From an uncultured Solibacteraceae bacterium (GTDB lineage Bacteria > Acidobacteriota > Terriglobia > Bryobacterales > Bryobacteraceae): a stretch of 64,000 nt of DNA. Made by a program: the position numbers and the translations under genes. Position 1 is the stretch's first letter, and each line of letters begins with the position of its first letter. The stretch lies in NCBI GenBank assembly GCA_963748795.1, contig CAVVLD010000118.1, positions 3,131 through 67,130 of the forward strand. Direction: 5' to 3'. The notes beneath the pieces are model-generated. The model did not search any database. It saw nothing but the letters and a program-made list of their open reading frames with translations, and was not told where the DNA came from. This document shows, piece by piece, positions 1 to 64,000 of this stretch.

Positions 1-1
1 C

Positions 2-1489
2 GACCCGGCGCAGCTCGCCTTCGATAAGACAGGCAGCCTGTACGTCGCCGATTTCGGCAATGCGCGGGTACGAAGGATCTCGCCCGGGGGCATCATCACG
101 ACGGTGGCTGGAAGCGGCCAACCCGTCCCGGTGGGGCAGACCGGGTACGGACTCGACTACTCCCCCGACGATCCATTTTCAAGCGGCGATGGAGGCCCGG
201 CCGTCCACGCGACCTTCGACCGGATTGGCGGAGCCACCTACGACTCCGCGGGTAACCTATATGTAAGCGACTCGGGAGGGAATCGAATCCGTAAGATCGA
301 AACCGATGGGACCATCCGCACATTCGCAGGGACAGGCCAGGCGGGGTATTCGGGCGATGGCGGGCCAGCGTTGCAGGCAACGCTTTTCGGCGCGGGACCC
401 CTGGCGGTGGACCCGAAGGGCGACCTCTATGTAATCACCGGAGACAGCCGGGTCCGTAAGATCACCGTGGACGGGACCATCCATCTGGTTGCGGGTACCG
501 GAACCGGCGTGGGCCTCGATCGCGCGCAGGGCGATGGCGGCCCGGGAGTGGACGCGACCCTCAACGAGCCGGGCGGCGTGGCATTCGATGCGCAAGGCAA
601 TATCTACATCGCGGACACTTCCAACGCCCGATTGCGGAAGATCGACACCAGCGGCATCATCACCACTGTTGCCGGACCCGGACAACCGGGCACGGATTAC
701 TACAATGGAGTCGCAATCGATCCGCAGGGGAACATTTTTCTGGCGTGGACTCATGCGGCCCTGTATCCCGCGGTGACTACCAACGCCGTCTCGGGGATGA
801 TCCTGCGAGTCAATCCCGGCGGAACGCTGAGCCGGGTTGTGGGCAACGGACAGCCTTGCACGGGAGGACCGGACAACGCGCAGTTCGCCTTCGACGGCAT
901 GCCCGCTTTGGCGGCTCAGTTGTGCGAGGTGGTGTCCCTGACGATCGACAAGAATGGCGTCATGTATTTCCCGTATGGAGGGCAGATCCTGCAGGTGACT
1001 ACCGATGGAATCATCCATACGGTAGCCGGCAACGGTCTGGCGACGGCAATTGGCGACGGCGGTCCGGTTCTGGATGCCGGACTCAACGCGGATAGCCCGG
1101 GAACGCCGGCGTTCGATCCGAACGGGAGCATGGCGATTCCGGAGCCTGGCATCGATCGAATCCGGAAGGTGACGGGGACGCCGTATCAGCTCTCGGTGTC
1201 GCTGGATCATCTGAGCTCGACGGGCACGCAGCCGCAGAGCTGGCCTATCGCGACGTCGGCAAACTTCGCGGAGCCGTTTCCTTACGGCGTTCGCGTGAGC
1301 ACCGATGACGGCGGGTCGTGGCTGAGCGTGAACCGCCTGAGCGGCCTGGTTGGGGAGCCGGTCGTGGTGAGCGTCAATCCGGCCGGCTTGGCATCGGGTT
1401 CGTATCGCGGGACAGTTTCGGTAACTTTGGAAGGTGGAGCCTCGGGTCAGGTCAATGTGCCGGTTACGCTCTCGGTGCCGGCGCAGTGA
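2..1489 (+). CDS. NHL-repeat beta-propeller protein with C-terminal Ig-like domain (5-prime end outside window)
   Basis: The frame of ORF 104..1489 stays open back to base 2 (DKTGSLYVADFGNARVRRISPGGIITTVAGSG). The NHL-type unit recurs at least 6 times (GNLYVSDSGGNRIRKIETDGTIRTFAGTG; GDLYVITGDSRVRKITVDGTIHLVAGTG; GNIYIADTSNARLRKIDTSGIITTVAG). The tail SWLSVNRLSGLVGEPVVVSVNPAGLASGSYRGTVSV looks Ig/BACON-like. Confidence 0.8.
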   Translation, partial: DPAQLAFDKTGSLYVADFGNARVRRISPGGIITTVAGSGQPVPVGQTGYGLDYSPDDPFSSGDGGPAVHATFDRIGGATYDSAGNLYVSDSGGNRIRKIETDGTIRTFAGTGQAGYSGDGGPALQATLFGAGPLAVDPKGDLYVITGDSRVRKITVDGTIHLVAGTGTGVGLDRAQGDGGPGVDATLNEPGGVAFDAQGNIYIADTSNARLRKIDTSGIITTVAGPGQPGTDYYNGVAIDPQGNIFLAWTHAALYPAVTTNAVSGMILRVNPGGTLSRVVGNGQPCTGGPDNAQFAFDGMPALAAQLCEVVSLTIDKNGVMYFPYGGQILQVTTDGIIHTVAGNGLATAIGDGGPVLDAGLNADSPGTPAFDPNGSMAIPEPGIDRIRKVTGTPYQLSVSLDHLSSTGTQPQSWPIATSANFAEPFPYGVRVSTDDGGSWLSVNRLSGLVGEPVVVSVNPAGLASGSYRGTVSVTLEGGASGQVNVPVTLSVPAQ

Positions 1490-1520
1490 TCGTCAATCCC
1501 GACCCTGTTATTCTGTTCTG

Positions 1521-2215
<695 letters not shown>

Positions 2216-2229
2216 AAGACCTGCTCATC

Positions 2230-3700
2230 ATGAAATTCGGCGGCACCAGCGTGGGCTCCGCCGAGCGCATGCGGGTGGCCGCCGGCTTGGCCGCCGCAGG
2301 AGGGCAAGCGGCGGCCGGTGGCGGTGGTGGTGTCCGCGATGTCGAAGATCACCGACCTGCTGCTGGACACCATGCGCCACGCCGAAGCGGGCGATCACGC
2401 CGGCATCGACGACGAACCTGGCCGCCTTGCGCCACCGGCACGAGGAAGCCTGCCGGGAACTGCTGCCGGAGGGAGCGGCAGGCCGCCGTTCTGCCGCGGA
2501 TTCACGAACTGATCAGCGAGTTCGAGCGCATCGTCAACGGCATGGCCATGCTGAACGAGCGGCCGCCGCGCTCGGTGGATGAAGCCGTGGCCATCGGCGA
2601 GCGCCTCTCCGCGCTGCTGGTTTCCGAATATCTGAACAGCGCGGGAACGCCCGCCGCAGCCGTGAACGCCTGGAGCGTAGTGGTCACCGACGCCGTGTTC
2701 GGCAACGCGTCGCCGCTGATGGAACCGACCCGGGAGAAGGCCCGCGGCGTCCTGATGCCGCTGCTGGAGCAGGGGAAGATTCCCGATCGTTACCGGCTTC
2801 AACGGCGCCACCGCCGACGGACGGCCGACCACGCTGGGCCGCGGCGGATCGGATTTCTCGGCCTCCATCCTGGCCGCCGCGCTGGACGCTTCCGAGTTGT
2901 GGATCTGGACCGACGTGGATGGCATCATGAGCGCCGATCCGCGGCTGGTGCCGGACGCCCAGGTGCTGGACGAGGTCACCTACGTCGAAGCCGCCGAACT
3001 GGCCTACAACGGGGCCAAGGTGCTGCACCCGCGCACGCTGGCGCCGCTGGCCGAAAAGAAGATTCCGGTGTGGAGCAAGAACAGCTTCGCTCCCGAAAAG
3101 CCGGGCACCAAAATCGTCCCGCAGATTGCCGGAGGCGGCGCCGGCGCGCGCGCCGTCACCTCGATGACGAACGTGGCGCTGGTTTCGCTGGAGCCGGGCA
3201 GTCCCGAATTGAACGGGGTGCAGGTGATGGCCCGCTCGCTGGACGCGGTGGCGCGGGCGAACGTGGAAGTGCTGGTGGTCTCCAGTTCCAGCTACCGGCA
3301 GAACTTCTGTTTCCTGGTGCGCACCGAAGAGCTGGCCCGCACGCTGCAGGCGCTGGAATCGGCCCTGGCGCTGGAACTGGCGCACGGCTATCTCAGCCCC
3401 ATCCAAGTGGATAGCAACGTCGGCCTGCTGGCGGCGGTCGGCGAAGGCATGCAGGGCAAGCCGGGCCTGGCGGGGCGCATTTTCACGGCCATTTCGCGGG
3501 TTCACGTGAACATCATTGCCATCGCGCAGGGCGCCAGCGAATTGACGATCGCGGTGGTGGTGCGGCGGGACGGCCTGGAAAAAGCGGTGCAGGCGGTGCA
3601 CGCCGAATGCGGGCTGGGGCAACGGCCGCCGGTCCCGGTTTTCCCGTTCACCGGCAAGAATTCGGGCGTACCCAAGCCCAAGCGGCGCCAGGTACCATAA
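2230..3700 (+). CDS. lysC: Aspartate kinase (at least 4 frame changes)
   Basis: MKFGGTSVGSAERM, VVVSAMSKITDLLL, IPIVTGFNGATADGRPTTLGRGGSDFSASILAAAL, ELWIWTDVDGIMSADPRLV and C-terminal ACT-like repeats (NVALVSLEPG..., VGLLAAVGEGM...IIAIAQGASE). Pieces lie in ORFs 1774..3414, 2318..2512 and 2897..3700. Confidence 0.8.
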
Positions 3701-3723
3701 AGCACGGCCCGGTGCCGTTCGGT

Positions 3724-3729
3724 TATAAT
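3724..3729 (+). promoter_or_regulatory. Possible -10 box (TATAAT) upstream of the PpiD-like gene
   Basis: Exact TATAAT lies 39 nt upstream of ATG 3768, with CAGGAG (3751..3756) as a Shine-Dalgarno candidate. No convincing -35 box seen. Confidence 0.3.
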
Positions 3730-3767
3730 AAGGATTCCTCACTTATTAGACAGGAGTTTTCTCTCGC

Positions 3768-5699
3768 ATGTTTGATCTGTTCCGCAGCCGTGAAAAATCG
3801 GTGCGCATACTCTTGGGGGCGCTGCTGGTACTGGTGGCGTTGTCCATGCTTACCTATCTGATTCCCAGCTATGGCACGGGAGTTTCGAACACCCCGGATA
3901 CGGTAATCGCCACGGTTGGCGGCGACTCCATCACCATGCTGGATATGCAGAAGGTGATCCAGGACACCCTAAAGGCGCGGCAGTTGCCTCCCTCCGCCGT
4001 GTCGACCTTTATTCCCCAGATGGTACAGGACGCTATTACCGAGAGGGCCCTGGCATATCAGGCCAGGCAACTCGGCCTCCAGGTGAGCGACGCGGATGTG
4101 GCGGTGACGATCCGGCAGACCATCCCGAATCTCTTCCCGGACGGCAAGTTTGTCGGCAAAGACTCCTACGCCGCCGTGCTGGCGCAGCAGAATCTGACTA
4201 TCGAGCAGTTTGAGAGCGACCTCAAACGCCAGATTCTGATCCACAGGCTGCAGGACATTGCGATAGAAGGAACGGTAGTCACGCCGCAGGAAATCGAAGC
4301 CGAGTACAAGAAGAAGAACGAGAAGATCAAGATCCAGTACGTCAAGCTGCTCTCGGACAAGTTCAAGGCGGAGGCTGCTCCCAGCGCCGACGATATCCAG
4401 AAATACTTCCAGGCCAACGCGGCGCGCTTCACCGTTCCCGAAAGGAAGAACCTGACGATCCTGCTGGCCGACCAGGCCAAGCTGATGCAGACGATCACTC
4501 CGACCGATAACGAACTGCAGGCCATGTATAACCTGAACAAGCAGCAGTTTCAGACTCCGGAGCGCGTCCAGGTGGTTCACATTCTGATCAACACGCAGGG
4601 CAAAACGCCGGCGGAAGACGCCAAGCTGAAAGCCAAGGCGGACGATCTGCTGAAGCAGGTGAGAGCAGGCGCCAACATTACGGAACTGGTCAAGAAGTAT
4701 TCGGACGATCCTGGAAAGGCGCAGAACAACGGGGAGTACTGGGTGCAGCAGGACAGCGGCATGGTGCCGGAGTTCAAGGCCGCGGCCTTCCGTCTGAAGC
4801 CGGGCGAAAGCGACGTGGTCAAAACCACGTATGGCTATCACGTCATGAAGGTGCTCAAGCATGAAGCCGCCCACCTGAAGACGTTCGAAGAGGCCAAGCC
4901 GGAGCTCACGACGCAGTGGAGGACGCAGCGGGTGTCCAACCTGTTGCAGCAGATTTCGGACAAGGCGCAGGCCGAATTACAGAAGGATCCCACGCATCCG
5001 GAAAAGGTGGCCGCGGAGTTCAATATGCAACTGGTGCAGGCCAATGCGGTCGCGCCCGATGGCACCGTTCCGGAAATCGGCGTGAATGCGGATTTCAATT
5101 CGTCCCTGGTCGGCCTGAAGCAGGGAGAAGTCTCGCAGCCGGTCGCGCTGCCTGGCAATAAGCTGGTGCTGGCGGTGGTGACCGGAATCGTTCCGGCGCG
5201 TCCCCAGACGCTGGACGAAGCCAAGGATGCCATTAAGGACACCCTTACCGGCACGCGGCTGACCCACCTGGTGCAGGAAAAGGCGACCGAACTGATGAGC
5301 AAAGCCAAGTCCATGGGCGACCTGGAAAAGGCGGCCAAGTCCATGGGGCTCGAAGTCAAGACCAGCGCCGAATTCGGACGCACCGGCACGGTGGAAGGGC
5401 TGGGCACCGCTACCTATCTGCAGGATGGTTTCCGGACGGCCGATGGCGGACTGTTCGGACCCATTGCCATTCCCGACGGCGAGGTGGTGGCCAAGGTAAT
5501 CCAGCACATTGCACCCGACATGTCGCAACTGGAGGCGCAGCGCACCCAGATTCGCGACGATCTGAAGTCGCAGAAGGCCCGCGACCGCGATTCCCTGTTC
5601 GAAGCCGGCGTGCGCGACATGCTGATCAAACAGGGCAAGCTGAAGGTGGAACAGCAGGCGTTGCAGAAGCTGATCGCCAGTTATCAGACCGGCGGATGA
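3768..5699 (+). CDS. ppiD: PpiD/SurA-type periplasmic chaperone, peptidyl-prolyl isomerase (parvulin domain)
   Basis: Intact 643 aa ORF. It has an N-terminal membrane anchor (SVRILLGALLVLVALSMLTYLI), a SurA_N-like region and a parvulin rotamase signature (HILI..., FRLKPGESDVVKTTYGYHVMKV). Confidence 0.75.
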   Translation: MFDLFRSREKSVRILLGALLVLVALSMLTYLIPSYGTGVSNTPDTVIATVGGDSITMLDMQKVIQDTLKARQLPPSAVSTFIPQMVQDAITERALAYQARQLGLQVSDADVAVTIRQTIPNLFPDGKFVGKDSYAAVLAQQNLTIEQFESDLKRQILIHRLQDIAIEGTVVTPQEIEAEYKKKNEKIKIQYVKLLSDKFKAEAAPSADDIQKYFQANAARFTVPERKNLTILLADQAKLMQTITPTDNELQAMYNLNKQQFQTPERVQVVHILINTQGKTPAEDAKLKAKADDLLKQVRAGANITELVKKYSDDPGKAQNNGEYWVQQDSGMVPEFKAAAFRLKPGESDVVKTTYGYHVMKVLKHEAAHLKTFEEAKPELTTQWRTQRVSNLLQQISDKAQAELQKDPTHPEKVAAEFNMQLVQANAVAPDGTVPEIGVNADFNSSLVGLKQGEVSQPVALPGNKLVLAVVTGIVPARPQTLDEAKDAIKDTLTGTRLTHLVQEKATELMSKAKSMGDLEKAAKSMGLEVKTSAEFGRTGTVEGLGTATYLQDGFRTADGGLFGPIAIPDGEVVAKVIQHIAPDMSQLEAQRTQIRDDLKSQKARDRDSLFEAGVRDMLIKQGKLKVEQQALQKLIASYQTGG

Positions 5700-6340
5700 T
5701 CCAACATCTTTTCGATCTTTACAGGTCTCTGACGAACCCGGACCGGCTGATCCACCTGCTGGGAACGCTGCTTTCGGGGTGGTGGGGCTACCTGGCGATG
5801 TTCGCCGTGGTGTTCTCGGAGACGGGATTGCTGGTGGGCTTCTTTCTGCCGGGCGATTCGTTTCTGTTCACCATCGGGGTGGTTGCCGGCGCGGGCGCGC
5901 TGAATATCGTCACTGTAAACATTGTGCTGATGCTGGCCGCGATGATGGGCGATTCCACCGGGTACCTGCTGGGCCGGCAGACCGGGCCGCGCATCTTCAG
6001 CCGTCCGGATTCGCGCCTGTTTAGACAGGAATACGTCACCCGCACCAAGGCATTTTACGATCGGTATGGCGGAAAGACGATCACGTTTGCCCGCTTCGTG
6101 CCCATCGTCCGGACCTTCGCGGCATTCATCGCCGGAGTGGGCCAGATGCCGTATACCCGCTTCCTGCCGTACAGCGTCTGCGGCGGCGCCGGCTGGGTAT
6201 TTCTCTGCACGATGCTGGGCTACCTGCTGGGCGGCATTCCGATCGTGAAGCAGAATTTTGACAAGGCGATCATTCTGATCATCCTGCTATCGCTTTTGCC
6301 CACGCTCATCGAAGTGCTCAAAGCGCGCCGCGAAGCGTAA
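5696..6340 (+). CDS. DedA family (SNARE-associated) membrane protein
   Basis: Intact 214 aa ORF with FSETGLLVGFFLPGDSFLF and ITFARFVPIVRTFAAFIAG motifs. ATGA overlap with the upstream gene. Confidence 0.85.
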   Translation: MIQHLFDLYRSLTNPDRLIHLLGTLLSGWWGYLAMFAVVFSETGLLVGFFLPGDSFLFTIGVVAGAGALNIVTVNIVLMLAAMMGDSTGYLLGRQTGPRIFSRPDSRLFRQEYVTRTKAFYDRYGGKTITFARFVPIVRTFAAFIAGVGQMPYTRFLPYSVCGGAGWVFLCTMLGYLLGGIPIVKQNFDKAIILIILLSLLPTLIEVLKARREA

Positions 6341-6361
6341 GACAGACCTCCCGGTCTGTCT
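6340..6361. terminator. Perfect 9-bp hairpin between convergent genes
   Basis: AGACAGACC tccc GGTCTGTCT sits directly after the DedA stop and before the stop of the minus-strand gene. There is no T-tract, so terminator function is only inferred. Confidence 0.45.
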
Positions 6362-6374
6362 AGTCATTCCCCTG

Positions 6375-6986
6375 TCATACCGACCGCCCGAACAAGCCAC
6401 TCGCGTATAGCCGCTCGTCTACCCGTCCCAGCCTGGAGACGAGCTTGGGCGCCAGCACCGGAGTATGCGAGATGGTGCACAGGTATTCCGGGATGGCCCA
6501 CACGTCCTGCTCCGCGGTCATCCAGCCTATGGAATCGAAGCGCTTCAGATTGACGGGCCGGGAGTAGCGCCGCAGGGTCTTCTCCTTCCGCAGATTGTAG
6601 TAATGCTCGAAGTAGGACATGGCCAGTTCGCGCAGCGTGCGGTACACCGGCTCGCGATAGCGCAGCCCGGAGTAGTTCGATTTCGCCAGCGCACCCCAGT
6701 GGCCGCGCAGGCGGAAGATGGCCAGCACGTGATCGTCGTCGCGCACGGCTTCGAAATCCAGCAGCAGCGGCTGGTGGCCCAACATGCGCAGCGCCGCGGC
6801 GCCGAACAGGGCTCCCTCCATGCAGTGGCCGGTGCGGTCTCGCAGGACGCGGCGCGGCGAGCGGCAGGTGGGGCCGTGCGGTTCCTTGTTGTATGCCAGG
6901 TCGTCCAGGAAACGCTGGATCTTCTCGGGCGAGCGGAGGCGGCGAAAGACCGCGCGCTCCGCGGCCGTAAACGGGTCGAAGGCCAT
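6375..6986 (-). CDS. Transglutaminase-like cysteine-protease-fold protein, function unknown
   Basis: Intact 203 aa ORF. It has a candidate Cys-His-Asp arrangement (TGHCMEGALFGAAALR ... DDDHVLAIF ...), typical of transglutaminase-like superfamily proteins. Confidence 0.55.
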   Translation of the reverse strand: MAFDPFTAAERAVFRRLRSPEKIQRFLDDLAYNKEPHGPTCRSPRRVLRDRTGHCMEGALFGAAALRMLGHQPLLLDFEAVRDDDHVLAIFRLRGHWGALAKSNYSGLRYREPVYRTLRELAMSYFEHYYNLRKEKTLRRYSRPVNLKRFDSIGWMTAEQDVWAIPEYLCTISHTPVLAPKLVSRLGRVDERLYASGLFGRSV

Positions 6987-7018
6987 CGCGTCCAGGGTAA
7001 CCCACTATACTGGCACCT

Positions 7019-8666
7019 ATGCAGTTATTGCTCTCGATTCTTTTCTTCTTCGCCGCCGCGACCCCCTACGACGTGGTGATCCGCAACGGCCGCATCATCG
7101 ACGGCACCGGCTCGCCCTGGTATGCGGGCGACATCGGCATCCGCGACGGACGCATCGCCGCCATCGGCAAGCGTGGACGGCGCCCGCGCGCCGCACAATC
7201 GACGCGCGCGGCATGGTGGTGGCTCCCGGCTTCATCGACATGCTGGGCCAGTCGGAGCTGACCATTCTGGTGAATCCGCATCTGCCGTCGAAAATCTATC
7301 AGGGCATCACCACCGAGATCACCGGAGAAGGCGGCTCCATCGCGCCGCTGAACGACGCCATCCTGAAGGCCGACCACGTCACCTACGAGCATTACGGCAT
7401 CACGCCCGACTGGCGCACCTTCGCCCAGTACTTCGCGCGCCTCCGCAAGCAGGGCATGGGCATCAACCTGGCCAGCTACGTAGGCGCCACGCAGGTGCGC
7501 CGGATGGTGCTGGGCGACGACAATCGCGCGCCGAGCGCCGCCGAACTGGAACGGATGAAGAGCCTGGTGCGCGATGCCATGCACGATGGCGCCATCGGCG
7601 TCTCGACGTCCCTGCAGTACGCGCCCGCTCCGTATGCCACCACCGAAGAACTGATCGCCCTGGCTGCCGAGGCGGCGCAAGCTTGGGCGGCATTTACGCT
7701 TCGCACATTCGCGATGAGGGCAACGGCATCGACGCCGCGCTCGACGAAGCGTTCCGCATCGGGCGCGAGGCCAGAATTCCGGTGGAGATCTGGCACCTCA
7801 AGGCCGCCGGCAAGTCCAACTGGGGCCGCATGCCGGAGATCATCGCGCGCATCGACGCTGCGCGCCGCGCCGGAGTGGACGTGGCGGCCGACACCTACGC
7901 GTACACCGCCGGCTTCAACAGCTTCTCCGCCATCATCCCGCCGTGGGCGCACGATGGCGGCGACAAGAAGCTGATCGAGCGCCTCAAGGACCCGGCCACG
8001 CGCGCGCGCATTCGCAAGGAAATGGAAACGCCGTCGGGCGACTGGAACAACGAGTGGCAGCAGGTGACCGGGCCGGAATCCTTCATCGTGGGCGCCGTGC
8101 AGAATCCCAAGCTGCTGCCGCTGCAAGGGAAGACGATCGCGGAGATCGCGCGGATCTGGCACAAGGACCCCATCGATACGGTCTTCGACCTGCTGATCCA
8201 GGACGACGCTTTCACCCAGGTGGCGCTGTTCATCATGTCCGAGCCCGACGTGGTGCTGGCGCTGCAGCAGCCGTGGGTCTCGGTTTGCAACGATTCGCAA
8301 GGCACCGCGCCCGAGCGGCATCCTCGGCACGGGAACATCCGCACCCGCGCGCGTACGGCGCCTTCCCGCACATTCTGCACCAATATGTGCACGAGGAAAA
8401 GAAGCTGACCCTGGAAGACGCCATTCGCAAATTCACGGCGCTTCCGGCACAGCGCATGCGCTTCGCCGACCGCGGCGTGATCAAGTCCGGCATGTGGGCC
8501 GATATCGTGGTGTTCGATCCGGATACCGTCCGCGATCTCGCCACCTTCGACGCCCCCAATCAACTCTCGCAGGGCATGCGCTTTGTATTGGTCAATGGAG
8601 TCCCGGTGATCGACGAAGGCAAGATGACCAACGCGCTGCCGGGCAAGGTGCTGGACAGGCATATAA
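7019..8666 (+). CDS. N-acyl-D-amino-acid deacylase (D-aminoacylase), amidohydrolase superfamily (frameshifted; 3-prime end approximate)
   Basis: Signal-like N-terminus, then YDVVIRNGRIIDGTG, VAPGFIDMLGQSE, IYASHIRDEGNGI, EIWHLKAAG, HPRAYGAFPHIL and DIVVFDPDTV. Pieces lie in ORFs 7019..7261, 6784..7974, 7122..8408 and 7943..8824. Confidence 0.75.
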
Positions 8667-8676
8667 TGAGTCAAGG

Positions 8677-8891
8677 ATGTTTATGCCTACTGACGAGTCG
8701 GACTTGGCACTGCAGAAGAAGCGTTCGAGTGTCTCGTTCCCAATTGTCCCGGGTGCCCGTTGTCTCAGGGCGACCTCGCCGCGAGGCTGGAGGCCTGGGA
8801 AAACATCCAGGATGCGATTCGTGAATACCTTGCTGCCGCGCAAGATCTAAACCCGGACGCCGAGATGCGCGAAGTTCTGGTATCGGTTTAG
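8677..8891 (+). pseudogene. HicB-like antitoxin remnant (frameshifted)
   Basis: The frame ending at TAG 8889..8891 reads PNCPGCPLSQGDLAARLEAWENIQDAIREYLAAAQDL, the HicB/UPF0150 core pattern (PGC.SQG.T.EEA..N...AI). The N-terminus is in another frame (MFMPTDES... from ATG 8677). Confidence 0.4.
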
Positions 8892-9112
8892 CACCGGCCA
8901 AGGGCAAAATTCCCGGTGTCCCCCACCTCCACGCTGTTCGTGCATTGGAAAAGGCGGGATTTCAAGTCGTCCGGCAGGGGAAGCACATCGTCATGTCCGA
9001 CGGCACGCGGATCATCACTGTTCCCCGCCACAATCCGGTAGACGCCTACACCATGGGTGGGGAATTCGAAAGATGCCGGCCTCGCCAATGAACAGTTCCG
9101 GAAGTTTGCTCT
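8892..9112 (+). pseudogene. HicA/YcfA-like toxin remnant (no start codon, 3-prime frameshift)
   Basis: KIPGVPHLHAVRALEKAGFQVVRQGKHIVMSDGTRIITVPRHNPVDAYTMGG, then (other frame) KDAGLANEQFRKFAL. No ATG/GTG/TTG follows the preceding stop, and the C-terminus is broken near 9060. Confidence 0.45.
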
Positions 9113-9151
9113 GACCGACAGCTACATCGCCGCGGCGGGAGTTCGACCATC

Positions 9152-10327
9152 TCACCGGCGAGTTCCCACACACACCGCCGTCATGGCGCGTTCAAACCCC
9201 GCAAGCGAGCGCTCGATTTCGCTCTTCGCAATGGTCAGCGATAACCGCATGTAGCCGCTGCGCCCGAAGCCTGTGCCGGGTACCGCCAGGATTCCTTCCC
9301 GCTGGAGCAGCCCGATGAATGCCACATCGTCTTCAATGGGAGTCCTTGGGAAGACGTAAAACGAGCCCTGCGGCCGCGGCGCATCGTACCCCATCTTCGC
9401 CAGCGCCCCGCACAGCAGATCGCGCTTTTCCTGGTACGGCCGGACGTCCACTGCCGCGTCCGGAACCTGGCCTACCACCCATTGCCAGATCGCCGGCGCG
9501 TTGATGTAGCCCAGGATCCGGTTGGCGAAGGTACAGGCGTTGCGCAACGCCGCCCGCTCGGCGAGGCGCGGCGAAATCGCCAGATACCCGATGCGCTCGC
9601 CGGGAATCGCCATCGCCTTGGACCAGCTCCAGGCCACCACGCTCCGCTCCACCAGGGCCGGCACCTCGGGAGGCGTCACCCCGTCGTAAGTGAGCGGCCG
9701 GTACGGTTCGTCGCTGATTACCATCATGGGCTCGCGAATCACGCCATTCAGTTCGCGCAGCGTTTCCGCGGAGTATACCGTGCCAGTCGGATTGTTCGGC
9801 GAATTCAGAATCAGAGCCTTGGTGCGCGGCGTAATCGCGCGGGCGATTCGCTCCACATCGGGCTGAAAGCGTGCGTCCGTCTCCACGAATACCACGCGTC
9901 CGCCGTGGTTCTCCACATAAAAGCGGTACTCGGGGAAGTGCGGATTCAAGAGGATTACTTCGTCTCCCGGATCCAGAATGGACTTCAGCACCGTATTGAT
10001 GGCCCCGGCGGCTCCGCTGGTCATAATCACGTCGCCGGTTTCGAAAGGCAGGCCGGTGCGCGCCGCAAGACCGCGCGCCAGCACTTCGCGCACCTGGGGA
10101 TAGCCGGCATTGGGCATATAGCCGTGACTGTGCGGGCGGTTCTCCGCCACCACGCGGCGTAGCGCCTCCACTACGCTCTCCGGCGGTTCCACTTCCGGAT
10201 TGCCCAGCGAGAAATCGAAGACGTTCTCCGCGCCGCGTTGCTGCCGCATCTGGACGCCGATTTCGAACATCCGCCGGATCCATGACGACCGCTCCATCTG
10301 CTCCGCTATGGCTTTGGAGATACTCAT
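9152..10327 (-). CDS. Pyridoxal-phosphate-dependent aminotransferase, class I/II (Asp/Ala aminotransferase-like)
   Basis: Intact from MSISKAIAEQ (ATG complement at 10327). Motifs: GYMPNAGYPQ, ILNSPNNPTG, and the PLP-lysine context SWSKAMAIPGERIGY. The upstream part of ORF 9152..11185 is non-coding read-through. Confidence 0.85.
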   Translation of the reverse strand: MSISKAIAEQMERSSWIRRMFEIGVQMRQQRGAENVFDFSLGNPEVEPPESVVEALRRVVAENRPHSHGYMPNAGYPQVREVLARGLAARTGLPFETGDVIMTSGAAGAINTVLKSILDPGDEVILLNPHFPEYRFYVENHGGRVVFVETDARFQPDVERIARAITPRTKALILNSPNNPTGTVYSAETLRELNGVIREPMMVISDEPYRPLTYDGVTPPEVPALVERSVVAWSWSKAMAIPGERIGYLAISPRLAERAALRNACTFANRILGYINAPAIWQWVVGQVPDAAVDVRPYQEKRDLLCGALAKMGYDAPRPQGSFYVFPRTPIEDDVAFIGLLQREGILAVPGTGFGRSGYMRLSLTIAKSEIERSLAGFERAMTAVCVGTRR

Positions 10328-10390
10328 ACCTTCAATTCCGATATTAACACCACTTTGATGTGGGTGATATATCTGCAGGGAACAAACCGT

Positions 10391-10396
10391 TATAAT
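10391..10396 (+). promoter_or_regulatory. Possible -10 box (TATAAT) only 9 nt upstream of the MFS start codon
   Basis: Exact TATAAT at 10391..10396 and ATG at 10406. No Shine-Dalgarno sequence lies between them and no clear -35 box is present. Confidence 0.3.
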
Positions 10397-10405
10397 CAGG
10401 CTTCC

Positions 10406-11677
10406 ATGGCACTTGCCGCCGAAAGGCCTACATCGTCGCGATACCGATGGGTGATTTGCGGCCTTCTGTTCCTCGCCACGGTGGTGGCCTATATCGACCG
10501 CGGAATTCTCGGGTACCTTCAGGTGACCCTTCGCAAGGAGATCGGCTGGGACGACATCGCCTATGGATATGTGGCGGCCTCGTTCAAGGTGGCGTACGCC
10601 ATCGGCCTTGTGGCGGCCGGATGGTTCACGGACCGCTTGGGGACGCGCAAGGCGTTTGCCATCGCGATCGTGCTGTGGAGCTTCGCGGCGATGTCGCCCG
10701 GGCTGGCCACCTCGGCGTTCACCTTCGGCATCGCCATGTTTTTTCTGGGACTCGGTGAAGCGGCGAACTTCCCGGCCTGCATCAAGACTGTGGCGGAGTG
10801 GTTCCCCCGCAGTGAGCGCGCGCTGTCCACGAGCCTTTTCAACTCCGGCGCGAACATCGGCGCCATGCTGGTTCCGGTAGTGGTTCCGGTCCTGGTGGTG
10901 GCGTTCACGTGGCGGGGCGCGTTTGCCGCCGCCGGGGCTAGTGGATTTGTATGGCTGGTGCTGTGGTTGTGGCTCTACCGCAAGCCGGAGGATCACCCGC
11001 GTGTCTCGAAGGCGGAGCTGGCATACATTCAAAGCGACCCTCCGGAAAATCTGGCGCGCGTGCCGTGGGCCAGGCTGCTGCCGTGCAAAGAGACGTGGGC
11101 ATTCGGTATCGCCAAGCTCCTTACCGACGGCGTCTGGTGGTTTTACATTTTCTGGCTGCCGGGCTACTGGCAGAAGACTTTCCATCTGACGCTGGAAGGG
11201 AATCGGCTTCCGGTGATGCTGTCGTTCGGCATCTCGATCGTCGGTGGCATTTATGGCGGCTACCTTTCGGGGGCGTTGATCAAGCGGGGGAAGAAAGTCG
11301 GCACGGCGCGCAAGACGGCGCTGCTGGTGTGCGCACTATGCATCCTGCCGGTGGTCCTGGTCCCGTTCGTGAATAGTCTGTGGGTGGTTGTGGGTCTGGT
11401 CTGCCTGGCGATGGCGGCGCACCAGGGGTGGTCGGCCAACCTGTTCACGGTTCCCTCGGATCTATTTCCCAAGGCAGCGGTGGCCTCAGTGGTGGGTCTG
11501 GGCGGCATGCTGGGAGCGGCCGCGGGAGCGGGATTCGATGTATTCGTCGGCCACATCGTCGAATGGACTCACAGCTATGTGGCAGTGTTTGGAGTGTGCG
11601 GGTGCACTTATTTCGTGGCGCTGCTGATGCTGCATCTGATCTCGCCGACCTTCGCGCCGGCCAAGTTAAAATACTGA
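10406..11677 (+). CDS. MFS transporter, hexuronate/anionic sugar (ExuT/ACS)-like
   Basis: Intact ORF (track 10355..11677; I prefer ATG 10406, MALAAERPTSSRYRW). About 12 hydrophobic segments. Motifs YIDRGILGYL and GWFTDRLGTRK are typical of the ACS family. Confidence 0.8.
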   Translation: MALAAERPTSSRYRWVICGLLFLATVVAYIDRGILGYLQVTLRKEIGWDDIAYGYVAASFKVAYAIGLVAAGWFTDRLGTRKAFAIAIVLWSFAAMSPGLATSAFTFGIAMFFLGLGEAANFPACIKTVAEWFPRSERALSTSLFNSGANIGAMLVPVVVPVLVVAFTWRGAFAAAGASGFVWLVLWLWLYRKPEDHPRVSKAELAYIQSDPPENLARVPWARLLPCKETWAFGIAKLLTDGVWWFYIFWLPGYWQKTFHLTLEGNRLPVMLSFGISIVGGIYGGYLSGALIKRGKKVGTARKTALLVCALCILPVVLVPFVNSLWVVVGLVCLAMAAHQGWSANLFTVPSDLFPKAAVASVVGLGGMLGAAAGAGFDVFVGHIVEWTHSYVAVFGVCGCTYFVALLMLHLISPTFAPAKLKY

Positions 11678-11803
11678 TGCGAGCGAACATTCACAACGGC
11701 GACATCTTTGTGTACGTCTGTTCATAGTTGGACGGAGATACTTAGCGTCCGCGTACTTTCAGCGCGCCTGAAACCGGCAAATCTGGACTAGAATCGGGAT
11801 GTC

Positions 11804-12179
11804 ATGGCCGAAAGCAAGAAAACCATTCTGGTCGTCGATGACGAGCCGGAAGTGCGGAAACTGGTGGGCGCGGTGGTCAACCAGTCGGGCTACGTGGCCC
11901 TCACCGCCGATAGCGGCGAACACGCCCTCACACTGGTCAGGAAGCAGAAAGACCCGCTCGCGCTGCTCATCACCGACGTGGTCCAGCCCGGGCATGAGCG
12001 GACCTATGCTGGCCGACCGCCTCGCGGCCCTTCAGCCGGACCTGAAGGTGCTCTATATCTCCGGCTACGACAACACTCACGTGGTCCAGAAGTACGTAGT
12101 CGAAAAAGGTCACGCCTTGCTGACCAAGCCGTTCAACCTGGAAGACCTTCGTGCCAAGATGACGGCACTTCTGGCCTGA
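11804..12179 (+). CDS. Stand-alone CheY-like response regulator receiver (one frameshift near 11990)
   Basis: KTILVVDDEPEVRKLV ... LLITDVV then (frame of ORF 11799..12179) PGMSGPMLADRLAALQPDLKVLYISGY ... LTKPF. The switch lies inside cagCCCGGGcat. Confidence 0.8.
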
Positions 12180-12208
12180 GCGCGATTCAGTGCTAACATC
12201 ACGAAGAC

Positions 12209-12858
12209 GTGACCATTCGGCCCGCCAGCGACCGCTCTATCCTGGTTTCTTTCGGCGATGAAATCTCTCTCGCAATGCACCGGCAGGTGCTCGGGCTAAC
12301 GCGCACTCTGCAAGGCGTCCGCGGCATTCTCAACCTGCATCCCGCCTTTTCCACGCGTGCTGATCGATTTCGATCCGCGATTGCGCACCCACGCCGAAAT
12401 CGAGGCCCTGGTGCGGGAGCGCCTGGCCGCCGCCACGCACGAGCCGCTCCCGAGCCGCGAACCGTGGAGATTCCGGTCTGCTACGGCGGCGAATTCGGGC
12501 CGGACCTGGAAGACGTGGCCCGTCACAATTCGCTGACGCCCGCGCAAGTGGTCGAACGCCATTCCGCCGCCGAGTACGTGGTCTACTTCGTGGGCTTCGC
12601 CACCTGCTTTCCGTATCTCGGCGGGCTGCCGGCCGAACTGGCCACGCCGCGCCTTTCCGCCCCGCGCAAGCTGGTGCCGGCCGGCAGCATCGGCATCGCC
12701 GGCGCGCAGGCCGGCGTGTACCCCATCGCCTCGCCCGGCGGCTGGCGGCTCATCGGACGCACGCCGCTGCGTCTGTTCGACCCTCAGCCGAGCCACCGGC
12801 GCTCTTGCGGATGGGCGACCGCCTGCGCTTCGTACGCCTGCCGGAGTCGCCCCTGTGA
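12209..12858 (+). CDS. pxpB: 5-oxoprolinase subunit B (KipI/allophanate hydrolase subunit 1 family), frameshifted
   Basis: [21 protein letters not shown] ... NLHPAFS ... [19 protein letters not shown] ... [19 protein letters not shown] ... [24 protein letters not shown]. The stop TGA 12856..12858 overlaps the GTG of the next gene. Confidence 0.75.
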
Positions 12859-13744
12859 GCCGGATCCACGTTGTCTCACCCGGCATGCAGACCACGGTGC
12901 AGGACCTGGGCCGCTTCGGCTTCGCCCACTTTGGAGTCTCCGCCTCGGGCGCGGCCGATGCGCTGGCGCTGCGCGCCGGAAACCTGCTGGTGGGCAATGC
13001 CGAGAACGCCGCGGCGCTGGAAATGACCCTGGCGGGCGGCGCTTTCGAGTTCGAAGGCGATGCGGTGATCGCCCTCACGGGCTCGGATTTCGGCGCCGGC
13101 CTGCCGCTGTGGACCGCCATCGAGATCCGCGGCGGCCAAACCGTGCGCTGCGGCGCCACGCGCACCGGCGCGCGCTGCTACCTGGCCGTGCGCGGCGGCA
13201 TCGCCGTTCCCAAGGCGATGGGCAGCGCGTCGGTCCACATCGTGACCGGAGTGGGTGGACGGCCGTTGCGCAAGGGCGACATGCTGCCGGTGGGCGATGC
13301 CGCGGTCCGCAAACCACGGCCGGCGGCTCGCCAGGTGCCGGAATACGTGCGCGGCGGTTCGCTTCGCGTCACCGCGGGACCGCAGGCCGATTGGTTCGCG
13401 GGCGAACTGCTGGCCTCTCCCTACACCGTCACCGAGGAATCCAATCGCATGGGCCTGCGGCTCTCGGTCCGGCCATTCCGAGCCATGCCGGCCACATGCT
13501 CACCGAAGGCGTGGCGCTGGGCGCCATTCAGGTGCCGCCCGACGGCCAGCCCATCATCCTCTTCGTGGAGCACCAGACCACCGGCGGCTACCCCAAGCCG
13601 GCCAACGTGATCTCCGCGGATTTCTGGCGCCTGGGCCAATTGCGCCCGCGCGACCAGGTTCGCTTCGAGCAAGTTACTATCGAGGAAGCCGTCGAGCTGC
13701 TGCGCGATCAGGAGCGCTGGCTCTACAGCCTGGGACAGCGGTAA
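12855..13744 (+). CDS. pxpC: 5-oxoprolinase subunit C (KipA/allophanate hydrolase subunit 2 family), one frameshift near 13480
   Basis: [30 protein letters not shown] ... NRMGLRL ... [41 protein letters not shown]. Pieces lie in ORFs 12855..13610 and 12209..13744. Confidence 0.75.
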
Positions 13745-13749
13745 CGCTT

Positions 13750-14436
13750 ATGACTATCGACCTGAACTGCGACATGGGAGAACTGGAAGACGCGGCGCAT
13801 GAAGCCGCCCTGATGGAGTACATCACGTCCGCCAACATCGCCTGCGGCGGACACGCCGGAGACGACGCCATCATGGAGCGGACCGCGCGGCTGGCCATGG
13901 AGCGCGGCGTCCGCATCGGCGCCCATCCCGGCTATCCCGATCGCGCCAATTTCGGCCGCATCGAAATGCCGCTGACGCCGAGGCGATCGAGAGCACCGTG
14001 CTCGAACAGATCCAGCGGCTGGACGGCATCGTCAGGCGCCTGGGCGGCGAGATCGTGCATGTGAAGCCTCACGGCGCGCTCTACAACGTGGCGGTGCGAA
14101 ATCGCGAAGTGGCGCAGGCCATCGGCAGGGGCGTGGCCCGCTGGAATCCGCGCATCCCCATCTTCGGCCTGGCCGCATCGCCCATGCTGGATGTGTGGCG
14201 CGAAATGGGGCTTGACGGCCACCGCCGAAGCATTCGCCGACCGGCGCTACGAGCCGGACGGCACGCTGCGCAATCGCAAGTTCCCCGATGCCCTCATTAC
14301 CGATCCCGCCGCCGCCGCCGCGCAGGCCGTGCGGCTGGCGCGCGAGGGCAAAGCCGAGACCATCTGCGTGCACGGCGATACTCCGGGCGCCGTCGCCATC
14401 CTGAAAGCCTGCCGGGAGGCGCTGCTAAACCAGTGA
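13750..14436 (+). CDS. pxpA: 5-oxoprolinase subunit A (LamB/YcsF family), two frameshifts
   Basis: IDLNCDMGE ... [11 protein letters not shown] ... [14 protein letters not shown] ... [10 protein letters not shown] ... [17 protein letters not shown] ... [11 protein letters not shown]. Pieces lie in ORFs 13255..14064, 13998..16604 and 14191..14436. Confidence 0.8.
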
Positions 14437-16086
14437 TGAAATTGCTCCTGCTGCTGGCCGCTGCCGTTCCGCTCTTCGGCCAGACGACTCAGTGCACATA
14501 CAAGCTTTCGGCGGGAGGAGTCGCCGTGAGTGCCGCCGCCAGTGTTGCCGGCAAGCTCCCCTCGTTCACCGTGACCACTCCGGGCACTTGCCCGTTCGTG
14601 GCAGTCACAGCGGCCACCTGGCTGCACATCCAGGCGCCCGCGAAGGGCACGAATTTCGCGGGCACGAGCCAGGTATCTTTTTCCGTGGATGCGAACACCA
14701 GCGCGCAACTCCGTACCGACCAGATCCTCATCTATCCCGGCACGCAAGTGACTCCCGACAGCCAGTCACTCGGATACGTAGTGGCTCAAGTGGCGGGTAT
14801 CTGTGACTACTCCCTCTCCGCCTCCTCAGCCACCGTACCGGCCACCGGCGGTTCCGGAAGCTTCACCGTCAACACAGGCTGCACCTGGGGCGCCACTACC
14901 AGCACCTTCATTACGGCAACTGCGCCGAACGGCACGCTGGGCACCGGACCCATCAATTACCAGGTCTCCGCGAATCTTTGCGCCGCACCGCGCACCGGGC
15001 TGATCACGCTGCAAACGGGATTGGCGAATCCTCCGGTCTTCCAGATCACGCAGGATGGGTCACTCTCCAATTTCACGCTCTCGCCCGCCGGCGTGACTGA
15101 CCCGGCGGGCGCACTCACCAATCAGAAAGTGACTGTGACCACCGGCGCCGGCTGTCCCTGGAGCGCCTATACCGATTCGGCCAACTGGCTGCACCCCACG
15201 GGCGCCTCGGGAACCGGCCCGGGCGTTGTGACTTACTCCGTGGATACCAACCAGGGCGCATCCCGAACCGGCCACATTTATTTTCAATCGGGCGTCGATC
15301 TGACGGGAAACCCGATTCTGGCCGCGACTCTGACTGTGACTCAGCAGGCAATTCAGGCCACCGGGCCGATCCTGGCCGCCGTGGTGAACGACGCCAGTTA
15401 CGACATCGGGACGCCTGCGCCCATATCCATCTCGCCCGGCGAGATTGTGGCGCTGTTCGGCAGCAACCTGGGACCTGTTGCGGGAGTCGTCAACACGCAG
15501 ACCTTTGGAACCAGCCTGGGCGGTGTGCAGGTGATGTTCGGAAATACCGCCGCACCCCTGCTCTACGTCTCTGCCGGCCAGATCAACGCCGTGGTGCCTT
15601 ACGCAACCGGCGGCTCCGAGTGTGGCGGTGACGGTGAGTTACAACAACTCGAATTCGCCGGCGTTGACGGTGCCGGTGCAGGCGGCGACGCCGGGGATTT
15701 TTTCCTACGATCGCTCCGGCAGCGGACCCGGCGCGATTCTGAATCAGGACTACAGCGTCAACTCCGCGGCGCGCCCGGCCGCGAAAGGCAGCGTGGTGGC
15801 GATCTACTGCACCGGAGCGGGAGTCACTGTGCCGGCATCCACGGATGGCGCGCTCGCCACGCTCACTCCGCCCTTTCCGAGCCTGGCCGCCCAACCGGTA
15901 ACCGTGACCATCGGCGGCCTTTCGGCGGACGTAGTTTATTCCGGCGCAGCGCCCGGCGCGATCAACGGCCTGACTCAGATCGATGCCGTCGTGCCCGGCG
16001 GGTTGAAATCGGGTTCCTCGGTTCCCGTGGTGGTGACGATTGGCGGCGTCTCGAGTCAGGGCAATCTCTCGATGTCCGTTCAGTAA
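14436..16086 (+). CDS. Secreted multi-domain protein with BACON/Ig-like repeats and a TIGR03437-type (Solibacter uncharacterized C-terminal) domain; one frameshift near 15610
   Basis: Signal peptide [17 protein letters not shown]. There are three repeats of the type CxYxLS...GGSGSFTVxTxxGCxW. The C-terminal part reads PGEIVALFGSNLGP ... APLLYVSAGQINAVVPY ... PGIFSYD ... GSVVAIYCTGAG ... YSGAAPGAINGLTQIDAVVP. Pieces lie in ORFs 13998..16604 and 15622..16086. Confidence 0.7.
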
Positions 16087-16665
16087 ACGGCCGGGCGAGC
16101 GGTATCCTGTGGAGATGCGAGAATTCAAGCTGGCGATCCTCCGCGCTTTGCATTGCGCGAATCGCAGTCCTGACATCGCTTCTCGTGGTCCCTGCCGCGG
16201 TTGCCTCCGATGTGCCCGATTTTTCCGGCGTATGGGTGGAGACACAGCCCGAGAGCGGTCCGCCCATGAGGTTGCAAGTGACTCAGTCCGGCTCAAGACT
16301 GCAGGTTCGAATCAGTTTTCGCGATGACTACTTCCCGGACGCTGTCTTCCGTACAGCGACGATCGAAAACGGAGCCGCGAGTTGGACCATACCGCAAGGC
16401 TGTATCGCACGATTCCGCTGGCTGGGCTACAACTACGATAATCCGGGGTTAACCACGTTCACGCTATCGCTTCGCGAGCCCGCCGAGTCCGGAGAATCTG
16501 GCCCGCTGCTCGTCTATGTGCAGAAGATCCATTGGGACGTGCCGTGTGCCAGTAACCATCCGATCGGCACAGAGCAGGTTCAGAGAATATTGAGGCGGCG
16601 GTAGCCCGGGGCAGCTAGAATGAGCCATGCGCTCGTTCATCCTAGTCATCACAAAGCGCCTGCGC
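15642..16665 (+). repeat. Direct repeat copy 1 (about 1.02 kb), paired with 19748..20763
   Basis: Aligned by eye base for base with 19748..20763, with mostly scattered single-base differences and a few small indels. It covers the last ~145 codons of the TIGR03437 gene, the small downstream gene and the first codons (MRSFILV) of the next gene. Confidence 0.9.
16115..16604 (+). CDS. Small secreted protein of unknown function (copy 1; one frameshift just after the start)
   Basis: MREFKLAILRAL (frame of ORF 16040..16327), then IARIAVLTSLLVVPAAVASDVPDFSGVWVETQPESGPPMRLQVTQSGSRLQVRISF...NHPIGTEQVQRILRRR (tail of ORF 13998..16604). Signal peptide present. No family recognised. Confidence 0.5.
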
Positions 16666-16776
16666 TCTTGAAATTCCGGGGGAGGGGTCAACGCGATATC
16701 CCTACGCGTCTTGGCGTGATCCTCTTCTTCGCTTCTCAGGCGTTGAACAAGTTGCTCCTTCCGCTTCGATTCAGGG

Positions 16777-17679
16777 TCAAAGGTTGGAATGCGCACTAGG
16801 ACGCACGCAATCCAGGAAACCGGCATCCTGTCTCCACGCGTGCAGACGGGGGCAGGTTATTTGGTTCCGGGGATGCGCGGCATACCTTCCGAAGCTGTCT
16901 TCCACGAATGCATGCAGATCGTAGAGGCGGGTACCGGCTTTGAACAGGTAGGATCCCGGCAGCGACATGGCCCGACCGAGCTCCGGGTAGAGCGGCCATA
17001 CACAGCTACTTAGCAATTCGTCCGGAACATACGACTCTACTAGCCGAGCATCGACCTCAATACCCAGTCTGTGCATGATTTCAGCAGCCAGATCCGCCAA
17101 CACGAACAGCTTGGGGTGGTTAATGGTGTGCATAAAGACCCCGCGCTGGGTCCACGAGCGGTAGAGCTTTTCGAAAGGAAAATCAAATTGTCGACCGACC
17201 ACCAAAAGGGCTTGCTGAGAGCTTGCCCAAGCGTCGAAATATCCGGCGCGCTGGTAGACGCTGGCCCGGAACATCCCCACCGTCTCTTCCACCCCCATGC
17301 CCTCCGTATAGCCGAACAGCGCCAGTGCGGAATTGTAGTCGCCCAGCGCTGAATGCACAGGATGGCCGGTATCCTTACGGCTGGCAAGTACACAATCGGG
17401 GTGAAAGGCATGGAAGTTTACCGGTGGACAGATCATCAGATTTCCGCACGCAGCTTTTAGGACAGGCAGCAAGTCCGGTTCGCCGAATAGATTTTCCAAA
17501 GGTGCTATCGCGATCAGCTTGTCGTAAGTAGCAAACTCGGCCAGCATTTCGCCCTTATTGCGAAAACTCAAGGGAAACTCCGGTAGAACGTAGAGAGTGC
17601 TGACAGTAGCAGGGTGATAAAAGCGCAGACACCTCCCAATCCCATTACTGAGGCAGTTCCCTACGATGCCTATTCGCAC
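16777..17679 (-). CDS. WcbI-like polysaccharide-biosynthesis-associated protein (tentative)
   Basis: Intact 300 aa ORF. It has the N-terminal IVGNC motif, FHAFHPD, GDYNSALALFGY..G...EET and FMHTINHPKLFVLADLAAEI, which I recall as features of the WcbI domain family. No HMM was run. Confidence 0.45.
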   Translation of the reverse strand: MRIGIVGNCLSNGIGRCLRFYHPATVSTLYVLPEFPLSFRNKGEMLAEFATYDKLIAIAPLENLFGEPDLLPVLKAACGNLMICPPVNFHAFHPDCVLASRKDTGHPVHSALGDYNSALALFGYTEGMGVEETVGMFRASVYQRAGYFDAWASSQQALLVVGRQFDFPFEKLYRSWTQRGVFMHTINHPKLFVLADLAAEIMHRLGIEVDARLVESYVPDELLSSCVWPLYPELGRAMSLPGSYLFKAGTRLYDLHAFVEDSFGRYAAHPRNQITCPRLHAWRQDAGFLDCVRPSAHSNL

Positions 17680-18806
17680 GAGTCACCGTTCAACCCATGT
17701 GGTTGTGGTTTCACCGCTGGAACTTCGCTCTCGATGATGTCATCATCGCAAACAACGGCTTGCATGGCAGCCAGCTCGCTTCGGAAGTAGGTCTTGTCCG
17801 GAAACGACGCGCCGGAGATTGCCTGCGGGGCGCCATCGGCCAAAAAGTGGGAGCAAAATACTCGCATCACATGGCCGAGGCCGAACTCACTTACTGATCG
17901 TAAGTCATTCTCGTAATATCTACCCTGCGCATGTGGACCAGTTACGATTTCGTAGGCAGGAAAATAGGCCACCCGCGCCCGCGCAGCACAGCAGGATTCC
18001 GCGGCTACTCGGAGTATAGACTTACTAAGGCAGGTAGCAGCTAGGACATGCCGCGGCTGGTAAGTGGCCCTGAGTGGGACGGGAGATACCGTCAGAACCA
18101 CCCGGCAGCGGGAATTGACGCTACGCAAGCGATCGACGAAGGCTAGCAAATCATCGGTCACGTCGGCGCAGGAATAATTCGAGAAGCGATACAGCGCCGG
18201 ATGCCAATCCCCAGCCGCCACTCCAGGAGCCAGCGGCAAAAGCGCCCCATCCTCCTTGTATTCCCAGGCTTCCGTAAGTCCCAGAGTAGAACACCAGGAC
18301 GTCGAGCTCCTCGAACAGCCGCCGCACACAGGCCAAGTGCTCCCTTCGATCATCCTCCAGAGCCTTTACAGAAAGAAAGCCACCGGGTTTAATACGCGGC
18401 CGGAAGGGATCCACATATTCGTTGGACGGGCCGCGCCAATGGGACAAGCAAGGTCGAAAACGGCCATACGCCCGGTCGAAAAGCTGCACCAACTGCCGGG
18501 CTGTGTAAATGTTTCCGTACCGTGCGGAAAGGGCGCATGTCCCTCCCTCTCCCCAGCGGGAACTTGTTCGGCCACGAAGTAGTGAAATCCCAGAGCCTGG
18601 AGATTGCGCGAGAGATGCTCGGCAAAGCAGCTTCCCGCGCTGGCAATGGCATCATTCCTGTTGATGAGGAACGGCGAGTTAATGAGCGGATCTACCGCGA
18701 ACGGTGGAACTGCCGCCACTGCTCTGCTCCAAAACGCGTGGTCCGGCAGTTCGGAGTAGGGATTGTGGCCAGGTTTCTGCGAGTCCGGATCGCGCATTAG
18801 GTTCAT
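17670..18806 (-). CDS. GSCFA-family protein (SGNH-like, function unknown), two frameshifts
   Basis: Eponymous motif ASAGSCFAEHLSRNL in ORF 18366..18806, then RYGNIYTARQLVQLFDRAYGRF (ORF 18151..18492 frame), then TLGLTEAWEY ... VVLTVSPVPL ... YFPAYEIV (ORF 17670..18353). Confidence 0.65.
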
Positions 18807-18984
18807 TCCGAAATTCTAACCCACGGCTGAACCCCACGGGTTAGCACAAAAGCTCTGGCTTGCGAGGAAGTCCGAACGACCGGCGTCCAAGTGCACCGCA
18901 CCGACCGGCTCTCCGTTGTGCTAGCCTTCCAAAAGGTTTCGAAAGCAGAGCATCCGAAGTAGTCTGTTTCCAGAAAGCAAAGCT

Positions 18985-19683
18985 ATGACAAGAGACGAAA
19001 TTCAAGCCCAGGTAGATCGCATTAAATGGTGGCACCAGATCGATTTGGGGCAAGGCATTATTACTCCCGGGCTCGATCCTACCATCGATCGTGTCCGCCT
19101 CCTGGGTTTGCCCAACGACCTTCGAGGCAAAACCGTTTTAGATATTGGGGCTTGGGATGGAGCTTTCGCATTTGAGGCGGAACGCCGGGGTGCCAGTCGT
19201 GTTCTGGCTATCGACGAGTTCATTTGGGCTGGCAAGGGTTGGGCTTCCAAAGAGGGCTTCGACGTCGCACGACGTATTTTAAATTCTAATGTGCAAGATA
19301 TGTTGATCGATGTCTATGAAATTGCACCGGAGAACGTCGGCCTATTCGACCTGATAATATTCTCTGGCGTCCTATATCATCTGCGGCATCCCCTATTGGC
19401 GCTCGAACACGTAGCCAGCGTTTGCAAAGACCAGCTCATTTTGTCTACACATATTGATCTGATCAGCGTGCAACGGCCGGCGATCGCCTTTTATCCAGGC
19501 AAAGAATTAGCCGGCGATCCGACGAACTGGTGCGGCCCGAATCTTCCGGCACTAGAAGCCATGCTCCGGGACGTTGGTTTCGACCGTGTGGAGGTTGTCG
19601 ATTCCAGTCCAGCACCCGAACCCTACGACATCGATAAAATCTACCGAGGGTGGGTTACCGTCCACGCTTGGAAGACCAGCTAA
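18985..19683 (+). CDS. Class I SAM-dependent methyltransferase (DUF1698/CmoB-like N-terminal pattern)
   Basis: Intact 232 aa ORF. Motifs: WWHQIDLGQGIITPG, motif I VLDIGAWDGAFAFEA, and FDLIIFSGVLYHLRHP. Confidence 0.75.
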   Translation: MTRDEIQAQVDRIKWWHQIDLGQGIITPGLDPTIDRVRLLGLPNDLRGKTVLDIGAWDGAFAFEAERRGASRVLAIDEFIWAGKGWASKEGFDVARRILNSNVQDMLIDVYEIAPENVGLFDLIIFSGVLYHLRHPLLALEHVASVCKDQLILSTHIDLISVQRPAIAFYPGKELAGDPTNWCGPNLPALEAMLRDVGFDRVEVVDSSPAPEPYDIDKIYRGWVTVHAWKTS

Positions 19684-19705
19684 TGGCACTGAACAAATTG
19701 GAATT

Positions 19706-19734
19706 CTCGTCAAGCAGAATTCTTATCAGACGAG
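19706..19734 (+). terminator. Hairpin after the methyltransferase gene
   Basis: CTCGTC aagcAGAATTCTtatca GACGAG lies 23 nt after the stop. The stem is short and there is no T-tract, so this is a weak call. Confidence 0.3.
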
Positions 19735-19776
19735 CAAGCTTGGTCGCAGAACAACTCACTTTCACCGGCGCTGACG

Positions 19777-20193
19777 GTGCCGGTGCAAGCGGCAACGCCG
19801 GGGATTTTTTCCTACGATCGCTCCGGCAGCGGGCCCGGCGCGATTCTGAATCAGGACTACAGCGTCAACTCCGCGGCGCGCCCGGCCGCAAAAGGCAGCG
19901 TGGTGGCGATCTACTGCACCGGAGCGGGAATCACTGTGCCGGCATCCACGGATGGCGCGCTCGCGACGCTCACTCCGCCCTTTCCGAGCCTGGCCGCCCA
20001 ACCGGTAACCGTGACTATCGGCGGCCTTCCAGCGGACGTAGTTTATTCCGGCGCAGCGCCAGGCGCGATCAACGGACTGACTCAGATCGATGCTGTCGTG
20101 CCCGGTGGATTGAAATCGGGCTCCTCGGTTCCCGTGGTAGTGACGATTGGCGGCGTCTCCAGTCAGGGTAATCTCTCGATGTCCATTCAGTAA
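19777..20193 (+). pseudogene. 5-prime-truncated copy of the TIGR03437 C-terminal domain
   Basis: ORF 19777..20193 (PVQAATPGIFSYDRSGSGPGAILNQDYSVNS...SSQGNLSMSIQ) matches the last 138 residues of the 14436..16086 product almost residue for residue. It lacks a signal peptide and all upstream domains. Confidence 0.7.
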
Positions 20194-20221
20194 ATGGCCG
20201 GGCAAGCGGTATCCTATGGGG

Positions 20222-20712
20222 ATGCGAGAGTTCAAGCTGGCGTTCCTCCGCGCTTTGGCATTGCGCGAATCGCAGTCCTGACGAGTCGCTTCTCGTGGTC
20301 CCTGCCGCGGTTGCCTCCGATGTGCCTGATTTTTCCGGCGTATGGGTGGAGACACAGCCCCCAGAGCGGTCCGCCCATGAGGTTGCAAGTGACTCAGTCC
20401 GGCTCAAGAATGCAGGTTCGAATCAGTTTTCGCGACGACTACTTCCCCGCTGCCTTCCGTACAGCGACGATCGAAAACGGAGCCGCGAGCTGGACCATAC
20501 CGCAAGGTTGTACCGCACGATTCCGCTGGCTGGGCTACAACTACGATAATCCGGGATTAAACACGTTCACGCTCTCGCTTCGTCAGCTCGCCGAGTCTGG
20601 AGACTCCAGCCCTCTGCTTGTCTATGTGCAGAAGATCCGTTGGAACGTGCCCTGTGCCAGTAACCATCCGATCGGCACAGAGCAGATTCAGAGGATACTG
20701 AGACGGCGGTAG
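20222..20712 (+). CDS. Small secreted protein of unknown function (copy 2; several frame changes)
   Basis: MREFKLAFLRAL..., VVPAAVASDVPDFSGVWVETQP (ORF 20295..20549 frame), and SGPPMRLQVTQSGSRMQVRISF...NHPIGTEQIQRILRRR (ORF 20194..20712). Paralog of 16115..16604. Confidence 0.45.
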
Positions 20713-20734
20713 CCGAGGGGCAGCAGAATGAGCC

Positions 20735-21248
20735 ATGCGCTCGTTCATTCTAGTCGCCTGCGCAACTGCCTTATGTGGGCAGACAGTTATGGAATCGCGG
20801 GCACGACGAGTGTCACGCTTGGAACAGCCCTTGGATGACCTCGCCAGGCAATGGCTGCTCGATCCCTTACCTCAACACAGAGCTTGGGGGGCGAGATTGG
20901 CCCAGCCGTGTTGGGGACTCCTCGCTCGATGCCGACTTAGTCGCCGCTTTGGGCGACCTCGGGTCAGTCGCGGCAGGACCGGAGGACGACGAGCACAGAA
21001 TGCGTCTCGCCCTGCTTGACGCCCTGATACAACGCGGGAGCATGGTTCCAGAGGAAGCCGGTCTATCCCTGTTCCGGCAGTATCCCGCTCAGGCGCTGAT
21101 TATGTTGTATCGGAGAGGTTGTCCTCACCTTGCAACCAGCCTTGCAATACTGAACAGAGCGATTGCCGACGAAGCTTGGCTGGCGGCAGCAGGTGCCTGG
21201 CCCGACAGCCAGGAGGGCCTGTCGAGCTATTGCAACGTGTGCGAGTGA
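20735..21248 (+). CDS. Hypothetical secreted protein (frameshifted; may extend further downstream)
   Basis: Signal-like MRSFILVACATALCGQTV (ORF 20735..21019), then ORF 20775..21248 (DADLVAALGDLGSVAAG...LLDALIQRG...ALIMLYRRG), vaguely HEAT-like. Plausible continuations lie in other frames to about 21564. Confidence 0.35.
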
Positions 21249-21799
21249 AGGCCCGGATCGAGGTTTTCGACGTAGAAAGAGAGAGGACTATTGGCGGCAC
21301 TCCGGGCGGCCCCCTGGCCGGCATCATCGGTTCGATTCCCAGCGAGTGGCCCCCGGAAACTACTTAGGGCTTGCGATTGATCGGGAAGCCGGGGCAGGCT
21401 ACGTTCTATTGAGCGGCGGACCGCATCCCCGTATATTACGTGAAAAGATCGATCTCCGAGTGACTGGCGCGAATCGGACTGTAACTGGCATCGTGGAGAC
21501 CGGAACCAATTCGCCCTGGACATTCTTGCCAGTAGCGCTGGGTCACCTTTCGGCCGCCCTCTAGAACCGGTAGGCCGAGCGAGACTGCACTGGGCGACGC
21601 CAGAACAAGGCCACATCGATTTGGAAGCGCTCGCGGACGACCTGCAACGGAGGTACTCCCAGTTGCTCTCCGGCTTGATGAGTCGGAAACTGTTGACCCC
21701 CCTTGAGCGCAGCCGCTGCCCCAATCTGTCGATATCGAAGTCTATGACAATCGCATCGATCGGAGTCAAGCTCTCCCGATCCTGGCAGTTCACGAACAG

Positions 21800-22153
21800 C
21801 TTAAATGATCTTTCAAAAACCAACTGGTCGCCCGCCAGCGTACCGGTTCGTTGCGCGGTGCCCGCGGGAAGTTCCAGGATGGAACGCGCCGAAAGGCACA
21901 TCGAAAGCCGCCACGCCGGCACCGCGTGACGCACTTTGCGGACTTTCTTTTGCTTGTCCAGATACACCAGGTCGATCGGAAATTTCATAAAGAACGTGTG
22001 GACCGATTCGCAAGGAGTGATCCACAGTCCCTGTCCGGCGTCCAGGCGGTCGTGTTTCAACAAACCGGTCCGCCGGGTCGAACTGCTATCCGCCACGTCC
22101 ACGGCATCGCCTAAAACGGTGTCGCGGGTCTGATTGCGCACCAATACTTTCAA
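21800..22153 (-). CDS. DUF192 (COG1430) family protein; 3-prime end uncertain
   Basis: The first ~115 residues of ORF 21227..22153 show the DUF192 pattern (MKVLVRNQTRDTVLGDAV ... GLLKHDRLDAGQGLWITPCESVHTFFMKFPIDLVYLD ... ILELPAGTAQRTGTLAGDQLVFE). The remaining ~190 residues are Arg/Ser-rich and look like read-through after a missed stop near a T run at about 21805. Confidence 0.55.
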
Positions 22154-22397
22154 TTTGATTTGAAAACTATAACACGCTGGAGGGGCGGGCGGTTGCGGAG
22201 GCGTTCGGAAAGCCGGTCACGCACGTGTTCCGGCACATTCTCGGAAGCCGTAACTCATTGTTTCTCTTTATGTTTTTGTTTTTTCGACTGCCGGCGCGGG
22301 CCGGAATCGTGCAACCGGCCAGTTACACTGAGGGCGTTGGAAGAGTTCGCCTCTCTCCCGCGCCCATCCGGGTGCGGATTCATTTTCCGGAGGAAAT

Positions 22398-23681
22398 ATG
22401 TTTTCGCGTTTCTGGTTCGCAGCCGTGCTGGTGTCGTCCGCGCTCGCTGCCGGTCCGGCGTTGACCACGATTCAAGACGTGCTTTACAAGGCCGATGGTA
22501 CCCGCTTCAACGGTTCGGTGACGATCAGTTGGAACAGTTTTCAGGCTGCCGATAACTCCAGCATCGTGACGCAATCCACCACGGTGAAAGTAGTGGACGG
22601 AGTGTTTCGCGTGCAACTGGCGCCCACCACCACCGCCGTCCCTCAAGTGTATTATTCCGTCGTCTATACCAGCGATGGCCGCGTGCAATTCCAGGAAACC
22701 TGGGCGGTGCCCTCGAGCGGACAAGCGCTGCGCATCCGCGATGTGCGGATTGCCGCCGCGACCGCCGCGTCGTCGTCGGGTTCGAGCGCCGGCGATACCG
22801 GCACCACGCCGATACCCGAGTCCTCGGTAGTCGGACTGATTGCCGACCTTGGTTCCCGCCCGCTCAAAGGCGTGTCCTACGCCGCCGGGTCGGTGGCTGT
22901 TGTGGACCCGACCGGCATGTTGTCTTCGGTGAGCGGCGCGCCGTCGGATTGCGTCCACGTGGACGGATCGTCCGGCCCTTGCGGTGGGGTGCAGCCTTCG
23001 TTCATTGACAGCGAGGCGCTCAGCGGCATCGTGGACGGGGCCAACAACCTCTTCGGGATCTCGACCGTGCCGGATCCCGCCAGCAGTTTGGCCATCTACC
23101 GCAACGGCATGCTCCAGAAGGCCGGCCAGGATTTCAGCGTGACCGGCAGCACCGTGCAGTTCCTGACCGGAGCGACGCCGCAGCCCGGCGATACCCTCCT
23201 GGCCAGCTACCGCGTAGAGAGCCAGGATCCCGGAGGCGCAGCCCGCCACCAGCCCGCAGGTGCTCTGTAGCGGCTCCGGCGGCACTACCAGCAGCCTGAC
23301 CCTCGCGAACATCGGCAGTTGCGCCGTTCAACCCGGCGTGCTGCAGCCGGGCGACCGCCTGGAAATCCGCTTTGACGCGGCTCACACCGGGAACCGCCGC
23401 GGGCTTTTCGCGTGGAAGTGGACTGGGGAGGCACGGTGCTGGTGCATCGCGATGCCGCCGCCGGCGATGCGCTGATGACCGGCATGGCCGGCGCGGCCAT
23501 CCAGGACACCGGCGCCCAGGTGAGTTCCCAAAGCTGGGGCACCATCCTGCCATTCGCCGCGACAGTCGGAACCGCCGGCGACGATTACGCCAACGGCTTG
23601 AGTATTTCGTTCCAGGGCAAGGTTGCTCAAACCGGCGACAGCGTGACGCTAACCAACTTCACGGTGGTGCGCATCCCTTAA
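22398..23681 (+). CDS. Secreted hypothetical protein, beta-rich (two frameshifts near 23240 and 23400)
   Basis: Signal peptide MFSRFWFAAVLVSSALAAGP, followed by ORF 22398..23270, ORF 23260..23475 and ORF 23412..23681. Contains LAIYRNGMLQKAGQDFSVTGSTVQFLTGATPQPGDTLLASYRV. No family recognised. Confidence 0.5.
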
Positions 23682-23713
23682 TTTCTTCGTACAATACGTG
23701 AAGGAGACTTTCA

Positions 23714-24040
23714 ATGGAAGACGGTCACGAGTCGGCCACGAAAGCAGACCTCTTGCAGTTGGGTGAGCAGCTACGTTCCGAGTTCCATCACGGTTTTGAC
23801 GATGTCAAAGAGCAGCTACGTTCCGAGTTCCAACACGGCTTTGACGATCTCAAAGAAACCCTGCGCGACGTGCAGACCGAGCTGCTAAGGGCATTCTACA
23901 GCTTCGCCCAAAGCACCGAGACGAAGCTCAAGGAATCCGAACTCGCCGACTTCATGCTCCGACAGCGGCTCACGGCTGTCGAAGCAAGGCTCCTCGAAGT
24001 CGAAAAGCGGCTGAACTTCCCGAATCAGCCCCCTCAGTAG
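23714..24040 (+). CDS. Small coiled-coil protein with an internal 15-residue tandem repeat
   Basis: Intact 108 aa ORF with AGGAG at 23703..23707 upstream. It is heptad-like and charged, and EQLRSEFHHGFDDVK is followed by EQLRSEFQHGFDDLK. Confidence 0.5.
   Translation: MEDGHESATKADLLQLGEQLRSEFHHGFDDVKEQLRSEFQHGFDDLKETLRDVQTELLRAFYSFAQSTETKLKESELADFMLRQRLTAVEARLLEVEKRLNFPNQPPQ
23765..23854 (+). repeat. 45-bp tandem duplication (2 units) inside the coiled-coil gene
   Basis: gagcagctacgttccgagttccatcacggttttgacgatgtcaaa is followed directly by gagcagctacgttccgagttccaacacggctttgacgatctcaaa (4 mismatches). Confidence 0.9.
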
Positions 24041-24055
24041 GTCAGGCGCATTTTC

Positions 24056-25076
24056 TACCCCACATACCGCGCGTACAAACTTCGCGCGACTCCCGGATCG
24101 GCCGTACCTTTCACGATGGCGCGGCCGTCCGGAAATACCGTCATCTCATAAGGCGGAATGAAAAACCGCAGGGCGATATTCGTTGGCGCGGACTTCACCC
24201 AGCGGCCTCAGCCGCGCCGCCAGGTCCCGCAGATCGATGGGCCTTTCGCGATCGCGGACCTGCACCGCATTGCGGCCGCACAAGCTCACCGGCGGGCAGT
24301 GCGGTTCGTTCCAGGTACGGGAATTCCCGCCGCCCGCAGGTCGGACATTCGGGATCGCGCGGCGGGCCGCCGATCTGGCGGATGCCGCCCTCCCAGACAT
24401 CGACGGTGGTGATGCGCGGGCGCACCAGGTGCGCATTGCCGGAGAGAATCTTCAGCGCGTCGGCCACCTGCAGGGAAGCCACCACCGATACGATCGCATT
24501 CAGCACGCCGGCCGTCTCGCAGGTGGGTTGGACTCCCGCGGGCTGCTCCGGATAGACGCACCGCAGGCAGGCCGTCACGTCCGGAATCACCGGCATCGCC
24601 AGGCCGTAGCTGCCGACCGCGGCTCCGTAGATCCAGGGAATTCCGCGGCTCACGGCGTAATCGTTAATCAGGTAGCGCGTGTCGAAATTGTCGGTGCCGT
24701 CCAGGATCAGGCCGGCGCCGTCCAGCAAATCTTCCACGTTCGCGGCCGTCAGGTCCGCCACCGCGGCGCGGACGGAAATGCTGGAATTGATGGCGGCGAT
24801 GCGTTTTTGCGCGGCCACCGCCTTGGGCAGGGACTCGGCCGCGTCGGCTTCTTCGAACAGCCACTGGCGCTGCAGATTGCTCGGCTCCACGTAGTCGCGG
24901 TCGACGATGGTGAGCCGGCCCACGCCGGCCCGCGCCAGCGCCGCCGCATGGAAACTGCCCAGGGCTCCGCAGCCGACGATCGCCGCGTGCGACCGCAGCA
25001 ACGCCTCCTGCCCCGCTTCTCCAATTCCTGGAAACAGGATCTGCCGCGAATATCGCTCGCGCCCGGCCGGGTCCAT
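24056..25076 (-). CDS. ThiF/MoeB/HesA-family E1-like adenylyltransferase with C-terminal extension (frameshifted near 24290 and 24150)
   Basis: [34 protein letters not shown] (nucleotide-binding loop), [29 protein letters not shown], and Cys pairs CLRCVYP and [12 protein letters not shown]. The tail continues in other frames ([27 protein letters not shown] ... [18 protein letters not shown]) to TAG at 24056. Confidence 0.75.
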
Positions 25077-25084
25077 GGAAGCTC

Positions 25085-28000
25085 ATGGTAACAAAGTTGC
25101 TATGGAGCGCTTACGCTATCATGAGGATCGTGTGCCGGCGGTTTGCCTTCATTCTTCGCGCGCTCCTGCTTGTCTGCCGTGGGCGGGCTGCGGATCGGGC
25201 CAGGCTCAGATATCAAAAGTACGAAGGCCAGCCGATAAAGAACATTCAGTTCGATCCCGCGGCGCAGCCCCTCGAACCCGATGAGCTGTTTCAGATTCTG
25301 CCCCTGAAACGCGGCCAGCCGCTTCAAATGTCGGTGGTGCGCGCCAGCATCGAACGCCTGTTCGCCACCGGACGGTATGCCGACATTCAGGTCGAGGCCG
25401 ATCCCTACGAAGACGGCGTGATCGTCCGATTCGTCACCACCAATAGCTGGTTCATCGGGTCGGTTACGGTGCGCGGCGACGTCTCCAACCCGCCCAGCGC
25501 CGCACAACTGGAAAATGCCACCCAACTCAACCTGGGCGAGCCTTACACGGAATCCAAACTTACGATGGCCCAGGCGAACCAGCGGCGCCTGCTGGAAGCC
25601 AACGGACTGTACCACGCCACCGTGCATCCTTCGTTCGATTGGGAAACCGGAAGAGACTACCAACAGGTGAACATCACGCTTGGAGGTGGATAGCGGACCG
25701 CGTGCCCATTTCAGCACACCTGTGCTGGTCGGCGATGCCAAGATGGATCCGGACCGGATTCTCCGCGCCACCAAGTTCCGCCGGTGGATCATTCACACCT
25801 GGAAGCCGATGACCCAGACGCGCGTGCGCCAGGCGCTGGATGGAGTGCGCGCCCTCTACCTGAAGGACAACCGTCTGGAGGCCAAGGTCTCGCTGGATAG
25901 CATGAAGTTCGACGACGCGGAGAACACCGCGCGTGCCCACCCTGCGCATCGACGCCGGACCGACGCATCATCGTGAACACCATTGGCGCCAAGGTTTCCG
26001 AAGGCAAACTGCGCCGCTACATCCCGATTTACGAAGAGCACGCGGTGGATCACGATCTGCTCACGGAAGGCGCCCACAACCTGCGGGATTATTTCCAATC
26101 CGCAGGCTATTACGACGCCGAGGTGGAATTCAAAGAGCAGAACGTGATCAACGACCAGGCCACGATCGACTACCTGATCAACATCGGCGACGCGGCACAA
26201 ACTGGTCTCCATCCAGATCAGCGGGAATCGCTATTTCAGCACCGGGATGTTGACGCGAGCGCATGTTCCTGCGCACCGCGTCGTTTCTGCAGTTCCCGCA
26301 CGGCCGCTACAGCGAGAACCTGGTGGCGCGCGACGAGGACACCATTCGCAACCTCTACCAGTCCAACGGATTTCGCGACGTGGAAGTGACCCACCGGTCG
26401 CAGGACGACTACCAGGGGCAAGACCGGCGAAATCGCGGTCTTCTTGACGATCAAGGAGGGGCCGCAGTATTTCATCAATAACCTGCAGGTGAGCGGCATC
26501 GAGAAACTGGATCCGCAAACTGGTGCTCTCGCAGATCAGTTCCGTCCAGGGCCAGCCCTTCAGCGAATTCAACGTCGCGGTGGACCGGGACACGATTCTG
26601 GCGAAGTACTTCGAGAAAGGCTTTCCCAATGCCACGTTCGAATGGAGTTCGAAGCCGGCAGCCGCAGCCCTACCGGGTGGATTTGCAGTTTCGTGATTCA
26701 CGAAGGCAGCCAGCAGTTCGTGCGGCAGGTGGTCTACAGCGGCAACTCAAGGACACCAGGACCGCATCGATCAACCGCACTCCTGGAACTGAATCCCGGC
26801 GATCCGCTCTCTCCCACGGCCATCACCGATACCCAGCGGCGCCTGTACGATCTGGGCGTGTTCGCGCGCGTGGACGCTGCCATTCAGGATCCCGACGGCG
26901 AGACCGACCGCAAGTACGTGCTCTACCAACTGGACGAAGCGCGGCGCTATCTCGATCGCGTTCGGCTTCGGCGCCGAGATTGCGCCGCATCGGCGGGTGC
27001 AGCACCTGCCTGGATGCTCCCGCCGGCGCCACCGGCTTTTCGCCGCGCGTCTCCTTCGACATCACGCGCAACAATCTCTGGGGGATAACCCACAGCATCA
27101 GCCTGCGCACGCGCGTTTCCACGCTGGAACAGCAGGCCCTGCTCACTTACACCTGGCCGCGTTTCGCAGGACAACGACAATCTGAGCTTTCTCGATCACC
27201 GGACTGTACGACAACTCGACGGATGTGCGCACGTTTTCGTCCAGGCGGGAAGAAGGCTTCGCTGCAGCTCTCCCAACAGCTCACGAAAGCCACCACGCTC
27301 TTCTACCGCTACTCCTACCGCCGCGTGAGTATCGACCAGGCCACTTTGAAGATCACGCCGTTTCTGATTCCCCTGCTGTCGCAGCCGGTCCGCGTGGGCG
27401 AACTTTCGATGTCGGCATGATCCAGGATCGTCGCGACGACCCCGTGGATCCGCACAAGGGCTTCTACAATACGATCGACGTCGGGCTGCCGGAACACGTC
27501 TTCGGATCGCAGCGCAATTACGTACGCTTTCTGGGCCGCAATGCCACCTACTATCCGCTCAGCCAAGCGGCTGGTGCTGGCGCGCAGCACGCAATTCGGC
27601 GATGATCTACGCGTTCAACTACAGCGGCGATCCGCTGGACGCCATTCCGCTGGCCGAGCGCTTCTTCGGCGGCGGCGGCACTTCCCACCGCGGCTTCCGC
27701 GAAAATCAGGCCGGCCCGCGCGATCTCGACACCGGGTTTCCGCTCGGCGGCACGGCCCTGCTCTTCAACCAGACCGAACTGCGCTTTCCGCTGATCGGCG
27801 ACAATATCGGCGGCGTGCTGTTTCACGATATGGGCAACATCTACTCCAGCATCGACAACGTTCTCGTTTCGCGTGAAGCAGCGATGACTTGCAGGACTTC
27901 GACTACATGGTGCACGCGGTGGGCTTCGGCCTGCGCTACCGCACACCCGTCGGCCCGGTGCGCGTGGACCTGGCCTACAGCCTCAATCCACCGCACTTTT

Positions 28001-28133
28001 TCGGCTGGAATGGAACCGAGCAGGAACTGATCAACGCCGGCGTCAATCCGTGCGCCAACGGCAACCAGCCTGTGCACCGTGCACGAACATGGGCCATTTT
28101 CAATTCTTCTTTTCCATAGGACAGACCTTTTGA
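25085..28133 (+). CDS. bamA: BamA/TamA-family outer membrane protein assembly factor (POTRA repeats plus Omp85 barrel), about 10 frame changes
   Basis: POTRA-like units (IKNIQFDPAAQPLEPDELFQILPLKRGQPL; GPQYFINNLQVSGIEKLD). Barrel motifs RFFGGGGTSHRGF and VHAVGFGLRYRTPVGPVRVDLAYSLN. The terminal HFQFFFSIGQTF ends at TGA 28131..28133. Pieces are spread over ten overlapping ORFs from 25085..25693 to 27889..28119. Confidence 0.8.
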
Positions 28134-28145
28134 GAGCCTCGGGAC

Positions 28146-28795
28146 ATGGAAGTGGAGGGCGGCCGCGACTTTGGCGGCAGTGGCGCTGCTGCGCGCCGAT
28201 ATCATCGACCGCATCGCCGTTTCGGTCGGGCAATCGCGTGATCACCACCAGCGACCTCGATCGCGAGATTCGCGTCACGGCCTTTCTCAACGGCGTCAAA
28301 CCCGATTTCACGACGGCCGCGCAAACGCGCCACGCTCGATCGCATGGTGGAACAAAAGCTGATTCACAACGAACTGGAGAACGCCCGCTATCCCGTCCCC
28401 GCCGCTTCTGAAGTGCATGCCCGAACTGGCGCAATTCAAAGCCAGGTTCTTCGCCAACGACGCCGCCTACCAACAGGCGCTGGCCGCTGCCGGGACTCAC
28501 CGAACAGGACCTGAAAGACGAACTGCTGTGGCAGCGCACGCTGCTGCTGTTCATCGACATCCGCTTCCGGCCCGGCGTTCAGGTGACGGACCAGGAGATC
28601 CAGGATTATTTCGATAAAACCGTGGCGCCGGCGGCCAGGCTGGCCCATCCGAATGAGACGCCGCAACTGAAGGACTACCGCGACCAGATCGAGCAGACGC
28701 TGATCGGGCAAAAAGTGGACCGCGAAATGGACACCTGGCTGCAGGCTGCGCGCCGGCGCACGCAGATTGTCTATCATCCGGAGGCGATTCAGTGA
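28146..28795 (+). CDS. SurA N-terminal-domain-like periplasmic chaperone (no rotamase domain), frameshifted
   Basis: Signal-like WRAAATLAAVALLRA, then DIIDRIAVSVGNRVITTSDLDREIRVTAFLNG ... LDRMVEQKLI ... DELLWQRTLLLFIDIRFRPGVQVTDQEIQDYFDK ... (ORF 28583..28795 tail). Confidence 0.55.
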
Positions 28796-31700
28796 GCCGC
28801 AAACGCAAAGTATGGATCCTGTGCAGCTCTCTGGTGGGAATGGCGCTGTTGCTGGCGGGCGCCCTGGTAATGACGCTGCAGAGCGCCTGGCTGTACAACA
28901 AAGTGCGGGAGCGCATCGTCACCGAAGTGGAAAAGGCAACCGGCGGGCGCGTGGAACTCGCGGCCTTCCGTTTTGACTGGCGGCAAATGCGCGCGGAGGC
29001 CCGCGGGTTGACGGTACACGGCAAGGAAACCGCGGACAAGCCGCCGCTGCTGCACGCTGCCTCGGTGGTCATCGGGCTCAAGCTGGTGTCGCTGGTGCGG
29101 CGCGATGTGAATATCGAATCCGTGGACGTTGCCGAACCGCACGTCTTCCTTATCGTCAATCCCGACGGCAGCACCAACCTGCCCGAGCCGAAGACTCCAC
29201 CGAACCCCGGCTCGCGCCCGCTGGACCCGCTCTTTCAACTGGCTGCCGGGCGGTTCCAACTGCGGCACGGTATTTTCGAAGTGGAATCGCGCAGCCGGAC
29301 GCCGTTCGATGCGCGCGGCCAGAACCTGGAACTCGCCCTGTTTTTCGATGGCGCCGGTCCGCGATACCGCGGCACCCTTTCCATGCGGCCGCTGGAGGTG
29401 CAGGCGCCCGGCGTCGCGCCCACGCCGCTGGACGTCACCATGGCGCTGGAGGTGGAGCGGAACCGCATCGGCATTACCAGTGCCGACATCGCCACCGGAC
29501 ATTCCAGGCTGCACCTGAACGGCGAGCTGGCCGATTTACAATCGCCTCACGGTGCGGTGCACTACCAGTTGAACGCCTCGGTAGCCGATGCGTCCCGTGC
29601 ATTCGGCATCAAGCTGCTGGATCGCGGCGAAGTGCAATCGCAGGGCACCCTGACATGGCCGGGCGGCGCCGCCTACACCGTGACGGGCGACCTGCACGCC
29701 GCCGGAGTGGAGTATCGCGGCGCAGTACGTGCAACTGCGAAACTCGCGCGCCGAGGGAAGCGTCTCGGTGAATCCACAAAGGGTCGAGCTGACCGGTCTG
29801 CGGTTTTCCACCAGCGTGGGCGGGTCCGGCGCGTGCAAGGGTACGGTGTGGCCCTGCGCGACTCTGCTGGCGGGCAATATCGCCGCTGCCGAAGTGCGGG
29901 GGAAGCGATCTGGAACTGCGCGGCCTCGCCGTAGCCCTGCTGGGCGGCCAGTTCCAGGGGCAGGCGCGCCTGCTGGATCTGGACCGGTTTACAGTTAACG
30001 GCGAAATCAGCGGCGTGGACGCGCGTCGCGCGGTGGCGGTTTACAGCCCGGCGCCGCTCCCCTGGAATGGCATGGTGTCCGGCCAGACGCGCGTCGAGGG
30101 CCGGTTGCAGCGTTCCGGCGAACTCCGCGCCCAGGTGGACCTGAGCCTGACGCCGGCGCCGGAAGGCGCGCCCGTCCACGGGCAGTTGACGGCGACCTAC
30201 GATACGCGCGGCAACCGCATCGACGTGGGACATTCGACCCTGACGTTGCCCTCATCCAGCGCGGAAATTTCCGGCGTGGTCGGCTCGCGCCTGCAGGTCC
30301 ACCTGGAAACGCGCGACTTGAACGATTTTCTTCCGGTCCTGGGACAGAGCGCGGCGGCGCTTCCGGTGAAGTTGCAGAACGGCTCGGCCGTTTTCGATGG
30401 CGCGGTCACCGGCACCCTGGACCGCCCGCAGTTGAGCGGTCACATGCAGACCACCAACGTAGTCTATTCGGGCCAGACCATCGATGGCTTCCAGGCGGAC
30501 GTGGATGCCACCGAAGACAATCTCCGCCTGCGGAACGCATCGGTGGCTCGGGGCTCCCTGCGCGCGCAGTTTCAACTGGCGGTAGCGCTGCAACAGTGGA
30601 AGCCCGGGAACGGCAGCCTCATCGATGGCAGCGGAACGATCCGTGGCGCGGCGGTGACGGATCTTGCGGCGCTGGCGACTGCCAAACCGCTTCCCGTTTC
30701 GGGGACGCTGAATGCCACCGCCCGGGTGAACGGCACCATTAGCGATCCCCTGGTTACGGCTGACCTGGAAGTGACCAAGGGCCAAACGTATGGCGAGCCC
30801 TTCGATCGGTTCACCGGCCACGTCCGCTACACCGCGCGGCAAATCGAACTGAGCGGCGGGCAGGCCACCGCGGGCTCCAAGACGGCGCAGTTGTCGGTCA
30901 CGTTCGACCACGCTCCACAGGTTCTGGACGCCGGGCGCCTGCGCTTTCAGATCAACACCGGCGCGACTCCGTTGGACCAGGTCAAAACAATATTCGCCGA
31001 ATATCCGGGGGTGAAAGGCACCATCCAGTTGACGGCGTCCGGCGCGCTGGATCTGGCTCCGGCCCGCAATGGGGAAATCGAGGTGCGGGTGGTGGATCTG
31101 GAAGGCGACTTCTCCGGCCGCGGCCTGCAGCTTACCGGCCAGGCGCTGGGCGATGCGCATCTCACCGTGAACTCGCAGGGGAAGGCACTGCACGCGCACC
31201 TGGAATCCGCGGTGGCGAATTCCAATATCCGCGGCGATGGCGCATGGGACCTGTCCGGCGACGACCCCGGCACCGCCACGATCACCTTTTCGCGCGTGGA
31301 TTTCGCAGCCCTACGGGATTGGCTTCTGCCGTCCCACCCGGCGGGGTCCCTGCCTTTCGCAGGGTTCGCCGAAGGCCAGTTGACCGTTAGCGCTCCTCTG
31401 CTGAAACCACAAGCCGGCCGGGCGCAACTGCGCATTCCCACCCTGGAAATCACCACGGCGCCGCCGACCGGTCCGAAGCCCGCCGCCGCGCCGCCGAACC
31501 TGACCCTCCGCAATTCGGGCCCCATCGTAGCCGACCTGGTAAATTCGGTCGTCACCGTCACCAGCGCCCACCTGGTGGGCCGCGATACCGATCTCAGCCG
31601 TCACCGGCAAGGCTTCGCTCCAGGACAAGAGCCCGCTGGACCTGCGCGTCAACGGCAAGGTAGACCTGGCCATCATGCGGGAGATCAACCGGGATTTTGT

Positions 31701-32934
31701 TTCTACGGGCATCGGTCTCCGCCGACGCCACCGTTCGCGGCACGTTTGCCGCGCCCCAGGTCAGCGGCCGTGTCGCCTTTCAGAACGCCACCTTCCAGGT
31801 GAACGACCTGCCGAACGGAATTTCCAATGCCAATGGCACGATCCTGTTCACCGGAGATCGCGCTACCATTCAGAGCTTCCGGGGCGAGACCGGCGGCGGC
31901 AGTATCGCCGCTCTCCGGTTTTGCGGCTTATAGCGGCGGTCCGCTGGCGTTCCGGCTGCACGCGCGCCTCGACCAGGTGCGCGTCCGCTATCCCGAAGGC
32001 GTGAGCACGGTGGCCGACGCCAACCTGAACTTCACCGGCACCACCGACCGCAGCATGCTGGCCGGCACGATCACGATCCTGCGCACCGGCTTCAATCCGC
32101 AATCCGACTTCAGCTCGATCATGCTCCGCAATCGGCCGAACCGGTGCGCACGCCCGCGGCGCAGTCCGGGATTCTGGGCGGCATGAACTTCGACATTCAG
32201 ATTCAAACCGCGCCCGATATTCAGGTGGAGAGCACGCTCACCCAGGATATCGACGTGGAGGCCAACCTGCGGCTGCGCGGCACGTTCAGCAATCCGGCGG
32301 TGCTGGGCCGCATCAACATCACGCAGGGCCAGGTGGTCTTCTTCGGGACGAAGTACAACATCAGCCAGGGCTCTATCGCGTTCTACAACCCGGTGCGCGT
32401 CGAGCCGATGCTGGACATCGACCTGGAAACCAAGGCGCGCGGCATCGATGTCACCCTGACCGTCTCCGGCCCGCTGAGCAAGCTGAACCTGACGCCGCGC
32501 TCGCGATCCGCCGCTGCAGTTCAACGAAATCGTGGCGCTGCTGGCCACCGGGCGGGCCCCTACCACCGATCCCACGCATGCTGGCGCAGCAGGCCACCTC
32601 GCCGCAGTCCTGGCAGCAGATGGGCGCTTCGGCGCTGCTGGGCCAGGCCATCGCCAGCCCGGTGACGGGGCGCCTGCAGCGCTTCTTCGGCGTGAGCCAA
32701 GCTGCGCATCGATCCCACGCTGCCGGGCGTGGAATACAACCCGCAGGCGCGCCTCACGCTGGAGCAGCAGGTGACGCCGGATATCACGTTCACCTACATC
32801 ACCGACGTGACCAGCAGCAATCCGCAGGTGGTGCAGCGTGGAGTGGGCCTTCGCCAAGCAAGTGGTCGGTGGTGGCGCTGCGCGAGGAGAACGGCATGTT
32901 CGGCATGGACTTCTTTTTCAAGAAGCGGTTTTGA
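28792..32934 (+). CDS. tamB: TamB/AsmA-like translocation and assembly module protein (DUF490-type C-terminus), at least 6 frame changes
   Basis: N-terminal anchor VWILCSSLVGMALLLAGALVM, a ~1300-residue beta-rich body, and a C-terminus LTVSGPLSKLNLT ... PPLQFNEIVALLATGR ... LEQQVTPDITFTYITDVTSSN ... WSVVALREENGMFGMDFFFKKRF. ATGA-type overlap with the preceding gene. Confidence 0.7.
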
Positions 32935-32981
32935 CGGGCCGGGCGCAGGCCGGTGCGGCCCAGGCCCTACAATAAGCTTCT

Positions 32982-33697
32982 GTGGACCAGGCGATTCCCA
33001 TCGCGGCGGCGGGCTTGGCCGCGGCGGCCGGATGGATGACGTGGGCGGTGCGCGGACGTTCGTCGGCGGTGTTCGGCGCCTCGGTGTGGCGCGGACCGCG
33101 CGACCGGCGCGCCATCGCGCTCACCTTCGACGACGGCCCCAGCGAAAGCACGCCGCAGATCCTGGACATCCTGGCCGCGCTACCACGTGCCGGCCACGTT
33201 TTTTCAGGTGGGCGCCAACGTGGAGCGGCTGCCCCAGGTCGCGCGCGCCGTGGCGCAGGCGCGGCCACGAAATCGGCAACCACAGCCACACCCATCCGCT
33301 GTTCTGTTTCCGCTCGCCCGCGCTTCATGGAAGAGGACCTGCGGCGCGCCCAGGAAGCCATCGAACGGCACACCGGGCGACTCGTCCGGCCTGGTTCCGC
33401 GCGCCTTTCGGCGTACGCTGGTTCGGCCTGGGCAGGGCGCAGCGGCGGCTGAACCTGACCGGCGTCATGTGGACGGCAATCGGCTATGATTGGAATCTGA
33501 AGGCGGATGCGGTGGTCGAGCGGGTAGCCCGCGGCGCGTCGAATGGCGCTATCCTGTGTCTTCACGACGGACGCGAGCTTCGCGCCAGGCCGGATATCGG
33601 CGTGACCGTGGAGGCCGTCCGGCGCCTGGTTCCCGTGCTGCTGGACCGGGGCTACAGATTCGAAACGGTAAGCCGACTACTATGTCCGACGACCTGA
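32982..33697 (+). CDS. Polysaccharide deacetylase (NodB/CE4 family), frameshifted
   Basis: ALTFDDGPSE, ATFFQVGANV, GHEIGNHSHTHP, WFRAPFG and LCLHDG. Pieces lie in ORFs 32982..33452, 33187..33489 and 32729..33697. Confidence 0.75.
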
Positions 33698-33948
33698 TTC
33701 AACGAGTTCTGAAGGTGATCGCCACTTCCAAGCGGATTCCCCTCGAAACCGTCACCATCGACAGCGAATTCCAGCAGTTGGGAATCGATTCCATGGACGC
33801 GGTGGAGATCCTCTTCGCGCTGGAGAACGAGTTCGACATCAGCATTCCGGATGACGAAGTGCGCAGCGTGCGCAACGTGCGCCAGATGTGCGAGGGCGTG
33901 GAGAGGCTGGTGGCCGCCAAGTCCGCGGACGCGGCGGCCGGCCAGTAG
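33682..33948 (+). CDS. Acyl carrier protein
   Basis: 88 aa product with the phosphopantetheine-serine context LGIDSMDAVEILFALENEFDISIPD. ATG at 33682 within ORF 33490..33948. Confidence 0.8.
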   Translation: MSDDLIQRVLKVIATSKRIPLETVTIDSEFQQLGIDSMDAVEILFALENEFDISIPDDEVRSVRNVRQMCEGVERLVAAKSADAAAGQ

Positions 33949-33951
33949 CCG

Positions 33952-35170
33952 ATGCGGCGCGTCGCCATCACCGGCATGGGCGCGATCTGCGCGCTGGGCC
34001 GGAATACCGCGGAGTTCGCGGAGGCGCTGTGCGCAGGGCCGTTCCGGCATCGGCCCGATCGAATCCACCGACATCTCCCAGGTGCGCTTTCAGAACGGCG
34101 CCGAGGTGCAAGGGCTACAGCCACCAGCCCTATTTCGACGACCGCCGCGCCGACTTCATCGACCGCTTCGCGCAGTTCGCGGTGATCGCCGCGCGCGAGG
34201 CGGTGGCCGACGCCGGCGTGGAATGGACGCCGGAACTGCGCGAGACCGCGGCCATCGTCACCGGCTCCTGCGTGGGCGGCCAGAGCACCGAGGACATCGG
34301 CTTCCAGGAAGTCTACAAGCTGGGGCACAACCGCGTGCACCCGCTGACCATTCCGAAGACCATGGCCAACGCCGGCGCCAGCCACATCTCGATGGAGTTC
34401 GGCATCACCGGCCCCAGCTTTCACCATCTCGACGGCCTGCTCCTCGGCCGGCCATGCCATCGGCCAGGCATATCTGGATGGTGCGCCGCGGCGTCGACCG
34501 ATCTGGCGATCACCGGCGGCAGCGAAGCGCCCTTCAGCTTCGGAATTCTGAAGGCCTGGGAGGCCATGCGCGTGGTGTCGCCGGACACCTGCCGGCCGTT
34601 TTCCAAGGACCGCCGCGGCATGATTCTGGGCGAAGGCGCGGCCATGCTGGTGCTGGAGCCGCTGGAGGCGGCGCTGGCGCGCGGCGCGCGCATTCACGCG
34701 GAGATCGTGGGCTTCGGCATGTCGGCCGACGCCTGCCACATCACGCAGCCTTCGGCGGAAGGCGCCGCCCGCGCCATGCGCGCCGCCTTGCGCGACGCCG
34801 CGCTCGCGCCCGGAGGCAGATCGGCTACATCAACGCCCACGGCACCGGCACGCCGGCCAACGATCCCACCGAAACCGCGGCCATCCGCGGCGTGTTCGGC
34901 GACGCACGCGCGAGCGGCTGGCGGTCAGTTCCACCAAATCGATGCACGGCCACGCGCTGGGCGCCGCCGCCGCGCTGGAATGCGTGGCCACGGCGCTGGC
35001 GCTGCGCGACGGCGTTCTGCCGCCCACCGCCAACTTCAACGAGCCCGACCCGGAGTGCGACCTGGACGTGATTCCCAACTCGGCGCGGCGCGCAGCAGGT
35101 GGAGTACGCGCTCTCGAATTCCTTCGCCTTCGGCGGGCTGAACGCGGTGCTGGCGCTGCGCAAGGCGTAA
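33952..35170 (+). CDS. Beta-ketoacyl-ACP synthase II-like (KAS), at least 6 frame changes
   Basis: [16 protein letters not shown], the active-site Cys context [16 protein letters not shown] (alternate frame near 34425), [38 protein letters not shown] and [17 protein letters not shown], ending at TAA 35168..35170. Confidence 0.8.
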
Positions 35171-35179
35171 CATCCAGCC

Positions 35180-35279
35180 CACCACGGAGCCACTGAGGAC
35201 ACGGAGAAAGCACGGAGAAAATCGAGATTTGGTTTTGACTCCTCCGTGCTTTCTTCGTGTTCTCAGTGGCTCCGTGGTG
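35180..35279. repeat. REP-like long hairpin (38-nt arms, 24-nt loop)
   Basis: CACCACGGAGCCACTGAGGACACGGAGAAAGCACGGAG ... CTCCGTGCTTTCTTCGTGTTCTCAGTGGCTCCGTGGTG, with 36 of 38 positions complementary. It lies between convergent genes. A related element is at 63425..63523. Confidence 0.8.
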
Positions 35280-35294
35280 AAGGGGAGCGACGAC

Positions 35295-36564
35295 TCAGGA
35301 AAACAGCGTACTCCAGGAGGGATCCAGATATTGCCAGCGCTGGGTGCTGTAGCAACTGGTGGGGATTTCCGGAACGTAGAGGAGCCCGTGGCCCTGGACG
35401 CAGATCAGTTCGGTGCCGTACCATTCCAGGAACACGTGCGAGGGGCCTCCGATGCGCGTGGGGTTGCTGAGCACGCGCAGGCATACGGGGCAGCGGCGGC
35501 GCTGATCGGCAAGGGCCCAGCGCATGGCCACCACGCTGCTCACGATGAAGCCGTGCATTTGAAACCCGGCCCCCACCAGGGACGCCACGTCGAGAGATCC
35601 GAAACAAACGACCGGCAGCAGAAGAAGAGCTTTCAATCCGAAGAAAATCCAGCGCCGGTGCCGCGCGGAGTGATGCGCCGGATACTCTCCCAGCGAAAAC
35701 GTGGTAGTGGCCACCAGCAGCAATATGGATAAAAGCGTGGTCAAAACGTAAGGCAGCAGCATGCCCCCTTTCGCCAGGGAGGCGCACTCGAAGCTTTCGA
35801 AATTCCAGCGCGGCGCCGCCGGTGGGGGTGTGCCGAGGCGGGCCAGCACATATCCTTCCGTTCCCGCCGGCAGTTGCGCGATCCGCGCCTGGTCTACGAG
35901 CAGCCAGGCATCCATGCGGCCGGGAAGGTCCCACTGTCCGCGGGGGATCACGCCGGCGACTGTGGCCTTCTGCCCGCCGATATTCAGCACCCGGCCGGCG
36001 ATGTGAGGGTCGCTGTGAAAATACGCGCGCCACGCCTCGCGAGTGAGTACCAGGCGCGGGCCCGAAGCGGCGGCGACCGGGATTCCCAACAGTTCGAACA
36101 GATTGTCGCTGGCCAGCGCCACCGGCATGTGGGCCGTGTTCACGGGCAGGTAGTAGGCCATGCCGCGGAACCGGTACGGGATGCGCCGCGCCAGGGAAAG
36201 GAACTGGTCCACGGGCATGCGGTCACTCCCGCCGGAGGAGATCATCACCAGGCTGCGGGCGTCGCGATAGGGCGAAGGCAGCAGCAAGGCGCGGGGCAGC
36301 GGCAGGCAGAATGCGGCGGCCACGCAGACCGCGGCCATCGCTGCCAGAACCAGGATGCAGTGCACAGGGGAGTGCAGGCGGGCACGCGGGGCCGCGCGAT
36401 TGCTCCTCACCCAGAGCGCATCCCGGAATGCGCCGGCGCAAAATGCCGCGCGTATTTCCGTGGACGTACCACAGTTCCGATTGCCACTCCGCCAGCCACT
36501 CGGCGCGAGACTCGCCGGGCACCAGAAGGGCCGCCGTGCGCAGGATGGCGAGGGGCAGCGTCAT
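35295..36564 (-). CDS. PadR-linked membrane protein with a MacB-periplasmic-domain-like region and a C-terminal Cys-containing domain (one frameshift near 36400)
   Basis: N-terminus MTLPLAILRTAALLVPGESRAEWLAEWQSELWYV (ORF 36223..36714 frame; ATGA overlap with the padR stop), followed by ORF 35295..36410. The latter has a TM segment, a MacB_PCD-like stretch (LVLTREAWRAYFHSDPHIAGRVLNIGGQKATVAGVIP), 3 TM segments and the tail RRRCPVCLRVL...ELICVQGHG. Confidence 0.5.
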
Positions 36565-36881
36565 GCGTTCTCCGCCTCCGTGGCCGCCATCAGCCTGGCC
36601 AGCAGCGGATAGCGCTTGTGCGAGGCTTCCAGCGTCGCCTTGCCGGAACGCGTGAGCTTGTAGTATTTCCGCGGCGGGCGCTGACCGGCGTCGGCGACGC
36701 ATTGCGACTCCCATTGCGACCGGATCAGGCCGTCGCGCTCCAGCCGCCGCAGCGCCGGATAGACCGTGCCGCTGGGGAGGCCGGTCATCTCCATCACGCT
36801 GATAGCCGTAGACGTGGCCGGCAGTGGATGGCTTGCAGAATCAGGGCCGCGGTATGAGAGAGCTTCGGTTCGGCGCGCCAT
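36561..36881 (-). CDS. PadR-family transcriptional regulator (N-terminal frameshifts)
   Basis: AISVMEMTGLPSGTVYPALRRLERDGLIRSQWE...GQRPPRKYYKLTRSGKATLE is the PadR winged-helix signature. Upstream, ALILQAI and GHVYGY are visible in alternate frames. Confidence 0.75.
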   Translation of the reverse strand: MARRTEALSYRGPDSASHPLPATSTAISVMEMTGLPSGTVYPALRRLERDGLIRSQWESQCVADAGQRPPRKYYKLTRSGKATLEASHKRYPLLARLMAATEAENA

Positions 36882-36894
36882 CGGCCGAATTATA

Positions 36895-36942
36895 CCTATG
36901 TAGCATTCTACTTGACAAGGGGTAAGTAGCTTGCTACATAGG
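36895..36942. promoter_or_regulatory. 48-bp nested palindrome (candidate PadR operator) containing a TTGACA -35 box
   Basis: CCTATGTAGCAttCTACTTgacaaggggtAAGTAGctTGCTACATAGG lies in the divergent padR / ABC intergenic region. TTGACA is at 36912..36917, TACATA at 36935..36940 (17-nt spacer), and the ATG of the ABC ATPase at 36950. Confidence 0.5.
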
Positions 36943-36949
36943 GTCAGCC

Positions 36950-37718
36950 ATGCTCGAACTTCGCAACGTCTCCAAGCGATTCCCCGGCATCGCCGCGGTG
37001 GACAACGTCAGCTTTTCGGCGCGCGCCGGCGAAATCACCGGCTACCTCGGGCCGAACGGCTCCGGCAAATCCACCACCATGAAGATGATCACCGGCCTGA
37101 TCGAAGTCGACCTCCGGCGCAGATTCTCTTCGACGGCGAGCCCATCCAGCGCGACCTGATCGCCTACAAGCAGCGCATGGGCTACGTGCCGGAAGAGCCG
37201 CATCTCTACGCGCATCTCAGCGGCCTCGAATACCTGACGATGGTCGGGCCAGTTGCGCGACCTGCCGGCGAAGCCGACCGCCGAGCGCATCGACGGCCTG
37301 CTGCGCCTGCTCTCGCTGCACGGCGACCGGCACGCGCCCATCTCGTCCTACTCGAAAGGCATGCGGCAGAAGGTGCTGCTCTCCGCGGCGCTGCTGCACA
37401 ATCCCGACCTGCTCCTGCTGGACGAGCCGTTCTCCGGGCTCGACGTGGGCACGGCGCTGGTGCTGCGCAGCCTGATCCAGGAACTGGCGGCGCGCGGCAA
37501 GGTGGTGCTGTTCAGCTCGCACGAACTCGAGACGGTGGAGCGCGTCTGTTCGCACGTCGTGATTCTGCATCGCGGCAAGATCGTGGCCGACGATTCCATC
37601 GAGCGTCTGCGCACGCTGATGGCGCTGCCCACGCTGGAAGAGCATCTTCTCGCAGCTCGCCGTGGAGCAGGACACCGCGGCGATTTCGCGCGAGATCGCG
37701 GATCTGATCCGGGCATGA
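36950..37718 (+). CDS. ABC transporter ATP-binding protein (ABC-2/CcmA-like), frameshifted
   Basis: Walker A GPNGSGKSTT, Q-loop GYVPEEP, signature YSKGMRQKV, Walker B LLLLDEPFSGLD and H-loop SSHELE. Pieces lie in ORFs 36950..37159, 36931..37707 and 37253..37957. The stop TGA 37716..37718 overlaps the next ATG. Confidence 0.85.
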
Positions 37719-40475
37719 GGCGCCATGAGAAGCTGCAATTCCGCGTGCTCTATCGCGAGTTTCTGTTCCGCGTGGTCGATCTGGAAGTGCTCTCCGCGCA
37801 CGCGCAGGGCGACGCGAACAAACTGCTGGGACAGTTCGCGGCCCTGCTGATCTTTATCAGCGTATGGACGGCGCTCGGCGCGCTTCGGGTACGCCGGCAG
37901 CACCATGGCTCCGCCCGCGGCTTTGGCTCTTCCAGTTGGTCACCAGCCATTTCCTGATTGCGACCACCATGCTGGTGGTTGGTTTGTTCGCGGTGCTGAG
38001 TTGGGATTCCATGTTTCCCGACCGGCGCGACGTGCTGGTGCTCTCGCCTCTGCCGGTGCGCGCGCGCACCATGTTTCTGGCCAAGGTGGCGGCCGTGGCC
38101 ACGTCGCTACTGGTCTCAGTTGGCCTGCTGCACGGCGCCATGGGGCTGGTCTGGCCTTTCGCCTTCGCAGCCCACGCCACACCGCAGACCATTCCCGCGC
38201 TGACTGCCGATCCCACTCCGAATCCGGTATCGGCCGCCGATCTGCAAGCAGTCCTGACGCGCGATCTGAAGGAGCAACTTGACGCAAGGGCCCGCTGGCG
38301 CCCGGAAGCCGGCGGAGGACTGACGGTCGGGGTGTGGAAGCACGGCGATCGCCGCGTCTTCACGTATGGTGTCGCCGAACCCGATTCGCTCTTCGAGATC
38401 GGGTCCATCACCAAGACCTTCACCGGCCTGATGCTGGCGCAGATGGTGGTGCAGGGCAAGGTGACGCTGGACGAACCGGTCCGCCTGCTGCTTCCGCCCG
38501 GGACGGTCCGCAAGCCCAGCGGCGATGAGATCACGCTGATCGATATCGCCTCGCAGCATTCCGATCTGCCGCGGGCCGTTTCCGAAGACTGGCTGGAGTA
38601 CCTGTCGGGGCGCGGCGTCGGGAGGCGGGCGCAGGCTCCGTTTCAGTACAGTAACTTCGGCTTTCGGAGTCATGGGGCAAGTGCTCGCTAATCACGAAGG
38701 TCTCACGTATCCGCAACTCCTGGAGCAGCAGGTCATCGGCCCGCTCGGCCTGGCCAACACGGTGGCATCGCCTTCGCCCGAGCAGCAGAGACGGCTCATC
38801 CAGGGGTACAACGAGGCCCACCAGCCGGTGCCGCCGGACCTGGACGGATTGGCCGGCGCGGGCGCGATTGTTTCCACGGCCGGCGACCTTCTGAAGTACC
38901 TGGTGGCCAACATGCACCCGGAGACGCTCCCGGGCACTCTGCCCGAGGCTATGACCCTGGCCCACCGGCCCGCGCGCCGAAGGGCCGCCGCGCACGGAGA
39001 TCTGCCTGGCGTGGTTCTACACCGCGGAGAACGGCACCTGGTCGCATAGCGGCGCCAAGCGCGGCTACACCAGCTTTGCATTCTTCAACCCGGGAGGCGA
39101 TTATGCCGCGGTGGTCCTGCTGAATAACGGTCCCGATACGGCCGCCCTGGCCGACCTGCTGGGCGACCACATCCGGCAGCGCCTGGCGGGTGAGCCGGCT
39201 GTCTCGCTGGATACGGCGTTCATTCCCGCCAACCGCAATCTGCTTCGCTGGTATGCGGCCTATTGGTTCACCATGCTGGCAGCCGGAGCCTTCATTTATT
39301 GCTCGGTCTTGAGCTTGCAAGGGCTGGCCGCGCAACTGCTGCCGCGGCGGATCTTCCTGCGTGTCTCCGGCCTGCTGCAAATGGGCGCGTTCTGCCTGTT
39401 CCTGTGCGGATTCTTCCTGCAGCCGGCGTTTGGCGCGCTGACGGACCTCACCGCGCCGGGCTTCGAGCGCACTCTTCACTGGCTGCCGTCTTACTGGTTC
39501 CTGGGGCTGTTTCAACAATTGAACGGATCTCCCATTCCGCTGCTGAATATTCCGGCGACGCGCGCCTGGATCGGCCTCGCCGTGGTCATCGGGGCGGCGG
39601 CCATCTCGTACGGGCTGTCCTACGTGAGAACGCTCCGGCAAATTGTGGAACAGCCGGACATCGCACCGGGCGTACGGAAGCTCGGCTGGCTGCCGCCCTT
39701 TGGCGATCCCGCGCAGACGGCGATCGGCCAATTCGCCGTGCGCACGCTGGTGCGCAGCCGCCAGCATCGCATGATTCTGGCTTTCTATTTGGGCATTGGG
39801 TTTGCGTTCGCCATCTTCCTGTTGAAGTCTCCGGAGATGAAGCGCGCCGCCAGCACCCCCCTGCTTTCCGCCAGCATCGTCATGATGGTGCTGGCGGTAG
39901 TAGGCACCCGCGCGGTATTCTCCCTGCCGCTCGATCTGCGAGCGAACTGGATCTTCCGCATCACCAGCGTGCGGGGCGGGCCGAAAACCGTCGCGGCCAG
40001 CCGGCGCGCGCTTCTGGCCATCGCCGCGGCGCCGGTCTGGCTGATCACCGCGGTGCTCTGCCTTCGGCTTTGGCCCTTGCAGCAGGCGCTGGGACACCTG
40101 ACGCTTCTGGGGCTCATCGGGCTGCTCCTGACCGAAGCCTGCCTGCTGAACTTCCGGAAGATTCCGTTCACCTGCTCTTACCTTCCCGGAAAGTCCCAGA
40201 TTCACCTGATCTTCCTGGGCTCCCTGTGGCTTATGTATTTCGCCGGGCTGAGCGTGAAATTCGAGCTCGAAATGCTGCAGCAGGCTCGCAGCACCGCCAC
40301 GCTGGTGATGCCGTTCGCGGCGGCTGCGATTGCTCTGAGGATTGCCGCGATGCTGCTGAAGCCCGACGAAGACGAACTGCAATTCGAAGAATCCATAGCC
40401 CCGGCAGTCATGGAACTGGGACTGCACCGCGACGGGTTCATGCCGGTGGGCGCGCCGCCGGAGAGTCCCGGATAA
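37715..40475 (+). CDS. Large (~920 aa) polytopic membrane protein, putative ABC exporter permease, with an embedded serine beta-lactamase/esterase-fold domain (about 5 frame changes)
   Basis: N-terminal TM region (LLIFISVWTALGAL, FLIATTMLVVGLFAVL, VAAVATSLLVSVGLLHG). The beta-lactamase-fold domain has S-x-x-K (FEIGSITKTFTGLML), Y-x-N (FQYSNFGF) and H-x-G (WSHSGAKRGY). At least 8 TM segments follow in ORF 39111..40475. Confidence 0.6.
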
Positions 40476-40526
40476 TGTTACCTTCGAACTTATAGCCCCT
40501 CTGGCACGTATGTGCTGTAGGTTGCC

Positions 40527-41783
40527 GTGCGCCCGAAGAGTCATCGCATCACCGTATGGGTAACCGCGCGCGAAGCCTTCTGGATCGCCGCGGAAGCGCT
40601 GCGGAGTCACAAGCTGCGCTCGTTTCTCACGCTACTGGGCGTGGTGATCGCTACCACCACTTTGATTGTGGTCATGTCCGTGGTCAACGGCATGAACCTC
40701 TACATACAGGAACACATCGCCAACCTGGGCACGAACACGTTCGTGCTGCACCAGTTTCAGTGGGCCCAGAGCTTCGATACCTTCCTCCAGGCCCGCCGGC
40801 GCAACCAGCCCATCCGCATCGAAGATTACGAATACCTGCGGGACAATCTCCAGGGATACCTGCAAATCGGCGCCCTGGCGAATCTCAGCCCCAATCCACC
40901 GGCGCGTTACAAGAGTCACGTGATCGAGGAAATCACCCTGAACGGCATGACCGCCAGCTTTGCGGATATCGGTCGGGAGAAGATCCAGTCCGGCCGCTAC
41001 CTCAGCGAGAGCGATTATCAGCACAATGCCCGCGTCTGCGTGATCGGCCAGGACCTGGTGGAAAAGCTGTTCCCCAATATCGATCCCCTGGAAAAGGAAG
41101 TCTCGATCGGGGGCCTGCCGTTCCGCGTTATCGGCGTCGCCGAAAGAGTCGGCAGCACCTTCGGGCAGAGCGAGGATAACTTCGCCTTCGTGCCTCTTTC
41201 GACGGTGCGCAGCATCTGGCTGGGCCGTCCCGAGCTGCTGGTGTACATCAAAGCGCCGGACGGCAGTCACATGATGGAATTGCAGGACGAGGTACGGGCA
41301 TTGATGCGCGCCCGGCGCCACGTCCCGTATCACGAACCCGATACCTTCGGCATCAATGCGTCCGACACCCTGATGAGCGCGTGGAAGAACCTGACGGGCA
41401 CCATCTTCGCCGTGACCATCGGTCTGGTGGCCGTGTTCATGGTGGTGGGCGGAATCGTAATCATGAACATCATGCTGGCCAGCGTCACGGAGCGGACGCA
41501 CGAAATCGGCATTCGCAAATCGCTGGGGGCCAGGCGGCGCGACATCCTGTGGCAGTTCGTGATTGAAGCGGGGGTGATGTCCGGCGCGGGAGGACTTGCC
41601 GGGGTGCTGCTGGCTACGGGTATTGCGCGCATCGTGAACGCGTTCTTCACCGCGTCGGTGCCGATGAGCGCGATGGTGATGGGAGTCGCGTTATCGGCCA
41701 CGGTGGGCCTGTTTTTCGGCATTTACCCGGCGCGTAAAGCGGCGCGCCTGGAGCCCATCGAAGCGTTGCGAACGGAGAACTGA
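40527..41783 (+). CDS. MacB/FtsX-family ABC permease (MacB periplasmic core domain plus FtsX domain)
   Basis: Intact 418 aa ORF. Motifs: LRSHKLRSFLTLLGVVIATTTLIVVMS, the periplasmic domain, and VIMNIMLASVTERTHEIGIRKSLGARRRDI ... GIYPARKAARLEPIEALR. Confidence 0.8.
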   Translation: MRPKSHRITVWVTAREAFWIAAEALRSHKLRSFLTLLGVVIATTTLIVVMSVVNGMNLYIQEHIANLGTNTFVLHQFQWAQSFDTFLQARRRNQPIRIEDYEYLRDNLQGYLQIGALANLSPNPPARYKSHVIEEITLNGMTASFADIGREKIQSGRYLSESDYQHNARVCVIGQDLVEKLFPNIDPLEKEVSIGGLPFRVIGVAERVGSTFGQSEDNFAFVPLSTVRSIWLGRPELLVYIKAPDGSHMMELQDEVRALMRARRHVPYHEPDTFGINASDTLMSAWKNLTGTIFAVTIGLVAVFMVVGGIVIMNIMLASVTERTHEIGIRKSLGARRRDILWQFVIEAGVMSGAGGLAGVLLATGIARIVNAFFTASVPMSAMVMGVALSATVGLFFGIYPARKAARLEPIEALRTEN

Positions 41784-41785
41784 CG

Positions 41786-43048
41786 ATGCAAATCCGCGGC
41801 CGTCACATTCGCGAAAATCTGCTGCTGGCGCTGGATACGCTGCGGACGCACAAGTTTCGCAGCTTTCTGACGGTGCTCGGCGTGGTCATCGGGACCACCA
41901 CGGTGATCGCGGTGACTTCGCTCATCGCCGGCCTGGACAAGCAACTGGTGGACGTGGCCGAACAGTTCGGCACACGCACTCTGTGGGTTTACAAGCTGCA
42001 GATCGGCGCCCCCCACGCGCTGACCCGCGAAGAGCGCCTGCGCAAGCCGCTCAGCTATGAAGACGCCATGGCCATTCAGGAGCAGTGCCCGTCGGCGGAG
42101 CTGGTATCGGTGGAACTGTTTCGCGAAATGAGCGACTTCGGCCTGCCGCCCGTGACCGCGCGCTACAAGGGCCAGGACATGCTGGACGCCCTGTTCGTAG
42201 GGGTGACCGCGGACCACTTGCGGCTGCTCAACGCGACACTCCGGGAAGGCCGTTTCTTCACCGGAACCGAAGACCAGCACCGGCGGGATGTGGCGGTGAT
42301 CGGCAACGGGGTGCGCGAGCGCTTCTTTCCGCACGAAGACCCGATTGGCAAGAGCCTGCTGGTGGACGGTCATACCGTGGAGGTCATCGGCACGCTGACC
42401 AAGTTCAAATCGTTTCTGGGCGACGATCAGAACGATAAAGGCATCCTCATTCCGTACGACACCTACAAGAAGGTGTATCCGGAAGCCAAAGACAATTTTC
42501 TGTGCGTGCTGGTGCGGCCCGGGGAAAATGGAGCAGGCCAAGGATGAAGTCACCGAACTGCTGCGGCGCCGGCGCCACGTGAAGCCGAAAGACGAGGACA
42601 ACTTCGGCGTGGCCAGCGCCGAATCGGTAATCACGCAGTTCCGGCAGGTGATCAGCACGGTGGCGCTGGTGATGGTGGTGGTCTCTTCCATTGGACTGCT
42701 GGTGGGCGGCATCGGAGTGATGAACATCATGCTGGTCTCGGTCACCGAGCGTACGCGGGAAATTGGTGTGCGCAAGGCGGTGGGCGCGCGCCGCAGCGAT
42801 ATTATCTGGCAATTCCTGCTGGAGGCCATGACGGTGACGGCGGCAGGCGGCATCATCGGCATCCTGGCGGGATGGGTGCTCAGCTCTGACCATCCGGACG
42901 TTCGTGCCCAGCGTGCCTTCCACCGTGCCTTTGTGGAGCGTGTTCGCGGGCTTTACGGTGGCCACCAGCGTGGGACTGTTCTTCGGCATCTGGCCGGCTA
43001 TGAAAGCGGCGAAGCTGCGACCCGATCGCGGCGCTGCGCTACGAGTAG
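41786..43048 (+). CDS. Second MacB/FtsX-family ABC permease (frameshifts near 42530, 42890 and 43015)
   Basis: LRTHKFRSFLTVLGVVIGTTTVIAVTS, VMNIMLVSVTERTREIGVRKAVGARRSDI and GIWPAMKAAKL, then DPIAALRYE ending at TAG 43046..43048. Confidence 0.8.
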
Positions 43049-43087
43049 GGTGTAGTTGGCGGGCTTGTCTCGCGGGTCTATAGCAAT

Positions 43088-43754
43088 GTGAGACTTCTCG
43101 CGCTAGTCGTTGCGTTCCTGCGCCGCGCCCGCACAAACGCTGTCCTTCGGCGTTTCAGCCGGTGTACCCCTGTCGCCGCACTCGCAGAATTACGGGCAGG
43201 GCTGCATTTCCGCAACGCAGGAACAGTGCGGCCCTAACGATTTTTACTCCAAGGCTTACGCCGTGGGACCGGTCGCGGGAATCGGTATCCGGTGGGGCGT
43301 TTCCATTCAGGCCGGCGCGCTCTATGAAAGATTTCACATAGACCAGACAAGCGGGCTGACGGTGGGCCGCGGCAGCGGTTCTGTCGATTTCGGGCACATG
43401 TACAGCGTGGGCGCCAATGCCTGGCTCTTTCCGCTGCTGCTCAGGTACACGCACGGACGCGGCAGAGTATCGCCTTTCGTCAATGCCGGCGCCACGCTTC
43501 GCCATTTAGGCGTCTTCACGGGCAAGGGGACGCAACTGGACTTCTATCTGCAGCCACACCCGGCCACTTTTCAAATCGCCACGGGCCGCGATCTCGATGC
43601 CGCCGTTACTGTCGGAGCGGGCCTCAAGTGGCGCGCTGCCATTTTCGATATCGCACCGGAGGCGCGCTTCCTCCATTGGACGTCTTCGTACTACCAGCCG
43701 GCGCGGAATCAGGCCATGCTGATGGTAGCGATCACGTTCCCTTGGCGGCGTTAG
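43088..43754 (+). CDS. Outer-membrane beta-barrel protein (OmpW/porin-like small barrel), start frameshifted
   Basis: ORF 43110..43754 shows alternating hydrophobic beta-strand patterns and ends in an aromatic-rich strand (AMLMVAITFPW). The signal-like VRLLALVVAF from GTG 43088 is in another frame. Confidence 0.5.
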
Positions 43755-44563
43755 AGAATCGTCTGGAACAGCGTCTGCACCAGGAACCAGAACATTGGAC
43801 CTGCCTGCGGCCTGATCCATGCCAGGTACACCGGGCCGTATTGCGCGGCGTTGGTGACGGTCTGTTTGCGCAGGCCCCGGAAGCCGCCTCCGAACAGCTT
43901 CTTCTGCAAGAGCTGATGATCCTTGCCGCGGTATACCCGGACCTCGATGGCGAGATTGAGGCTGTCTCCGGTCTGCGCCTCGCAGGCCGCGCCGGGCTGG
44001 ATTTCCACGGTCATCTGCGCATCGGCGTCGCTCGGTTTATCCACCTGCACGATCTGTACGATGCCCTTGCCGGAGGTGCGGGCGTAATCGACGATCTCTT
44101 TCACCGTGGCCGTTCCGAGGTCGAGGTTGGTCACCTCCTGCTTCAACTGAAGGGGAGGCATGTAGCAGGAACTGATGAGCGCTCCGGCCGTCACCACCGT
44201 ATCCATGGCAATGCGCGGGTGCGGCGGTTGGGGAAGGGCCTGAAGCGCCTGCTCGTGATCATTGCGGCCGGCGGGCGCGAGCAGCGCCAGGCCATAGGCG
44301 GTGAAGCCGGATTTATCGCGTGCATCGGCTCGGGCGCCTTTGGCCAGCAGCACGCGGACCGTTTCCGCGTACCCGTGCTGGGCCGCGAGCATGAGGGGCG
44401 TCCGCCCTTCCTTGTCGTGCGCTTCCAGTGGGGCGCCTTTGGCGAGCAAGGCCTCGACGGCGGAAGTCTTCCCGGAAGCGGAGGCCGAGAGGATCTGCGT
44501 GGAAAGGTCCGCCGCGCGAACCGGTATCGCGATGAGCGCAACCAGGACAAAGAGGAATCGCAT
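43751..44563 (-). CDS. Secreted ankyrin-repeat protein with a C-terminal domain of unknown function
   Basis: Start MRFLFVLVALIAIPVRA (ATG complement at 44563). Ankyrin units GKTSAVEALLAKGAPLEAHDKEGRTPLMLAAQHGYAETVRVLLAKGARADARDKSGFTA. The rest of ORF 43751..45043 is read-through across the upstream gene. Confidence 0.75.
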   Translation of the reverse strand: MRFLFVLVALIAIPVRAADLSTQILSASASGKTSAVEALLAKGAPLEAHDKEGRTPLMLAAQHGYAETVRVLLAKGARADARDKSGFTAYGLALLAPAGRNDHEQALQALPQPPHPRIAMDTVVTAGALISSCYMPPLQLKQEVTNLDLGTATVKEIVDYARTSGKGIVQIVQVDKPSDADAQMTVEIQPGAACEAQTGDSLNLAIEVRVYRGKDHQLLQKKLFGGGFRGLRKQTVTNAAQYGPVYLAWIRPQAGPMFWFLVQTLFQTIL

Positions 44564-44565
44564 GA

Positions 44566-46125
44566 TTAGTGCATGGCCACGCCGCCGGCGCGGTGCTTGG
44601 GGCGCTTCATCACCGCGAGCAGCGGCAGCACCAGTAGAAACACCACCCCCAAGGCCAGGAAAGTGTCGACGAAGGCCTCCATGGATGCCTGGCGCTGCAC
44701 CAGGTTCCAGAGCGATATGTAGGCCTGGCGCGAGGCCAGAACCGGATCCGAGCCATGCGCCATCATTTGCGATTGCAGTCCGTTGGTAAGCACCCGCGTC
44801 TGCGGATTGAAAGCCGTGACGTGCGCCCCCAGGACGTTGGTATGAAACTGCGTGCGCCGGAACAGATAGGTGGTGGCGCTGGCGATGCCCACGCTGCCGC
44901 CCAGGTTGCGCATGAGATTGAACATACTGGTGGCGTTCCCCATTTCCTCCTTGGGGATGGGATCCATGGTCGCGGTGGTGAGCGGCACAAACAGCAGCGC
45001 CAGCGCCGCGCCTTGAATAAATTGCGGCCAGAAAATGTCCCAATAGCCCGCCTCCAGATTCAGGCGCCCCAGCGCATAAAGGCTCCAGGAGGCGCCGATC
45101 AGGCCCACCGCCAGCACCTTGCGCGGGTCGAACTTGCCGAGCACTGTACCCACCACCGGCATCATCAGGAACGAGCCCAATCCGCGCGGCGCCATGGCAA
45201 TCCCGGCCTCCAGCGCGGGATACCCGAGCAGGGTCTGCAGGAAGATGGGGACCAGCAGCAGACTACCGTACAGGACGAAGCCGAGCACGGTCATCAGGAA
45301 CACTCCGGCACTGTAGGTTCGATCGGCGAATACGCGCAGGTGCACTACGGGATCGCGCGTCTTCAGTTCGCGGATGATGAACGCGGTGATGCCGATGCCC
45401 GCCAGCACGGCACAGATGACCATCCAGTTGGAGGCGAACCAATCCTCCTCCTGGCCTTTGTCCAAGACGAGCTGGAGCGAACCCACCCCTACCGCCAACA
45501 TGCCTATGCCCCAGAAGTCGATGCCGCGATTCGAGCGCCGGATGTAGGGCGGGTCGAAAATAAAGAGGCGCGTCATGATGATCGACGCCAACCCCACCGG
45601 CAGATTGATGTAGAAGACCCAGCGCCAACTGTAGTCTTCCGTCAGCCAGCCGCCGATTACGGGACCGAGCATGGGCGCCACGACGACGCCGAGTCCCCAA
45701 AAGGCCATGGCTTTGCTGCGGTCGCGCGGAGGGAAGGCTTCCAGCATAACGGCCTGGGAGAGCGGTTGCAGCGCGCCGCCGGTGGCCCCCTGAATGATGC
45801 GGAACAGAATCAGCACCTGGAGGGTGGGGGCCAGCCCGCACAACACCGAAGCGGCGGTAAATCCGAAAACCGCGGCGGTAAGCGTACGCTTCCGGCCGAA
45901 GTAATTGGCGATCCATCCCGTCATGGGAAGAACGATGGCGTTGGCCACGAGGTAGGAGGTAAGCGCCCAGGCGGCTTCATCCACACTGGCCGACAGGCTG
46001 CCGGCAATGTGTGGAAGGGACACGTTGACCACAGTGGTGTCCAGCACCTCCATGAAGGTGGCCAGCATCACTGCGATGGCGACAATCCAAGGGTTAATCT
46101 GGGGCTGCTGTGGGGCAGACGGCAT
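44566..46125 (-). CDS. DHA2 (EmrB/QacA) family MFS multidrug efflux transporter
   Basis: Intact 519 aa ORF with about 14 TM segments. N-terminal motif MLATFMEVLDTTVVNVSLPHIAGSL and GWIANYFGRKR. Confidence 0.85.
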   Translation of the reverse strand: MPSAPQQPQINPWIVAIAVMLATFMEVLDTTVVNVSLPHIAGSLSASVDEAAWALTSYLVANAIVLPMTGWIANYFGRKRTLTAAVFGFTAASVLCGLAPTLQVLILFRIIQGATGGALQPLSQAVMLEAFPPRDRSKAMAFWGLGVVVAPMLGPVIGGWLTEDYSWRWVFYINLPVGLASIIMTRLFIFDPPYIRRSNRGIDFWGIGMLAVGVGSLQLVLDKGQEEDWFASNWMVICAVLAGIGITAFIIRELKTRDPVVHLRVFADRTYSAGVFLMTVLGFVLYGSLLLVPIFLQTLLGYPALEAGIAMAPRGLGSFLMMPVVGTVLGKFDPRKVLAVGLIGASWSLYALGRLNLEAGYWDIFWPQFIQGAALALLFVPLTTATMDPIPKEEMGNATSMFNLMRNLGGSVGIASATTYLFRRTQFHTNVLGAHVTAFNPQTRVLTNGLQSQMMAHGSDPVLASRQAYISLWNLVQRQASMEAFVDTFLALGVVFLLVLPLLAVMKRPKHRAGGVAMH

Positions 46126-46167
46126 CCGTTAGTTTCATGATGCCATGCTTCCGTAAAAAGATGCGCG

Positions 46168-46716
46168 TCAGAAGGTGTAAGGGGGCGGCGTGATACCCTT
46201 CACCCGCAGATACACTTCGGCCTGTCCGCGGTGATGCGCGGTGTGCGTGAAATAGGACCAGAGCCACTCGAAGCCGGTCATTTTTCGCGACGTGCCCACC
46301 ACGGCGTCCAGTTTTTCCGGCGTCATGGAGGCGACGGCTTTATTGCAGAACTCGAAAGTATCGGTAAGGAACTTGATGGCGGCGTCTTTCTCGATGCCGA
46401 GTTTTTCGTCCTTCAGGGCAGCCGACAGGGTTTGCGGCACGGCCGGCCCCTTCATTCCACTGGCCAGGCTACAGGCATTCAGATTGGCTCCGGCGATCTG
46501 CACCATCAATTGTCCGAAGCTGAGTTCCGCCGGGACCGGTTTGAAACCGTAACTGTCCGCCGGCATCTTCTGGGCCACCGCAAGGGTGAATTCTTCGGTG
46601 GTCTTCCAGTGTTTCACCAGGCTGTCGTGCAAGGTGGATTGCGCCAGGGCAGGCAGTGCCAGGGCCACGGCGAGAATCGGGGCGAATCGGGAAGGCGAGA
46701 GTGTTGGCATAAGCAC
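46168..46716 (-). CDS. DinB-family protein with signal peptide
   Basis: Intact 182 aa ORF with a four-helix DinB pattern and a metal-binding His triad context (... YFTHTAHHRGQAEVYLRVKGITPPPY). Confidence 0.75.
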   Translation of the reverse strand: MLMPTLSPSRFAPILAVALALPALAQSTLHDSLVKHWKTTEEFTLAVAQKMPADSYGFKPVPAELSFGQLMVQIAGANLNACSLASGMKGPAVPQTLSAALKDEKLGIEKDAAIKFLTDTFEFCNKAVASMTPEKLDAVVGTSRKMTGFEWLWSYFTHTAHHRGQAEVYLRVKGITPPPYTF

Positions 46717-46741
46717 TTTACACTCTAGCGCAACAAGGCCG

Positions 46742-47080
46742 CTACTTTTCGCGGGTGATTGTTACATTCCCGCGGGCTTCGATCTGGCCTGAATCCTCGT
46801 GGAAATCAGCCGCGTCGGCATGCATGACCACATATCCAGCGCAGACCTGCGTGTTGCCGGGACCGGTGACCACGCAGACCCGCATCCTGATTTCGACGCT
46901 TCCCTTCAGATGGACGACGGTAGGATACTCAGCCCCGCGTTCGATTTCGAGCGCGGCAACGGTAACAACCGGCTGCCCGCTGGCAGTGGGAATCGGCAGG
47001 TGCTTGAGTTGGCCGGCAGGATAATCCTGCGCGGCGAGGGCCAAGGCGCAGACGGCAAGGGCGGCAAGAAACAGTTTCAT
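46742..47080 (-). CDS. Small secreted beta-rich protein (possibly OstA/LptA-like fold)
   Basis: MKLFLAALAVCALALAAQ signal (ATG complement at 47080), then VVHLKGSVEIRM ... ADAADFHEDSGQIEARGNVTI, which resembles OstA-like repeats. Weak call. Confidence 0.35.
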   Translation of the reverse strand: MKLFLAALAVCALALAAQDYPAGQLKHLPIPTASGQPVVTVAALEIERGAEYPTVVHLKGSVEIRMRVCVVTGPGNTQVCAGYVVMHADAADFHEDSGQIEARGNVTITREK

Positions 47081-47165
47081 GGGCCGGGGATCCTCCGGTG
47101 GTTCTGACGCGGGCGCGGGAGCGGGCGTTTCGGCAAAAAGGGCTCTTGTAAGATAGGGAGTCACG

Positions 47166-47513
47166 ATGAACAAACGTCCCATCCCGGTGACTGTAATCGC
47201 GTGGGTGTACATAGCGACCGGCACCGTTGGCCTGGTGTATCACTTCAGAGACCTGAACGCCGGGAGCGTGTTTCGATACGACGCGCTCTGGATCGAACTG
47301 GTGCGGATGGCGGCGGTGGTGTGCGGCGCATTCATGCTCCGCGGACGCGACTGGGCCAGGTGGGTGGCGGTAGCCTGGATGGGCTTTCACGTAATCGTGA
47401 GTGCGTTCCACACGCTGCCCGAACTGGCGATGCACTGTCTGTTCTTTGCCGTGATCGCCTGGATTCTGTTTCGTGGCGACGCCACGCGGTATTTCCGCGC
47501 CACCGCCGGTTAA
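47166..47513 (+). CDS. Small integral membrane protein (4 TM), unknown function
   Basis: Intact 115 aa ORF with four hydrophobic segments (VTVIAWVYIATGTVGLVY; LVRMAAVVCGAFML; WVAVAWMGFHVIV; HCLFFAVIAWILF). Confidence 0.45.
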   Translation: MNKRPIPVTVIAWVYIATGTVGLVYHFRDLNAGSVFRYDALWIELVRMAAVVCGAFMLRGRDWARWVAVAWMGFHVIVSAFHTLPELAMHCLFFAVIAWILFRGDATRYFRATAG

Positions 47514-47519
47514 GGCGCC

Positions 47520-48050
47520 CTATTTCTCCGGCTGCGGCGCGGGCGCAGCTTCGCTTGAGGGAGGAACGATGTTCTTCAGCCGCAGATAAGTGACGAGGTT
47601 GCCGTAGTGTTCCGTAGCGTGCATGTTATTGACTTCCAGCACGACGGGTTTGGGCATGTCGCCTCCGAAGAGCTTGACGGTTTGCGTGACGGAGGCATCC
47701 GTCATACCGTCGTAGACCTTGTCGCAGTAAGCGAAGGCGTCTTTGAGAGCGGCAATGAGATCGGCCTTCGAGGTTTTGGTCTTCTCGATTTTCAGGGCGG
47801 GATCTTTCTCGCCGAGTGCGGTGGAACAAAACAGGTATTGGGCGTCGGCCACGTGTCCAATCACCTGGCCAAAGCTGCGGACGGCGTCCGTGGGCTGAAA
47901 ACTGTAATTCTGCTCCGGCATTTTTTCGGCCGAGGCGATCAGCCAAACCTTAATCTGTCCGTACGCGCGCTTGTTAAAGGCGCTGAACGGATTCTCCTGA
48001 GACAAACCGGCGGCGGCCGTTACCAGAAGGCAGATCAATACTCTTCGCAT
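47520..48050 (-). CDS. DinB-family protein with signal peptide (second paralog)
   Basis: Intact 176 aa ORF with GHVADAQYLFC and HATEHYGNLVTYLRLKNIVPP. Confidence 0.7.
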   Translation of the reverse strand: MRRVLICLLVTAAAGLSQENPFSAFNKRAYGQIKVWLIASAEKMPEQNYSFQPTDAVRSFGQVIGHVADAQYLFCSTALGEKDPALKIEKTKTSKADLIAALKDAFAYCDKVYDGMTDASVTQTVKLFGGDMPKPVVLEVNNMHATEHYGNLVTYLRLKNIVPPSSEAAPAPQPEK

Positions 48051-48110
48051 AAGTCACCTCATGGAGCCGCATACGAGATCCGCCGGCCGATTGTTCCAAA
48101 GCCGTTCCGT

Positions 48111-48774
48111 TTACAACCTTCCGCCCGCAGGGGTGCGCATGAGCGCATCCGGCAGTTCGGCGATGCTGTGGAGGACCAGGTCCGGGCGGCTCTCGTGGAT
48201 GCGCGCGGCTTCCACATAATCGGTGACGATTCCGACGGTGAACACGCCGGCATTACGGCCCTGCTCTATGTCCACGGGCGTATCGCCCACGTACCAGCAG
48301 CTTCCGGATACGCAGCCCATCGCCGCCAGGGCTTTCAGGACGCCCTCGGGGTGCGGCTTGGAATGGCTGACATCTTCGTGGCAGACCACCGCGCCGAACC
48401 TGGATTCCAGACCCCAGGCACACGAGTTCTTTTTCGATGCGCGGACGGGTGCCGTTGGTGACGATGCCGGTGACGATCCCCTGCTCGCCGAGCGCGTCCA
48501 GCACCCGCCCGGCGCCCGGCATCAGCCCCGGAGCCTCGCACCCGTAATGATGCTGCCAGCGAAGGTCGGCCTGCTTCCAGAGCTCTCCGGGAAGGCCGAG
48601 CGCTTCGTACATGCGATACCAGCGCGGCGTGTAGATGGCCCGGTACTTCTCGTCGGTGAATGCCACACCGAAATCCGCCATGGACTTCCGAAACGCCCGC
48701 AGGCTGGCGGCGCCTGAATCGAAGAGAGTGCCATCCCAATCGAACAACACGGTTGCGGGGATTGTTGCCGTCAC
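48111..48774 (-). CDS. HAD-superfamily hydrolase (phosphoglycolate phosphatase-like), one frameshift near 48400
   Basis: Motif I VLFDWDGTLFDS, motif II GIVTNG, and motif III SKPHPEGVLKA ... YVGDTPVDIEQGRNAG. Pieces lie in ORFs 48253..49047 and 48111..48389. Confidence 0.75.
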
Positions 48775-48801
48775 CTTCGAATTATCCCATTCTGGAAGAG
48801 C

Positions 48802-49326
48802 ATGCAGCCCCTCAAAACCAAAGTCGTCTACTCCACGCCGTTCTTCGACCTGCTGGCCAAGACCATGAGGCCCGGCGAAGAGCCGTACTATTCGCTGCGC
48901 GTTCCGGATTTCGCTGTGATTGTCGCGCTCACCGGAGACGATCGGGTGCTGGCGGTGCGCCAGTACCGGCCCAGCGTGGAGCGGTACACCGTGGAACTGC
49001 CCAGTGGGCTGGTGGACCCGGGCGAGAGCCCAGCGCAGGCGGCGCAACGGGAATTACTGGAGGAGACGGGCTATGCCGCCGATGAGGTGGAGTTGCTGGG
49101 GCCGATGATTCCGGAGGCGGGCCGGCTGTCCAACCGGCTTTGGACCTGCTTCGCGCGCGGCGTGCGGCGCGTGGCGGATCCCGAGGCGGGGATGGAGGCG
49201 GTCAGTTATTCCATGGAAGAACTGCGTGCCGCGACGCTCGGCGGCGAATTCTGTCACGCGCCGCATGTGGGCAGCGTGCTGCTGGCGCTGCTGCACGGAA
49301 AGTTGGCTTTGGGCCCCCGGATCTGA
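48802..49326 (+). CDS. NUDIX hydrolase (ADP-ribose pyrophosphatase-like)
   Basis: Intact 174 aa ORF with the Nudix box GLVDPGESPAQAAQRELLEETGY. Confidence 0.85.
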   Translation: MQPLKTKVVYSTPFFDLLAKTMRPGEEPYYSLRVPDFAVIVALTGDDRVLAVRQYRPSVERYTVELPSGLVDPGESPAQAAQRELLEETGYAADEVELLGPMIPEAGRLSNRLWTCFARGVRRVADPEAGMEAVSYSMEELRAATLGGEFCHAPHVGSVLLALLHGKLALGPRI

Positions 49327-49375
49327 TTTCTCCGCGCAGCCTGTTACAATCCGTTCAGGGTCCGAAATACCTTCT

Positions 49376-50961
49376 ATGCCGCGCCGTCTGGGCCGGAAGC
49401 TGATGCTTTCGATCACGGTGATTGTCATCATCGTGGCCGCAGTTTCAGGCTTGGTCAACGTCAAAACCGAGGAACAGCAACTCCTCAAAACCATGATCCT
49501 GGGGGCCGACCAGCTCTCCAAGGGAATCACCAGCGCCACCTGGCATGCCATGCTCGACGACAATCGGGAGGCCGCCTACCAGGTGATGCAGACGATTGCG
49601 CTCAAGCAGGGAATCGATCGCATCCGCATGTACAACAGCGCCGGCCAGGTGATGTTCTCCACCAATAGCGAGGACACACGCAAGGCGGCCGCCACCAAGC
49701 TGGATCTCGAATCACCCGGTACGTTCCAGCCGCGGCGCCGATGGGTACCGCCGGCTGGAGATGCTCACCCCCATATATAACGAGCGTTCCTGCAGCCAGG
49801 CGGCATGCCATGCGCATCCGGCCGACGTGAAGGTGCTGGGCGTTCTGAACCTGGCGCTGAATCTGGAAAGCGTGGATCACGAAGTCGAAAGCATGAAGTA
49901 TCGCGTGCTGCTGGTGACCGGCGTCGAAATCACCCTGATCAGCCTGTGCATCATCTTCTTCACGCGCCGGTTCCTGGGGCGGCCCATCGAAAAGCTGATC
50001 GAAGGCAGCAAAGCGATCAGCCACATGGAGCTGGACAAGCCGCTCGACCTGGCCAGCGGCAGCGAAGAACTGGACGAGCTGGCGCGCTCTTTCGAAGTGA
50101 TGCGCGGCCGCCTGCAAACCGCGCTCGGTGAGATCAACCAGTTCACACAGAACCTGGAAAGCAAGGTGGCCGAGCGCACGCAGCAGCTCCAGGCCGCGCA
50201 GAAGAAGCTACTGCACAGCGACCGCCTGGCGTCCCTGGGACAGCTTTCGGCCAGCGTGGCGCACGAGATCAACAATCCCGTCTCCGGCGTGCTCAACCTT
50301 TCCATGCTGTTGCAGCGCATGTTGAAGGACGACGGCATTCCGCCGAATCGCATCGAAGAGTTTCGCAAATACCTGTCGCAGGTGGTGAATGAGACCGCCC
50401 GGGTGGGCCGCATTGTTTCGGACCTGCTGGCCTTTTCGCGACGCTCCAAGCCGCAGCGCACGCCGGCCGACCTGAACAAGATCGTCAAGATGACGCTCTC
50501 GCTGGTGCAGCACAAGATGAAGCTCAGCAATGTGACGGTAGAGCAGAATCTTCGCGAAGACCTGCCCGCGGCCGCCTGCGATGCCTCGCAGGTGCAGCAG
50601 GTGGTGTTGAATCTGCTTCTGAACGCCGCCGAGGCCACGCAGAGCAAAGCCGACCGCCGCGTGACGGTTTCGACCGAAGCCGGCCCTGGCGAGGTGCGGC
50701 TGCTGGTGACTGACAACGGCGAGGGCATCCAGCCGGAAAACCTCACCAAGATTTTCGACCCGTTTTTTACCACCAAGGCCGAAGGCAAGGGAGTGGGGCT
50801 CGGGCTGGCCGTCTCCTACGGAATCATCCAGGCGCACGGCGGCGATATTGAAGTGAAGAGCGAGGTCGGCGAAGGCGCCACCTTCATCGTCTCGCTGCCC
50901 CTGGAGCGGCACGCACCGGCGGAGGCGGCGCTGCCCGTGGAGCCGGCTGCGCAAGGGATGA
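49376..50961 (+). CDS. Membrane sensor histidine kinase (periplasmic sensor, HAMP, HisKA, HATPase), frameshifts near 49700-49760 and probably near the 3-prime end
   Basis: TM LMLSITVIVIIVAAVSGLV, second TM plus HAMP (VLLVTGVEITLISLCIIFFTRRFLGRPIEKL), H-box SASVAHEINNPV, N-box LLLNAAEA, G1 DNGEGI and G2 GKGVGLGLAVS. A TGA at 50959..50961 overlapping the next ATG is in another frame. Confidence 0.8.
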
Positions 50962-51500
50962 AGTACTTCTACCTCGGCGCGACTCCCGAGGTGGAGCGGC
51001 CGCCGTTCGAAGCAGTGCGCCGGCGCATGGCGGCGGAATATCGGCGAGCCGGTGAGGGAGATTGCACTTCCCGGCGTGGAGTTCGCGTTCGACACGGGCC
51101 GGCAGCAGTACCGGTCGATGGATGTGCTGGAGATGCTGGCCCGGATTTGTCCCGGCCGACGCCGCGAAGTTGCTGGCGCTCACCGGGCGGGATCTGTTCG
51201 TCCCGGTGCTGACCTTCGTCTTCGGGCAGGCGCAGTTGGGCGGCCGCGTGGCCGTGGTTTCGCTGGCGCGCCTGCGGCAGGAGTTTTACGGCATGGCGCC
51301 CAACGGCGAGATTCTTATGGAACGCGCCGTCAAGGAAGCGCTGCACGAAACCGGCCATACGTTCGGGCTGGTGCATTGTCGCGGACCGGAGTTGCGCCAT
51401 GTCTCTGGCCACCAACGTCCGGCAGATCGATGAAAAGAACGGAGCCTGGTGCGCGTCGTGCGCGGCGCAGTTACGGCGGGCAAAGGGAGTAATTCGATGA
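50958..51500 (+). CDS. Archaemetzincin-type zinc metalloprotease (peptidase M54), at least 3 frame changes
   Basis: MKYFYLGATPEVE..., IALPGVEFAFDTGRQQY, LLALTGRDLFVPVLTFVFGQAQLGGRVAVVS, HETGHTFGLVHC, then CAMS ... WCASC. This matches the HExxHxxGxxHC ... CxM ... CxxC pattern of the family. The stop TGA 51498..51500 overlaps the next ATG. Confidence 0.75.
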
Positions 51501-52857
51501 AGACCCACTGGCAGATTCTGGTGGTGGACGACGAAGAGGTGATGTGCGAATCGCTCGCCGCGTGGCTGCGCGAGGACGGCTACCACGTGGATACCGCCGC
51601 GTCCGGCCGGGAGGCGCTGGAAAAGGCCGCGGCAGCGGGATTACGCCATCTACTTCGTGGATCTCAAGATGCCGGGCGGCATGGACGGCATCGAGACCAT
51701 GATGCAGGTGCGGCGCCTGCATCCCGAAGCCTCCATCATCATCATCACGGCCTACGCCACCGTGGATACGGCCATCACGGCGATGAAGGAAGGCGCGCAG
51801 GAGTACATCGTCAAGCCGTGCAATCCGGAGGAGATTTCGCTGCTGGTCAGCCGCATCATCAAGGTGAAGAACCTGCAGCGCGAGAACACCATCCTGCGCA
51901 AGAAGCTGAGCCGGCAGTATTGCGTGCAGGACGTGATCAGCAAGAATCCCAAAATGCAGGAGATTCTGGCTCTGGCGCACCAGGTTTCGAGCCTGCGCAG
52001 CACGGTGCTGATTCAGGGCGAGAGCGGCACCGGCAAGGAGATGGTGGCGCGGGCGATTCACTTTTCGGGCGACCGCGCGTCGAAGCCGTTCGTGGCCGTC
52101 TCCTGCGCGGCGCTGGCCGAGACGCTGCTGGAGAGCGAACTGTTCGGCCACGAGAAGGGCTCCTTCACCGGAGCGGCGCAGCAGAAGCAGGGCAAGTTCG
52201 AGATGGCCGACGGAGGCACCATCTTCCTGGACGAGATCGGCGACATTTCTCCCAAGCTGCAGGTGGACCTGCTGCGCGTGCTGCAGGACCGCAGCTTCTA
52301 CCGCGTGGGCGGGATCGGAGGAGGTCAAGGTGGATGTGCGGGTGATCGCCGCCACCCACGTCAATCTGCAGCAGGCGGTGGCCGACGGCGACTTTCGCGA
52401 CGATCTGTTCTACCGGCTGAACGTGATCGAAATCCGCATTCCGCCGCTGCGCGACCGGCGCGAGGACATTCCGCTGCTGGCGGCGCATTTCGTGGAAAAG
52501 CTTTCGCACGAATTAGGGCGCGATGCCGGCGAGATCTCCGAAGGCGCCCTCAAAGTGCTGATGGACCACGACTGGCCGGGCAACGTGCGGGAACTGGAGA
52601 ATGCCGTGGAGCGCGCCATGGTGACCTGCCGCTCCCACGTCCTGACGGAAGAGGATTTCTCGTTCCTCACCGAGGTGCGGGAATCCGCCAAACCGATGGC
52701 GATTCCCCCGGGCATGACCATGCAGGAGATGGAACGGCTGCTGATCGTCGAGACGCTGCGCCGCGCGGGAGGAAATATCAAAGAGTCCGCCGCCACCCTG
52801 GGAATCGACCGCTCGACGCTTTACGAGAAGATCAAGAAGTACGAGATTCCAAGGTAG
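51497..52857 (+). CDS. Sigma-54-dependent response regulator (NtrC/AtoC family), two frameshifts
   Basis: Receiver ([14 protein letters not shown] ... [13 protein letters not shown] ... KPC), AAA+ core ([40 protein letters not shown] ... [11 protein letters not shown]) and a Fis-type HTH ([18 protein letters not shown]). Confidence 0.85.
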
Positions 52858-52950
52858 GGGCGGGGGATAGCGCCTGCAATACGCGCCAATTTCCGAGTCG
52901 ACAATCCGACCGGAGGGCGGACAAAGACTTCGCGATTAGGGCATGTCACG
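52483..52950 (+). repeat. Repeat A (3-prime end of the sigma54 regulator gene plus ~90 bp downstream), paired with 54003..54395
   Basis: By-eye alignment: gcgcatttcgtggaaaagctttcgcacga... against gcgcacttcgtggaaaactctctcacga.... Similarity continues through the stop codon to ...gagtcgacaatccgaccgg.ggcggaca. Confidence 0.85.
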
Positions 52951-53018
52951 ACCGGGTGGCGGAGAGGATCATCTACCGCGGGGATTCGCACGCGGGGCGT
53001 TCAGAGTAAAATGTAGTC

Positions 53019-53234
53019 ATGCGCAACGAGTTCACGGCAATCGTCGAGCAGGATGGGCCTTGGTTTGTAGCGTACTGCGCCGAATTGCCAGGCGCGAATG
53101 GACAAGGCAGGACTGAAGAAGAGTGCCTCGCGAACTTGCGCGAGGCAATTGCGCTCATCCTGGAACATAGGCGTGAGGAATCTCTGCGGGCCTTACCCCC
53201 TGACGCGAGGCAGGAACCCGTAGTTGTTGGATGA
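53019..53234 (+). CDS. hicB: HicB-family antitoxin
   Basis: Intact 71 aa ORF: FTAIVEQDGPWFVAYCAELPGANGQGRTEEECLANLREAIALILE (UPF0150/HicB pattern). 4-nt overlap with the hicA start. Confidence 0.75.
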   Translation: MRNEFTAIVEQDGPWFVAYCAELPGANGQGRTEEECLANLREAIALILEHRREESLRALPPDARQEPVVVG

Positions 53235-53422
53235 GGCGCGAAGGGCTTCTCCGGCACCTTCGCCGCCACGGTTGTGTGCTGCGCCGAGAGGGCAAAGAAC
53301 ACACTCTTTGGGAAAATCCACAAACCGGCCACGCTGAAGCAGTGCCTCGCCATTCCGAGATCGCAAACCTCTTGGCACGAAGAATCTGCCGGAAACTGTC
53401 AATCCCAGATCCGCCAGGCTAA
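53231..53422 (+). CDS. hicA: HicA-family mRNA interferase toxin
   Basis: Intact 63 aa ORF: LLRHLRRHGCVLRREGKEHTLWENPQTGHAEAVPRHSEIANLLARRICRKLSIP, the YcfA/HicA pattern. Confidence 0.8.
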   Translation: MRREGLLRHLRRHGCVLRREGKEHTLWENPQTGHAEAVPRHSEIANLLARRICRKLSIPDPPG

Positions 53423-53865
53423 CTAGCAGCGAAATAGACTCCACACCGATTGACCGGCCACGCGTTCCACCTGGTTCCGGCCTACTTCTTCTTCCAGTAT
53501 GAGTAGACGCCATCCATGTTGATGCGTAGATGCCGAAGGCACTCCCCCACCACCCGCTCTTGATGCAGCGTGAGTGCCTTGATCAGGCGCCGGAAATGAA
53601 CTCGCTTTGCGATAACGCCGAAACCTGCTCCACTTCAAGATCGGCCCATTGCCGGCCGCGAAGCTGTCGAAACTCCCCCTCCGCTTCGTCAACATTAGTC
53701 CGGCCTACCCGGAATCACCTCGTCCCCGGGGATAAACTGTGCCGGCGAAAGCCGACTTCAGCTTTTCTATCATAGGGTCCCCCTTGATTTCGGAGATTCT
53801 CATGCGGCGTTGACTGGGATCTGTTCGTGCTTTACGTGGTGTAGTTGCACGAGGCGGGGCTGCAC
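53423..53865 (-). pseudogene. Degraded toxin-antitoxin remnant(s), possibly VapBC-like
   Basis: Minus-strand frames give fragments only. MIEKLKSAFAGTV..PGDEVIPG resembles an AbrB-type VapB tail. DTNVDEAEGEFRQLRGRQWADLEVEQVSALSQSEFISGA is weakly similar to a PIN N-terminus. No single frame is open across the region. Confidence 0.25.
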
Positions 53866-54002
53866 CTCGCTATCTTCAAAGTGAAGGAAAGTGGCTTCCA
53901 GAACATTGGCCCGAAGGTCGTCCCAGGTGTCAGCTTGGGTGAAAATGGCGTGGCCCAGGGCTCGTTCCAATTCCATGCCCTTAGGAGACTACCCCTCCAG
54001 GA
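53866..54002 (-). repeat. Repeat B copy 1 (HicB-like antitoxin fragment plus the last codons of the GcvH-like gene), paired with 55628..55733
   Basis: ctcgctatcttcaaagtgaaggaaagtggcttccagaacattggcccgaaggtcgtcccaggtg.cagcttgggtgaa.atggcgtggccc is shared with 55628..55719. After a 33-bp insertion, tacccctccagga is also shared. On the minus strand it encodes MELERALGHAIFTQADTWDDLRANVLEATFLHFEDSE. Confidence 0.85.
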
Positions 54003-54395
54003 GCGCACTTCGTGGAAAACTCTCTCACGATTTAGTTAGGACGCGATGCCGGCGAGATTTCCGAAGGCGCCCTCAGAGTGCTGATGGCCCACGATTGGCC
54101 AGGCATCGTGCGGGAACTGGAGAATGCCGCGGAGCGCGCCATCCGATGGCGATTCCCCCGGGAATGACCAAGCAGGAGATGGAACGGCTGCTGATCGTCG
54201 AAACGCTGCGCCGCGCGGGAGGGAATATCAAAGAGTCCGCCGCCACCCTGGGCATCGATCGCTCGACGCTCTACGAAAAGATCAAGAAGTACGATTCCAA
54301 GGTAGGGCGGGGGGAGCGCCTGCAATACGCACCGATTGCCGAGTCGACAATCCGACCGGGGGCGGACACATAATTTCGCGGTTAGGGGGCGTGAT
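54003..54395 (+). pseudogene. Truncated, internally deleted copy of the sigma54 regulator 3-prime end (repeat A copy 2)
   Basis: Encodes ...GNVRELENA-like and [50 protein letters not shown] in broken frames. It lacks about 75 bp ([25 protein letters not shown]) and everything upstream of codon ~330. Confidence 0.8.
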
Positions 54396-54497
54396 GCGGT
54401 CGAGTGATACACGAGCTACATTACCGTAGAGGTCACAACCCAACAAATCCCTTCGGCGTAACAGCGGATCAGCAGGGCAGATAGCTTTACGACCAGG

Positions 54498-54659
54498 GTG
54501 GATTCTGTAATCGCCAACTTCGATCCGAGTCGGCAGTATATGTATCGGCCTGAGGGTTCGGTTTTCGGATACGTTAGTGGTGTTGGAAAGAAGTACCTGT
54601 ATGCTCCATCAAGAGAGAACATTGGGTACTTCAAACCAGGATTCCTAGAGCTTGTCTGA
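54498..54659 (+). CDS. Possible small ORF (53 aa from GTG), beta-hairpin-repeat-like
   Basis: VDSVIANFDPSRQYMYRPEGSVFGYVSGVGKKYLYAPSRENIGYFKPGFLELV reads more protein-like than the overlapping minus-strand ORF 54416..54673. No Shine-Dalgarno sequence seen. Low confidence. Confidence 0.2.
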   Translation: MDSVIANFDPSRQYMYRPEGSVFGYVSGVGKKYLYAPSRENIGYFKPGFLELV

Positions 54660-54733
54660 AGATCCGGCTCCATTTTTCGGGATCACTTGGGGCCAATTTG
54701 GGCGAAACCCGCGGCGACTCCAGAATCCGTATA

Positions 54734-54901
54734 TCAAGCGCTCAGTTTTTGAGGTTTGCGGACCAAAGACACAACTTTGTGTCCAGACCGGCGTTGCCGC
54801 TTTTTTGCGGCCGATAGGATGGCTTTGACGTCAAAACGGTGCTTGGCGGCCTCAGCCTCACGGGCGCGCCGGACTTCATCTACGATGGGATCCCTGGACA
54901 T
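54734..54901 (-). CDS. Small basic protein, candidate partner (antitoxin-like) of the PIN protein
   Basis: MSRDPIVDEVRRAREAEAAKHRFDVKAILSAAKKRQRRSGHKVVSLVRKPQKLSA. The ATG complement at 54901 is 4 nt after the PIN stop. Not in the ORF track because it is under 60 aa. Confidence 0.45.
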   Translation of the reverse strand: MSRDPIVDEVRRAREAEAAKHRFDVKAILSAAKKRQRRSGHKVVSLVRKPQKLSA

Positions 54902-54905
54902 GGAT

Positions 54906-55379
54906 CTATTCTCCTAATAATCCTTCCGGCGTACAGACGACGGGACATTCGCACCCGTGCTCCCGGCAAATGGAAGCAAGCGACTTGAGGATCACCGCAT
55001 TGGCGATGTGCACGCAATTCCAGGTTATCAGGAAGTCCATGCCGTGCACAGCCGCAATCGCGATATGCGCTGCGTCGGTGGCAGCCTTGCGCGGGATCGT
55101 TCCGGAGATCAGAATTCCGGACGCCAATTCCGCAACCCCGGGCGTAATATCCAACATCGGGAGGGGTTGTAGGATCTTCAGCCGCTCGCGGGCTGCTGCG
55201 GGGTCTCCGGCGCTCACTTCGTCGAGGACAAACTGCGAGATATAGATTTGGAAATCGCCCCGACGTCTGTCCCACCACTCTCGTGTCAACTGCTGATGGC
55301 CGGCAATGATCAAGTCCCGGCTTGGCCGCGAGGTCAGATAGCTGGGAATAGTCGTTTCCAGATACAGGCGAGGCTTCAT
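54906..55379 (-). CDS. PIN-domain protein (VapC-like toxin family)
   Basis: Intact 157 aa ORF: MKPRLYLETTIPSYL ... IYISQFVLDEV ... ATDAAHIAIAAVHGMDFLITWNCVHIAN, giving acidic residues at PIN-like spacing. Confidence 0.65.
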   Translation of the reverse strand: MKPRLYLETTIPSYLTSRPSRDLIIAGHQQLTREWWDRRRGDFQIYISQFVLDEVSAGDPAAARERLKILQPLPMLDITPGVAELASGILISGTIPRKAATDAAHIAIAAVHGMDFLITWNCVHIANAVILKSLASICREHGCECPVVCTPEGLLGE

Positions 55380-55627
55380 TCCCCGATATTAGCCCGTCTC
55401 AATTTCAAGCAGGAAGCATTTCTTCGAAGCGCTTCCACTGGCCGTATAGTTCTATCTCGTCGAAGTGCCGGCTCCGAACAGATAACGCCGCGCCCGGAGA
55501 AAGGTCACCTCTGCCCGTCTCGAGCATAGGAACATGTCCCTCGGCGGCAGCTATCTGAACAGCTTTCCGTAATAGACTCCACACTGATTGACCGGGTTTG
55601 CTGCGACCCAACACTCGTATGCCGTAT

Positions 55628-55733
55628 CTCGCTATCTTCAAAGTGAAGGAAAGTGGCTTCCAGAACATTGGCCCGAAGGTCGTCCCAGGTGGCAGCTTGG
55701 GTGAATATGGCGTGGCCCGCTACCCCTCCAGGA
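55628..55733 (-). repeat. Repeat B copy 2 (HicB-like fragment directly downstream of, and including, the stop of the GcvH-like gene)
   Basis: See 53866..54002. On the minus strand it encodes ...GHAIFTQAATWDDLRANVLEATFLHFEDSE without a start codon. Confidence 0.85.
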
Positions 55734-56549
55734 ACATCTCGCCGCAGACCGCGTCCCAATCTGCCTTGGGATAAGCCTGGGACATATCCGCGATGGGGAC
55801 TCCGCCGTCGGCCAATGCCGGGGCCGCGCCTTCGGCGGTAAGAGTGAGTTGCAGCCGTTCCAGTTCCCGCATGAGCCACGGGCGCACTTCGGCGCCGCGC
55901 AGCAGATGACGAAACGCGGGTTCGCCGGAGGCGGCGGGCCGCACTTTCAGGTACCAGCCCGCGCCGGGAGCGCCCGCTTCGATCACCTCGCCATCCACGG
56001 GGGAAAGCACGCGCACATCCGCGCCATGCTTGTGGACGCGGAATGCCGTGCCGTTCACCTCTATCCGCGAACCCAGCCGGCGGCAGCGCGACCTGGTCGG
56101 GAGTTCCCAATAGCCGCGAGCCCAATTCGTCCAGCCCGACCGTCACCGTGCCGTCGCTCTCCGGGCGCACCCAGGTGTGCCCGCGATGGTAGAGGCGATC
56201 CAGCGGGAACGACATGCCGAAGATCTCCTCTTCTTCGCCCGCGGCCACCGGGTGGCTCTCCACCAGGCGTGGCGTGCGTTTCGCACTCCCGGCAGTCGAA
56301 GGAATGCGGGCACTCGCGGCTTTCGAACTCGCCGGTGAGCACGTGGCGGCAGACGCGGTCGCCGGCGGGCAGGTCGTGAAATTCCGAGTGCCAGCGGATG
56401 CGCTCCACCTTGCGCGAGCTCAGATCCCGGCGCGAGCGCAGGGCGGCATTCACCAGCGTCGTGACCATAATCACCAGCACGGTGTAGAAGGCTCCCAGAA
56501 ACACAATGTGTCCGGCGTCCAGATGAAATCCATAATTCCAAGGCAACAT
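55720..56549 (-). CDS. Membrane-anchored GcvH-fold (barrel-sandwich) protein with a 4-Cys motif, two frameshifts
   Basis: TM HIVFLGAFYTVLVIMVTTLVNAAL; Cys motif DRVCRHVLTGEFESRECPHSFDCRECETH (ORF 56061..56549); then YHRGHTWVRPESDGTVTVGLDELGSRLLG (ORF 55505..56263); then NGTAFRVHKHGADVRVLSPVDGEVIEAGAPGAGWYLKV (ORF 55720..56058). This is the GcvH-like H.W...G...VG.. / SP..GEV / GW pattern. Confidence 0.6.
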
Positions 56550-56594
56550 GTGAGTATCTCCTGCAACGCTCCCTGACAGGGGCTGTTCCGAATT

Positions 56595-57849
56595 TCAGTT
56601 CCCGCTCCGAGGGAAAAAGCTGGAAGTAGCGGAACGAGAACGAATAGACCAGAACTCCGTACGCCACCACCGCCAGGAACGTGCCGGTCTCCTGCCAGCT
56701 TGGCAAGTAGGATAGGAACCGGTCGAAGGAGAGCGTGGGCAGCGCCAGCGTCTGCACCGTCATTACGAATCGATTCAGCGCCACGCCGGTGCAGGCCATA
56801 GCCGCGGCGGCGACCAGCCATCCGGTGCGCGCGCGCAACTGCGGAGCCAGCAGGATCAATGCCGGAACCAGTCCGAACAGCACGATTTCGGCGAACAGGA
56901 TCCAGGTGCCGAACGGCTGCCACGAGTAGTATTGCGCCGCCGGGAATCCGGTCTCGGGCGAGGTGCGATTGATCCAGATCAGCGTGTCGATGGTCTTGGC
57001 CAGCACGTAGACGGACAGCAGCAGTCCGGAGATGCGGCCCAGCAGGCCGAACACTTCCGGCCGCACCAGTTTCTTGCGGCTGATCTTCTCCACCAGCCAG
57101 GTGGTCAGCAGAATGAAGCTGGGGCCCACCGCCGCCGCCGAAATGATGAACAGGAAGAACGTGGACGGCCAGACCGCAAAGCCTTCGCGAAACGCGAACG
57201 GCCGGCCGCGCAGCACGCCGTACAGGCCGCCGAGCGAGCCCTGGTGGAAGAACGAAAGGAACGTGCCCACGCCCGCCAGCACATAGATCAGCTTGTGCAG
57301 TTCGAATTCGAACACCAGGAACGACGGCACCTGGCGCAGCTTCCGGTTCTTCAGCACGATGGGCAGATACTCGATGGCCAGCACGGTGAGGTAGCAGCTG
57401 ATGCAGAAGGTGACTTCGGTCAGCATGGAGTGCACGTTGGGATACCAGAAGGTGAACCAGGCGCGCAGCGGCTGGCCCACGTCCACCGCCAGCACGCAGA
57501 CCGCGCCGCTGTAGCAGACCAGCCCGATGACCACGGCGCTGTTGATGACCGCCCGCAGTTCCTTCAGCTTCAGAATGTAGAGCAGGAATCCGGTGAAGAA
57601 CGCGCCCGCTCCCAGCGCGATCACGGTGAGGTCGAGGAAGATCCACAGGCCGAAGGCGAAGCGGTTGTCCATGTTGGTCTGGTTCAGGCCTTTCACCAGG
57701 CAGAGACCCGCCGAATAGAGGCCGAACACCAGCAGGGCGGCCCAGGGCAGGATCCACAGCAGGAACTTGGCGGTGGAGCAGCGCTTCACGCCGCGCGCGA
57801 TGAATTGCTTATCCACTTGCTTATCCACGGTGATTCTCCTTTCCGGCAT
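56595..57849 (-). CDS. NrfD/PsrC-family integral membrane quinone-interacting subunit (3-prime end frameshifted)
   Basis: Within ORF 56143..58494: FLLWILPWAALLVFGLYSAGLCLVKGLNQTNMDNRFAFGLWIFLDLTVIALGAGAFF plus at least 8 further TM segments. Start ATG 57849, or GTG 57828 preceded by GGAAAGGAGA. The in-frame read-through into the next gene is implausible; a TGA at 56595..56597 becomes available after a T/C run. Confidence 0.75.
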
Positions 57850-58576
57850 CGTGCTGCCCGGCGGCGGGATGCGGCGCATCGGCGGCCTCGCGCACCCAGT
57901 CGCGTTTCGACCGGTAGTAGATCTTGGGCTCGGTACCGAGCTTCTCGAGCAGGCGGAAACTGCCGCCGCTGCCGCGCCGCCTGTGCAGGGGCGCTGGCGG
58001 GGTCGTTGAGATCGCCGAACTGAATGGCGCCGGTGGGGCAGGCTTCGGCGCAGGCGGGCAGATAGTCGCACCGGCTCGGTGTCCGGCTTGCCTGCGGCCG
58101 CGGCCTGCTGCTTGGCGGCGTGCCAGCGGCCGTGACAGAAGTTGCACTTCTCCACCACGCCGCGCATCCGCGGCGTCACGTCGGGATTGAGCGTCTTCTC
58201 CATGCCTGCGGGCCACGCCGGATCCCACCAGTTGAAGTAGCGCGCGTGATACGGGCAGGCGGCCATGCAGTAGCGGCATCCCAGGCAGCGCTGCGGCATC
58301 TCGCCGACGATGCCGGTGGCCGGGTCCACATCCACCGCCTGCTGCGGGCAGACGTGCGCGCAGGGCGTTTCATTGCCGCACTGCTGGCACATCACCGGAA
58401 CGAACGCCGACGCGGGTTTCCGGATACGGCAGGCCGTTATCGATCTTGTAGACGCGGATCCAGGTGAGCCCGTTGCGATCGGTCGCGCCCGCATGGGCCG
58501 GCGGCACGTTGTTCTCCACGGCGCACGCCACCATGCAGGCGCCGCAACCGGTGCAGCGATCCACGTCGATGGTCAT
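57821..58576 (-). CDS. 4Fe-4S ferredoxin-type subunit (PsrB/QrcC/ActB2-like), two frameshifts
   Basis: CTGCGACMVAC (ORF 58370..58576), CQQCGNETPCAHVCP, CLGCRYCMAACP and CNFCHG (ORF 56143..58494 frame), and YLPACAEACPTGAIQFGDLNDP (alternate frame near 58030), with the tail in ORF 57821..58279. Confidence 0.8.
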
Positions 58577-58615
58577 TCCGTAGCGTGCAGCCCGGATGTG
58601 TTTGTTTGGTCGCAG

Positions 58616-60429
58616 TCATACGCGCACCACCTTTGCCCGCGGCGAGGAGCCGCACAAATCCAGCGTGCGCGGCCCGGCCGCCAACTGCACCACGCCCTGC
58701 GGAGCGCCCGCGTCCACCGAGACCCACACGTCGAGCCGGCCGCAACCGGTCTCCAGGATGGCCCGGCCTCCGTCCTCAACGCGGCATTCGCTCGCCACCG
58801 CGGGATGAAGCACCACGCGGTCCGCGGCGCAGCCGCAGGTTGGATTCCTGGTACAGCTTGGAGAGGATCGGCGAACCCGGCGCCGGCCGGCGCTTCGGCC
58901 ATCACCACAGCCAGCGGAAAACTGTCCGCTACCGGCTCCGCGACGGGCGGCCCAAGGGCCAGCTTGGGGATCTCCGTGTGCTCCGGCAGCGCGTCCATCC
59001 AGCAGGCGCCTTCATGGAGCGCCTTCCAGAAGTCGTCCGCCTTGACGTCCTTCACGGCGGTCGATTTCGCGTCGGCATACGTGAATACAGTGCCACGACC
59101 GGCTTTGTGGATGGCGTCGGCGCGTTCCCGCAGAGCGTTCGTTGCGGAAATCTGTGCCAGGCCGGCGATGAACTCCGCCGGATTCACCACGTCGGCCGGC
59201 GGCGGCAGCAAGGCGGCCGAAAGCCGGAACATGGCGGCCGGCGAATCGACCGCGGGCGGGATATCGTCCACCCACTCCGGATACACCGCGGCGGGCAGAA
59301 CGAATTGCGCGTGCCGCCCATAGCCTTCGCCCGACCATGCGAACGCGACCACCACCGGATTGTCCGCGACCAGTTTCTTTTCGATGGCGCTCCACGGCAG
59401 GTAGCGGGCCCGGCGCCGATTCGTCGATCAGCAGAACGCGCACCGAACCGTCCGGCACCGCGTGCCAGTTCCGTCGCGGCCACGGCCTTGTTCCACTCGC
59501 CCGGAACCGGCGCTTCGCGGCGCGTCACGATGGTGTGTCCCAGGGCGCCCACCAATTGATTCAGCGCCAGAATCTCGGGCGCGGTCCCGGGCATCCAACA
59601 CCAACGACGGGCCGTTCTCCGCCAACTCTCGTGCCACCGCGACAATCTGCGCCTCGGTGAGGCCGGTTTCCAGTGCCGCGTCATGCAGAGGCTGGTTCCC
59701 CAGCACGTTCGCGATGGCGCGCGCCAGTGCCGTTTCCGATCCCGGCCGGATGGGCAGCCACTGGTCGGCCATCACGGCCGTTCGCGATTCCACCGTCTCG
59801 GCTTGAATCAGGCGGAAGCCTTCGCGCGCGGCGATCACGTTACCCGGGGTGCCCCAGCCGTCCAGCAGGGGAGCCCCAAAGCTGAGGACCGTCTTAGCCG
59901 CGGCCAGGTTCACCGCCAGGTTCCCGCCCAACGCGTGCGGCGGCGTCAGGTATGTGCCATTCTTCCATTGCGCCAGCGAGCGGCGGTAGGTCCAGGAAGC
60001 TGTGCGGCCGGGGCGCAGATCCAACACGGCGATTCGTTCGCCGCCGGCGCAGTGCGCCAGGGCATCCGAAATCGCCGCGGCTGCCTGTTCGACGGGCCCC
60101 TGCCTGATCCGCGCGGGATGGTACGGAAGATGATGTCCCGCCAGGCCAAACGGGCACAGCGCGCCGTGGGTGAACGGGTGCTCCGGAACTCCCATCAGCG
60201 CCACGGGCTGCTCGCCCACACAGCGGGCGCGCACCGCGCACCCCGCCGGACACAGCGAGCAATTGGTGTACCTGGCGCGAATTTCGCCGCGCGCCGGGCG
60301 CGGCACGCCGGGCCAGGTTTCCGACCAGAGCGCGGTATCCGTGACCAGCCGCCACGGGGCCGGCGTAAACAGGGCGCCCACTGCCGCGCCGCCGGCGAAC
60401 TTGAAAAGATCTCTTCGAGTGGATGTCAT
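58616..60429 (-). CDS. Tat-exported molybdopterin-oxidoreductase-family (MopB) subunit, compact (~600 aa), about 4 frame changes
   Basis: Twin-arginine signal MTSTRRDLFKFAGGAAVGA. N-terminal Cys cluster NCSLCPAGCAV ... GALCPFG. The C-terminal beta-barrel-like VLHPAVASECRVEDGGRAILETGCGRLDVWVSVDAGAPQGVVQL is in ORF 58616..58816. Pieces lie in ORFs 59428..60429, 59184..59684, 59012..59458 and 58573..59355. Confidence 0.75.
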
Positions 60430-60439
60430 GGTGGGCCTC

Positions 60440-61012
60440 CTATTTGTGGCAGTCCAGGCAACTGTTTTCCAGCCCCTGCTGCCGGTGGCATTCCACGCAG
60501 GCGCTCATGGTCATGGCGGCGCGCGTGGTCTTGACGCGTTCGGCCGTTTGCCAGATGTTGCGGGAGTAGCCGCTCACGCGGTCCTGCTGGTACGGCAGCA
60601 GATGGTCGGACGCGCCGTGATCGCCATGGCAGGTTTCGCACGAAAGTTTCGCCCGCTTCACGTGCGCGATGTGGCTGAAGAAGACGTTTTCCGGCTGCCG
60701 CGCATAGACCGCCCATTGCGGTTCGCGCGCGGGCGTGACGTACTGCTCGACAAAGTTCTTTTCCGCGGCCGTGGTGCCCATCGCCGCGGCATGACAGCCC
60801 GCGCATTTGTCCAGAGTAGGGATGCCGGCGAACGTCCCATCGGGACGAAACGCGTGACAATCCTCGCATTTCTGGCCGGCCTTATCGGCGTGGACCTTGT
60901 GACTGAAATCCACCGGCTGAAGCCGGGTCTTGTAAATGGCGCGGGGAAACCCCGCCCACCCTGCCACCAGCATGATTGCCGCGCCGGCCGCAAATGGGAA
61001 AATTCCGCGCAT
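60440..61012 (-). CDS. Membrane-anchored pentahaem c-type cytochrome (ActA/cytochrome c3 family-like)
   Basis: Intact 190 aa ORF with the N-terminal TM IFPFAAGAAIMLVAGWAGF and five CxxCH motifs (CEDCH, CAGCH, CETCH, CVECH, CLDCH). AGGAGG precedes the next gene 10 nt downstream. Confidence 0.85.
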   Translation of the reverse strand: MRGIFPFAAGAAIMLVAGWAGFPRAIYKTRLQPVDFSHKVHADKAGQKCEDCHAFRPDGTFAGIPTLDKCAGCHAAAMGTTAAEKNFVEQYVTPAREPQWAVYARQPENVFFSHIAHVKRAKLSCETCHGDHGASDHLLPYQQDRVSGYSRNIWQTAERVKTTRAAMTMSACVECHRQQGLENSCLDCHK

Positions 61013-61900
61013 TCAGACTCTCTTTCCGCTCGCGTAAGGCGAGAAAAATTCATGAAACAGCACGCGCAGCCGGTCGCCATCCAGATGATGCGCCAGGCCG
61101 GCTGCAAACAGGCCGCCATCGGCCATGGTGCCCGATTGAGCGGCCTGCTCCTGCTGGAGAAACTCGTTCATGCGCCGCTGTTCCTGTTCCATCCAATGGC
61201 GCGCCGCAGGGCCTTCCATCAGGTTCTCCGCGGTCTGGGGCAGAGGCCGGCCTTCGAACAGCCACCCCGCGGTGTAAGGTTCGCTGGTGATGCGCGAGGG
61301 GTTGGCCCGCAGGTACAGGTTGCAGCCGGTCAGCAGGATGGGATTGGGAAACATGACTTCCAGGTCCACGCCGTTTACGGTGAGCACCGCGGCGGGCCGG
61401 GTGCGCCCATTCAATTGCACGAAGGTGAGCCGGTCGACCGGCCCCAGCACGCGGCTGAGAAACGCATCGATACCCACGTGGCACATGCCGTCTTCGCCCA
61501 TGTCCAGCCACATGTGATTGGCGGTGTAGCGCAGCCGCTCCGGCATGGCGAGCCCTTCCACTTCCTCCGAAGGAGTGCCGGGGTGGGCCATGGAAAGGTA
61601 CAGTTCGCAGTAGCGGAAACTATCGTTGCCGCAACGCGAGAGCAGCGATTCGCTGTAGGGCACCAGTTTCGCCACCGGCGCCGCCGCGCAATACTGCATC
61701 AGCGATTCCCGCAGGAACGGGCACGGCCCCCGGTCCGCCGATTCTTCGAGCGGCTGCGTTTGAAACACCTTGCAGGTGCCATATTCCCCGGACGAGCATT
61801 TCTCTTCCGTCCGTCCGGCCTGCGCCAGGGGAATCAGCTTCCGGACAGCAGCCGTCCGGCAATACTTGACCTGAGCTTCTCTGAGGAAGGGGCAGGTCAT
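61013..61900 (-). CDS. Soluble GcvH-fold protein with two N-terminal 4-Cys modules (CPFLRE...YC...C...C)
   Basis: Intact from MTCPFLREAQVKYC (ATG complement at 61900, inside ORF 61013..62218). The GcvH-like core is YTANHMWLDMGEDGMCHVGIDAFLSRVLGPVDRLTF ... LTVNGVDLEVMFPNPILLTGCNLYL..NP..I...PYTAGWLFEG. No lysine occupies the position of the lipoyl-lysine (ESVKA). Confidence 0.65.
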   Translation of the reverse strand: MTCPFLREAQVKYCRTAAVRKLIPLAQAGRTEEKCSSGEYGTCKVFQTQPLEESADRGPCPFLRESLMQYCAAAPVAKLVPYSESLLSRCGNDSFRYCELYLSMAHPGTPSEEVEGLAMPERLRYTANHMWLDMGEDGMCHVGIDAFLSRVLGPVDRLTFVQLNGRTRPAAVLTVNGVDLEVMFPNPILLTGCNLYLRANPSRITSEPYTAGWLFEGRPLPQTAENLMEGPAARHWMEQEQRRMNEFLQQEQAAQSGTMADGGLFAAGLAHHLDGDRLRVLFHEFFSPYASGKRV

Positions 61901-61905
61901 ACGGG

Positions 61906-62220
61906 CTACCGCTCCTCTTCTTTGTCGAGCTTCTCGCCGCCATCCGCCATGGTGAGGCCAAGCCCGGGAGTGTGAAACGCGTGCCCATCCTGGAAGGACG
62001 ACACCAGGTCTGCGACCTCGCGGTCCAACTGCGACAACGCGGCCCGCTTCTTTCGCCTCGCAGCGACTTCCTGGAGGACGCCGATGCCCACCGCAATGCA
62101 GCAGATCAGCACCACTATGCCTAACGCGGCATTGGTGAGAGTCAGCCAATAAGTCGAAGGATCGTTCACGGAAACTTCTCCTTTCCCTGGAGGAAGGTGC
62201 AAGGCGGGGGCCATGCACAT
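61906..62220 (-). CDS. Small single-TM membrane protein with charged C-terminus (first gene of the redox operon)
   Basis: ORF 61906..62220: TM WLTLTNAALGIVVLICCIAVGIGVL followed by ARRKKRAALSQLDREVADL...KLDKEEER. The true start may be internal. The stop is 5 nt before the next ATG. Confidence 0.35.
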   Translation of the reverse strand: MCMAPALHLPPGKGEVSVNDPSTYWLTLTNAALGIVVLICCIAVGIGVLQEVAARRKKRAALSQLDREVADLVSSFQDGHAFHTPGLGLTMADGGEKLDKEEER

Positions 62221-62274
62221 AGGAAAGGAGTTAACGGGCGCGCGGCAGTGGTTTGTGTAGGATTATCGGATGAT

Positions 62275-63117
62275 TCAGTCTGGAATTCCGGCAGTACGGC
62301 GGGTCGCCTGCGGGTTCCGGGACAGTTCCTGCAACGGCAGCGGCTCGATCTCTCCGTCAACGCCGCCGAGCACTCGGGCGGTGTGAGCGAATGCCAGAGG
62401 GTCGCCGGTGACGAAGTGCAGAACGCGGCCTTGTACGAAGCAGGCGGGCGGCGTGCCCAGCGCGGCCTCGACACACTCCGCCGTCACTTCCGCGCTGTCC
62501 ACCAGTTTCACGCCTTTTCCAGCGACCCGCCGCAGCACATTGCGCAACAGCGGATAGTGCGTGCATCCCAGCACGAGGGTGTCGATTTCCGGATGGCCGC
62601 TTAAATAATGCCGCGCCAGCAGTTCCGCTTCCGGCGAATCGGCCAGCCCTTCTTCCACCAGGTGCACCAGCATGGGGCAGGGCTGCGCCCACACGCGGAG
62701 GCCGTGCGCCTGGAGCCTCCGTTGGTACGCTCCGCTGGCAATGGTCGCCTTGGTTCCGATGACGCCGACGCTGCCCGAGCGGGTGACGCGTGTCGCGGCT
62801 TCCACACCGGGGTCGATGACTCCCCACACCGGGACGGGGCAGCTTTCGGCCAGTCCGGGGAGCGCCACGGCGGAGGCCGTGTTGCACGCTACCACCAGGC
62901 CGTCGAGCCCCATGTCACACAGGAAGCGGGCGATGCCGTGGGCGAATTCGACTACCATTTCCGGGGGTTTACGGCCATAGGGCACGCGCGCCGTGTCGCC
63001 TAAGTACACGAAGTCGCGGTGGGGCATACGACGGCGCAGGGCCTGCAGTACGGTGAGTCCTCCGACTCCGGAATCGAACACGCCGATGGCGTGGCGCAAC
63101 TGCGGTTTCAAGGTCAT
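62275..63117 (-). CDS. murI: Glutamate racemase
   Basis: Start MTLKPQLRHAIGVFDSGVGGLTVL (residue 20 of ORF 62275..63174). Catalytic Cys contexts VVACNTAS and LGCTHYPLL. Confidence 0.85.
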   Translation of the reverse strand: MTLKPQLRHAIGVFDSGVGGLTVLQALRRRMPHRDFVYLGDTARVPYGRKPPEMVVEFAHGIARFLCDMGLDGLVVACNTASAVALPGLAESCPVPVWGVIDPGVEAATRVTRSGSVGVIGTKATIASGAYQRRLQAHGLRVWAQPCPMLVHLVEEGLADSPEAELLARHYLSGHPEIDTLVLGCTHYPLLRNVLRRVAGKGVKLVDSAEVTAECVEAALGTPPACFVQGRVLHFVTGDPLAFAHTARVLGGVDGEIEPLPLQELSRNPQATRRTAGIPD

Positions 63118-63173
63118 TGCCGGTGACGATGCACGTTCCGGGCCGTTTGGCGTGCGATAATCGGAATTCCACA

Positions 63174-63419
63174 ATGAAAGCCCGCGTTTTTGTTTCCTTG
63201 AAATCCACGGTGCTCGACCCGCAGGGGCAGACCGTCTGTTCCGCGCTCCACGGACTCGGCCATCAGGGCATCGCCAGTGTGCGCCAGGGCAAGTTCTTCG
63301 ATATCGCCATTGCCGAGGGCGTCACGCGCGAGCAGGCGCAGAAGGATATCGAGACTATTGCCCACGAAGTACTGGCCAATCCGGTAATCGAAGAGTACCG
63401 GGTCGAACTGCTGGACTAG
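63174..63419 (+). CDS. purS: Phosphoribosylformylglycinamidine synthase subunit PurS
   Basis: MKARVFVSLKSTVLDPQGQTVCSALHGLGHQGIASVRQGKFFDIAI...VLANPVIEEYRVEL is the typical ~80 aa PurS. The start is at residue 20 of ORF 63117..63419. Confidence 0.8.
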   Translation: MKARVFVSLKSTVLDPQGQTVCSALHGLGHQGIASVRQGKFFDIAIAEGVTREQAQKDIETIAHEVLANPVIEEYRVELLD

Positions 63420-63424
63420 GAGAA

Positions 63425-63523
63425 TTCATCGCGGAGGAACGGAGGCGCGGAGGAAAACGCGGAGAAAGACCTGGATTGATTTCGCTTTTCTCCGTGTCTC
63501 CGGCTTCGTGGCTCCGTGGTGAA
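63425..63523. repeat. REP-like imperfect long hairpin, related to 35180..35279
   Basis: TTCATCGCGGAGGAACGGAGGCGCGGAGGAAAACGCGGAGAAAG ... CTTTTCTCCGTGTCTCCGGCTTCGTGGCTCCGTGGTGAA. The right arm shares TCCGTG...TTCGTG..GGCTCCGTGGTGAA with the 35242..35279 arm. Confidence 0.7.
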
Positions 63524-63539
63524 CGCAATTGACCGCACC

Positions 63540-63545
63540 TATAAT
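63540..63545 (+). promoter_or_regulatory. Possible -10 box (TATAAT) 6 nt upstream of the glmS start codon
   Basis: cacctTATAATaatgagATG. There is no Shine-Dalgarno sequence and no properly spaced -35 (TTGACC at 63529..63534 is only 5 nt away). Confidence 0.25.
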
Positions 63546-63551
63546 AATGAG

Positions 63552-64000
63552 ATGTGCGGAATCGTGGGCTACATCGGCCGGCACAAGGCCGTGCCGATTA
63601 TTCTCGAGGGGTTGAAGCGGCTGGAATACCGGGGATACGACTCCGCCGGCATCGCCGTCTATTGTGACGACCAGCAACTGGCGGTGCGCCGCGCCAAGGG
63701 CAAACTGCGCAACCTGGAAGAAGCCATTCGCATGGTTCCGGTGGATGGCAGCTACGGAATCGGGCACACGCGATGGGCTACGCACGGACGGCCCACCGAA
63801 GAGAACGCGCACCCGCATAGCGACTGCAAGGGCGACATCGTGGTGGTGCATAACGGCATCGTGGAAAACTACCTGTCGCTGAAGCACCAGTTGGAATCGG
63901 AAGGGCACATCTTCAAAACCGAGACCGATACCGAGATCATCGCGCACCTGGTGGAGAAGCATTTCCGCGGCAACCTGGAAGAAGCCGTGCGCACGGCCGT
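63552..64000 (+). CDS. glmS: Glutamine--fructose-6-phosphate aminotransferase, N-terminal glutaminase domain (3-prime end outside window)
   Basis: [36 protein letters not shown] ... [21 protein letters not shown] ... [11 protein letters not shown]. The frame is open from ATG 63552 to the window end; it is absent from the ORF track because it has no stop. Confidence 0.9.

Follow-up and report, generated by a model that had tools for sequence, protein, structure and literature searches.

A direct repeat pair around a foreign sugar-modification cassette in an uncultured Solibacteraceae bacterium and its possible origin by recombination between strains

Introduction

Suicide plasmids and integrated F-primes are known examples of Campbell insertion-duplication, in which a circular molecule enters the chromosome by a single crossover. 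In bacterial population genomics, gene-flow hotspots between conserved core genes are a general concept. Another related structure is the 3'-end displacement orphan, which lies 3' of rhs, cdiA and T6SS effector genes and for which an origin by homology-facilitated illegitimate recombination (HFIR) was proposed (Kirchberger et al. 2017, PMC5361080). The same type of orphan was described by Jackson 2009, Poole 2011 and Koskiniemi 2014, as cited in PMC5361080, and the same paper cites studies of HFIR in E. coli conjugation and in bacteria capable of transformation (de Vries & Wackernagel 2002; Prudhomme et al. 2002; Meier & Wackernagel 2003). PMC3240628 also provides a precedent for a homologous anchor combined with an illegitimate joint.

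Here we analyze a stretch of 64,000 nucleotides from an uncultured Solibacteraceae bacterium, an acidobacterium from soil; this stretch is called the window in the following. A preliminary description of this DNA, made by eye, reported direct repeats of about 1 kb that flank a 3.1 kb island and suggested Campbell-type integration of a circular molecule, or a tandem duplication followed by an insertion. We examined the repeats, the genes, the composition and the related genomes, and compared the locus with the systems mentioned above.

Results

The direct repeat pair

When positions 13-23 kb were compared by BLASTN with all 64 kb of the window, the direct repeat pair was recovered and no other repeat, and as the sole repeat in the window the pair is far beyond chance. 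Copy 1 (R1, 15643..16665) contains the 3' 441 nt of a gene that we call A, the spacer between A and the following gene B, the first copy of B (B1) and the initial codons of a gene C. Copy 2 (R2, 19750..20763) contains a 5'-truncated A fragment, the spacer, the second copy of B (B2) and the 5' end of the full gene C. The local alignment of 15643-16647 with 19750-20755 is identical in 942 of 1010 columns (93.3%), with 59 substitutions and 9 gap columns, in line with the scattered substitutions and small indels noticed by eye. Six 1-nt indel events separate the copies, and these fit the error rate of the whole window, so they should not be taken for mutations. The 10-nt insertion noticed near 16647 is present in R1 at 16648..16657 (ATCACAAAGC), 8 nt short of the R1 end, and is unique in the window; past it the copies share 8 more nt (GCCTGCGC) that end at 16665 and 20763. 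These right ends are as given in the preliminary description, whilst its left ends (15642 and 19748) move by 1-2 nt to 15643 and 19750.

Compared with the related contig L009, the window shows 68 indel events over 18.9 kb, with about one 1-nt insertion per 280 nt, and split genes occur throughout. The nearest relatives of the window are Nanopore-only metaFlye/Medaka MAGs. Given such a noisy consensus, frameshifts and small indels should for the most part not be taken as signs of decaying genes. The truncated topology at the inner edges of the repeats, as first described, is upheld; the stubs and frameshifts that were reported with it are partly artefacts of the consensus.

Genes of the two copies and of the flanks

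Gene A (14436..16086, + strand) is full length and is predicted to encode a secreted BACON / IPT-TIG / TIGR03437 (Soli_cterm) protein, based on Pfam and NCBIfam matches to BACON, TIG and TIGR03437 (profile positions 2-72, then 77-225). R1 is continuous with this full-length TIGR03437 gene on its left, as had been proposed. The frame of gene A is shifted by one extra base at ~15618, as seen against L009, and without this base the protein has 549 aa. This frameshift is most likely a consensus error, since the corresponding protein of three related contigs (P0077) is intact, has 549 aa and is 99% identical to gene A. Gene B1 (16109..16604, + strand) encodes a small secreted protein with a signal-peptide-like N-terminus, from a family without a Pfam domain for which 26 clusters were found. 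Its mature part lies in a single frame and its MREFK start is offset by +1. The closest relative of B1, P0001 (90%), likewise lies directly 3' of a gene A 3' end. By direct reading and comparison with the sequence from 20735 onwards, R1 runs into the stub of gene C that had been noticed by eye (16627..16671, + strand), which reads MRSFILV-ITKRLRS-stop, where MRSFILV is followed by seven unrelated codons and the stop.

R2 opens abruptly within TIGR03437, near profile positions 85-92, again in the interior of the domain as first described. Its A part is an orphan 3' fragment (19750..20193, + strand; TIGR03437 positions about 85-225), which we assign below to an allele of another lineage. Gene B2 (20216..20712, + strand) has an intact mature part and four extra single bases in its signal-peptide region, net +3 within the gene, which resemble the consensus errors elsewhere in the window. 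To the right, R2 is continuous with the full-length gene C (20735..21795, + strand), as already stated for the next gene in the preliminary description. Gene C encodes ~350 aa with no Pfam domain, in shifting frames, and its end lies at about 21790; it matches proteins of 300-390 aa across almost the entire length in broken frames, and in tblastn residues 1-358 of P0197 (361 aa) are covered over 20735-21784. With 29 relatives in the representative library, the gene C family is a real protein family. The conserved right flank begins with a DUF192 gene (21811..22153, - strand; Pfam label taken from the gene of the relatives), whose final 4 codons and stop are unlike those in the relatives.

The cargo cassette

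The cargo between the repeats (16666..19749, 3.1 kb) is compositionally foreign. Its GC content of 55.4% is lower than in any other 3 kb window (mean over the window 63.1%, SD 2.8% at this window size), and its tetranucleotide usage is more deviant than that of any other 3 kb stretch. The impression by eye that the cargo is AT-richer than its flanks is therefore borne out, and the profile of GC and tetranucleotides that the preliminary description had proposed as a check marks the cargo as the extreme in both. The first gene, full length with 300 aa, encodes a WcbI-family putative polysaccharide acetyltransferase (16777..17679, - strand; PF18588, E = 6.5e-25), and its nearest relatives are 71% and 54% identical and equal in length. 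It is followed by a GSCFA-family gene (17670..18806, - strand; PF08885), which is split over three frames with breaks near 18285 and 18548. The two form a conserved pair that is intact in L007 (GCA_037025085.1) at 73% nucleotide identity. The third gene encodes a class I SAM-dependent methyltransferase of 232 aa (18985..19683, + strand; TIGR04290-like / DUF1698-like). The cargo is a foreign 3.1 kb cassette of sugar-modification genes.

The cargo showed no homology to the islands of relatives and no match to plasmids, phages or viral contigs, and Pfam/NCBIfam profile searches found no replication, mobilisation or recombinase genes in it. The proteins of the cargo and of the orphan were seen on one contig only, and no second contig has either junction. 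There is no transposase or integrase Pfam match in the cargo, and IS630, IS91, Y2 transposase, serine recombinase and tyrosine integrase proteins from related loci gave no tblastn match in the window. No tRNA, no inverted repeats of at least 30 nt, no terminal repeats of at least 8 nt at the cargo ends and no target duplication were found; the joint at 19749/19750 is abrupt. This agrees with the earlier remark that integrase, transposase and att-like repeats are missing, and extends it to tRNA, terminal inverted repeats and target duplication. A transposon, an IS composite, an integron cassette and an integrase-borne island were rejected, as transposase, integrase, terminal repeats and a tRNA target are all missing.

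A strain-variable site

In the closest relatives (MAG contigs with both flanks 94-98% identical) unrelated DNA occupies the place of 16096..21810, the region between the convergent genes A and DUF192. All of this region is missing from them and not only the cargo, which means that the repeat sits within a larger strain-variable island. Five lineages carry five different contents between gene A and DUF192, and we regard the site as a hotspot on this basis; one version of it holds an IS630-family element. Among four related lineages (87-98% identical) homology always stops 5-9 nt past the A stop codon and resumes at the 3' end of DUF192 (at 21811-21819 for L009, L008 and L011). L008-L010 retain the A-B spacer as far as the B start codon, and the homology of relatives to R2 begins exactly at 19750 and stops at 20202. 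L008 and L009 are 0-10% apart, varying by segment, and such segmental variation indicates that the population is a mosaic.

The preliminary description expected that related genomes would show an empty site. No simple A-B-C site was seen; the relatives are without B, C and cargo and have other DNA instead. The A-B-C arrangement without cargo is absent from all relatives compared, and no donor-like genome was found among them either. Elsewhere A and B are adjacent on one 1.8 kb contig only, where B is followed by another gene. No second gene A copy or orphan occurs in the five related lineages, and no additional TIGR03437 copy is present elsewhere in the window.

Ancestry and selection on the two copies

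Over 453 aligned nt, R1 differs from L008/L009/L010 at 16 sites and R2 at 33, and the two copies differ from each other at 25; in the 444-nt coding part the corresponding numbers are 14, 30 and 24. With L012 and L011 as outgroups, four clean sites group R1 with the relatives and none groups R1 with R2. In neighbor-joining the bootstrap is 90% for R1 with L009 (gene A of the relatives) and 3% for R1 with R2, and the A part of R2 branches outside the group formed by R1 and gene A of three related MAGs. This branching indicates that copy 2 comes from a different lineage and is not a recent copy of copy 1.

The 24 coding differences fall on third codon positions in 18 cases; 19 are synonymous and 5 non-synonymous (dN/dS 0.09), and if copy 2 had been neutral since duplication, five or fewer non-synonymous changes would have P = 3e-4. 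The gene A 3' ends differ in 4 of 147 residues, and the residues specific to R2 are I at AGITVP, P at GLPADV and I at SMSIQ. B1 and B2 show dN/dS 0.21, with dS 0.21 near that of the A part (0.17). These ratios show purifying selection on both copies. B1 has two derived residues in common with P0001 and a near-zero branch, and the B2 branch is long. This pattern agrees with that of the A part, and each copy seems to belong to a single lineage over its whole length; for the B half the comparison is with the single protein P0001, and a reciprocal hybrid is tentatively disfavored by it. Window-derived changes per kb amount to 36 in R2, 9 in the left flank and 13.5 in the first 4 kb of the right flank. 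By flank divergence R2 is not clearly assignable to either flank, and the ratio tests were non-significant.

Discussion

The locus resembles the rhs, cdiA and T6SS orphans in several respects. Downstream of a full-length gene lies a second copy of its 3' end, truncated on the 5' side and accompanied by the small partner gene of that copy, the orphan resembles the functional allele of another lineage (bootstrap 90%; dN/dS 0.09 and 0.21) and not a fresh duplicate, and the strain-variable site has no dedicated recombinase. Unlike these orphans, the 3' ends here are conserved and are not polymorphic toxin domains, gene B encodes a signal peptide and shows nothing that would mark its product as an immunity protein, and in place of an array there is a single orphan with a foreign three-gene cassette between the units. 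A polymorphic toxin-immunity module was rejected, as the TIGR03437 3' ends are conserved, no toxin domain was matched and B is signal-peptide-like. A likeness to HFIR would lie in a conserved flank that resolved one end through homology, with an abrupt joint lacking homology at the other end and foreign DNA trapped beside the anchor; however, in laboratory HFIR recipient DNA is usually deleted, whereas here a 1 kb duplication is left. As in gene-flow hotspots, different lineages have different contents between the same conserved genes and the break points lie at gene ends, but here the variable stretch is small, with 1.7-5.7 kb between two convergent stop codons, and it contains neither a tRNA nor an integrase.

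We suggest that the structure is probably real and that two diverged alleles are joined in it. The explanation that fits our data best, to which we give a probability of about 0.42, is that recombination juxtaposed two diverged A-B-C alleles inside the hotspot between the convergent genes A and DUF192. Allele 1 would run from the left flank through A1 and B1 to the C stub and the cargo, where C may have already been cut after ~10 codons by the horizontally acquired polysaccharide-modification cassette. Allele 2 would run from the A' fragment through B2 and the full gene C to the right flank, and its source may be a related lineage ~6-7% away. The most likely route would be a linear DNA fragment from a related strain that recombined by homology in one conserved flank, with one illegitimate joint at 19749/19750 at its other end, that is, HFIR; this route specifically we propose tentatively and with slightly more reserve. 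The 10-nt insertion ATCACAAAGC is possibly filler at an illegitimate joint. The data show the repeat, the foreign composition of the cargo, the lack of the island in relatives, the separate descent of copy 2 and purifying selection on both copies; we infer the linear form of the donor, the side of the homologous anchor and the older junction. The outcome would be intact genes A and C alongside two copies of B, with the orphan A 3' end and the C stub as leftovers. We read the locus as a tidy but otherwise ordinary scar that recombination between strains left at a hotspot, and not as a novel type of element.

Campbell integration would instead require a circle that carried a ~1 kb related-strain locus, from mid-A to the start of C, together with the cargo, and that entered a resident A-B-C by a single crossover. 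The topology fits exactly, with direct repeats around the insert, intact outer genes, truncated inner copies and nothing lost. In its A part, copy 2 is foreign by comparison with copy 1 and the relatives, and R2 exceeds both immediate flanks in window-derived changes per kb, which is what an import of R2 and the cargo alone would give. Of this proposal, the topology and the homologous DNA from outside are supported; the circular donor and the empty site are not. The cargo has no vector or replicon backbone and none of the genes or matches that would point to a circle, a resident A-B-C site is found in no relative, and a circle of one repeat copy plus cargo arises most easily from a structure that already has the repeats. 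Moreover, the repeats are 6-7% diverged with no visible reciprocal hybrid: throughout the A part R1 resembles the recipient and R2 a foreign sequence, and the short and long branches persist through B, which may confine a Campbell crossover to roughly the last 100 nt of the 1 kb. We consider this explanation unlikely. The other proposal, in which the 1 kb segment was recently duplicated in tandem in situ, the cargo was inserted at the joint and the inner copies decayed, gives an identical final topology, but R2 is more distant from R1 than the orthologues in other MAGs are, the truncated A copy has kept mostly synonymous differences, and the cargo would have to land exactly on the duplication joint. 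The position of copy 2 outside R1 and the relatives, with mostly synonymous differences, speaks against this order of events, and we find it hardly credible.

If an ancestor had carried two complete, functional A-B-C units in tandem, and one insertion-deletion had later put the cargo in place of the DNA between early C1 and mid-A2, no import would be needed to explain why both copies are under purifying selection and why copy 2 branches deeply; DNA has evidently been replaced often at this site. Such old paralogues are very improbable, as the duplication would have to predate the split from L008-L010 and then vanish completely there, and neither the five related lineages nor the rest of the window holds another copy. 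An assembly artefact, in which the differing islands of two co-occurring strains were joined one after the other in a Nanopore metagenome assembly that is noisy and probably of low coverage, would fit the poor consensus, the Nanopore-only origin of the nearest relatives, the 93% identity, which is a typical strain or species distance, and the missing independent contig for either junction. Yet both novel junctions, from the C stub to the cargo and from the cargo to mid-A, must exist in reads, and a serial path needs a read that links the right end of the cargo to mid-A; in a soil metagenome it would be very unlikely that two pieces of one 5 kb locus met by accident in a chimeric read. In addition, the R1/R2 substitutions are biased by codon position and are therefore biological and not noise. 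We regard an artefact as quite improbable.

Campbell insertion-duplication is reversible by recombination between its repeats, which we count as a likeness, and in the juxtaposed alleles proposed here recombination between the two 1 kb repeats could excise the cargo again. The retention of all genes would be automatic under Campbell integration, and under HFIR it would need an illegitimate joint within the homologous region.

The repeat pair and its genes

The island is built around two copies of one sequence, R1 (copy 1, 15643-16665) and R2 (copy 2, 19750-20763), which are separated by 3.1 kb of cargo (16666-19749). In a local alignment, 15643-16647 and 19750-20755 are identical in 942 of 1010 columns (93.3%), with 59 substitutions and 9 gap columns. 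R1 then carries a 10-nt insertion, ATCACAAAGC, at 16648-16657, followed by eight further matching bases up to 16665 and 20763. BLASTN of 13-23 kb against the whole window, which had been proposed as a check when the repeats were noticed by eye, recovered this pair and no other match. The preliminary description placed the repeats correctly within 1-2 nt and was right about their topology: copy 1 continues from a full-length gene and ends in a stub of the next one, and copy 2 starts inside the TIGR03437 domain and runs on into a full gene.

The repeat contains the last 441 nt of gene A, a 23-nt spacer, gene B and the first codons of gene C. Gene A (14436-16086, plus strand) encodes a secreted protein with a signal peptide and BACON, TIG and TIGR03437 'Soli_cterm' domains, and the repeats start at about position 85 of the 225-position TIGR03437 domain. 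Gene B encodes a signal-peptide protein of ~163 aa that belongs to a small family without a Pfam domain, of which 26 clusters were found. Relative to its closest relative, P0001, both copies of B (B1 in R1, 16115-16145; B2 in R2, 20222-20255) have the same +1 offset between an MREFK-type start and the mature frame. Since this offset is common to both copies, random noise is an unlikely cause; gene B may have a different start site, or both copies may be inactive. Gene C is real: a search of 1.8 billion representatives with its ORF at 20775-21248 found 29 relatives, and residues 1-358 of a 361-aa relative align to 20735-21784, in shifting frames.

Sequence quality

Across the window, genes are split between reading frames, among them an ABC ATPase, MacB/FtsX, PxpA, a beta-lactamase-fold gene and the GSCFA gene of the cargo (examples at 13255-14433, 36950-37954, 41786-43052 and 17670-18806). 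Comparison with L009, a contig of one of the closest relatives in which the genes are intact, gives 68 indel events in 18.9 kb, nearly all of them single extra bases in the window. The inserted bases often create a CG and are sometimes clustered, with 2-3 within 10-35 nt. This pattern looks like consensus noise of a long-read assembly and is possibly systematic. The MAGs of the relatives are bins named 'uncultured Solibacteraceae bacterium' that bear the label MFD, which matches the Microflora Danica study, whose MAGs are Nanopore-only and were assembled with metaFlye followed by one round of Medaka polishing (PMC12313526); we infer that the contig studied here belongs to this project too.

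The frameshift in A at ~15618 is one such extra base; in the relatives the protein, 549 aa long and 99% identical, is intact. R1 and R2 differ by six single-base indels, which is the number predicted from the noise level of the window, and therefore the frameshifts in B2, GSCFA and C cannot count as decay. Pseudogenisation of A, B2, GSCFA and C, as the frameshifts would suggest, was rejected because the same 1-nt insertions occur all over the window relative to L009. The practical lesson is that frameshifts and small indels here are to be read as consensus noise, so that pseudogene calls from this contig are unsafe.

The cargo

The cargo encodes a full-length WcbI-family protein (16777-17679, minus strand), a GSCFA-family gene (17670-18806, minus strand) and a class I methyltransferase (18985-19683, plus strand). 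Its GC content is 55.4% compared to 63.1% for the window, and a GC and tetranucleotide profile, another of the checks proposed earlier, finds in it the extreme 3 kb window for both measures; the impression by eye that it is AT-richer than its flanks, and with it the foreign nature of the cargo, is thus borne out. The GSCFA-WcbI pair is kept in another MAG (L007) at 73% nt identity, with GSCFA intact there, and every cargo or orphan protein is known from one contig only. The cargo matched nothing in searches against plasmids, phages and viral contigs, and replicon or mobilisation genes were not found in it. No integrase or transposase had been visible on first reading, and a search for mobile-element signatures likewise found neither, nor a tRNA, terminal inverted repeats or a target duplication. 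A hairpin with a 6-bp stem (CTCGTC ... GACGAG) is located at 19700-19736, downstream of the methyltransferase stop codon and 13 nt before the joint of cargo and R2; it lacks a T-run and has no known role.

Ancestry of the two copies

Over 453 aligned nt, R1 differs from the haplotype of the closest relatives (L008, L009 and L010) at 16 sites and R2 at 33, while R1 and R2 differ from each other at 25. There are 21 R2-specific sites, and 15 of the 20 coding changes in R2 fall in the third codon position. When L012 and L011 serve as outgroups for the 444-nt coding part, four clean sites support a group of R1 and the relatives and no site supports one of R1 and R2. In neighbour-joining, the grouping of R1 and L009 has a bootstrap of 90%, that of R1 and R2 one of 3%. 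R1 and R2 show 19 synonymous and 5 non-synonymous differences in the A part (dN/dS 0.09); if a local duplication had been followed by neutral evolution of the truncated copy, the probability of at most 5 non-synonymous changes in 24 would be P = 3e-4. For mature B, the dN/dS between B1 and B2 is 0.21, with a similar dS (0.21 vs 0.17 in the A part). The low dN/dS in A and B indicates that copy 2 was part of a functional gene for nearly all of its separate history. Judged from the sequences, copy 2 was truncated recently and is either another lineage's allele or a paralogue that is old and was functional.

The branch lengths, with 4 changes for R1 and 21 for R2 in the A part and, against the single protein P0001, ~1 residue for B1 and ~11 for B2, give a weak indication that each copy may represent one lineage throughout. 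Gene conversion between the copies was considered as the source of 12 sites at which R1 equals R2 and L009 is different; it was rejected because these sites interleave with R2-specific ones at a spacing of 3-30 nt and because no fewer than 4-6 of them arose on the L009 branch. The donor lineage was sought in the 90% cluster to which the orphan A fragment belongs, whose members P0228 and P0229 lack the R2-specific residues, and genome, metagenome and cluster searches found no donor-like or A-B-C genome. Window-specific changes per kb amount to 36 in R2, 9 in the left flank and 13.5 in the first 4 kb to the right, with ratio tests that are not significant, and the flank divergence profiles and outgroup-polarised counts used for assigning R2 to a flank are not significant either.

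A hotspot between gene A and DUF192

Relatives were found by a protein search with the frame-corrected gene A, and the contigs of the close orthologues were compared with the window. L009 is 96.7% identical over 11.7 kb to the left and 94.9% over 7.2 kb to the right, with similar values for L008 and L010; L012 is ~90% and L011 ~87% identical. In L008-L012 the homology ends 5-9 nt past the stop codon of A (window 16091-16095) and restarts at 21811-21819, where the convergent DUF192 gene has its 3' end. Five related lineages each have other DNA in the gap between these genes (window 16096-21810; L008/L009 11660-15722; L011 11654-13756; L012 2572-3110), with break points no further than ~10 nt from the gene ends. 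In L009 and L010 the gap contains a TIGR03437 paralogue of 720 aa on the opposite strand, which in L008 is interrupted by an IS630-family element (DDE_3 and HTH_23; 12602-13772). L011 has a 277-aa ORF and a DUF3738 gene and L012 an unrelated ORF. On the 1.8 kb contig of P0001, the closest relative of B (90%), B comes directly after the 3' end of gene A and is followed by yet another gene. In L008-L010 the A-B spacer is kept up to the start codon of B, which indicates that B was lost there.

The homology gap and its differing contents in the relatives imply that all of 16096-21810 is a strain-variable island, and the A-DUF192 gap, as these comparisons portray it, is a small recombination hotspot without integrase or tRNA. 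The simple empty site that was expected at the outset is absent from the relatives compared, which lack the whole of 16096-21810 and have other DNA instead; this larger context is new beyond the preliminary description. A genome scan with B gave no match and one with A only the two related MAGs already known and one paralogue, and the 7 loci from a metagenome scan with the B alignment have no A, C or cargo nearby. The DUF192 gene of the window has other codons in place of its usual last four and lacks the usual stop (region 21790-21830; E-T/P-L-P-stop in L009 and L011), and its frame (minus-strand ORF 21227-22153) is open for ~190 further codons antisense to C, a candidate extension or a consensus error.

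L008 and L009, which come from different samples, are 0-1% apart over ~7 kb round the hotspot and 7-10% apart a few kb leftward (window-equivalent segments 9649-13148 vs 14649-27772), and the window is 0.2-8.7% apart from L009, depending on the segment. This points either to a strongly mosaic, recombining population or to strain-switching in the assemblies.

Origin of the structure

The structure is best explained as a junction of two A-B-C alleles. As a recombination scar it is a new case of a kind already known. Allele 1 would lead from the left flank through A1, B1 and the C stub into the foreign cassette, and allele 2 from a start in mid-A through B2 and the full gene C into the right flank. 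Exactly this arrangement would result from a linear fragment of a related strain that was resolved by homology at one flank and by a single illegitimate joint at 19749/19750. The same route has been put forward to account for 3' ends that lie orphaned behind rhs, CDI and T6SS genes (PMC5361080; PMC3240628). The linear-fragment route fits the data, since islands are evidently exchanged through the conserved flanks in a visibly mosaic population, and since the short R1 and long R2 branches in both A and B weakly suggest one lineage per copy.

The preliminary description preferred a Campbell-type integration of a circle that carried a homologous fragment with the cargo. Its topology, foreign cargo and diverged homologous DNA all stand, the last through the grouping of R1 with the relatives rather than with R2. 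The Campbell route itself leads to an identical map and by its nature costs no gene, but its crossover would have to sit at the extreme end of the homology, and the cargo has neither replicon or mobilisation genes nor plasmid, phage or viral relatives, so that we regard this route as unproven and do not favour it. The other option offered there, a tandem duplication followed by insertion, is disfavoured by the 3% bootstrap together with the dN/dS of 0.09 and P = 3e-4; the last two values, which imply a long functional history of copy 2, rule out in particular a recent in-situ duplication with subsequent decay. The junctions are known from one contig, which leaves room for an assembly chimera, yet this would need a read that joins the right end of the cargo to mid-A, and we judge it unlikely.

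Implications

Read as the joining of two alleles, the locus is a clean natural example of how foreign genes enter a hotspot that lies between two core genes, here in a soil acidobacterium known only from uncultured material, and the acquisition left a datable scar in the form of an orphan gene end from another lineage. It shows that DNA is exchanged in Solibacteraceae populations at a divergence of 5-10% and that repeats of 1 kb can enclose a polysaccharide-modification cassette, whose loss or amplification is then possible in principle. No new mechanism is opened, and the interest is moderate, for the population genomics of soil Acidobacteriota and with the caveat of sequence quality.

A far more speculative idea, to which we give very little credence, is that the gap between the A and DUF192 stop codons is a dedicated module-exchange site of Solibacteraceae, at which the TIGR03437 3' end serves as an anchor, surface-glycan-related genes are swapped and old modules are pushed downstream as orphans. 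The proposed likeness is to rhs and cdiA, in which conserved cores act as the recombination anchor. The genes swapped between strains would be B, C, the WcbI/GSCFA/methyltransferase cassette and other TIGR03437 paralogues, and the very large TIGR03437 paralogue family would then provide landing pads for strain-level diversification of the cell surface.

Other homologues of gene B

More distant homologues of B, 55-73% identical (L001, 10001-16351; L002-L005; L006), were considered as empty sites and rejected, as their neighbourhoods are unrelated. One of them adjoins IS91 and Y2 transposases, a serine recombinase and a tyrosine integrase, and others come after gpsA or macB; gene B behaves like a gene that moves around. 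The B homologue on L006, a Solibacteraceae-like contig of 2 Mb, is 5 kb away from genes of a type III CRISPR-Cas system (Cas10 palm, Csm2 and RAMP; 15747-17615), an observation that is unrelated to the repeats.

Follow-up and report, generated by a model that had tools for sequence, protein, structure and literature searches.

A GSCFA–WcbI gene pair on a strain-specific insert of an uncultured Solibacteraceae bacterium as a candidate two-part soluble O-acyltransferase

Three neighbouring genes in a 64,000-nucleotide stretch of DNA from an uncultured Solibacteraceae bacterium (the whole stretch is called the window below) raise the question of what enzyme they encode and whether all three belong to it. 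An earlier note, made from the DNA letters, had assigned them to the GSCFA family, the WcbI family and a DUF1698-like family of methyltransferases, and had read them as a possible horizontally acquired module for acyl and methyl decoration. The three genes lie where the note had placed them (Table 1), the motifs that it quoted are present in the translations, and a Pfam profile search bears out all three family calls. The answer that we consider somewhat more probable than even is that the GSCFA and WcbI-like proteins are the two halves of a soluble, cytoplasmic, acyl-CoA-dependent O-acyltransferase, most likely an O-acetyltransferase, encoded here as an orphan cassette with the methyltransferase as a passenger.

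Table 1. Features of the insert and its surroundings (positions in the window)
Feature	Position	Strand	Remarks
Direct repeat, copy 1	15643..16647		3' end of TIGR03437-domain surface-protein gene and a small ORF
Strain-specific segment at a variable spot	16096..21810		flanks common to the two closest same-genus genomes
WcbI-like gene, intact, 300 aa	16777..17679	-	PF18588; predicted CoA/acetyl-CoA binder
GSCFA-family (SGNH-fold) gene, ~378 codons	17670..18806	-	frame broken near 18545 and near 18293
Divergent intergenic spacer, GSCFA/methyltransferase	18807..18984		178 bp; no promoter-like match
Short DUF1698/CmoB-like class I SAM methyltransferase gene, intact, 232 aa	18985..19683	+	PF08003
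Direct repeat, copy 2	19750..20755		truncated surface-protein 3' end and second copy of the small ORF

The three genes exactly fill the 3.1-kb space between two direct repeats, which are 93.2% identical over 1010 columns with 9 gaps. The two closest same-genus genomes, G007 and G001 (95% and 87% identical to the window), share the flanks of the strain-specific segment and neither carries the segment itself; they hold other DNA inside, 4064 bp in G007, with an IS630-type transposase ORF among it, and 2096 bp in G001. Because these two genomes hold different inserts at the same spot, the site is a real variable one. The island has a GC content of 0.554, the lowest among all 3.1-kb stretches of the window, whose overall value is 0.631; the three genes lie at 0.525–0.578. 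The distribution is patchy, as the WcbI-like gene was found in just one of 40 relatives and in none of the seven same-genus genomes. The closest relatives thus lack the segment at this site and its composition deviates, which are the two marks of a genomic island, and the suggestion that the genes were acquired horizontally is plausible. An ORF and Pfam survey of the 5.7-kb insert found no integrase, transposase or phage genes, and a promoter and terminator scan of positions 16500–19900 returned sites no more numerous than in shuffled sequences. The glycosyltransferases and export genes that stand beside modifying genes in a capsule or O-antigen biosynthesis locus are not found in the window either: glycosyltransferase, flippase and polysaccharide-exporter families were matched by none of the 60 stop-to-stop ORFs in its remainder (E ≤ 1e-6), in agreement with the earlier note.

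The WcbI-like protein is the more clearly defined member of the pair. It matches PF18588 over profile positions 2–203 of 205 (E 6.5e-25, 88.4 bits, gathering cut-off 29.2). Its structural model (pLDDT 94.6) has a single clear fold match, 4bqn/4bqo, over the full length (4bqn_B, E 1e-9, TM 0.69/0.67), with the N-terminal α/β subdomain and the helical domain of 4bqn, and the runner-up is unrelated (E 2.3e-3, TM 0.26). The report of the WcbI structure, solved in 2013, describes a novel fold that binds CoA, with Cys14 and His201 touching the acetyl group of acetyl-CoA; WcbI alone gave no acetyltransferase activity, and its authors proposed a partner, still to be named (PMC4104973). Cys9 and His188 of the window's protein align with Cys14 and His201 of PDB 4bqn and are invariant across 22 sequences. 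NCBIfam has no model for WcbI-like or GSCFA proteins, and none of the members of either family has a known biochemical activity.

The GSCFA gene ends with a TAG stop (17672–17670) inside the WcbI-like gene, which begins with a GTG start (17679–17677), and this gives the 10-nt overlap that had been reported, an arrangement that we count as translational coupling of the pair. Its family and motif stand, but it is not the single open frame that it had been taken for, since two breaks and one in-frame stop interrupt it. The N-terminal piece, a 146-aa ORF (18366–18806), contains the GSCFA motif and matches PF08885 below the cut-off of 25 (profile 2–24, E 0.0034, 17.6 bits), and the C-terminal piece, a 227-aa ORF (17670–18353), matches it well above that cut-off (profile 99–237, E 4.8e-34, 118.6 bits). 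The approximately 85 codons between the two pieces can be aligned with homologues only when another frame is read, and in that frame they encode all conserved residues of the stretch. Separate N- and C-terminal ORFs with the middle codons in another frame thus point to two compensating frame breaks. Because 15 single-base gap events, unevenly spread, separate the window from the 95% identical G007 over 3734 aligned columns (~3.7 kb), we regard the breaks as probably assembly indels. The TIGR03437 surface-protein gene, intact in G007 (550 aa), is likewise split in the window.

The state of this assembly bears on three other readings of the locus. If the breaks were real, the cassette would be a decaying remnant and the enzyme dead in this genome, which we consider distinctly improbable. 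The sequence as given does carry the two breaks and the in-frame stop, and truncated gene copies lie at the edges of the insert; moreover, the WcbI-like (~900 bp) and methyltransferase (~700 bp) genes are free of indels, unlike the neighbouring DNA, which is odd under a uniform error rate. Against decay, the two breaks compensate each other, the conserved residues between them are all still encoded, the neighbouring conserved genes have their own uneven single-base indels, and the genome is just 61.6% complete. It is exceedingly improbable in our judgement that the island as a whole is an artefact, in which strain variants were mis-joined at the ~1-kb near-repeat of a metagenome-assembled genome. 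The similarity of the repeats, the extreme GC content of the island and the error-rich assembly would suit such a mis-join, but the contig traverses both junctions, and G007, with its transposase ORF, and G001 have other inserts at the same spot. The two overlapping genes may also be one fused gene masked by an indel at the overlap; the nearest homologue of the WcbI-like protein, P0002 (71% identity), speaks against this, as it is likewise a separate protein of 300 aa.

We next consider the fold of the GSCFA half. The family belongs to the Pfam SGNH clan and was listed in 2022 among five SGNH families without an assigned function, with no solved structure (PMC9487903). Our search for solved structures related to it by sequence found none (best E 0.82). 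The fold was modelled on an intact orthologue of the same family from genome G008 rather than on the window's copy, giving a pLDDT of 76.3 and a pTM of 0.80. In a structure comparison, this model aligns with acetylesterases and O-acetyltransferases of the SGNH type, namely Ape1 (Z 11.3, rmsd 4.3, 201 aa), PatB (Z 9.0) and OatA (Z 8.7), and all of the best 50 rows are of that type. Foldseek ranks a CE2 esterase (3.7e-4) and a GDSL esterase (5.1e-4) highest. An SGNH/GDSL fold is therefore predicted for the family, as judged from the G008 orthologue. Structure prediction, which the earlier note had proposed as a way to find catalytic triads, recovered the WcbI and SGNH folds. As regards the triad of SGNH hydrolases (Ser, with Asp-x-x-His in block V), the aligned sequences show an invariant Ser in the GSCFA motif, next to an invariant Cys; there is no D-x-x-H at the expected place, and invariant His residues occur at three other positions.

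The evidence that joins the two proteins comes from gene neighbourhoods. We surveyed 80 genome loci, picked solely by their WcbI-like match, and 80 metagenome loci. A GSCFA homologue is present in 67 of the genome loci and lies within 300 nt of the WcbI-like gene in 64 of these (17 in the order GSCFA>WcbI, 3 WcbI>GSCFA, 43 divergent and 1 fused). It is present in 57 of the metagenome loci, and 17 of the other 23 have flanks too short for a verdict. WcbI-like genes that lack a GSCFA neighbour despite room on both sides occur in 13 and 6 of the 80 loci, respectively. Among 401 evenly sampled Pseudomonadota genomes, a WcbI match is no more than ~450 nt away for 8 of the 40 GSCFA matches, and 14 of 23 WcbI matches, from other clades of the family, do not adjoin a GSCFA gene. 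The metagenome scan returned no relative with a single window protein as the query and 245 relatives with an alignment as the query. All 27 homologues of 526–2000 aa carry both PF08885 and PF18588, 25 of them in the order WcbI-GSCFA and two in the order GSCFA-WcbI; the latter two follow the gene order of the window, and their identity with its WcbI-like protein is 55% and 54%. Gene linkage and fusions in both orders make WcbI and GSCFA point to one another as partners, in one large clade.

Complex prediction for the intact G008 pair gave a score of 0.48, against 0.00 for the best of three controls, with a partner pLDDT of 88 and at least 75% of the contacts agreeing between runs. The mark used for this score is passed by 116 of 157 solved complexes and 2 of 215 mismatched pairs, and scores of 0.60 or less are where only 18 of the 157 solved complexes and both of the passing mismatches fall, counts that hold only roughly here because alignments of our own were used. 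The prediction thus lends weak support to GSCFA–WcbI pairing. A ~255-aa ORF that recurs behind other GSCFA genes, and the extended N-terminal regions of large GSCFA proteins, were considered as hidden WcbI domains and rejected (hhalign probabilities of 3%, 0.2% and 0.2%); they are more likely PipF-like SGNH partners, and PF19040 gave one weak match among them. No joint mention of WcbI and GSCFA was found in the literature searched.

The surroundings of the pair vary. Polysaccharide genes (ABC-2/Kps-type transporter, Poly_export, Capsule_synth, glycosyltransferases, Bac_transf) flank it in 12 of 24 examined loci, the Pfam neighbourhood row of one locus, L145, being uninformative. The remaining 12 have no polysaccharide genes nearby, and Methylobacterium and Bryobacterales loci are among them. 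Fused forms lie within Kps/ABC-type glycan loci in 9 of 14 metagenome loci examined. Our best reading is that the GSCFA–WcbI pair usually resides in capsule or O-antigen loci and is an orphan cassette in the window.

On this reading the two proteins would bind each other and divide the reaction between them. The WcbI-like half would hold acetyl-CoA in a cradle between its conserved Cys and His, and the SGNH-fold domain of the GSCFA half, through its motif Ser-Cys, would take the acyl group and hand it on to an acceptor, most often a glycan of the capsule or O-antigen type, the reaction running towards transfer rather than hydrolysis. The strain-specific insert holds no glycan-synthesis genes beside the pair, so the polymer decorated here would be one made elsewhere in the genome. 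Going further, we tentatively propose, with confidence that falls short of even, that GSCFA is the missing partner of WcbI-type CoA-binding proteins, and that together they make up a class of soluble two-domain O-acetyltransferase not described before, in which the acetyl group would pass from acetyl-CoA by way of the WcbI Cys/His and the GSCFA Ser-Cys to a nascent cytoplasmic glycan.

Whether the methyltransferase belongs to this enzyme can be judged from the same loci. As the note had described, its gene is divergent from the GSCFA gene across the spacer. The protein matches PF08003 (Methyltransf_9/DUF1698; E 1.9e-10, 40.7 bits, cut-off 23.8) and also Methyltransf_23. It shares PF08003 and the class I SAM fold signature with CmoB (tRNA uridine-34 carboxymethyltransferase, TIGR00452) and TIGR04290, but it scores far under the NCBIfam equivalog cut-offs (58.9 of 275 bits for TIGR00452, 55.2 of 209 for PRK15068 and 100.7 of 300 for TIGR04290), and at 232 residues it covers the 315-position DUF1698 profile only from position 112 onwards, so that the N-terminal part is lacking. 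That the three genes are one acquired acyl-plus-methyl decoration module, with the methyltransferase sharing the substrate of the pair, would explain why three low-GC genes fill the space between the repeats so exactly. Six of the 24 loci examined (L011, L150, L151, L156, L158, L166) also have other SAM-methyltransferase families close to the pair, and a 46% identical relative of the window's enzyme adjoins the gene for a Wzt_C-domain O-antigen transporter (L103). However, tblastn (E ≤ 1e-5) did not find the window's methyltransferase in any of the 80 genome loci or the 80 metagenome loci with a WcbI-like relative; none of the methyltransferases neighbouring the pair in the 24 loci is of the DUF1698 type; and the G008 pair has none alongside. 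The family is also huge (8000 of 8000 scored candidates at E ≤ 0.001) and mostly unlinked to the pair, and its closest genomic relatives (55–57% identity) lie behind Ldh_2 in five of six loci, in the context GT1-Ldh_2-MT. The single module is thus highly unlikely in our view. The earlier note had made recurrence of the trio in other genomes the measure of its proposal, and because the methyltransferase was found in none of the 160 loci, the trio fails by that measure; the acyl role keeps its support for the GSCFA–WcbI pair. We regard the methyltransferase as a co-resident passenger outside the acyltransferase, perhaps with a glycan-methylating activity of its own.

A more serious question is whether the pair itself works in another way, as a de-O-acylase (esterase) or with an acceptor other than a glycan, for example a lipid, a protein, or a small peptide or polyketide. 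Esterases are the closest structural matches of the GSCFA model, so hydrolysis has to be taken into account. The genetic data on a GSCFA protein come solely from a peptide natural product, as described in PMC12828459, and GSCFA genes occur in detoxin-type clusters too (PMC9503745). Half of the 24 pair-bearing loci have no polysaccharide genes nearby, and AMP-binding (acyl-activating) genes stand near the pair in L025, L028 and L066. Even so, we hold this alternative to be unlikely. A WcbI half that is predicted to bind CoA/acetyl-CoA and keeps the acetyl-holding residues fits the handling of a donor, the genetics of the Pip cluster show acetylation and not deacetylation (PMC12828459), and the fused forms sit mainly in Kps/ABC-type glycan loci.

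If GSCFA is indeed the partner of the WcbI-type proteins in such an enzyme, two orphan families would be given a function at once, and the pair would be a portable cassette that alters surface-glycan chemistry on landing in a new genome, as here. Recognition by phages and by the immune system is shaped by the O-acetyl groups on capsules and O-antigens, so that a two-gene cassette for O-acylation that is soluble and can be transferred would serve as a useful marker in the annotation of glycan loci. The partner question is directly testable in non-pathogenic carriers like Methylobacterium or soil Acidobacteria. For the window, the trio resolves into a pair and a passenger, with a GSCFA gene that looks broken, probably through noisy assembly.

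Several known systems share parts of this arrangement. Cassettes for O-antigen modification that are borne on islands or phages, such as serotype-changing O-acetylases, bring a modifying enzyme without synthesis genes on acquired DNA, and the known serotype-converting O-acetylases are membrane AT3 proteins. The window's putative modifying enzyme likewise lies on acquired DNA without synthesis genes, but its insert has no phage or integrase genes. In two-component SGNH O-acetylation systems, the last transfer step falls to a domain of the SGNH fold, while the acetyl donor is dealt with by a module of its own; in PatA/PatB, OatA, AlgI/J/F/X and the AT3-SGNH proteins the partners are membrane MBOAT or AT3 proteins, and the action takes place outside the cytoplasm. 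The GSCFA model aligns with PatB and OatA of this group, which is reviewed in PMC9487903, whereas the proposed donor module in the window has the soluble WcbI fold, and no signal peptide or membrane segment was seen by eye, without a predictor, in the window's translations.

The PipD/PipF/PipG complex of the pseudotetraivprolide cluster of Pseudomonas entomophila is the closest case in which a GSCFA protein, PipG, is needed for O-acetylation (PMC12828459). Deletion of pipG, pipF or pipD gave non-O-acetylated products, and pipG was rescued only together with pipF, so that PipG functions only with a partner encoded next door; the Cys of the GSCFA motif, invariant in our family, matters in PipG (PMC12828459). 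The partners of PipG are the 240-aa SGNH-type PipF and PipD, and the Pip acceptor is a peptide-polyketide (PMC12828459), whereas the proposed partner in the window is a WcbI-like predicted CoA binder. A GSCFA gene with an adjacent small SGNH partner and a PipD is accordingly not what the island presents: it has no PipF-like or PipD-like ORF, and its Pfam matches are confined to the three genes. The idea that PipF is itself a WcbI protein was rejected, since supplement SI-4 gives PipF as SGNH-type, and neither WcbI nor 4bqn occurs in the text and three supplements of that paper (PMC12828459). The nearest relation of the other half is WcbI of Burkholderia pseudomallei (capsule CPS-I cluster; 4bqn/4bqo). 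The two proteins belong to the same Pfam family, have the same whole-length fold, keep the acetyl-holding Cys and His, and apparently both need a partner. They differ in that their identity in the structural alignment is only 13%, that the window's gene lies outside any capsule locus in the window, and that it is coupled, or in relatives fused, to a GSCFA gene.

The three genes of the island belong to the families that the earlier note had proposed (GSCFA, WcbI and a DUF1698-like methyltransferase), as borne out by Pfam profile matches, and every motif quoted there was found in the translations. The 10-nt overlap was confirmed by the GSCFA stop codon TAG at 17672-17670 and the WcbI start codon GTG at 17679-17677, and the methyltransferase gene diverges from the GSCFA gene across a spacer of 178 bp. 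Gene positions, families and overlap thus stood, but in the sequence as given the GSCFA gene is not one open frame, being broken twice.

Features of the island and its surroundings, in window positions
Feature	Position	Strand	Evidence
WcbI-like ORF, 300 aa	16777-17679	minus	Pfam WcbI PF18588, E 6.5e-25, nearly whole profile
GSCFA-family (PF08885) gene	upstream of WcbI-like gene	minus	Pfam
GSCFA C-terminal piece, separate 227-aa ORF	17670-18353	minus	Pfam, profile positions 99-237, 118.6 bits
GSCFA N-terminal piece, 146-aa ORF	18366-18806	minus	Pfam, profile positions 2-24, 17.6 bits, below cut-off
GSCFA frame breaks	near 18545; near 18293		frame analysis
Methyltransferase ORF, 232 aa	18985-19683	plus	Pfam DUF1698/Methyltransf_9 + Methyltransf_23
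Direct repeats, ~1 kb	15643-16647; 19750-20755		93.2% identity, 1010 columns, 9 gaps
Strain-specific segment	16096-21810		comparison with G007 and G001

The N- and C-terminal parts of GSCFA share one frame, and the ~85 intervening codons, within which several conserved blocks fall, are readable only in another. Three-frame translation, tblastn with the intact orthologue from G008 (a genome of the same family) and an alignment with 19 homologues all agreed on this. We regard the two breaks as probable assembly errors because of the indels in the flanking DNA, the surface-protein gene adjoining the island on the left, split here but an intact 550-aa ORF in the same-genus genome G007, and the low completeness of the source genome (rated 61.6% complete, 6.5 Mb). 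If the breaks were instead real, GSCFA would be a decaying remnant, and the WcbI and methyltransferase genes, which carry no frame breaks, speak for this; however, the 15 single-base gap events in 3734 columns aligned between the neighbouring coding DNA and the 95%-identical G007 make a remnant improbable. The gaps left of the island (window 11800-16100) are unevenly spread, 10 of the 15 falling within 12400-13015, and among the many conserved genes that indels split in 11800-16100 are a response regulator, pxpB/pxpC/pxpA-like genes and that 550-aa surface protein, which has a TIGR03437 domain.

The three genes are flanked on either side by the direct repeats. The window shares its flanks with its closest same-genus genomes, G007 and G001, up to 16095 and again from 21811 onward, yet between them these genomes hold unrelated DNA (4064 bp and 2096 bp, respectively), so that the intervening segment is strain-specific and occupies a variable site. 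This site, which varies within the genus, lies downstream of the surface-protein gene; in G007 (L094 1710-5772) it is filled by a glycoside-hydrolase-like ORF, an ORF for an IS630-type transposase and part of a Soli_cterm domain in inverted orientation, and in G001 (L095 3596-5690) by two unrelated ORFs. The GC content of the 3.1 kb between the repeats is 0.554 versus 0.631 for the window, and no sliding 3.1-kb window is lower (minimum 0.558). The WcbI-like protein was found in one of 40 related genomes and in none of seven same-genus genomes; the sole relative carrying it, G008, has a protein just 40% identical, and the best database matches are 71%, 55% and 54% identical. No integrase or transposase was found in the insert. 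The remainder of the window encodes housekeeping functions, and none of its 60 ORFs matches a glycosyltransferase, flippase or exporter (E<=1e-6), in agreement with the earlier note. The pair of GSCFA and WcbI genes is here an orphan cassette on plausibly acquired DNA, beside an unrelated methyltransferase and in a noisy assembly.

Loci chosen by similarity to the WcbI-like protein alone (80 from genomes and 80 from metagenomes) were searched by tblastn (E<=1e-5), the queries being the window's methyltransferase and the intact GSCFA protein of G008. None of the 160 loci yielded the methyltransferase, and the idea of a recurrent three-gene unit was not upheld. GSCFA was present in 67 of the 80 genome loci, within 300 nt of WcbI in 64, within 3 kb in two and farther away in one; the 64 close loci comprised 17 in the order GSCFA>WcbI, three WcbI>GSCFA, 43 divergent and one fused (matches on the same strand and in frame with no stop between). 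The other 13 had room on both sides of the WcbI-like gene and no GSCFA by tblastn. Among the 80 metagenome loci, 57 had GSCFA (11 GSCFA>WcbI, two WcbI>GSCFA, 26 divergent and 18 in frame without a stop), six had room but no GSCFA by tblastn, and another 17 had flanks too short to tell. Pfam on ORFs placed both domains in one protein in nine of the ten fused metagenome loci submitted, the tenth, L145, being left out. Independently of the locus search, 27 of 27 protein-collection homologues of 526-2000 aa contained both domains, 25 as WcbI-GSCFA and two, 55% and 54% identical to the window's WcbI-like protein, as GSCFA-WcbI. In G008, the GSCFA gene (362 aa, intact) and a 314-aa WcbI gene immediately adjoin each other.

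Pairing of this kind characterizes one clade and not the whole GSCFA or WcbI family. In an evenly drawn sample of 401 Pseudomonadota genomes, GSCFA gave 40 matches in 26 genomes and WcbI 23 matches in 13, and eight of the 40 GSCFA matches lay at most ~450 nt from a WcbI match. Pseudomonadota GSCFA genes with no WcbI neighbour are followed by a recurrent, translationally coupled ORF of ~255-270 aa that belongs to no Pfam family and gave one weak SGNH match (PF19040); it is probably a partner of the type of PipF, an O-acetylation protein of Pseudomonas entomophila. This ORF was seen in L196 1378-3251, L197 608-2487, L199, L205, L210, L212 and L213, and in L196 and L197 it and GSCFA lie together with one CoA-transferase subunit gene on either side. 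The proteins of WcbI genes outside the pair are larger; some carry TPR repeats or are encoded beside AMP-binding enzymes.

The methyltransferase is full length compared with homologues of up to 83% identity and belongs to a very large family (8000 of 8000 scored candidates at E<=0.001). Its homologues are automatically named tRNA (mo5U34) methyltransferase or DUF1698, and it falls far below the NCBIfam cut-offs for CmoB and TIGR04290. It was found in 16 of 40 related genomes at <=57% identity. In five of the six closest loci the gene follows Ldh_2, with GT1 upstream where the flank allows, and GT1-Ldh_2-methyltransferase is a conserved small operon. The methyltransferases after Ldh_2 (malate/L-lactate dehydrogenase family 2) in L097, L098, L099, L100 and L101 are 55-57% identical to that of the window. 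A longer, 46%-identical relative adjoins a Wzt_C-domain transporter gene. Because relatives neighbour GT1 and Wzt_C-domain transporter genes, the methyltransferase could possibly act in glycan methylation, independently of the pair.

The model of the window's WcbI-like protein (pLDDT 94.6) had one clear structural match, Burkholderia pseudomallei WcbI (4bqn_B; E 1e-9, TM 0.69/0.67), the next reaching E 2.3e-3 and TM 0.26; 4bqn was also reached by sequence with a profile of 22 family members (E 3.2e-6). Cys9 and His188 are invariant and align with Cys14 and His201 of 4bqn, described as holding the acetyl group of acetyl-CoA (PMC4104973). That report describes WcbI as binding CoA tightly, with neither acetyltransferase activity nor an acceptor site, and proposes an unidentified partner (PMC4104973). 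GSCFA is placed in the SGNH clan by Pfam, and a 2022 review lists it without known function or structure (PMC9487903); we found no solved relative by sequence. The intact G008 protein, modelled at pLDDT 76.3 and pTM 0.80, matched a CE2 esterase (3.7e-4) and a GDSL esterase (5.1e-4) in Foldseek, and Ape1 (Z 11.3, rmsd 4.3, 201 aa), PatB (Z 9.0) and OatA (Z 8.7) in VIA-align, where all 50 matches listed were SGNH-type. All 28 sequences compared keep the Ser-Cys of the GSCFA motif; the canonical Asp-x-x-His could not be placed in the alignment of homologues. In hhalign, the WcbI-like N-terminal strand and 'GNCQ' motif aligned to 'AGSCFAQ' of GSCFA domains with non-significant scores. A strand-loop bearing the nucleophile may be similar in both halves.

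Predicted as a complex with a 28-row alignment per chain, the intact G008 pair scored 0.48 (runs 0.46, 0.48 and 0.49) against 0.00 for the best of three controls, with a partner pLDDT of 88 and runs agreeing in >=75% of contacts. In a benchmark whose counts are only rough for this pair, since our own alignments were used, 116 of 157 solved complexes and two of 215 mismatched pairs attained the mark; at <=0.60 just 18 of the 157 did so, along with both passing mismatches. The prediction lends weak support to a GSCFA-WcbI complex, and we count it as mild because the fusions already give a high prior for binding.

Pfam on neighbours found polysaccharide genes within ~6 kb of the pair in 12 of 24 pair-bearing loci scanned (L009, L011, L019, L106, L136, L150, L151, L156, L158, L159, L161 and L163), namely ABC-2/ABC transporters, Poly_export, Capsule_synth (KpsC/S type), glycosyltransferases, Bac_transf and Polysacc_synt_2, and most fused forms fall among these 12. 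The other 12, including Methylobacterium and Bryobacterales, had unrelated neighbours over the same distance. In six of the 24, the pair has a SAM methyltransferase from another family (Methyltransf_11, 21, 24 or 25) nearby, and only in this sense does the acyl plus methyl decoration suggested earlier recur, without the window's methyltransferase as the partner. The two genes, linked and often fused, probably encode one two-part enzyme, whose most likely role is the O-acylation of glycans in the cytoplasm; the acyl-decoration role proposed earlier is supported for the pair, but not for three genes as a unit.

Individual loci showed further arrangements. In L158 (7656-11933), a 1425-aa protein combines DUF4214 with three stretches of WcbI domain and, at its C-terminus, a GSCFA domain; it is encoded beside Capsule_synth, sulfatase and Methyltransf_24 genes. 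A DUF4915-WcbI-GSCFA fusion (L162 6387-9701) lies beside flagellar-type genes (FliI-like ATPase, FliN-like), and in L206 (1477-3558) a protein of 693 aa that ends in a GSCFA domain is encoded next to a Maf flagellin glycosyltransferase gene; these two contexts raise a possible link to flagellin glycan modification. AMP-binding (acyl-activating) enzyme genes beside GSCFA or WcbI (L028 739-6998, L066 227-5257, L225 and L227) hint at acyl donors other than acetate; L028 and L066 each carry two tandem WcbI genes.

Our literature search returned no paper naming both GSCFA and WcbI and none naming PF18588. In a December 2025 paper, a detoxin-like product of Pseudomonas entomophila needed each of PipG (GSCFA), PipF and PipD for its final O-acetylation (PMC12828459); the text and the three supplements searched name neither WcbI nor 4bqn. 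PipF is described as the always-adjacent partner of PipG, pipG complementation works only jointly with pipF, and the GSCFA-motif Cys of PipG matters (PMC12828459). GSCFA acting in O-acetylation with an adjacent partner therefore has a precedent in that paper and a WcbI partnership has none, because PipG works with PipF, a small SGNH-type protein (PMC12828459), whereas the partner in the window is WcbI-like.

Follow-up and report, generated by a model that had tools for sequence, protein, structure and literature searches.

A Qrc-type respiratory gene cluster flanked by conserved genes for three accessory proteins predicted to face the cytoplasm

Analysis of a 64,000 nt stretch of DNA from an uncultured Solibacteraceae bacterium (the whole stretch is referred to as the window) revealed seven closely packed minus-strand genes at 55720–62220, which encode, in order, a small membrane protein, a soluble GcvH-like protein (GcvH-A), four Qrc-type subunits (QrcA to QrcD) and a membrane-anchored GcvH-like protein (GcvH-B). 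An earlier sequence-only reading had described these genes, and its inventory and domain calls were correct. The window and the published acidobacterial MAG CO124 are collinear at 91% identity, and all seven genes are intact in CO124. Compared with the CO124 orthologues, qrcB contains at least eight indel events that break its frame, qrcC four single-base insertions and gcvhB two frameshifts, and a 2-nt insertion near 56564 destroys the stop codon of qrcD; the earlier advice to polish the sequence was therefore apt. In the corrected frame, all seven genes have dN/dS values of 0.06–0.18 against CO124, and the frame-broken genes (0.10–0.18) fall in the same range as the intact ones, which indicates that the indels are most likely assembly errors. 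It is extremely unlikely that the frameshifts are real and that the operon is decaying into pseudogenes and encodes nothing functional. Such decay could account for some 14 frame-breaking indels across qrcB, qrcC, gcvhB and the qrcD stop codon, and for their uneven spread, with none in the small gene, gcvhA, qrcA or murI, but it is at odds with the dN/dS values, with 11 gaps in 3.5 kb that also affect nearby unrelated kinase and regulator genes, with similar fragmentation in another long-read MAG (L005) and with the intact state of the near-identical Illumina MAG CO124.

By their sequences, the central four genes are QrcABCD proper and encode a Qrc-type respiratory complex. QrcA (60440–61012, minus strand) is a pentahaem cytochrome c with five CxxCH motifs and an N-terminal hydrophobic anchor or signal, and scores 210.5 bits against NF041781 (cut-off 180). 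QrcD (56561–57830, minus strand, stop lost) is an NrfD-family quinone-reactive membrane subunit that scores 582 bits against NF041784 (cut-off 570; 588 bits for the orthologue in locus L003), so that both proteins exceed the curated equivalog cut-offs of NCBI. QrcB and QrcC also have Qrc subunits as their best NCBIfam matches, with scores below the equivalog cut-off. The frameshifted QrcB (58616–60429, minus strand), a divergent, short, Tat-exported MopB-like subunit, reaches 143 bits against a cut-off of 440 over its N-terminal 115 residues and carries a TRRDLFK Tat motif and a Cx2Cx3Cx27C pattern. QrcC (57821–58619, minus strand) is a four-cluster ferredoxin subunit with 16 cysteines in four groups and no Tat signal, and its intact orthologue scores 361 bits (cut-off 400). 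By family membership, these subunits point to a periplasmic cytochrome c:menaquinone oxidoreductase.

The core had previously been read as Qrc/ACIII-like. The Qrc part of this assignment is upheld by the NCBIfam equivalogs, while the comparison with ACIII adds little. ACIII does share a pentahaem ActA-like cytochrome, MopB-like and four-cluster modules, an NrfD-type quinone subunit and small single-TM supernumerary subunits (PMC8076601 and established knowledge). However, the MopB-like and Fe-S modules are encoded by separate genes here and are fused in ActB, there is one NrfD-type subunit rather than two (ActC and ActF), which scores as QrcD and not as ActC, ActD and ActE are absent, and ACIII has no GcvH-like partners.

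The first gene of the operon encodes an 87 aa single-pass membrane protein (61906–62169, minus strand) that starts with a GTG at 62169, in agreement with the orthologues and the CO124 annotation, and not with the ATG at 62220. The protein matches no Pfam or NCBIfam family, yet it has a dN/dS of 0.08 against CO124 and a conserved cytoplasmic tail, H-x-F..P.LG.TMADGGE. The next gene encodes GcvH-A (61013–61900, minus strand; 295 aa), which is intact in the window (dN/dS 0.16 against CO124) and in which two tandem 4-Cys modules (CPFL.E..V..C...C...C) precede a lipoyl-less GcvH domain that is followed by a helix, an (A/S)DGG motif and a C-terminal helix. All eight cysteines are invariant among 67 diverse relatives. 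GcvH-B (55720–56549, minus strand) closes the operon and has a related layout of N-terminal TM helix, Cys module, lipoyl-less GcvH domain, helix, LADGG motif and C-terminal helix. Its Cys module contains four invariant cysteines in the invariant pattern C-R-H..C..C..C..H. The 4-Cys modules of both proteins are probably metal-binding. Profile alignment with hhalign supports paralogy of GcvH-A and GcvH-B, including the C-terminal ADGG extension (probability 97.3%, E 2.4e-11), and a (T)(M/L)ADGG peptide motif is common to all three accessory proteins.

The GcvH fold that had been assigned to both flanking proteins withstood profile and structure comparison. GcvH-A scores 26.6 against Pfam GCV_H (cut-off 22.2) and its profile matches E. 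coli GcvH structures with E 8e-9; its AlphaFold model is poor (pLDDT 46.7). Intact GcvH-B orthologues score 36.6 bits for GCV_H and match E. coli GcvH both by profile (E 4.5e-12) and in Foldseek (E 2e-9, target-normalised TM 0.77), with a structure model that leaves the Cys region unmodelled. Canonical GcvH and LbpA, the lipoate-binding protein of sHdr sulfur oxidation, share this barrel-sandwich fold and the Pfam family above its gathering cut-off, but they lack the N-terminal 4-Cys modules, the TM anchor of one protein and the C-terminal helix-ADGG-helix extension seen here, and the NCBIfam GcvH model gives 35 bits against a cut-off of 117. The sequence-only reading noted the loss of the lipoyl-lysine in the soluble copy, which holds for GcvH-A (G/N in this column); the loss is not confined to that copy, as GcvH-B has D/G/E/N at the same position. 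A swinging-arm carrier role is thus not supported, there being no arm, and neither gcvT, gcvP nor sHdr genes were found in the conserved neighbourhood. A functional analogy, with no claim to membership, can be drawn to NqrA and RnfC, cytoplasmic peripheral subunits of quinone- or ferredoxin-linked respiratory membrane complexes, in which a lipoyl-like N-terminal barrel-sandwich domain has a structural role and bears no prosthetic arm. Neither in sequence nor in whole fold is there a significant match to these proteins (Foldseek matched V. cholerae NqrA, 4u9o, weakly, with E 0.12 over 60 columns), and the NrfD family has no relation to Nqr and Rnf.

GcvH-A has neither a signal peptide nor a TM segment, and the anchors of the small protein and GcvH-B are oriented N-out, C-in, with flanking charges of -1 on the N-terminal and +4 on the C-terminal side of the helix, which places the Cys and GcvH domains in the cytoplasm. 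The CO124 supplement likewise lists NO_SP for all three. The conserved parts of the accessory proteins are therefore predicted to face the cytoplasm, and QrcA, QrcB and QrcC the periplasm. Since QrcD carries no redox cofactors (PMC8076601), this topology conflicts with the periplasm- or membrane-facing relay proposed earlier and makes a periplasmic electron or sulfur relay unlikely. In GcvH-B, the TM segment and the GcvH domain are conserved to the same extent (mean column identity 0.60 and 0.61, respectively, in 61 diverse sequences), which argues for specific helix packing.

The seven-gene order recurs in Acidobacteriota, Bacteroidota (Ignavibacteria and Kryptonia) and Eisenbacteria. Nearly all of the 80 species-level loci from genomes show it, at GcvH-A identities down to 38%, as do an Eisenbacteria MAG and 16/16 metagenome loci whose flanks are long enough, so the layout singled out in the window is conserved and not accidental. 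The neighbourhood survey found no further recurrent neighbour across lineages. Adjacent genes overlap or are separated by less than about 30 nt in most of 86–138 orthologous loci, and in 109 of 138 the stop codon of qrcD and the start of gcvhB overlap. The distance matrices of all seven proteins correlate (0.74–0.95), and the partial correlation of GcvH-B with QrcD (0.33) resembles that of QrcC with QrcD (0.35), although this is weak evidence. In four species, the small protein and GcvH-A occur with no qrc or gcvhB gene within 10 kb, thus indicating that this pair is separable from Qrc; the pair stands alone in loci L050 and L053 and lies beside a regulatory operon, described below, in L058 and L065. 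The paper on MAG CO124 had already reported qrcABCD, transcribed under anoxia, and its supplement labels the flanking genes 'Glycine cleavage H-protein' with no comment. Our literature search found no discussion of GcvH-like partners of Qrc, which supports the earlier suggestion that the association is undescribed.

Upstream of the operon, 44 nt from the first GTG, lies a sigma-54-type -24/-12 promoter element (TGGCCCCCGCCTTGCA; 62198–62213, minus strand). Of 80 orthologous loci, 46 have a TGG-N9-TGC element within 200 nt upstream of the small gene, compared with about 0.095 expected per stretch, and no sigma-70-like site was found in 55000–62600. A convergent plus-strand operon encodes a sensor histidine kinase (approximately 49376–50966) with a periplasmic sensor containing a Cx4CH motif, HAMP, HisKA and HATPase domains, an archaemetzincin-like Peptidase_M54 protein (approximately 50963–51502) and a sigma-54-dependent response regulator (approximately 51499–52857; REC, AAA+ and HTH_8) that is frameshifted in the window. 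This operon adjoins the cluster in 46 loci. In the CO124 metatranscriptome, RPKM is 0 in all four oxic samples, and in the four anoxic samples it is 0–1.7 for qrcA–D, 1.0–2.0 for GcvH-A (adjusted P 0.003) and 0–3.0 for the small protein; GcvH-B has no reads in any of the eight samples. The small protein, GcvH-A and GcvH-B are encoded together with the core, inherited with it and, at least in part, expressed with it. Reducing or anoxic conditions probably induce the operon through the adjacent kinase–archaemetzincin–sigma-54 regulator operon.

Qrc is a known complex, found in soil Acidobacteria and their relatives with an unstudied add-on of three undescribed proteins that are predicted to face the cytoplasm. 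We propose, with about even confidence, that these proteins make up a cytoplasmic module tethered to the membrane at QrcD of a sigma-54-dependent Qrc operon, where they would stabilize or regulate the complex. Five-haem QrcA, Tat-exported QrcB and four-cluster QrcC lie on the periplasmic side and would pass electrons from periplasmic donors to menaquinone, which would be reduced by cofactor-less, NrfD-type QrcD. By analogy with the Desulfovibrio enzyme, protons may be drawn from the cytoplasm, making the reaction electrogenic. GcvH-B would be anchored directly at QrcD, and GcvH-A could be held via the small protein, which resembles the anchor of a GcvH-B-type protein that has become detached. 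Such a module would tune the complex, for example its proton entry or activity, to the cytoplasmic redox or metal state, and would carry neither electrons, lipoate nor sulfur into the periplasmic chain.

Desulfovibrio Qrc has been purified and complemented as four subunits (PMC13059093), so the extra proteins are dispensable for Qrc chemistry as such, and this also fits a reading in which they are biogenesis factors rather than subunits. They would then be cytoplasmic metal-binding chaperones that hold QrcB and QrcC for Fe-S insertion and Tat proofreading prior to export, or aid assembly onto QrcD, and subsequently dissociate. The cytoplasm is where Tat substrates mature, QrcB has a Tat signal that QrcC lacks, the Cys-rich modules could bind Fe-S clusters, and the conserved unit has no gene for a TorD/NarJ-type chaperone. 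We nevertheless consider this unlikely: two of the three proteins are membrane-anchored by TM helices that are conserved in sequence, whereas the Tat proofreading chaperones known to us are soluble; two paralogues and a common peptide motif exceed the needs of a chaperone; and the small protein and GcvH-A are retained in some loci that lack qrc. Also improbable is a signalling circuit in which the accessory proteins, or at least the small protein and GcvH-A, act together with the kinase, archaemetzincin and sigma-54 regulator, either as a redox or metal sensor tethered to the membrane or as a feedback regulator, like PspBC/PspA acting on PspF, with the shared TMADGG motif as the site at which the co-conserved M54 protease docks or cleaves. 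The frequent adjacency of the two operons is consistent with such a circuit, as are the two loci in which the pair lies directly next to the regulatory operon and keeps the sigma-54 element (TGGCACGGGGGTTGC in L058), the co-conservation of a protease gene with three proteins that bear one short invariant motif, and the position of the small protein and GcvH-A genes at the head of a regulated operon, as in feedback designs. Against it, the two-component system is not near the pair in L050 and L053, nor within 10 kb of the Eisenbacteria seven-gene locus, and gcvhB always follows qrcD, with overlapping codons in most loci.

The model of the sequence-only reading, in which Cys-rich GcvH-fold carriers deliver or accept electrons or sulfur at a quinone-coupled complex, is very unlikely. 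Both proteins do have a GcvH fold, and their eight and four invariant cysteines would suit such a role; Gly-Gly is the C-terminal signature of sulfur-carrier proteins, and the ADGG motif ends in this way, which offers a lead only. The host organisms include dsr-carrying Acidobacteriota (PMC10564751). However, neither protein retains the lipoyl-lysine, the putative carriers are cytoplasmic while all redox centres of Qrc are periplasmic, QrcD has no cofactor for trans-membrane electron transfer, and the unit includes neither a haem b subunit nor an HdrD-like one. Ignavibacteria, Kryptonia and Eisenbacteria, to our knowledge not typical sulfate reducers, carry the cluster as well.

The Qrc complexes of Desulfovibrio (Nitratidesulfovibrio) vulgaris and other Desulfobacterota share with this cluster the gene order qrcA-B-C-D, a multihaem QrcA, a Tat-exported MopB-like QrcB, a four-cluster QrcC and an NrfD-type QrcD, and qrc of CO124 is likewise transcribed under anoxic, sulfate-reducing conditions. 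QrcA has five haems here and six are listed for D. vulgaris (PMC8076601), and QrcB, much shorter at about 530–600 aa, matches the 695-position model at its N-terminus only while keeping the Cx2Cx3Cx27C pattern. Beyond the four subunits of the Desulfovibrio complex, three extra conserved genes flank the core here, and a sigma-54 element and a dedicated two-component system are present, whereas Desulfovibrio qrc belongs to a predicted Rex regulon (PMC4045070). The host range also differs, as the cluster described here occurs in Acidobacteriota, Bacteroidota and Eisenbacteria and the literature still calls Qrc a Desulfobacterota complex (PMC8076601, PMC13059093).

Seven consecutive minus-strand genes were resolved at 55720-62220 by mapping the window against the intact orthologues of another locus (L003), with tblastn and the near-identical contig L085 of the published acidobacterial MAG CO124. 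A gene for a small membrane protein (61906-62169, GTG start) comes first, followed by gcvhA (61013-61900), whose window copy is intact and encodes the 295 aa protein GcvH-A, then qrcA (60440-61012), qrcB (58616-60429), qrcC (57821-58619) and qrcD (56561-57830), and finally gcvhB (55720-56549), which encodes the 275 aa protein GcvH-B. The order qrcA-B-C-D within one operon was confirmed. QrcA carries five CxxCH motifs and passes the cut-off of NCBIfam NF041781 (180 bits) with 210.5 bits in the window and 213.2 bits in L003; QrcD, an NrfD-family protein, matches NF041784 over its full length with 582.3 and 587.7 bits, respectively (cut-off 570). QrcC contains 16 Cys in four groups, and its best NCBIfam match is QrcC (361 bits against a cut-off of 400), the next being DsrO at 165 bits. 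QrcB, too, finds its best NCBIfam match in the model of its own name, with a score of 143 bits (cut-off 440) confined to residues 1-115; the protein features a TRRDLFK Tat motif and a Cx2Cx3Cx27C motif, and the main molybdopterin oxidoreductase domain was not matched in a Pfam search. These haem, Tat and Cys motifs and the NrfD family match bear out the domain calls that a sequence-only reading had made for the core. That reading had described a generic Qrc/ACIII-like module, which is now too broad: judged by the NCBIfam equivalogs, the core is Qrc proper with a divergent and short QrcB, and the defining features of ACIII are missing. ActB of ACIII is a fusion of MopB-like and Fe-S modules, whereas the B and C modules are separate genes here; ACIII has two NrfD-type subunits (ActC and ActF), in contrast to the single NrfD gene of this locus; and ACIII has ActD and ActE, whereas the conserved unit holds no further Act-type haem or TM subunits. 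A search for Qrc chains in the PDB found none. The length of QrcB varies strongly across the carrier clade: it is 530-600 aa in Acidobacteriota and 764 aa, with weak Molydop_binding matches, in an Eisenbacteria locus (L166:11601-13895).

CO124, the sulfate-reducing acidobacterium described by Dyksma and Pester 2023 (PMC10564751), has a contig (JARLGM010000001.1, GCA_031292755.1, Ca. Sulfopaludibacter) that is collinear with the window, with 91% identity over 7.7 kb. Comparison with this intact assembly revealed 25 indel events in the window, mostly single C or G insertions, with at least eight in qrcB, four in qrcC and two in gcvhB; a 2-nt insertion removes the qrcD stop codon, and the adjoining kinase and regulator genes show 11 further gaps. 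In the corrected frame, dN/dS between the window and CO124 is 0.06-0.18 for all seven genes. Because the broken genes are no different from the intact ones in this measure, the window frameshifts were treated as assembly errors, and a very recent, real inactivation of the frameshifted genes is highly improbable. The frame-breaking differences from CO124 (window 55720-60429 and 49333-52850) are almost all +1 C or G at GC-rich, non-homopolymer positions and cluster in qrcB, qrcC, gcvhB, the kinase and the regulator; the small gene, gcvhA, qrcA, murI and the interior of qrcD are free of them. This indel pattern looks like a systematic assembly error mode and not random decay. The start of qrcD (57798-57830) reads VDKQVDKQ, encoded by two direct copies of the 12-nt repeat GTGGATAAGCAA, where CO124 has a single VDRQ, which could reflect either a small tandem duplication or an assembly artefact.

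The sequence-only reading had asked whether the seven-gene layout recurs, and it does so in nearly every flanked locus and in three phyla. A profile search of 1.84 billion representatives for the GcvH-A architecture yielded at least 202 clusters at 50% identity (E <= 1e-30), and scanning a single genome per GTDB species for the motif gave up to 547 candidate loci, the best 80 of which were analysed. These 80 fall in Bryobacterales, Terriglobales (including Sulfotelmatobacter), Thermoanaerobaculia, Holophagales, Ignavibacteria, Kryptoniota and other Bacteroidota, and nearly all that are sufficiently flanked keep the order small protein-GcvH-A-QrcA-QrcB-QrcC-QrcD-GcvH-B. The same order was found in 16/16 metagenome loci and in a Candidatus Eisenbacteria MAG; the metagenome scan, which used GcvH-B, recovered close relatives only, so it confirmed synteny and did not widen the breadth. 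Adjacent genes overlap or are a few bases apart, with a qrcD-gcvhB overlap in 109 of 138 loci. Correlations between the distance matrices of the seven proteins range over 0.74-0.95, as would be expected if they were inherited together. Partial correlations (0.33 for GcvH-B/QrcD and 0.35 for QrcC/QrcD) are too weak to tell interaction partners. Beyond lineage-local synteny, the best 80 loci have no further recurrent neighbours such as a hydrogenase, formate dehydrogenase, cytochrome c3 or dsr genes. The carriers come from soil, peat and sediment, and a search for cultured ones returned only uncultured MAGs among the named carriers.

Both flanking proteins had been assigned a GcvH fold, and Pfam, profile and Foldseek matches uphold this. 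GcvH-A scores 26.6 bits against Pfam GCV_H, above the threshold of 22.2, and its family profile matches E. coli GcvH structures over the whole domain (E 8e-9). The GcvH domain of GcvH-B scores 36.6 bits against GCV_H in an intact orthologue and matches E. coli GcvH with E 4.5e-12; an AlphaFold model, usable for this domain only (pLDDT 86-92), superposes on E. coli GcvH with a Foldseek E of 2e-9, a target-normalised TM of 0.77 and an rmsd of 2.4 Å. The reported loss of the lipoyl-lysine from the soluble copy stands, with E. coli K64 aligned to a G/N column in GcvH-A, and has to be extended to the TM-anchored GcvH-B, where K64 aligns to D/G/E/N and a lysine two residues upstream is not conserved.

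The N-terminal 105 residues of GcvH-A consist of two tandem modules, CPFL.E..V..C-x18-20-C-x7-C, and none of the eight Cys varies among 67 relatives whose identity to the window protein is 32-67%. This domain gave no Pfam match for the 67 members (E <= 5), no NCBIfam match and no PDB match in a profile search (E <= 1), and AlphaFold2 with a 43-sequence alignment left it unmodelled (pLDDT 46.7 for GcvH-A). GcvH-B carries a single TM helix at its N-terminus and an invariant C-R-H-x-C-x5-C-x2-C-x2-H module; the TM region and the GcvH domain are conserved to a like degree (0.60 vs 0.61 in 61 diverse sequences). The two proteins align with an hhalign probability of 97.3% (E 2.4e-11) from the last Cys to an invariant (A/S)DGG motif, with the GcvH domain and a helix in between. 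Collectively, these comparisons show GcvH-A and GcvH-B to be lipoyl-less, GcvH-fold paralogues with invariant Cys4 modules. An apparent QrcD-GcvH-B fusion in L034, a locus of an Ignavibacteriales MAG, was rejected, as the read-through resolves into two separate ORFs and an extra soluble GcvH-B paralogue. The latter lies directly after gcvhB (L034:16727-17455), has no TM helix and retains the CRH..C..C..C module and YHRGHTW, with the variant motif SDGG.

The paralogues belong neither to GcvH proper nor to LbpA. The barrel-sandwich fold is shared with GcvH, but the conserved lipoyl-lysine at the hairpin tip is missing, the GcvH equivalog scores (34.9 and 28.8 bits) fall below the cut-offs of 117 and 116, and neither gcvT nor gcvP, to which GcvH is linked, recurs in the neighbourhood. 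LbpA of the sHdr system has a lipoylated lysine and sHdr gene linkage, whereas GcvH-A and GcvH-B have no such lysine and the conserved unit contains no Hdr-like genes. Barrel-sandwich domains without a prosthetic arm occur in NqrA and RnfC, which are cytoplasmic peripheral subunits; a Foldseek match to NqrA is weak (E 0.12), and the likeness is one of analogy, not membership.

The 87 aa small protein combines a conserved TM segment, WLN.TN..LG, with a cytoplasmic tail; this tail ends LG.TMADGGE and is at least 80% conserved in 81 loci. Taken with the DGG motif of the paralogues, this tail gives all three accessory proteins one short motif in common, (T)(M/L)ADGG, at ~61930-61950 in the small protein, ~61110-61125 in GcvH-A and ~55795-55810 in GcvH-B. 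The resemblance of ADGG to FE.ADGGT in the adjacent sigma-54 activator was discounted as probably coincidental, since this stretch immediately preceding Walker B is a bEBP motif found throughout that activator family. GcvH-A lacks a hydrophobic segment (maximum 19-residue Kyte-Doolittle score 1.38), and its first Cys motif starts at residue 3. In the small protein and in GcvH-B, the single helix is preceded by a net charge of -1 and followed by one of +4, and the CO124 authors predicted no signal peptide for any of the three (PMC10564751). Because of the helix flank charges, the absence of a hydrophobic segment in GcvH-A and the absence of signal peptides, the conserved accessory domains are predicted to face the cytoplasm, on the opposite side from the periplasmic QrcA, QrcB and QrcC. 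The analysis shows a Qrc-type complex together with three conserved, purifying-selected proteins that are predicted to face the cytoplasm.

A sigma-54 -24/-12 element, TGGCCCCCGCCTTGCA, is located at 62198-62213, 44 nt upstream of the first gene, and TGG-N9-TGC occurs at the equivalent position in 46 of the best 80 loci versus ~0.095 expected; no sigma-70-like site was found in 55000-62600. Besides its sigma-54 promoter element, the unit often has a dedicated regulatory operon next to it; this operon adjoins the cluster in 46 loci, among them the window (~49376-52857, plus strand) and L085:11838-15312 of CO124. The two operons converge in Acidobacteriota, whereas they diverge in several Bacteroidota. 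The regulatory operon, which is conserved along with the qrc unit in different phyla, has three products: a sensor kinase (Cx4CH motif in the periplasmic part, weak Mcp40H-20 sensor match), a Peptidase_M54 (archaemetzincin) encoded by the second gene, and a sigma-54-dependent response regulator with 66-87% identity between phyla. It is unusual for a two-component operon to contain a metalloprotease gene. In the CO124 metatranscriptome, RPKM was 0 for every unit gene in four oxic samples. Anoxic RPKM values were low throughout: 0 / 2.96 / 1.61 / 2.07 for the small protein (no adjusted P), 1.12 / 1.96 / 1.19 / 1.02 for GcvH-A (adjusted P 0.003), 0.87 / 1.70 / 0.93 / 0.64 for qrcA (not significant, 0.14), 0.99 / 0.86 / 0.17 / 1.16 for qrcD (adjusted P 0.018) and 0 / 0 / 0 / 0 for GcvH-B (no adjusted P). 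The first six genes behave alike, and at least five or six of the seven are co-expressed under anoxia.

In four loci the small protein and GcvH-A occur alone, with no qrc genes or gcvhB within 10 kb (L050:9670-10933, L053:9670-10933, L058:9690-10966 and L065 ~5343-6574). These loci indicate that this pair is separable from Qrc and that GcvH-B is not. The stand-alone pairs each have a sigma-54 element; those of L058 and L065 directly adjoin the regulator-M54-kinase operon, an arrangement that looks as though the qrc-gcvhB segment had been cut out.

We propose that the three accessory proteins form a membrane-tethered, putative metal-binding module at the cytoplasmic face of QrcD, which could stabilise or regulate the Qrc complex. 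The small protein would anchor the soluble GcvH-A, and the two together may resemble a split GcvH-B. A role as biogenesis or Tat-proofreading factors is unlikely. The accessory proteins could also be the feedback or sensor module of the kinase-M54-regulator circuit, an idea favoured by the pair-only loci that adjoin this operon and by the shared DGG motif, on which the M54 peptidase might act; we regard it as rather doubtful. The sequence-only reading had instead proposed that the GcvH-fold proteins act as an electron or sulfur relay, delivering or accepting at the quinone-coupled complex. NrfD-type subunits such as QrcD have no redox cofactor (PMC8076601), and the conserved unit encodes neither a haem b protein nor an HdrD-like protein. 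With the accessory domains cytoplasmic, QrcA, QrcB and QrcC periplasmic and QrcD cofactor-less, direct delivery to the Qrc chain is unlikely, and this carrier model ranks lowest of the three, as decidedly improbable.

A bolder reading, which we consider unlikely, is that the trio constitutes an unrecognised cytoplasmic signalling or carrier module, with lipoyl-less GcvH domains and novel Cys4 metal sites, in which the co-conserved archaemetzincin would process or dock TMADGG. Such a module would couple the condition of Qrc or of the menaquinone pool either to sigma-54-dependent transcription or to redox or sulfur chemistry in the cytoplasm. If true, this would be a new wiring by which an NrfD-type respiratory complex connects to the cytoplasm with no haem b subunit.

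In the literature, Qrc is a four-subunit complex of Desulfobacterota (PMC8076601, PMC13059093), with QrcD in Deltaproteobacteria only according to Calisto and Pereira (PMC8076601). The Desulfovibrio enzyme is an electrogenic cytochrome c3:menaquinone oxidoreductase (PMC6303296, PMC13059093), an activity known for that enzyme only, and in a 2026 study a deletion was complemented by qrcABCD alone (PMC13059093). The single exception found to this Desulfobacterota-only description is the CO124 paper, which assigns qrcABCD to its acidobacterium and reports transcription under anoxia (PMC10564751); its supplement labels the flanking genes 'Glycine cleavage H-protein' and 'hypothetical' without comment. 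No mention of GcvH-like Qrc partners, extra Qrc subunits or Qrc in Ignavibacteria was found in the literature. In contrast to the four subunits described, three additional genes are conserved in the operon across three phyla. This is a known Qrc system with add-on genes, not a categorically new one. Its core sits in a larger, strictly conserved seven-gene unit under its own putative sigma-54 control. Its spread in Acidobacteriota, Bacteroidota and Eisenbacteria alters where periplasmic cytochrome-to-menaquinone coupling should be expected, and the carriers include dsr-bearing peatland Acidobacteriota, which gives it relevance to cryptic sulfur cycling. GcvH-A represents an abundant, uncharacterised family that is at present mis-annotated as glycine cleavage H proteins, and what a Cys-rich GcvH domain lacking the lipoyl-lysine does on the cytoplasmic side of an NrfD-type complex is now a directly testable question.

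Between the qrc operon and the regulator (53000-55720), the window carries toxin-antitoxin-like genes that are absent or single-copy in CO124. They comprise a HicB/HicA-like pair (53019-53422), a PIN-domain gene (54906-55379) preceded by a small ORF (54734-54901), and a HicB-like gene present twice (at 53800-53976 and, degraded, at ~55505-55718). A duplicated 145-nt 3' end of the response-regulator gene lies among them at 54150-54294.
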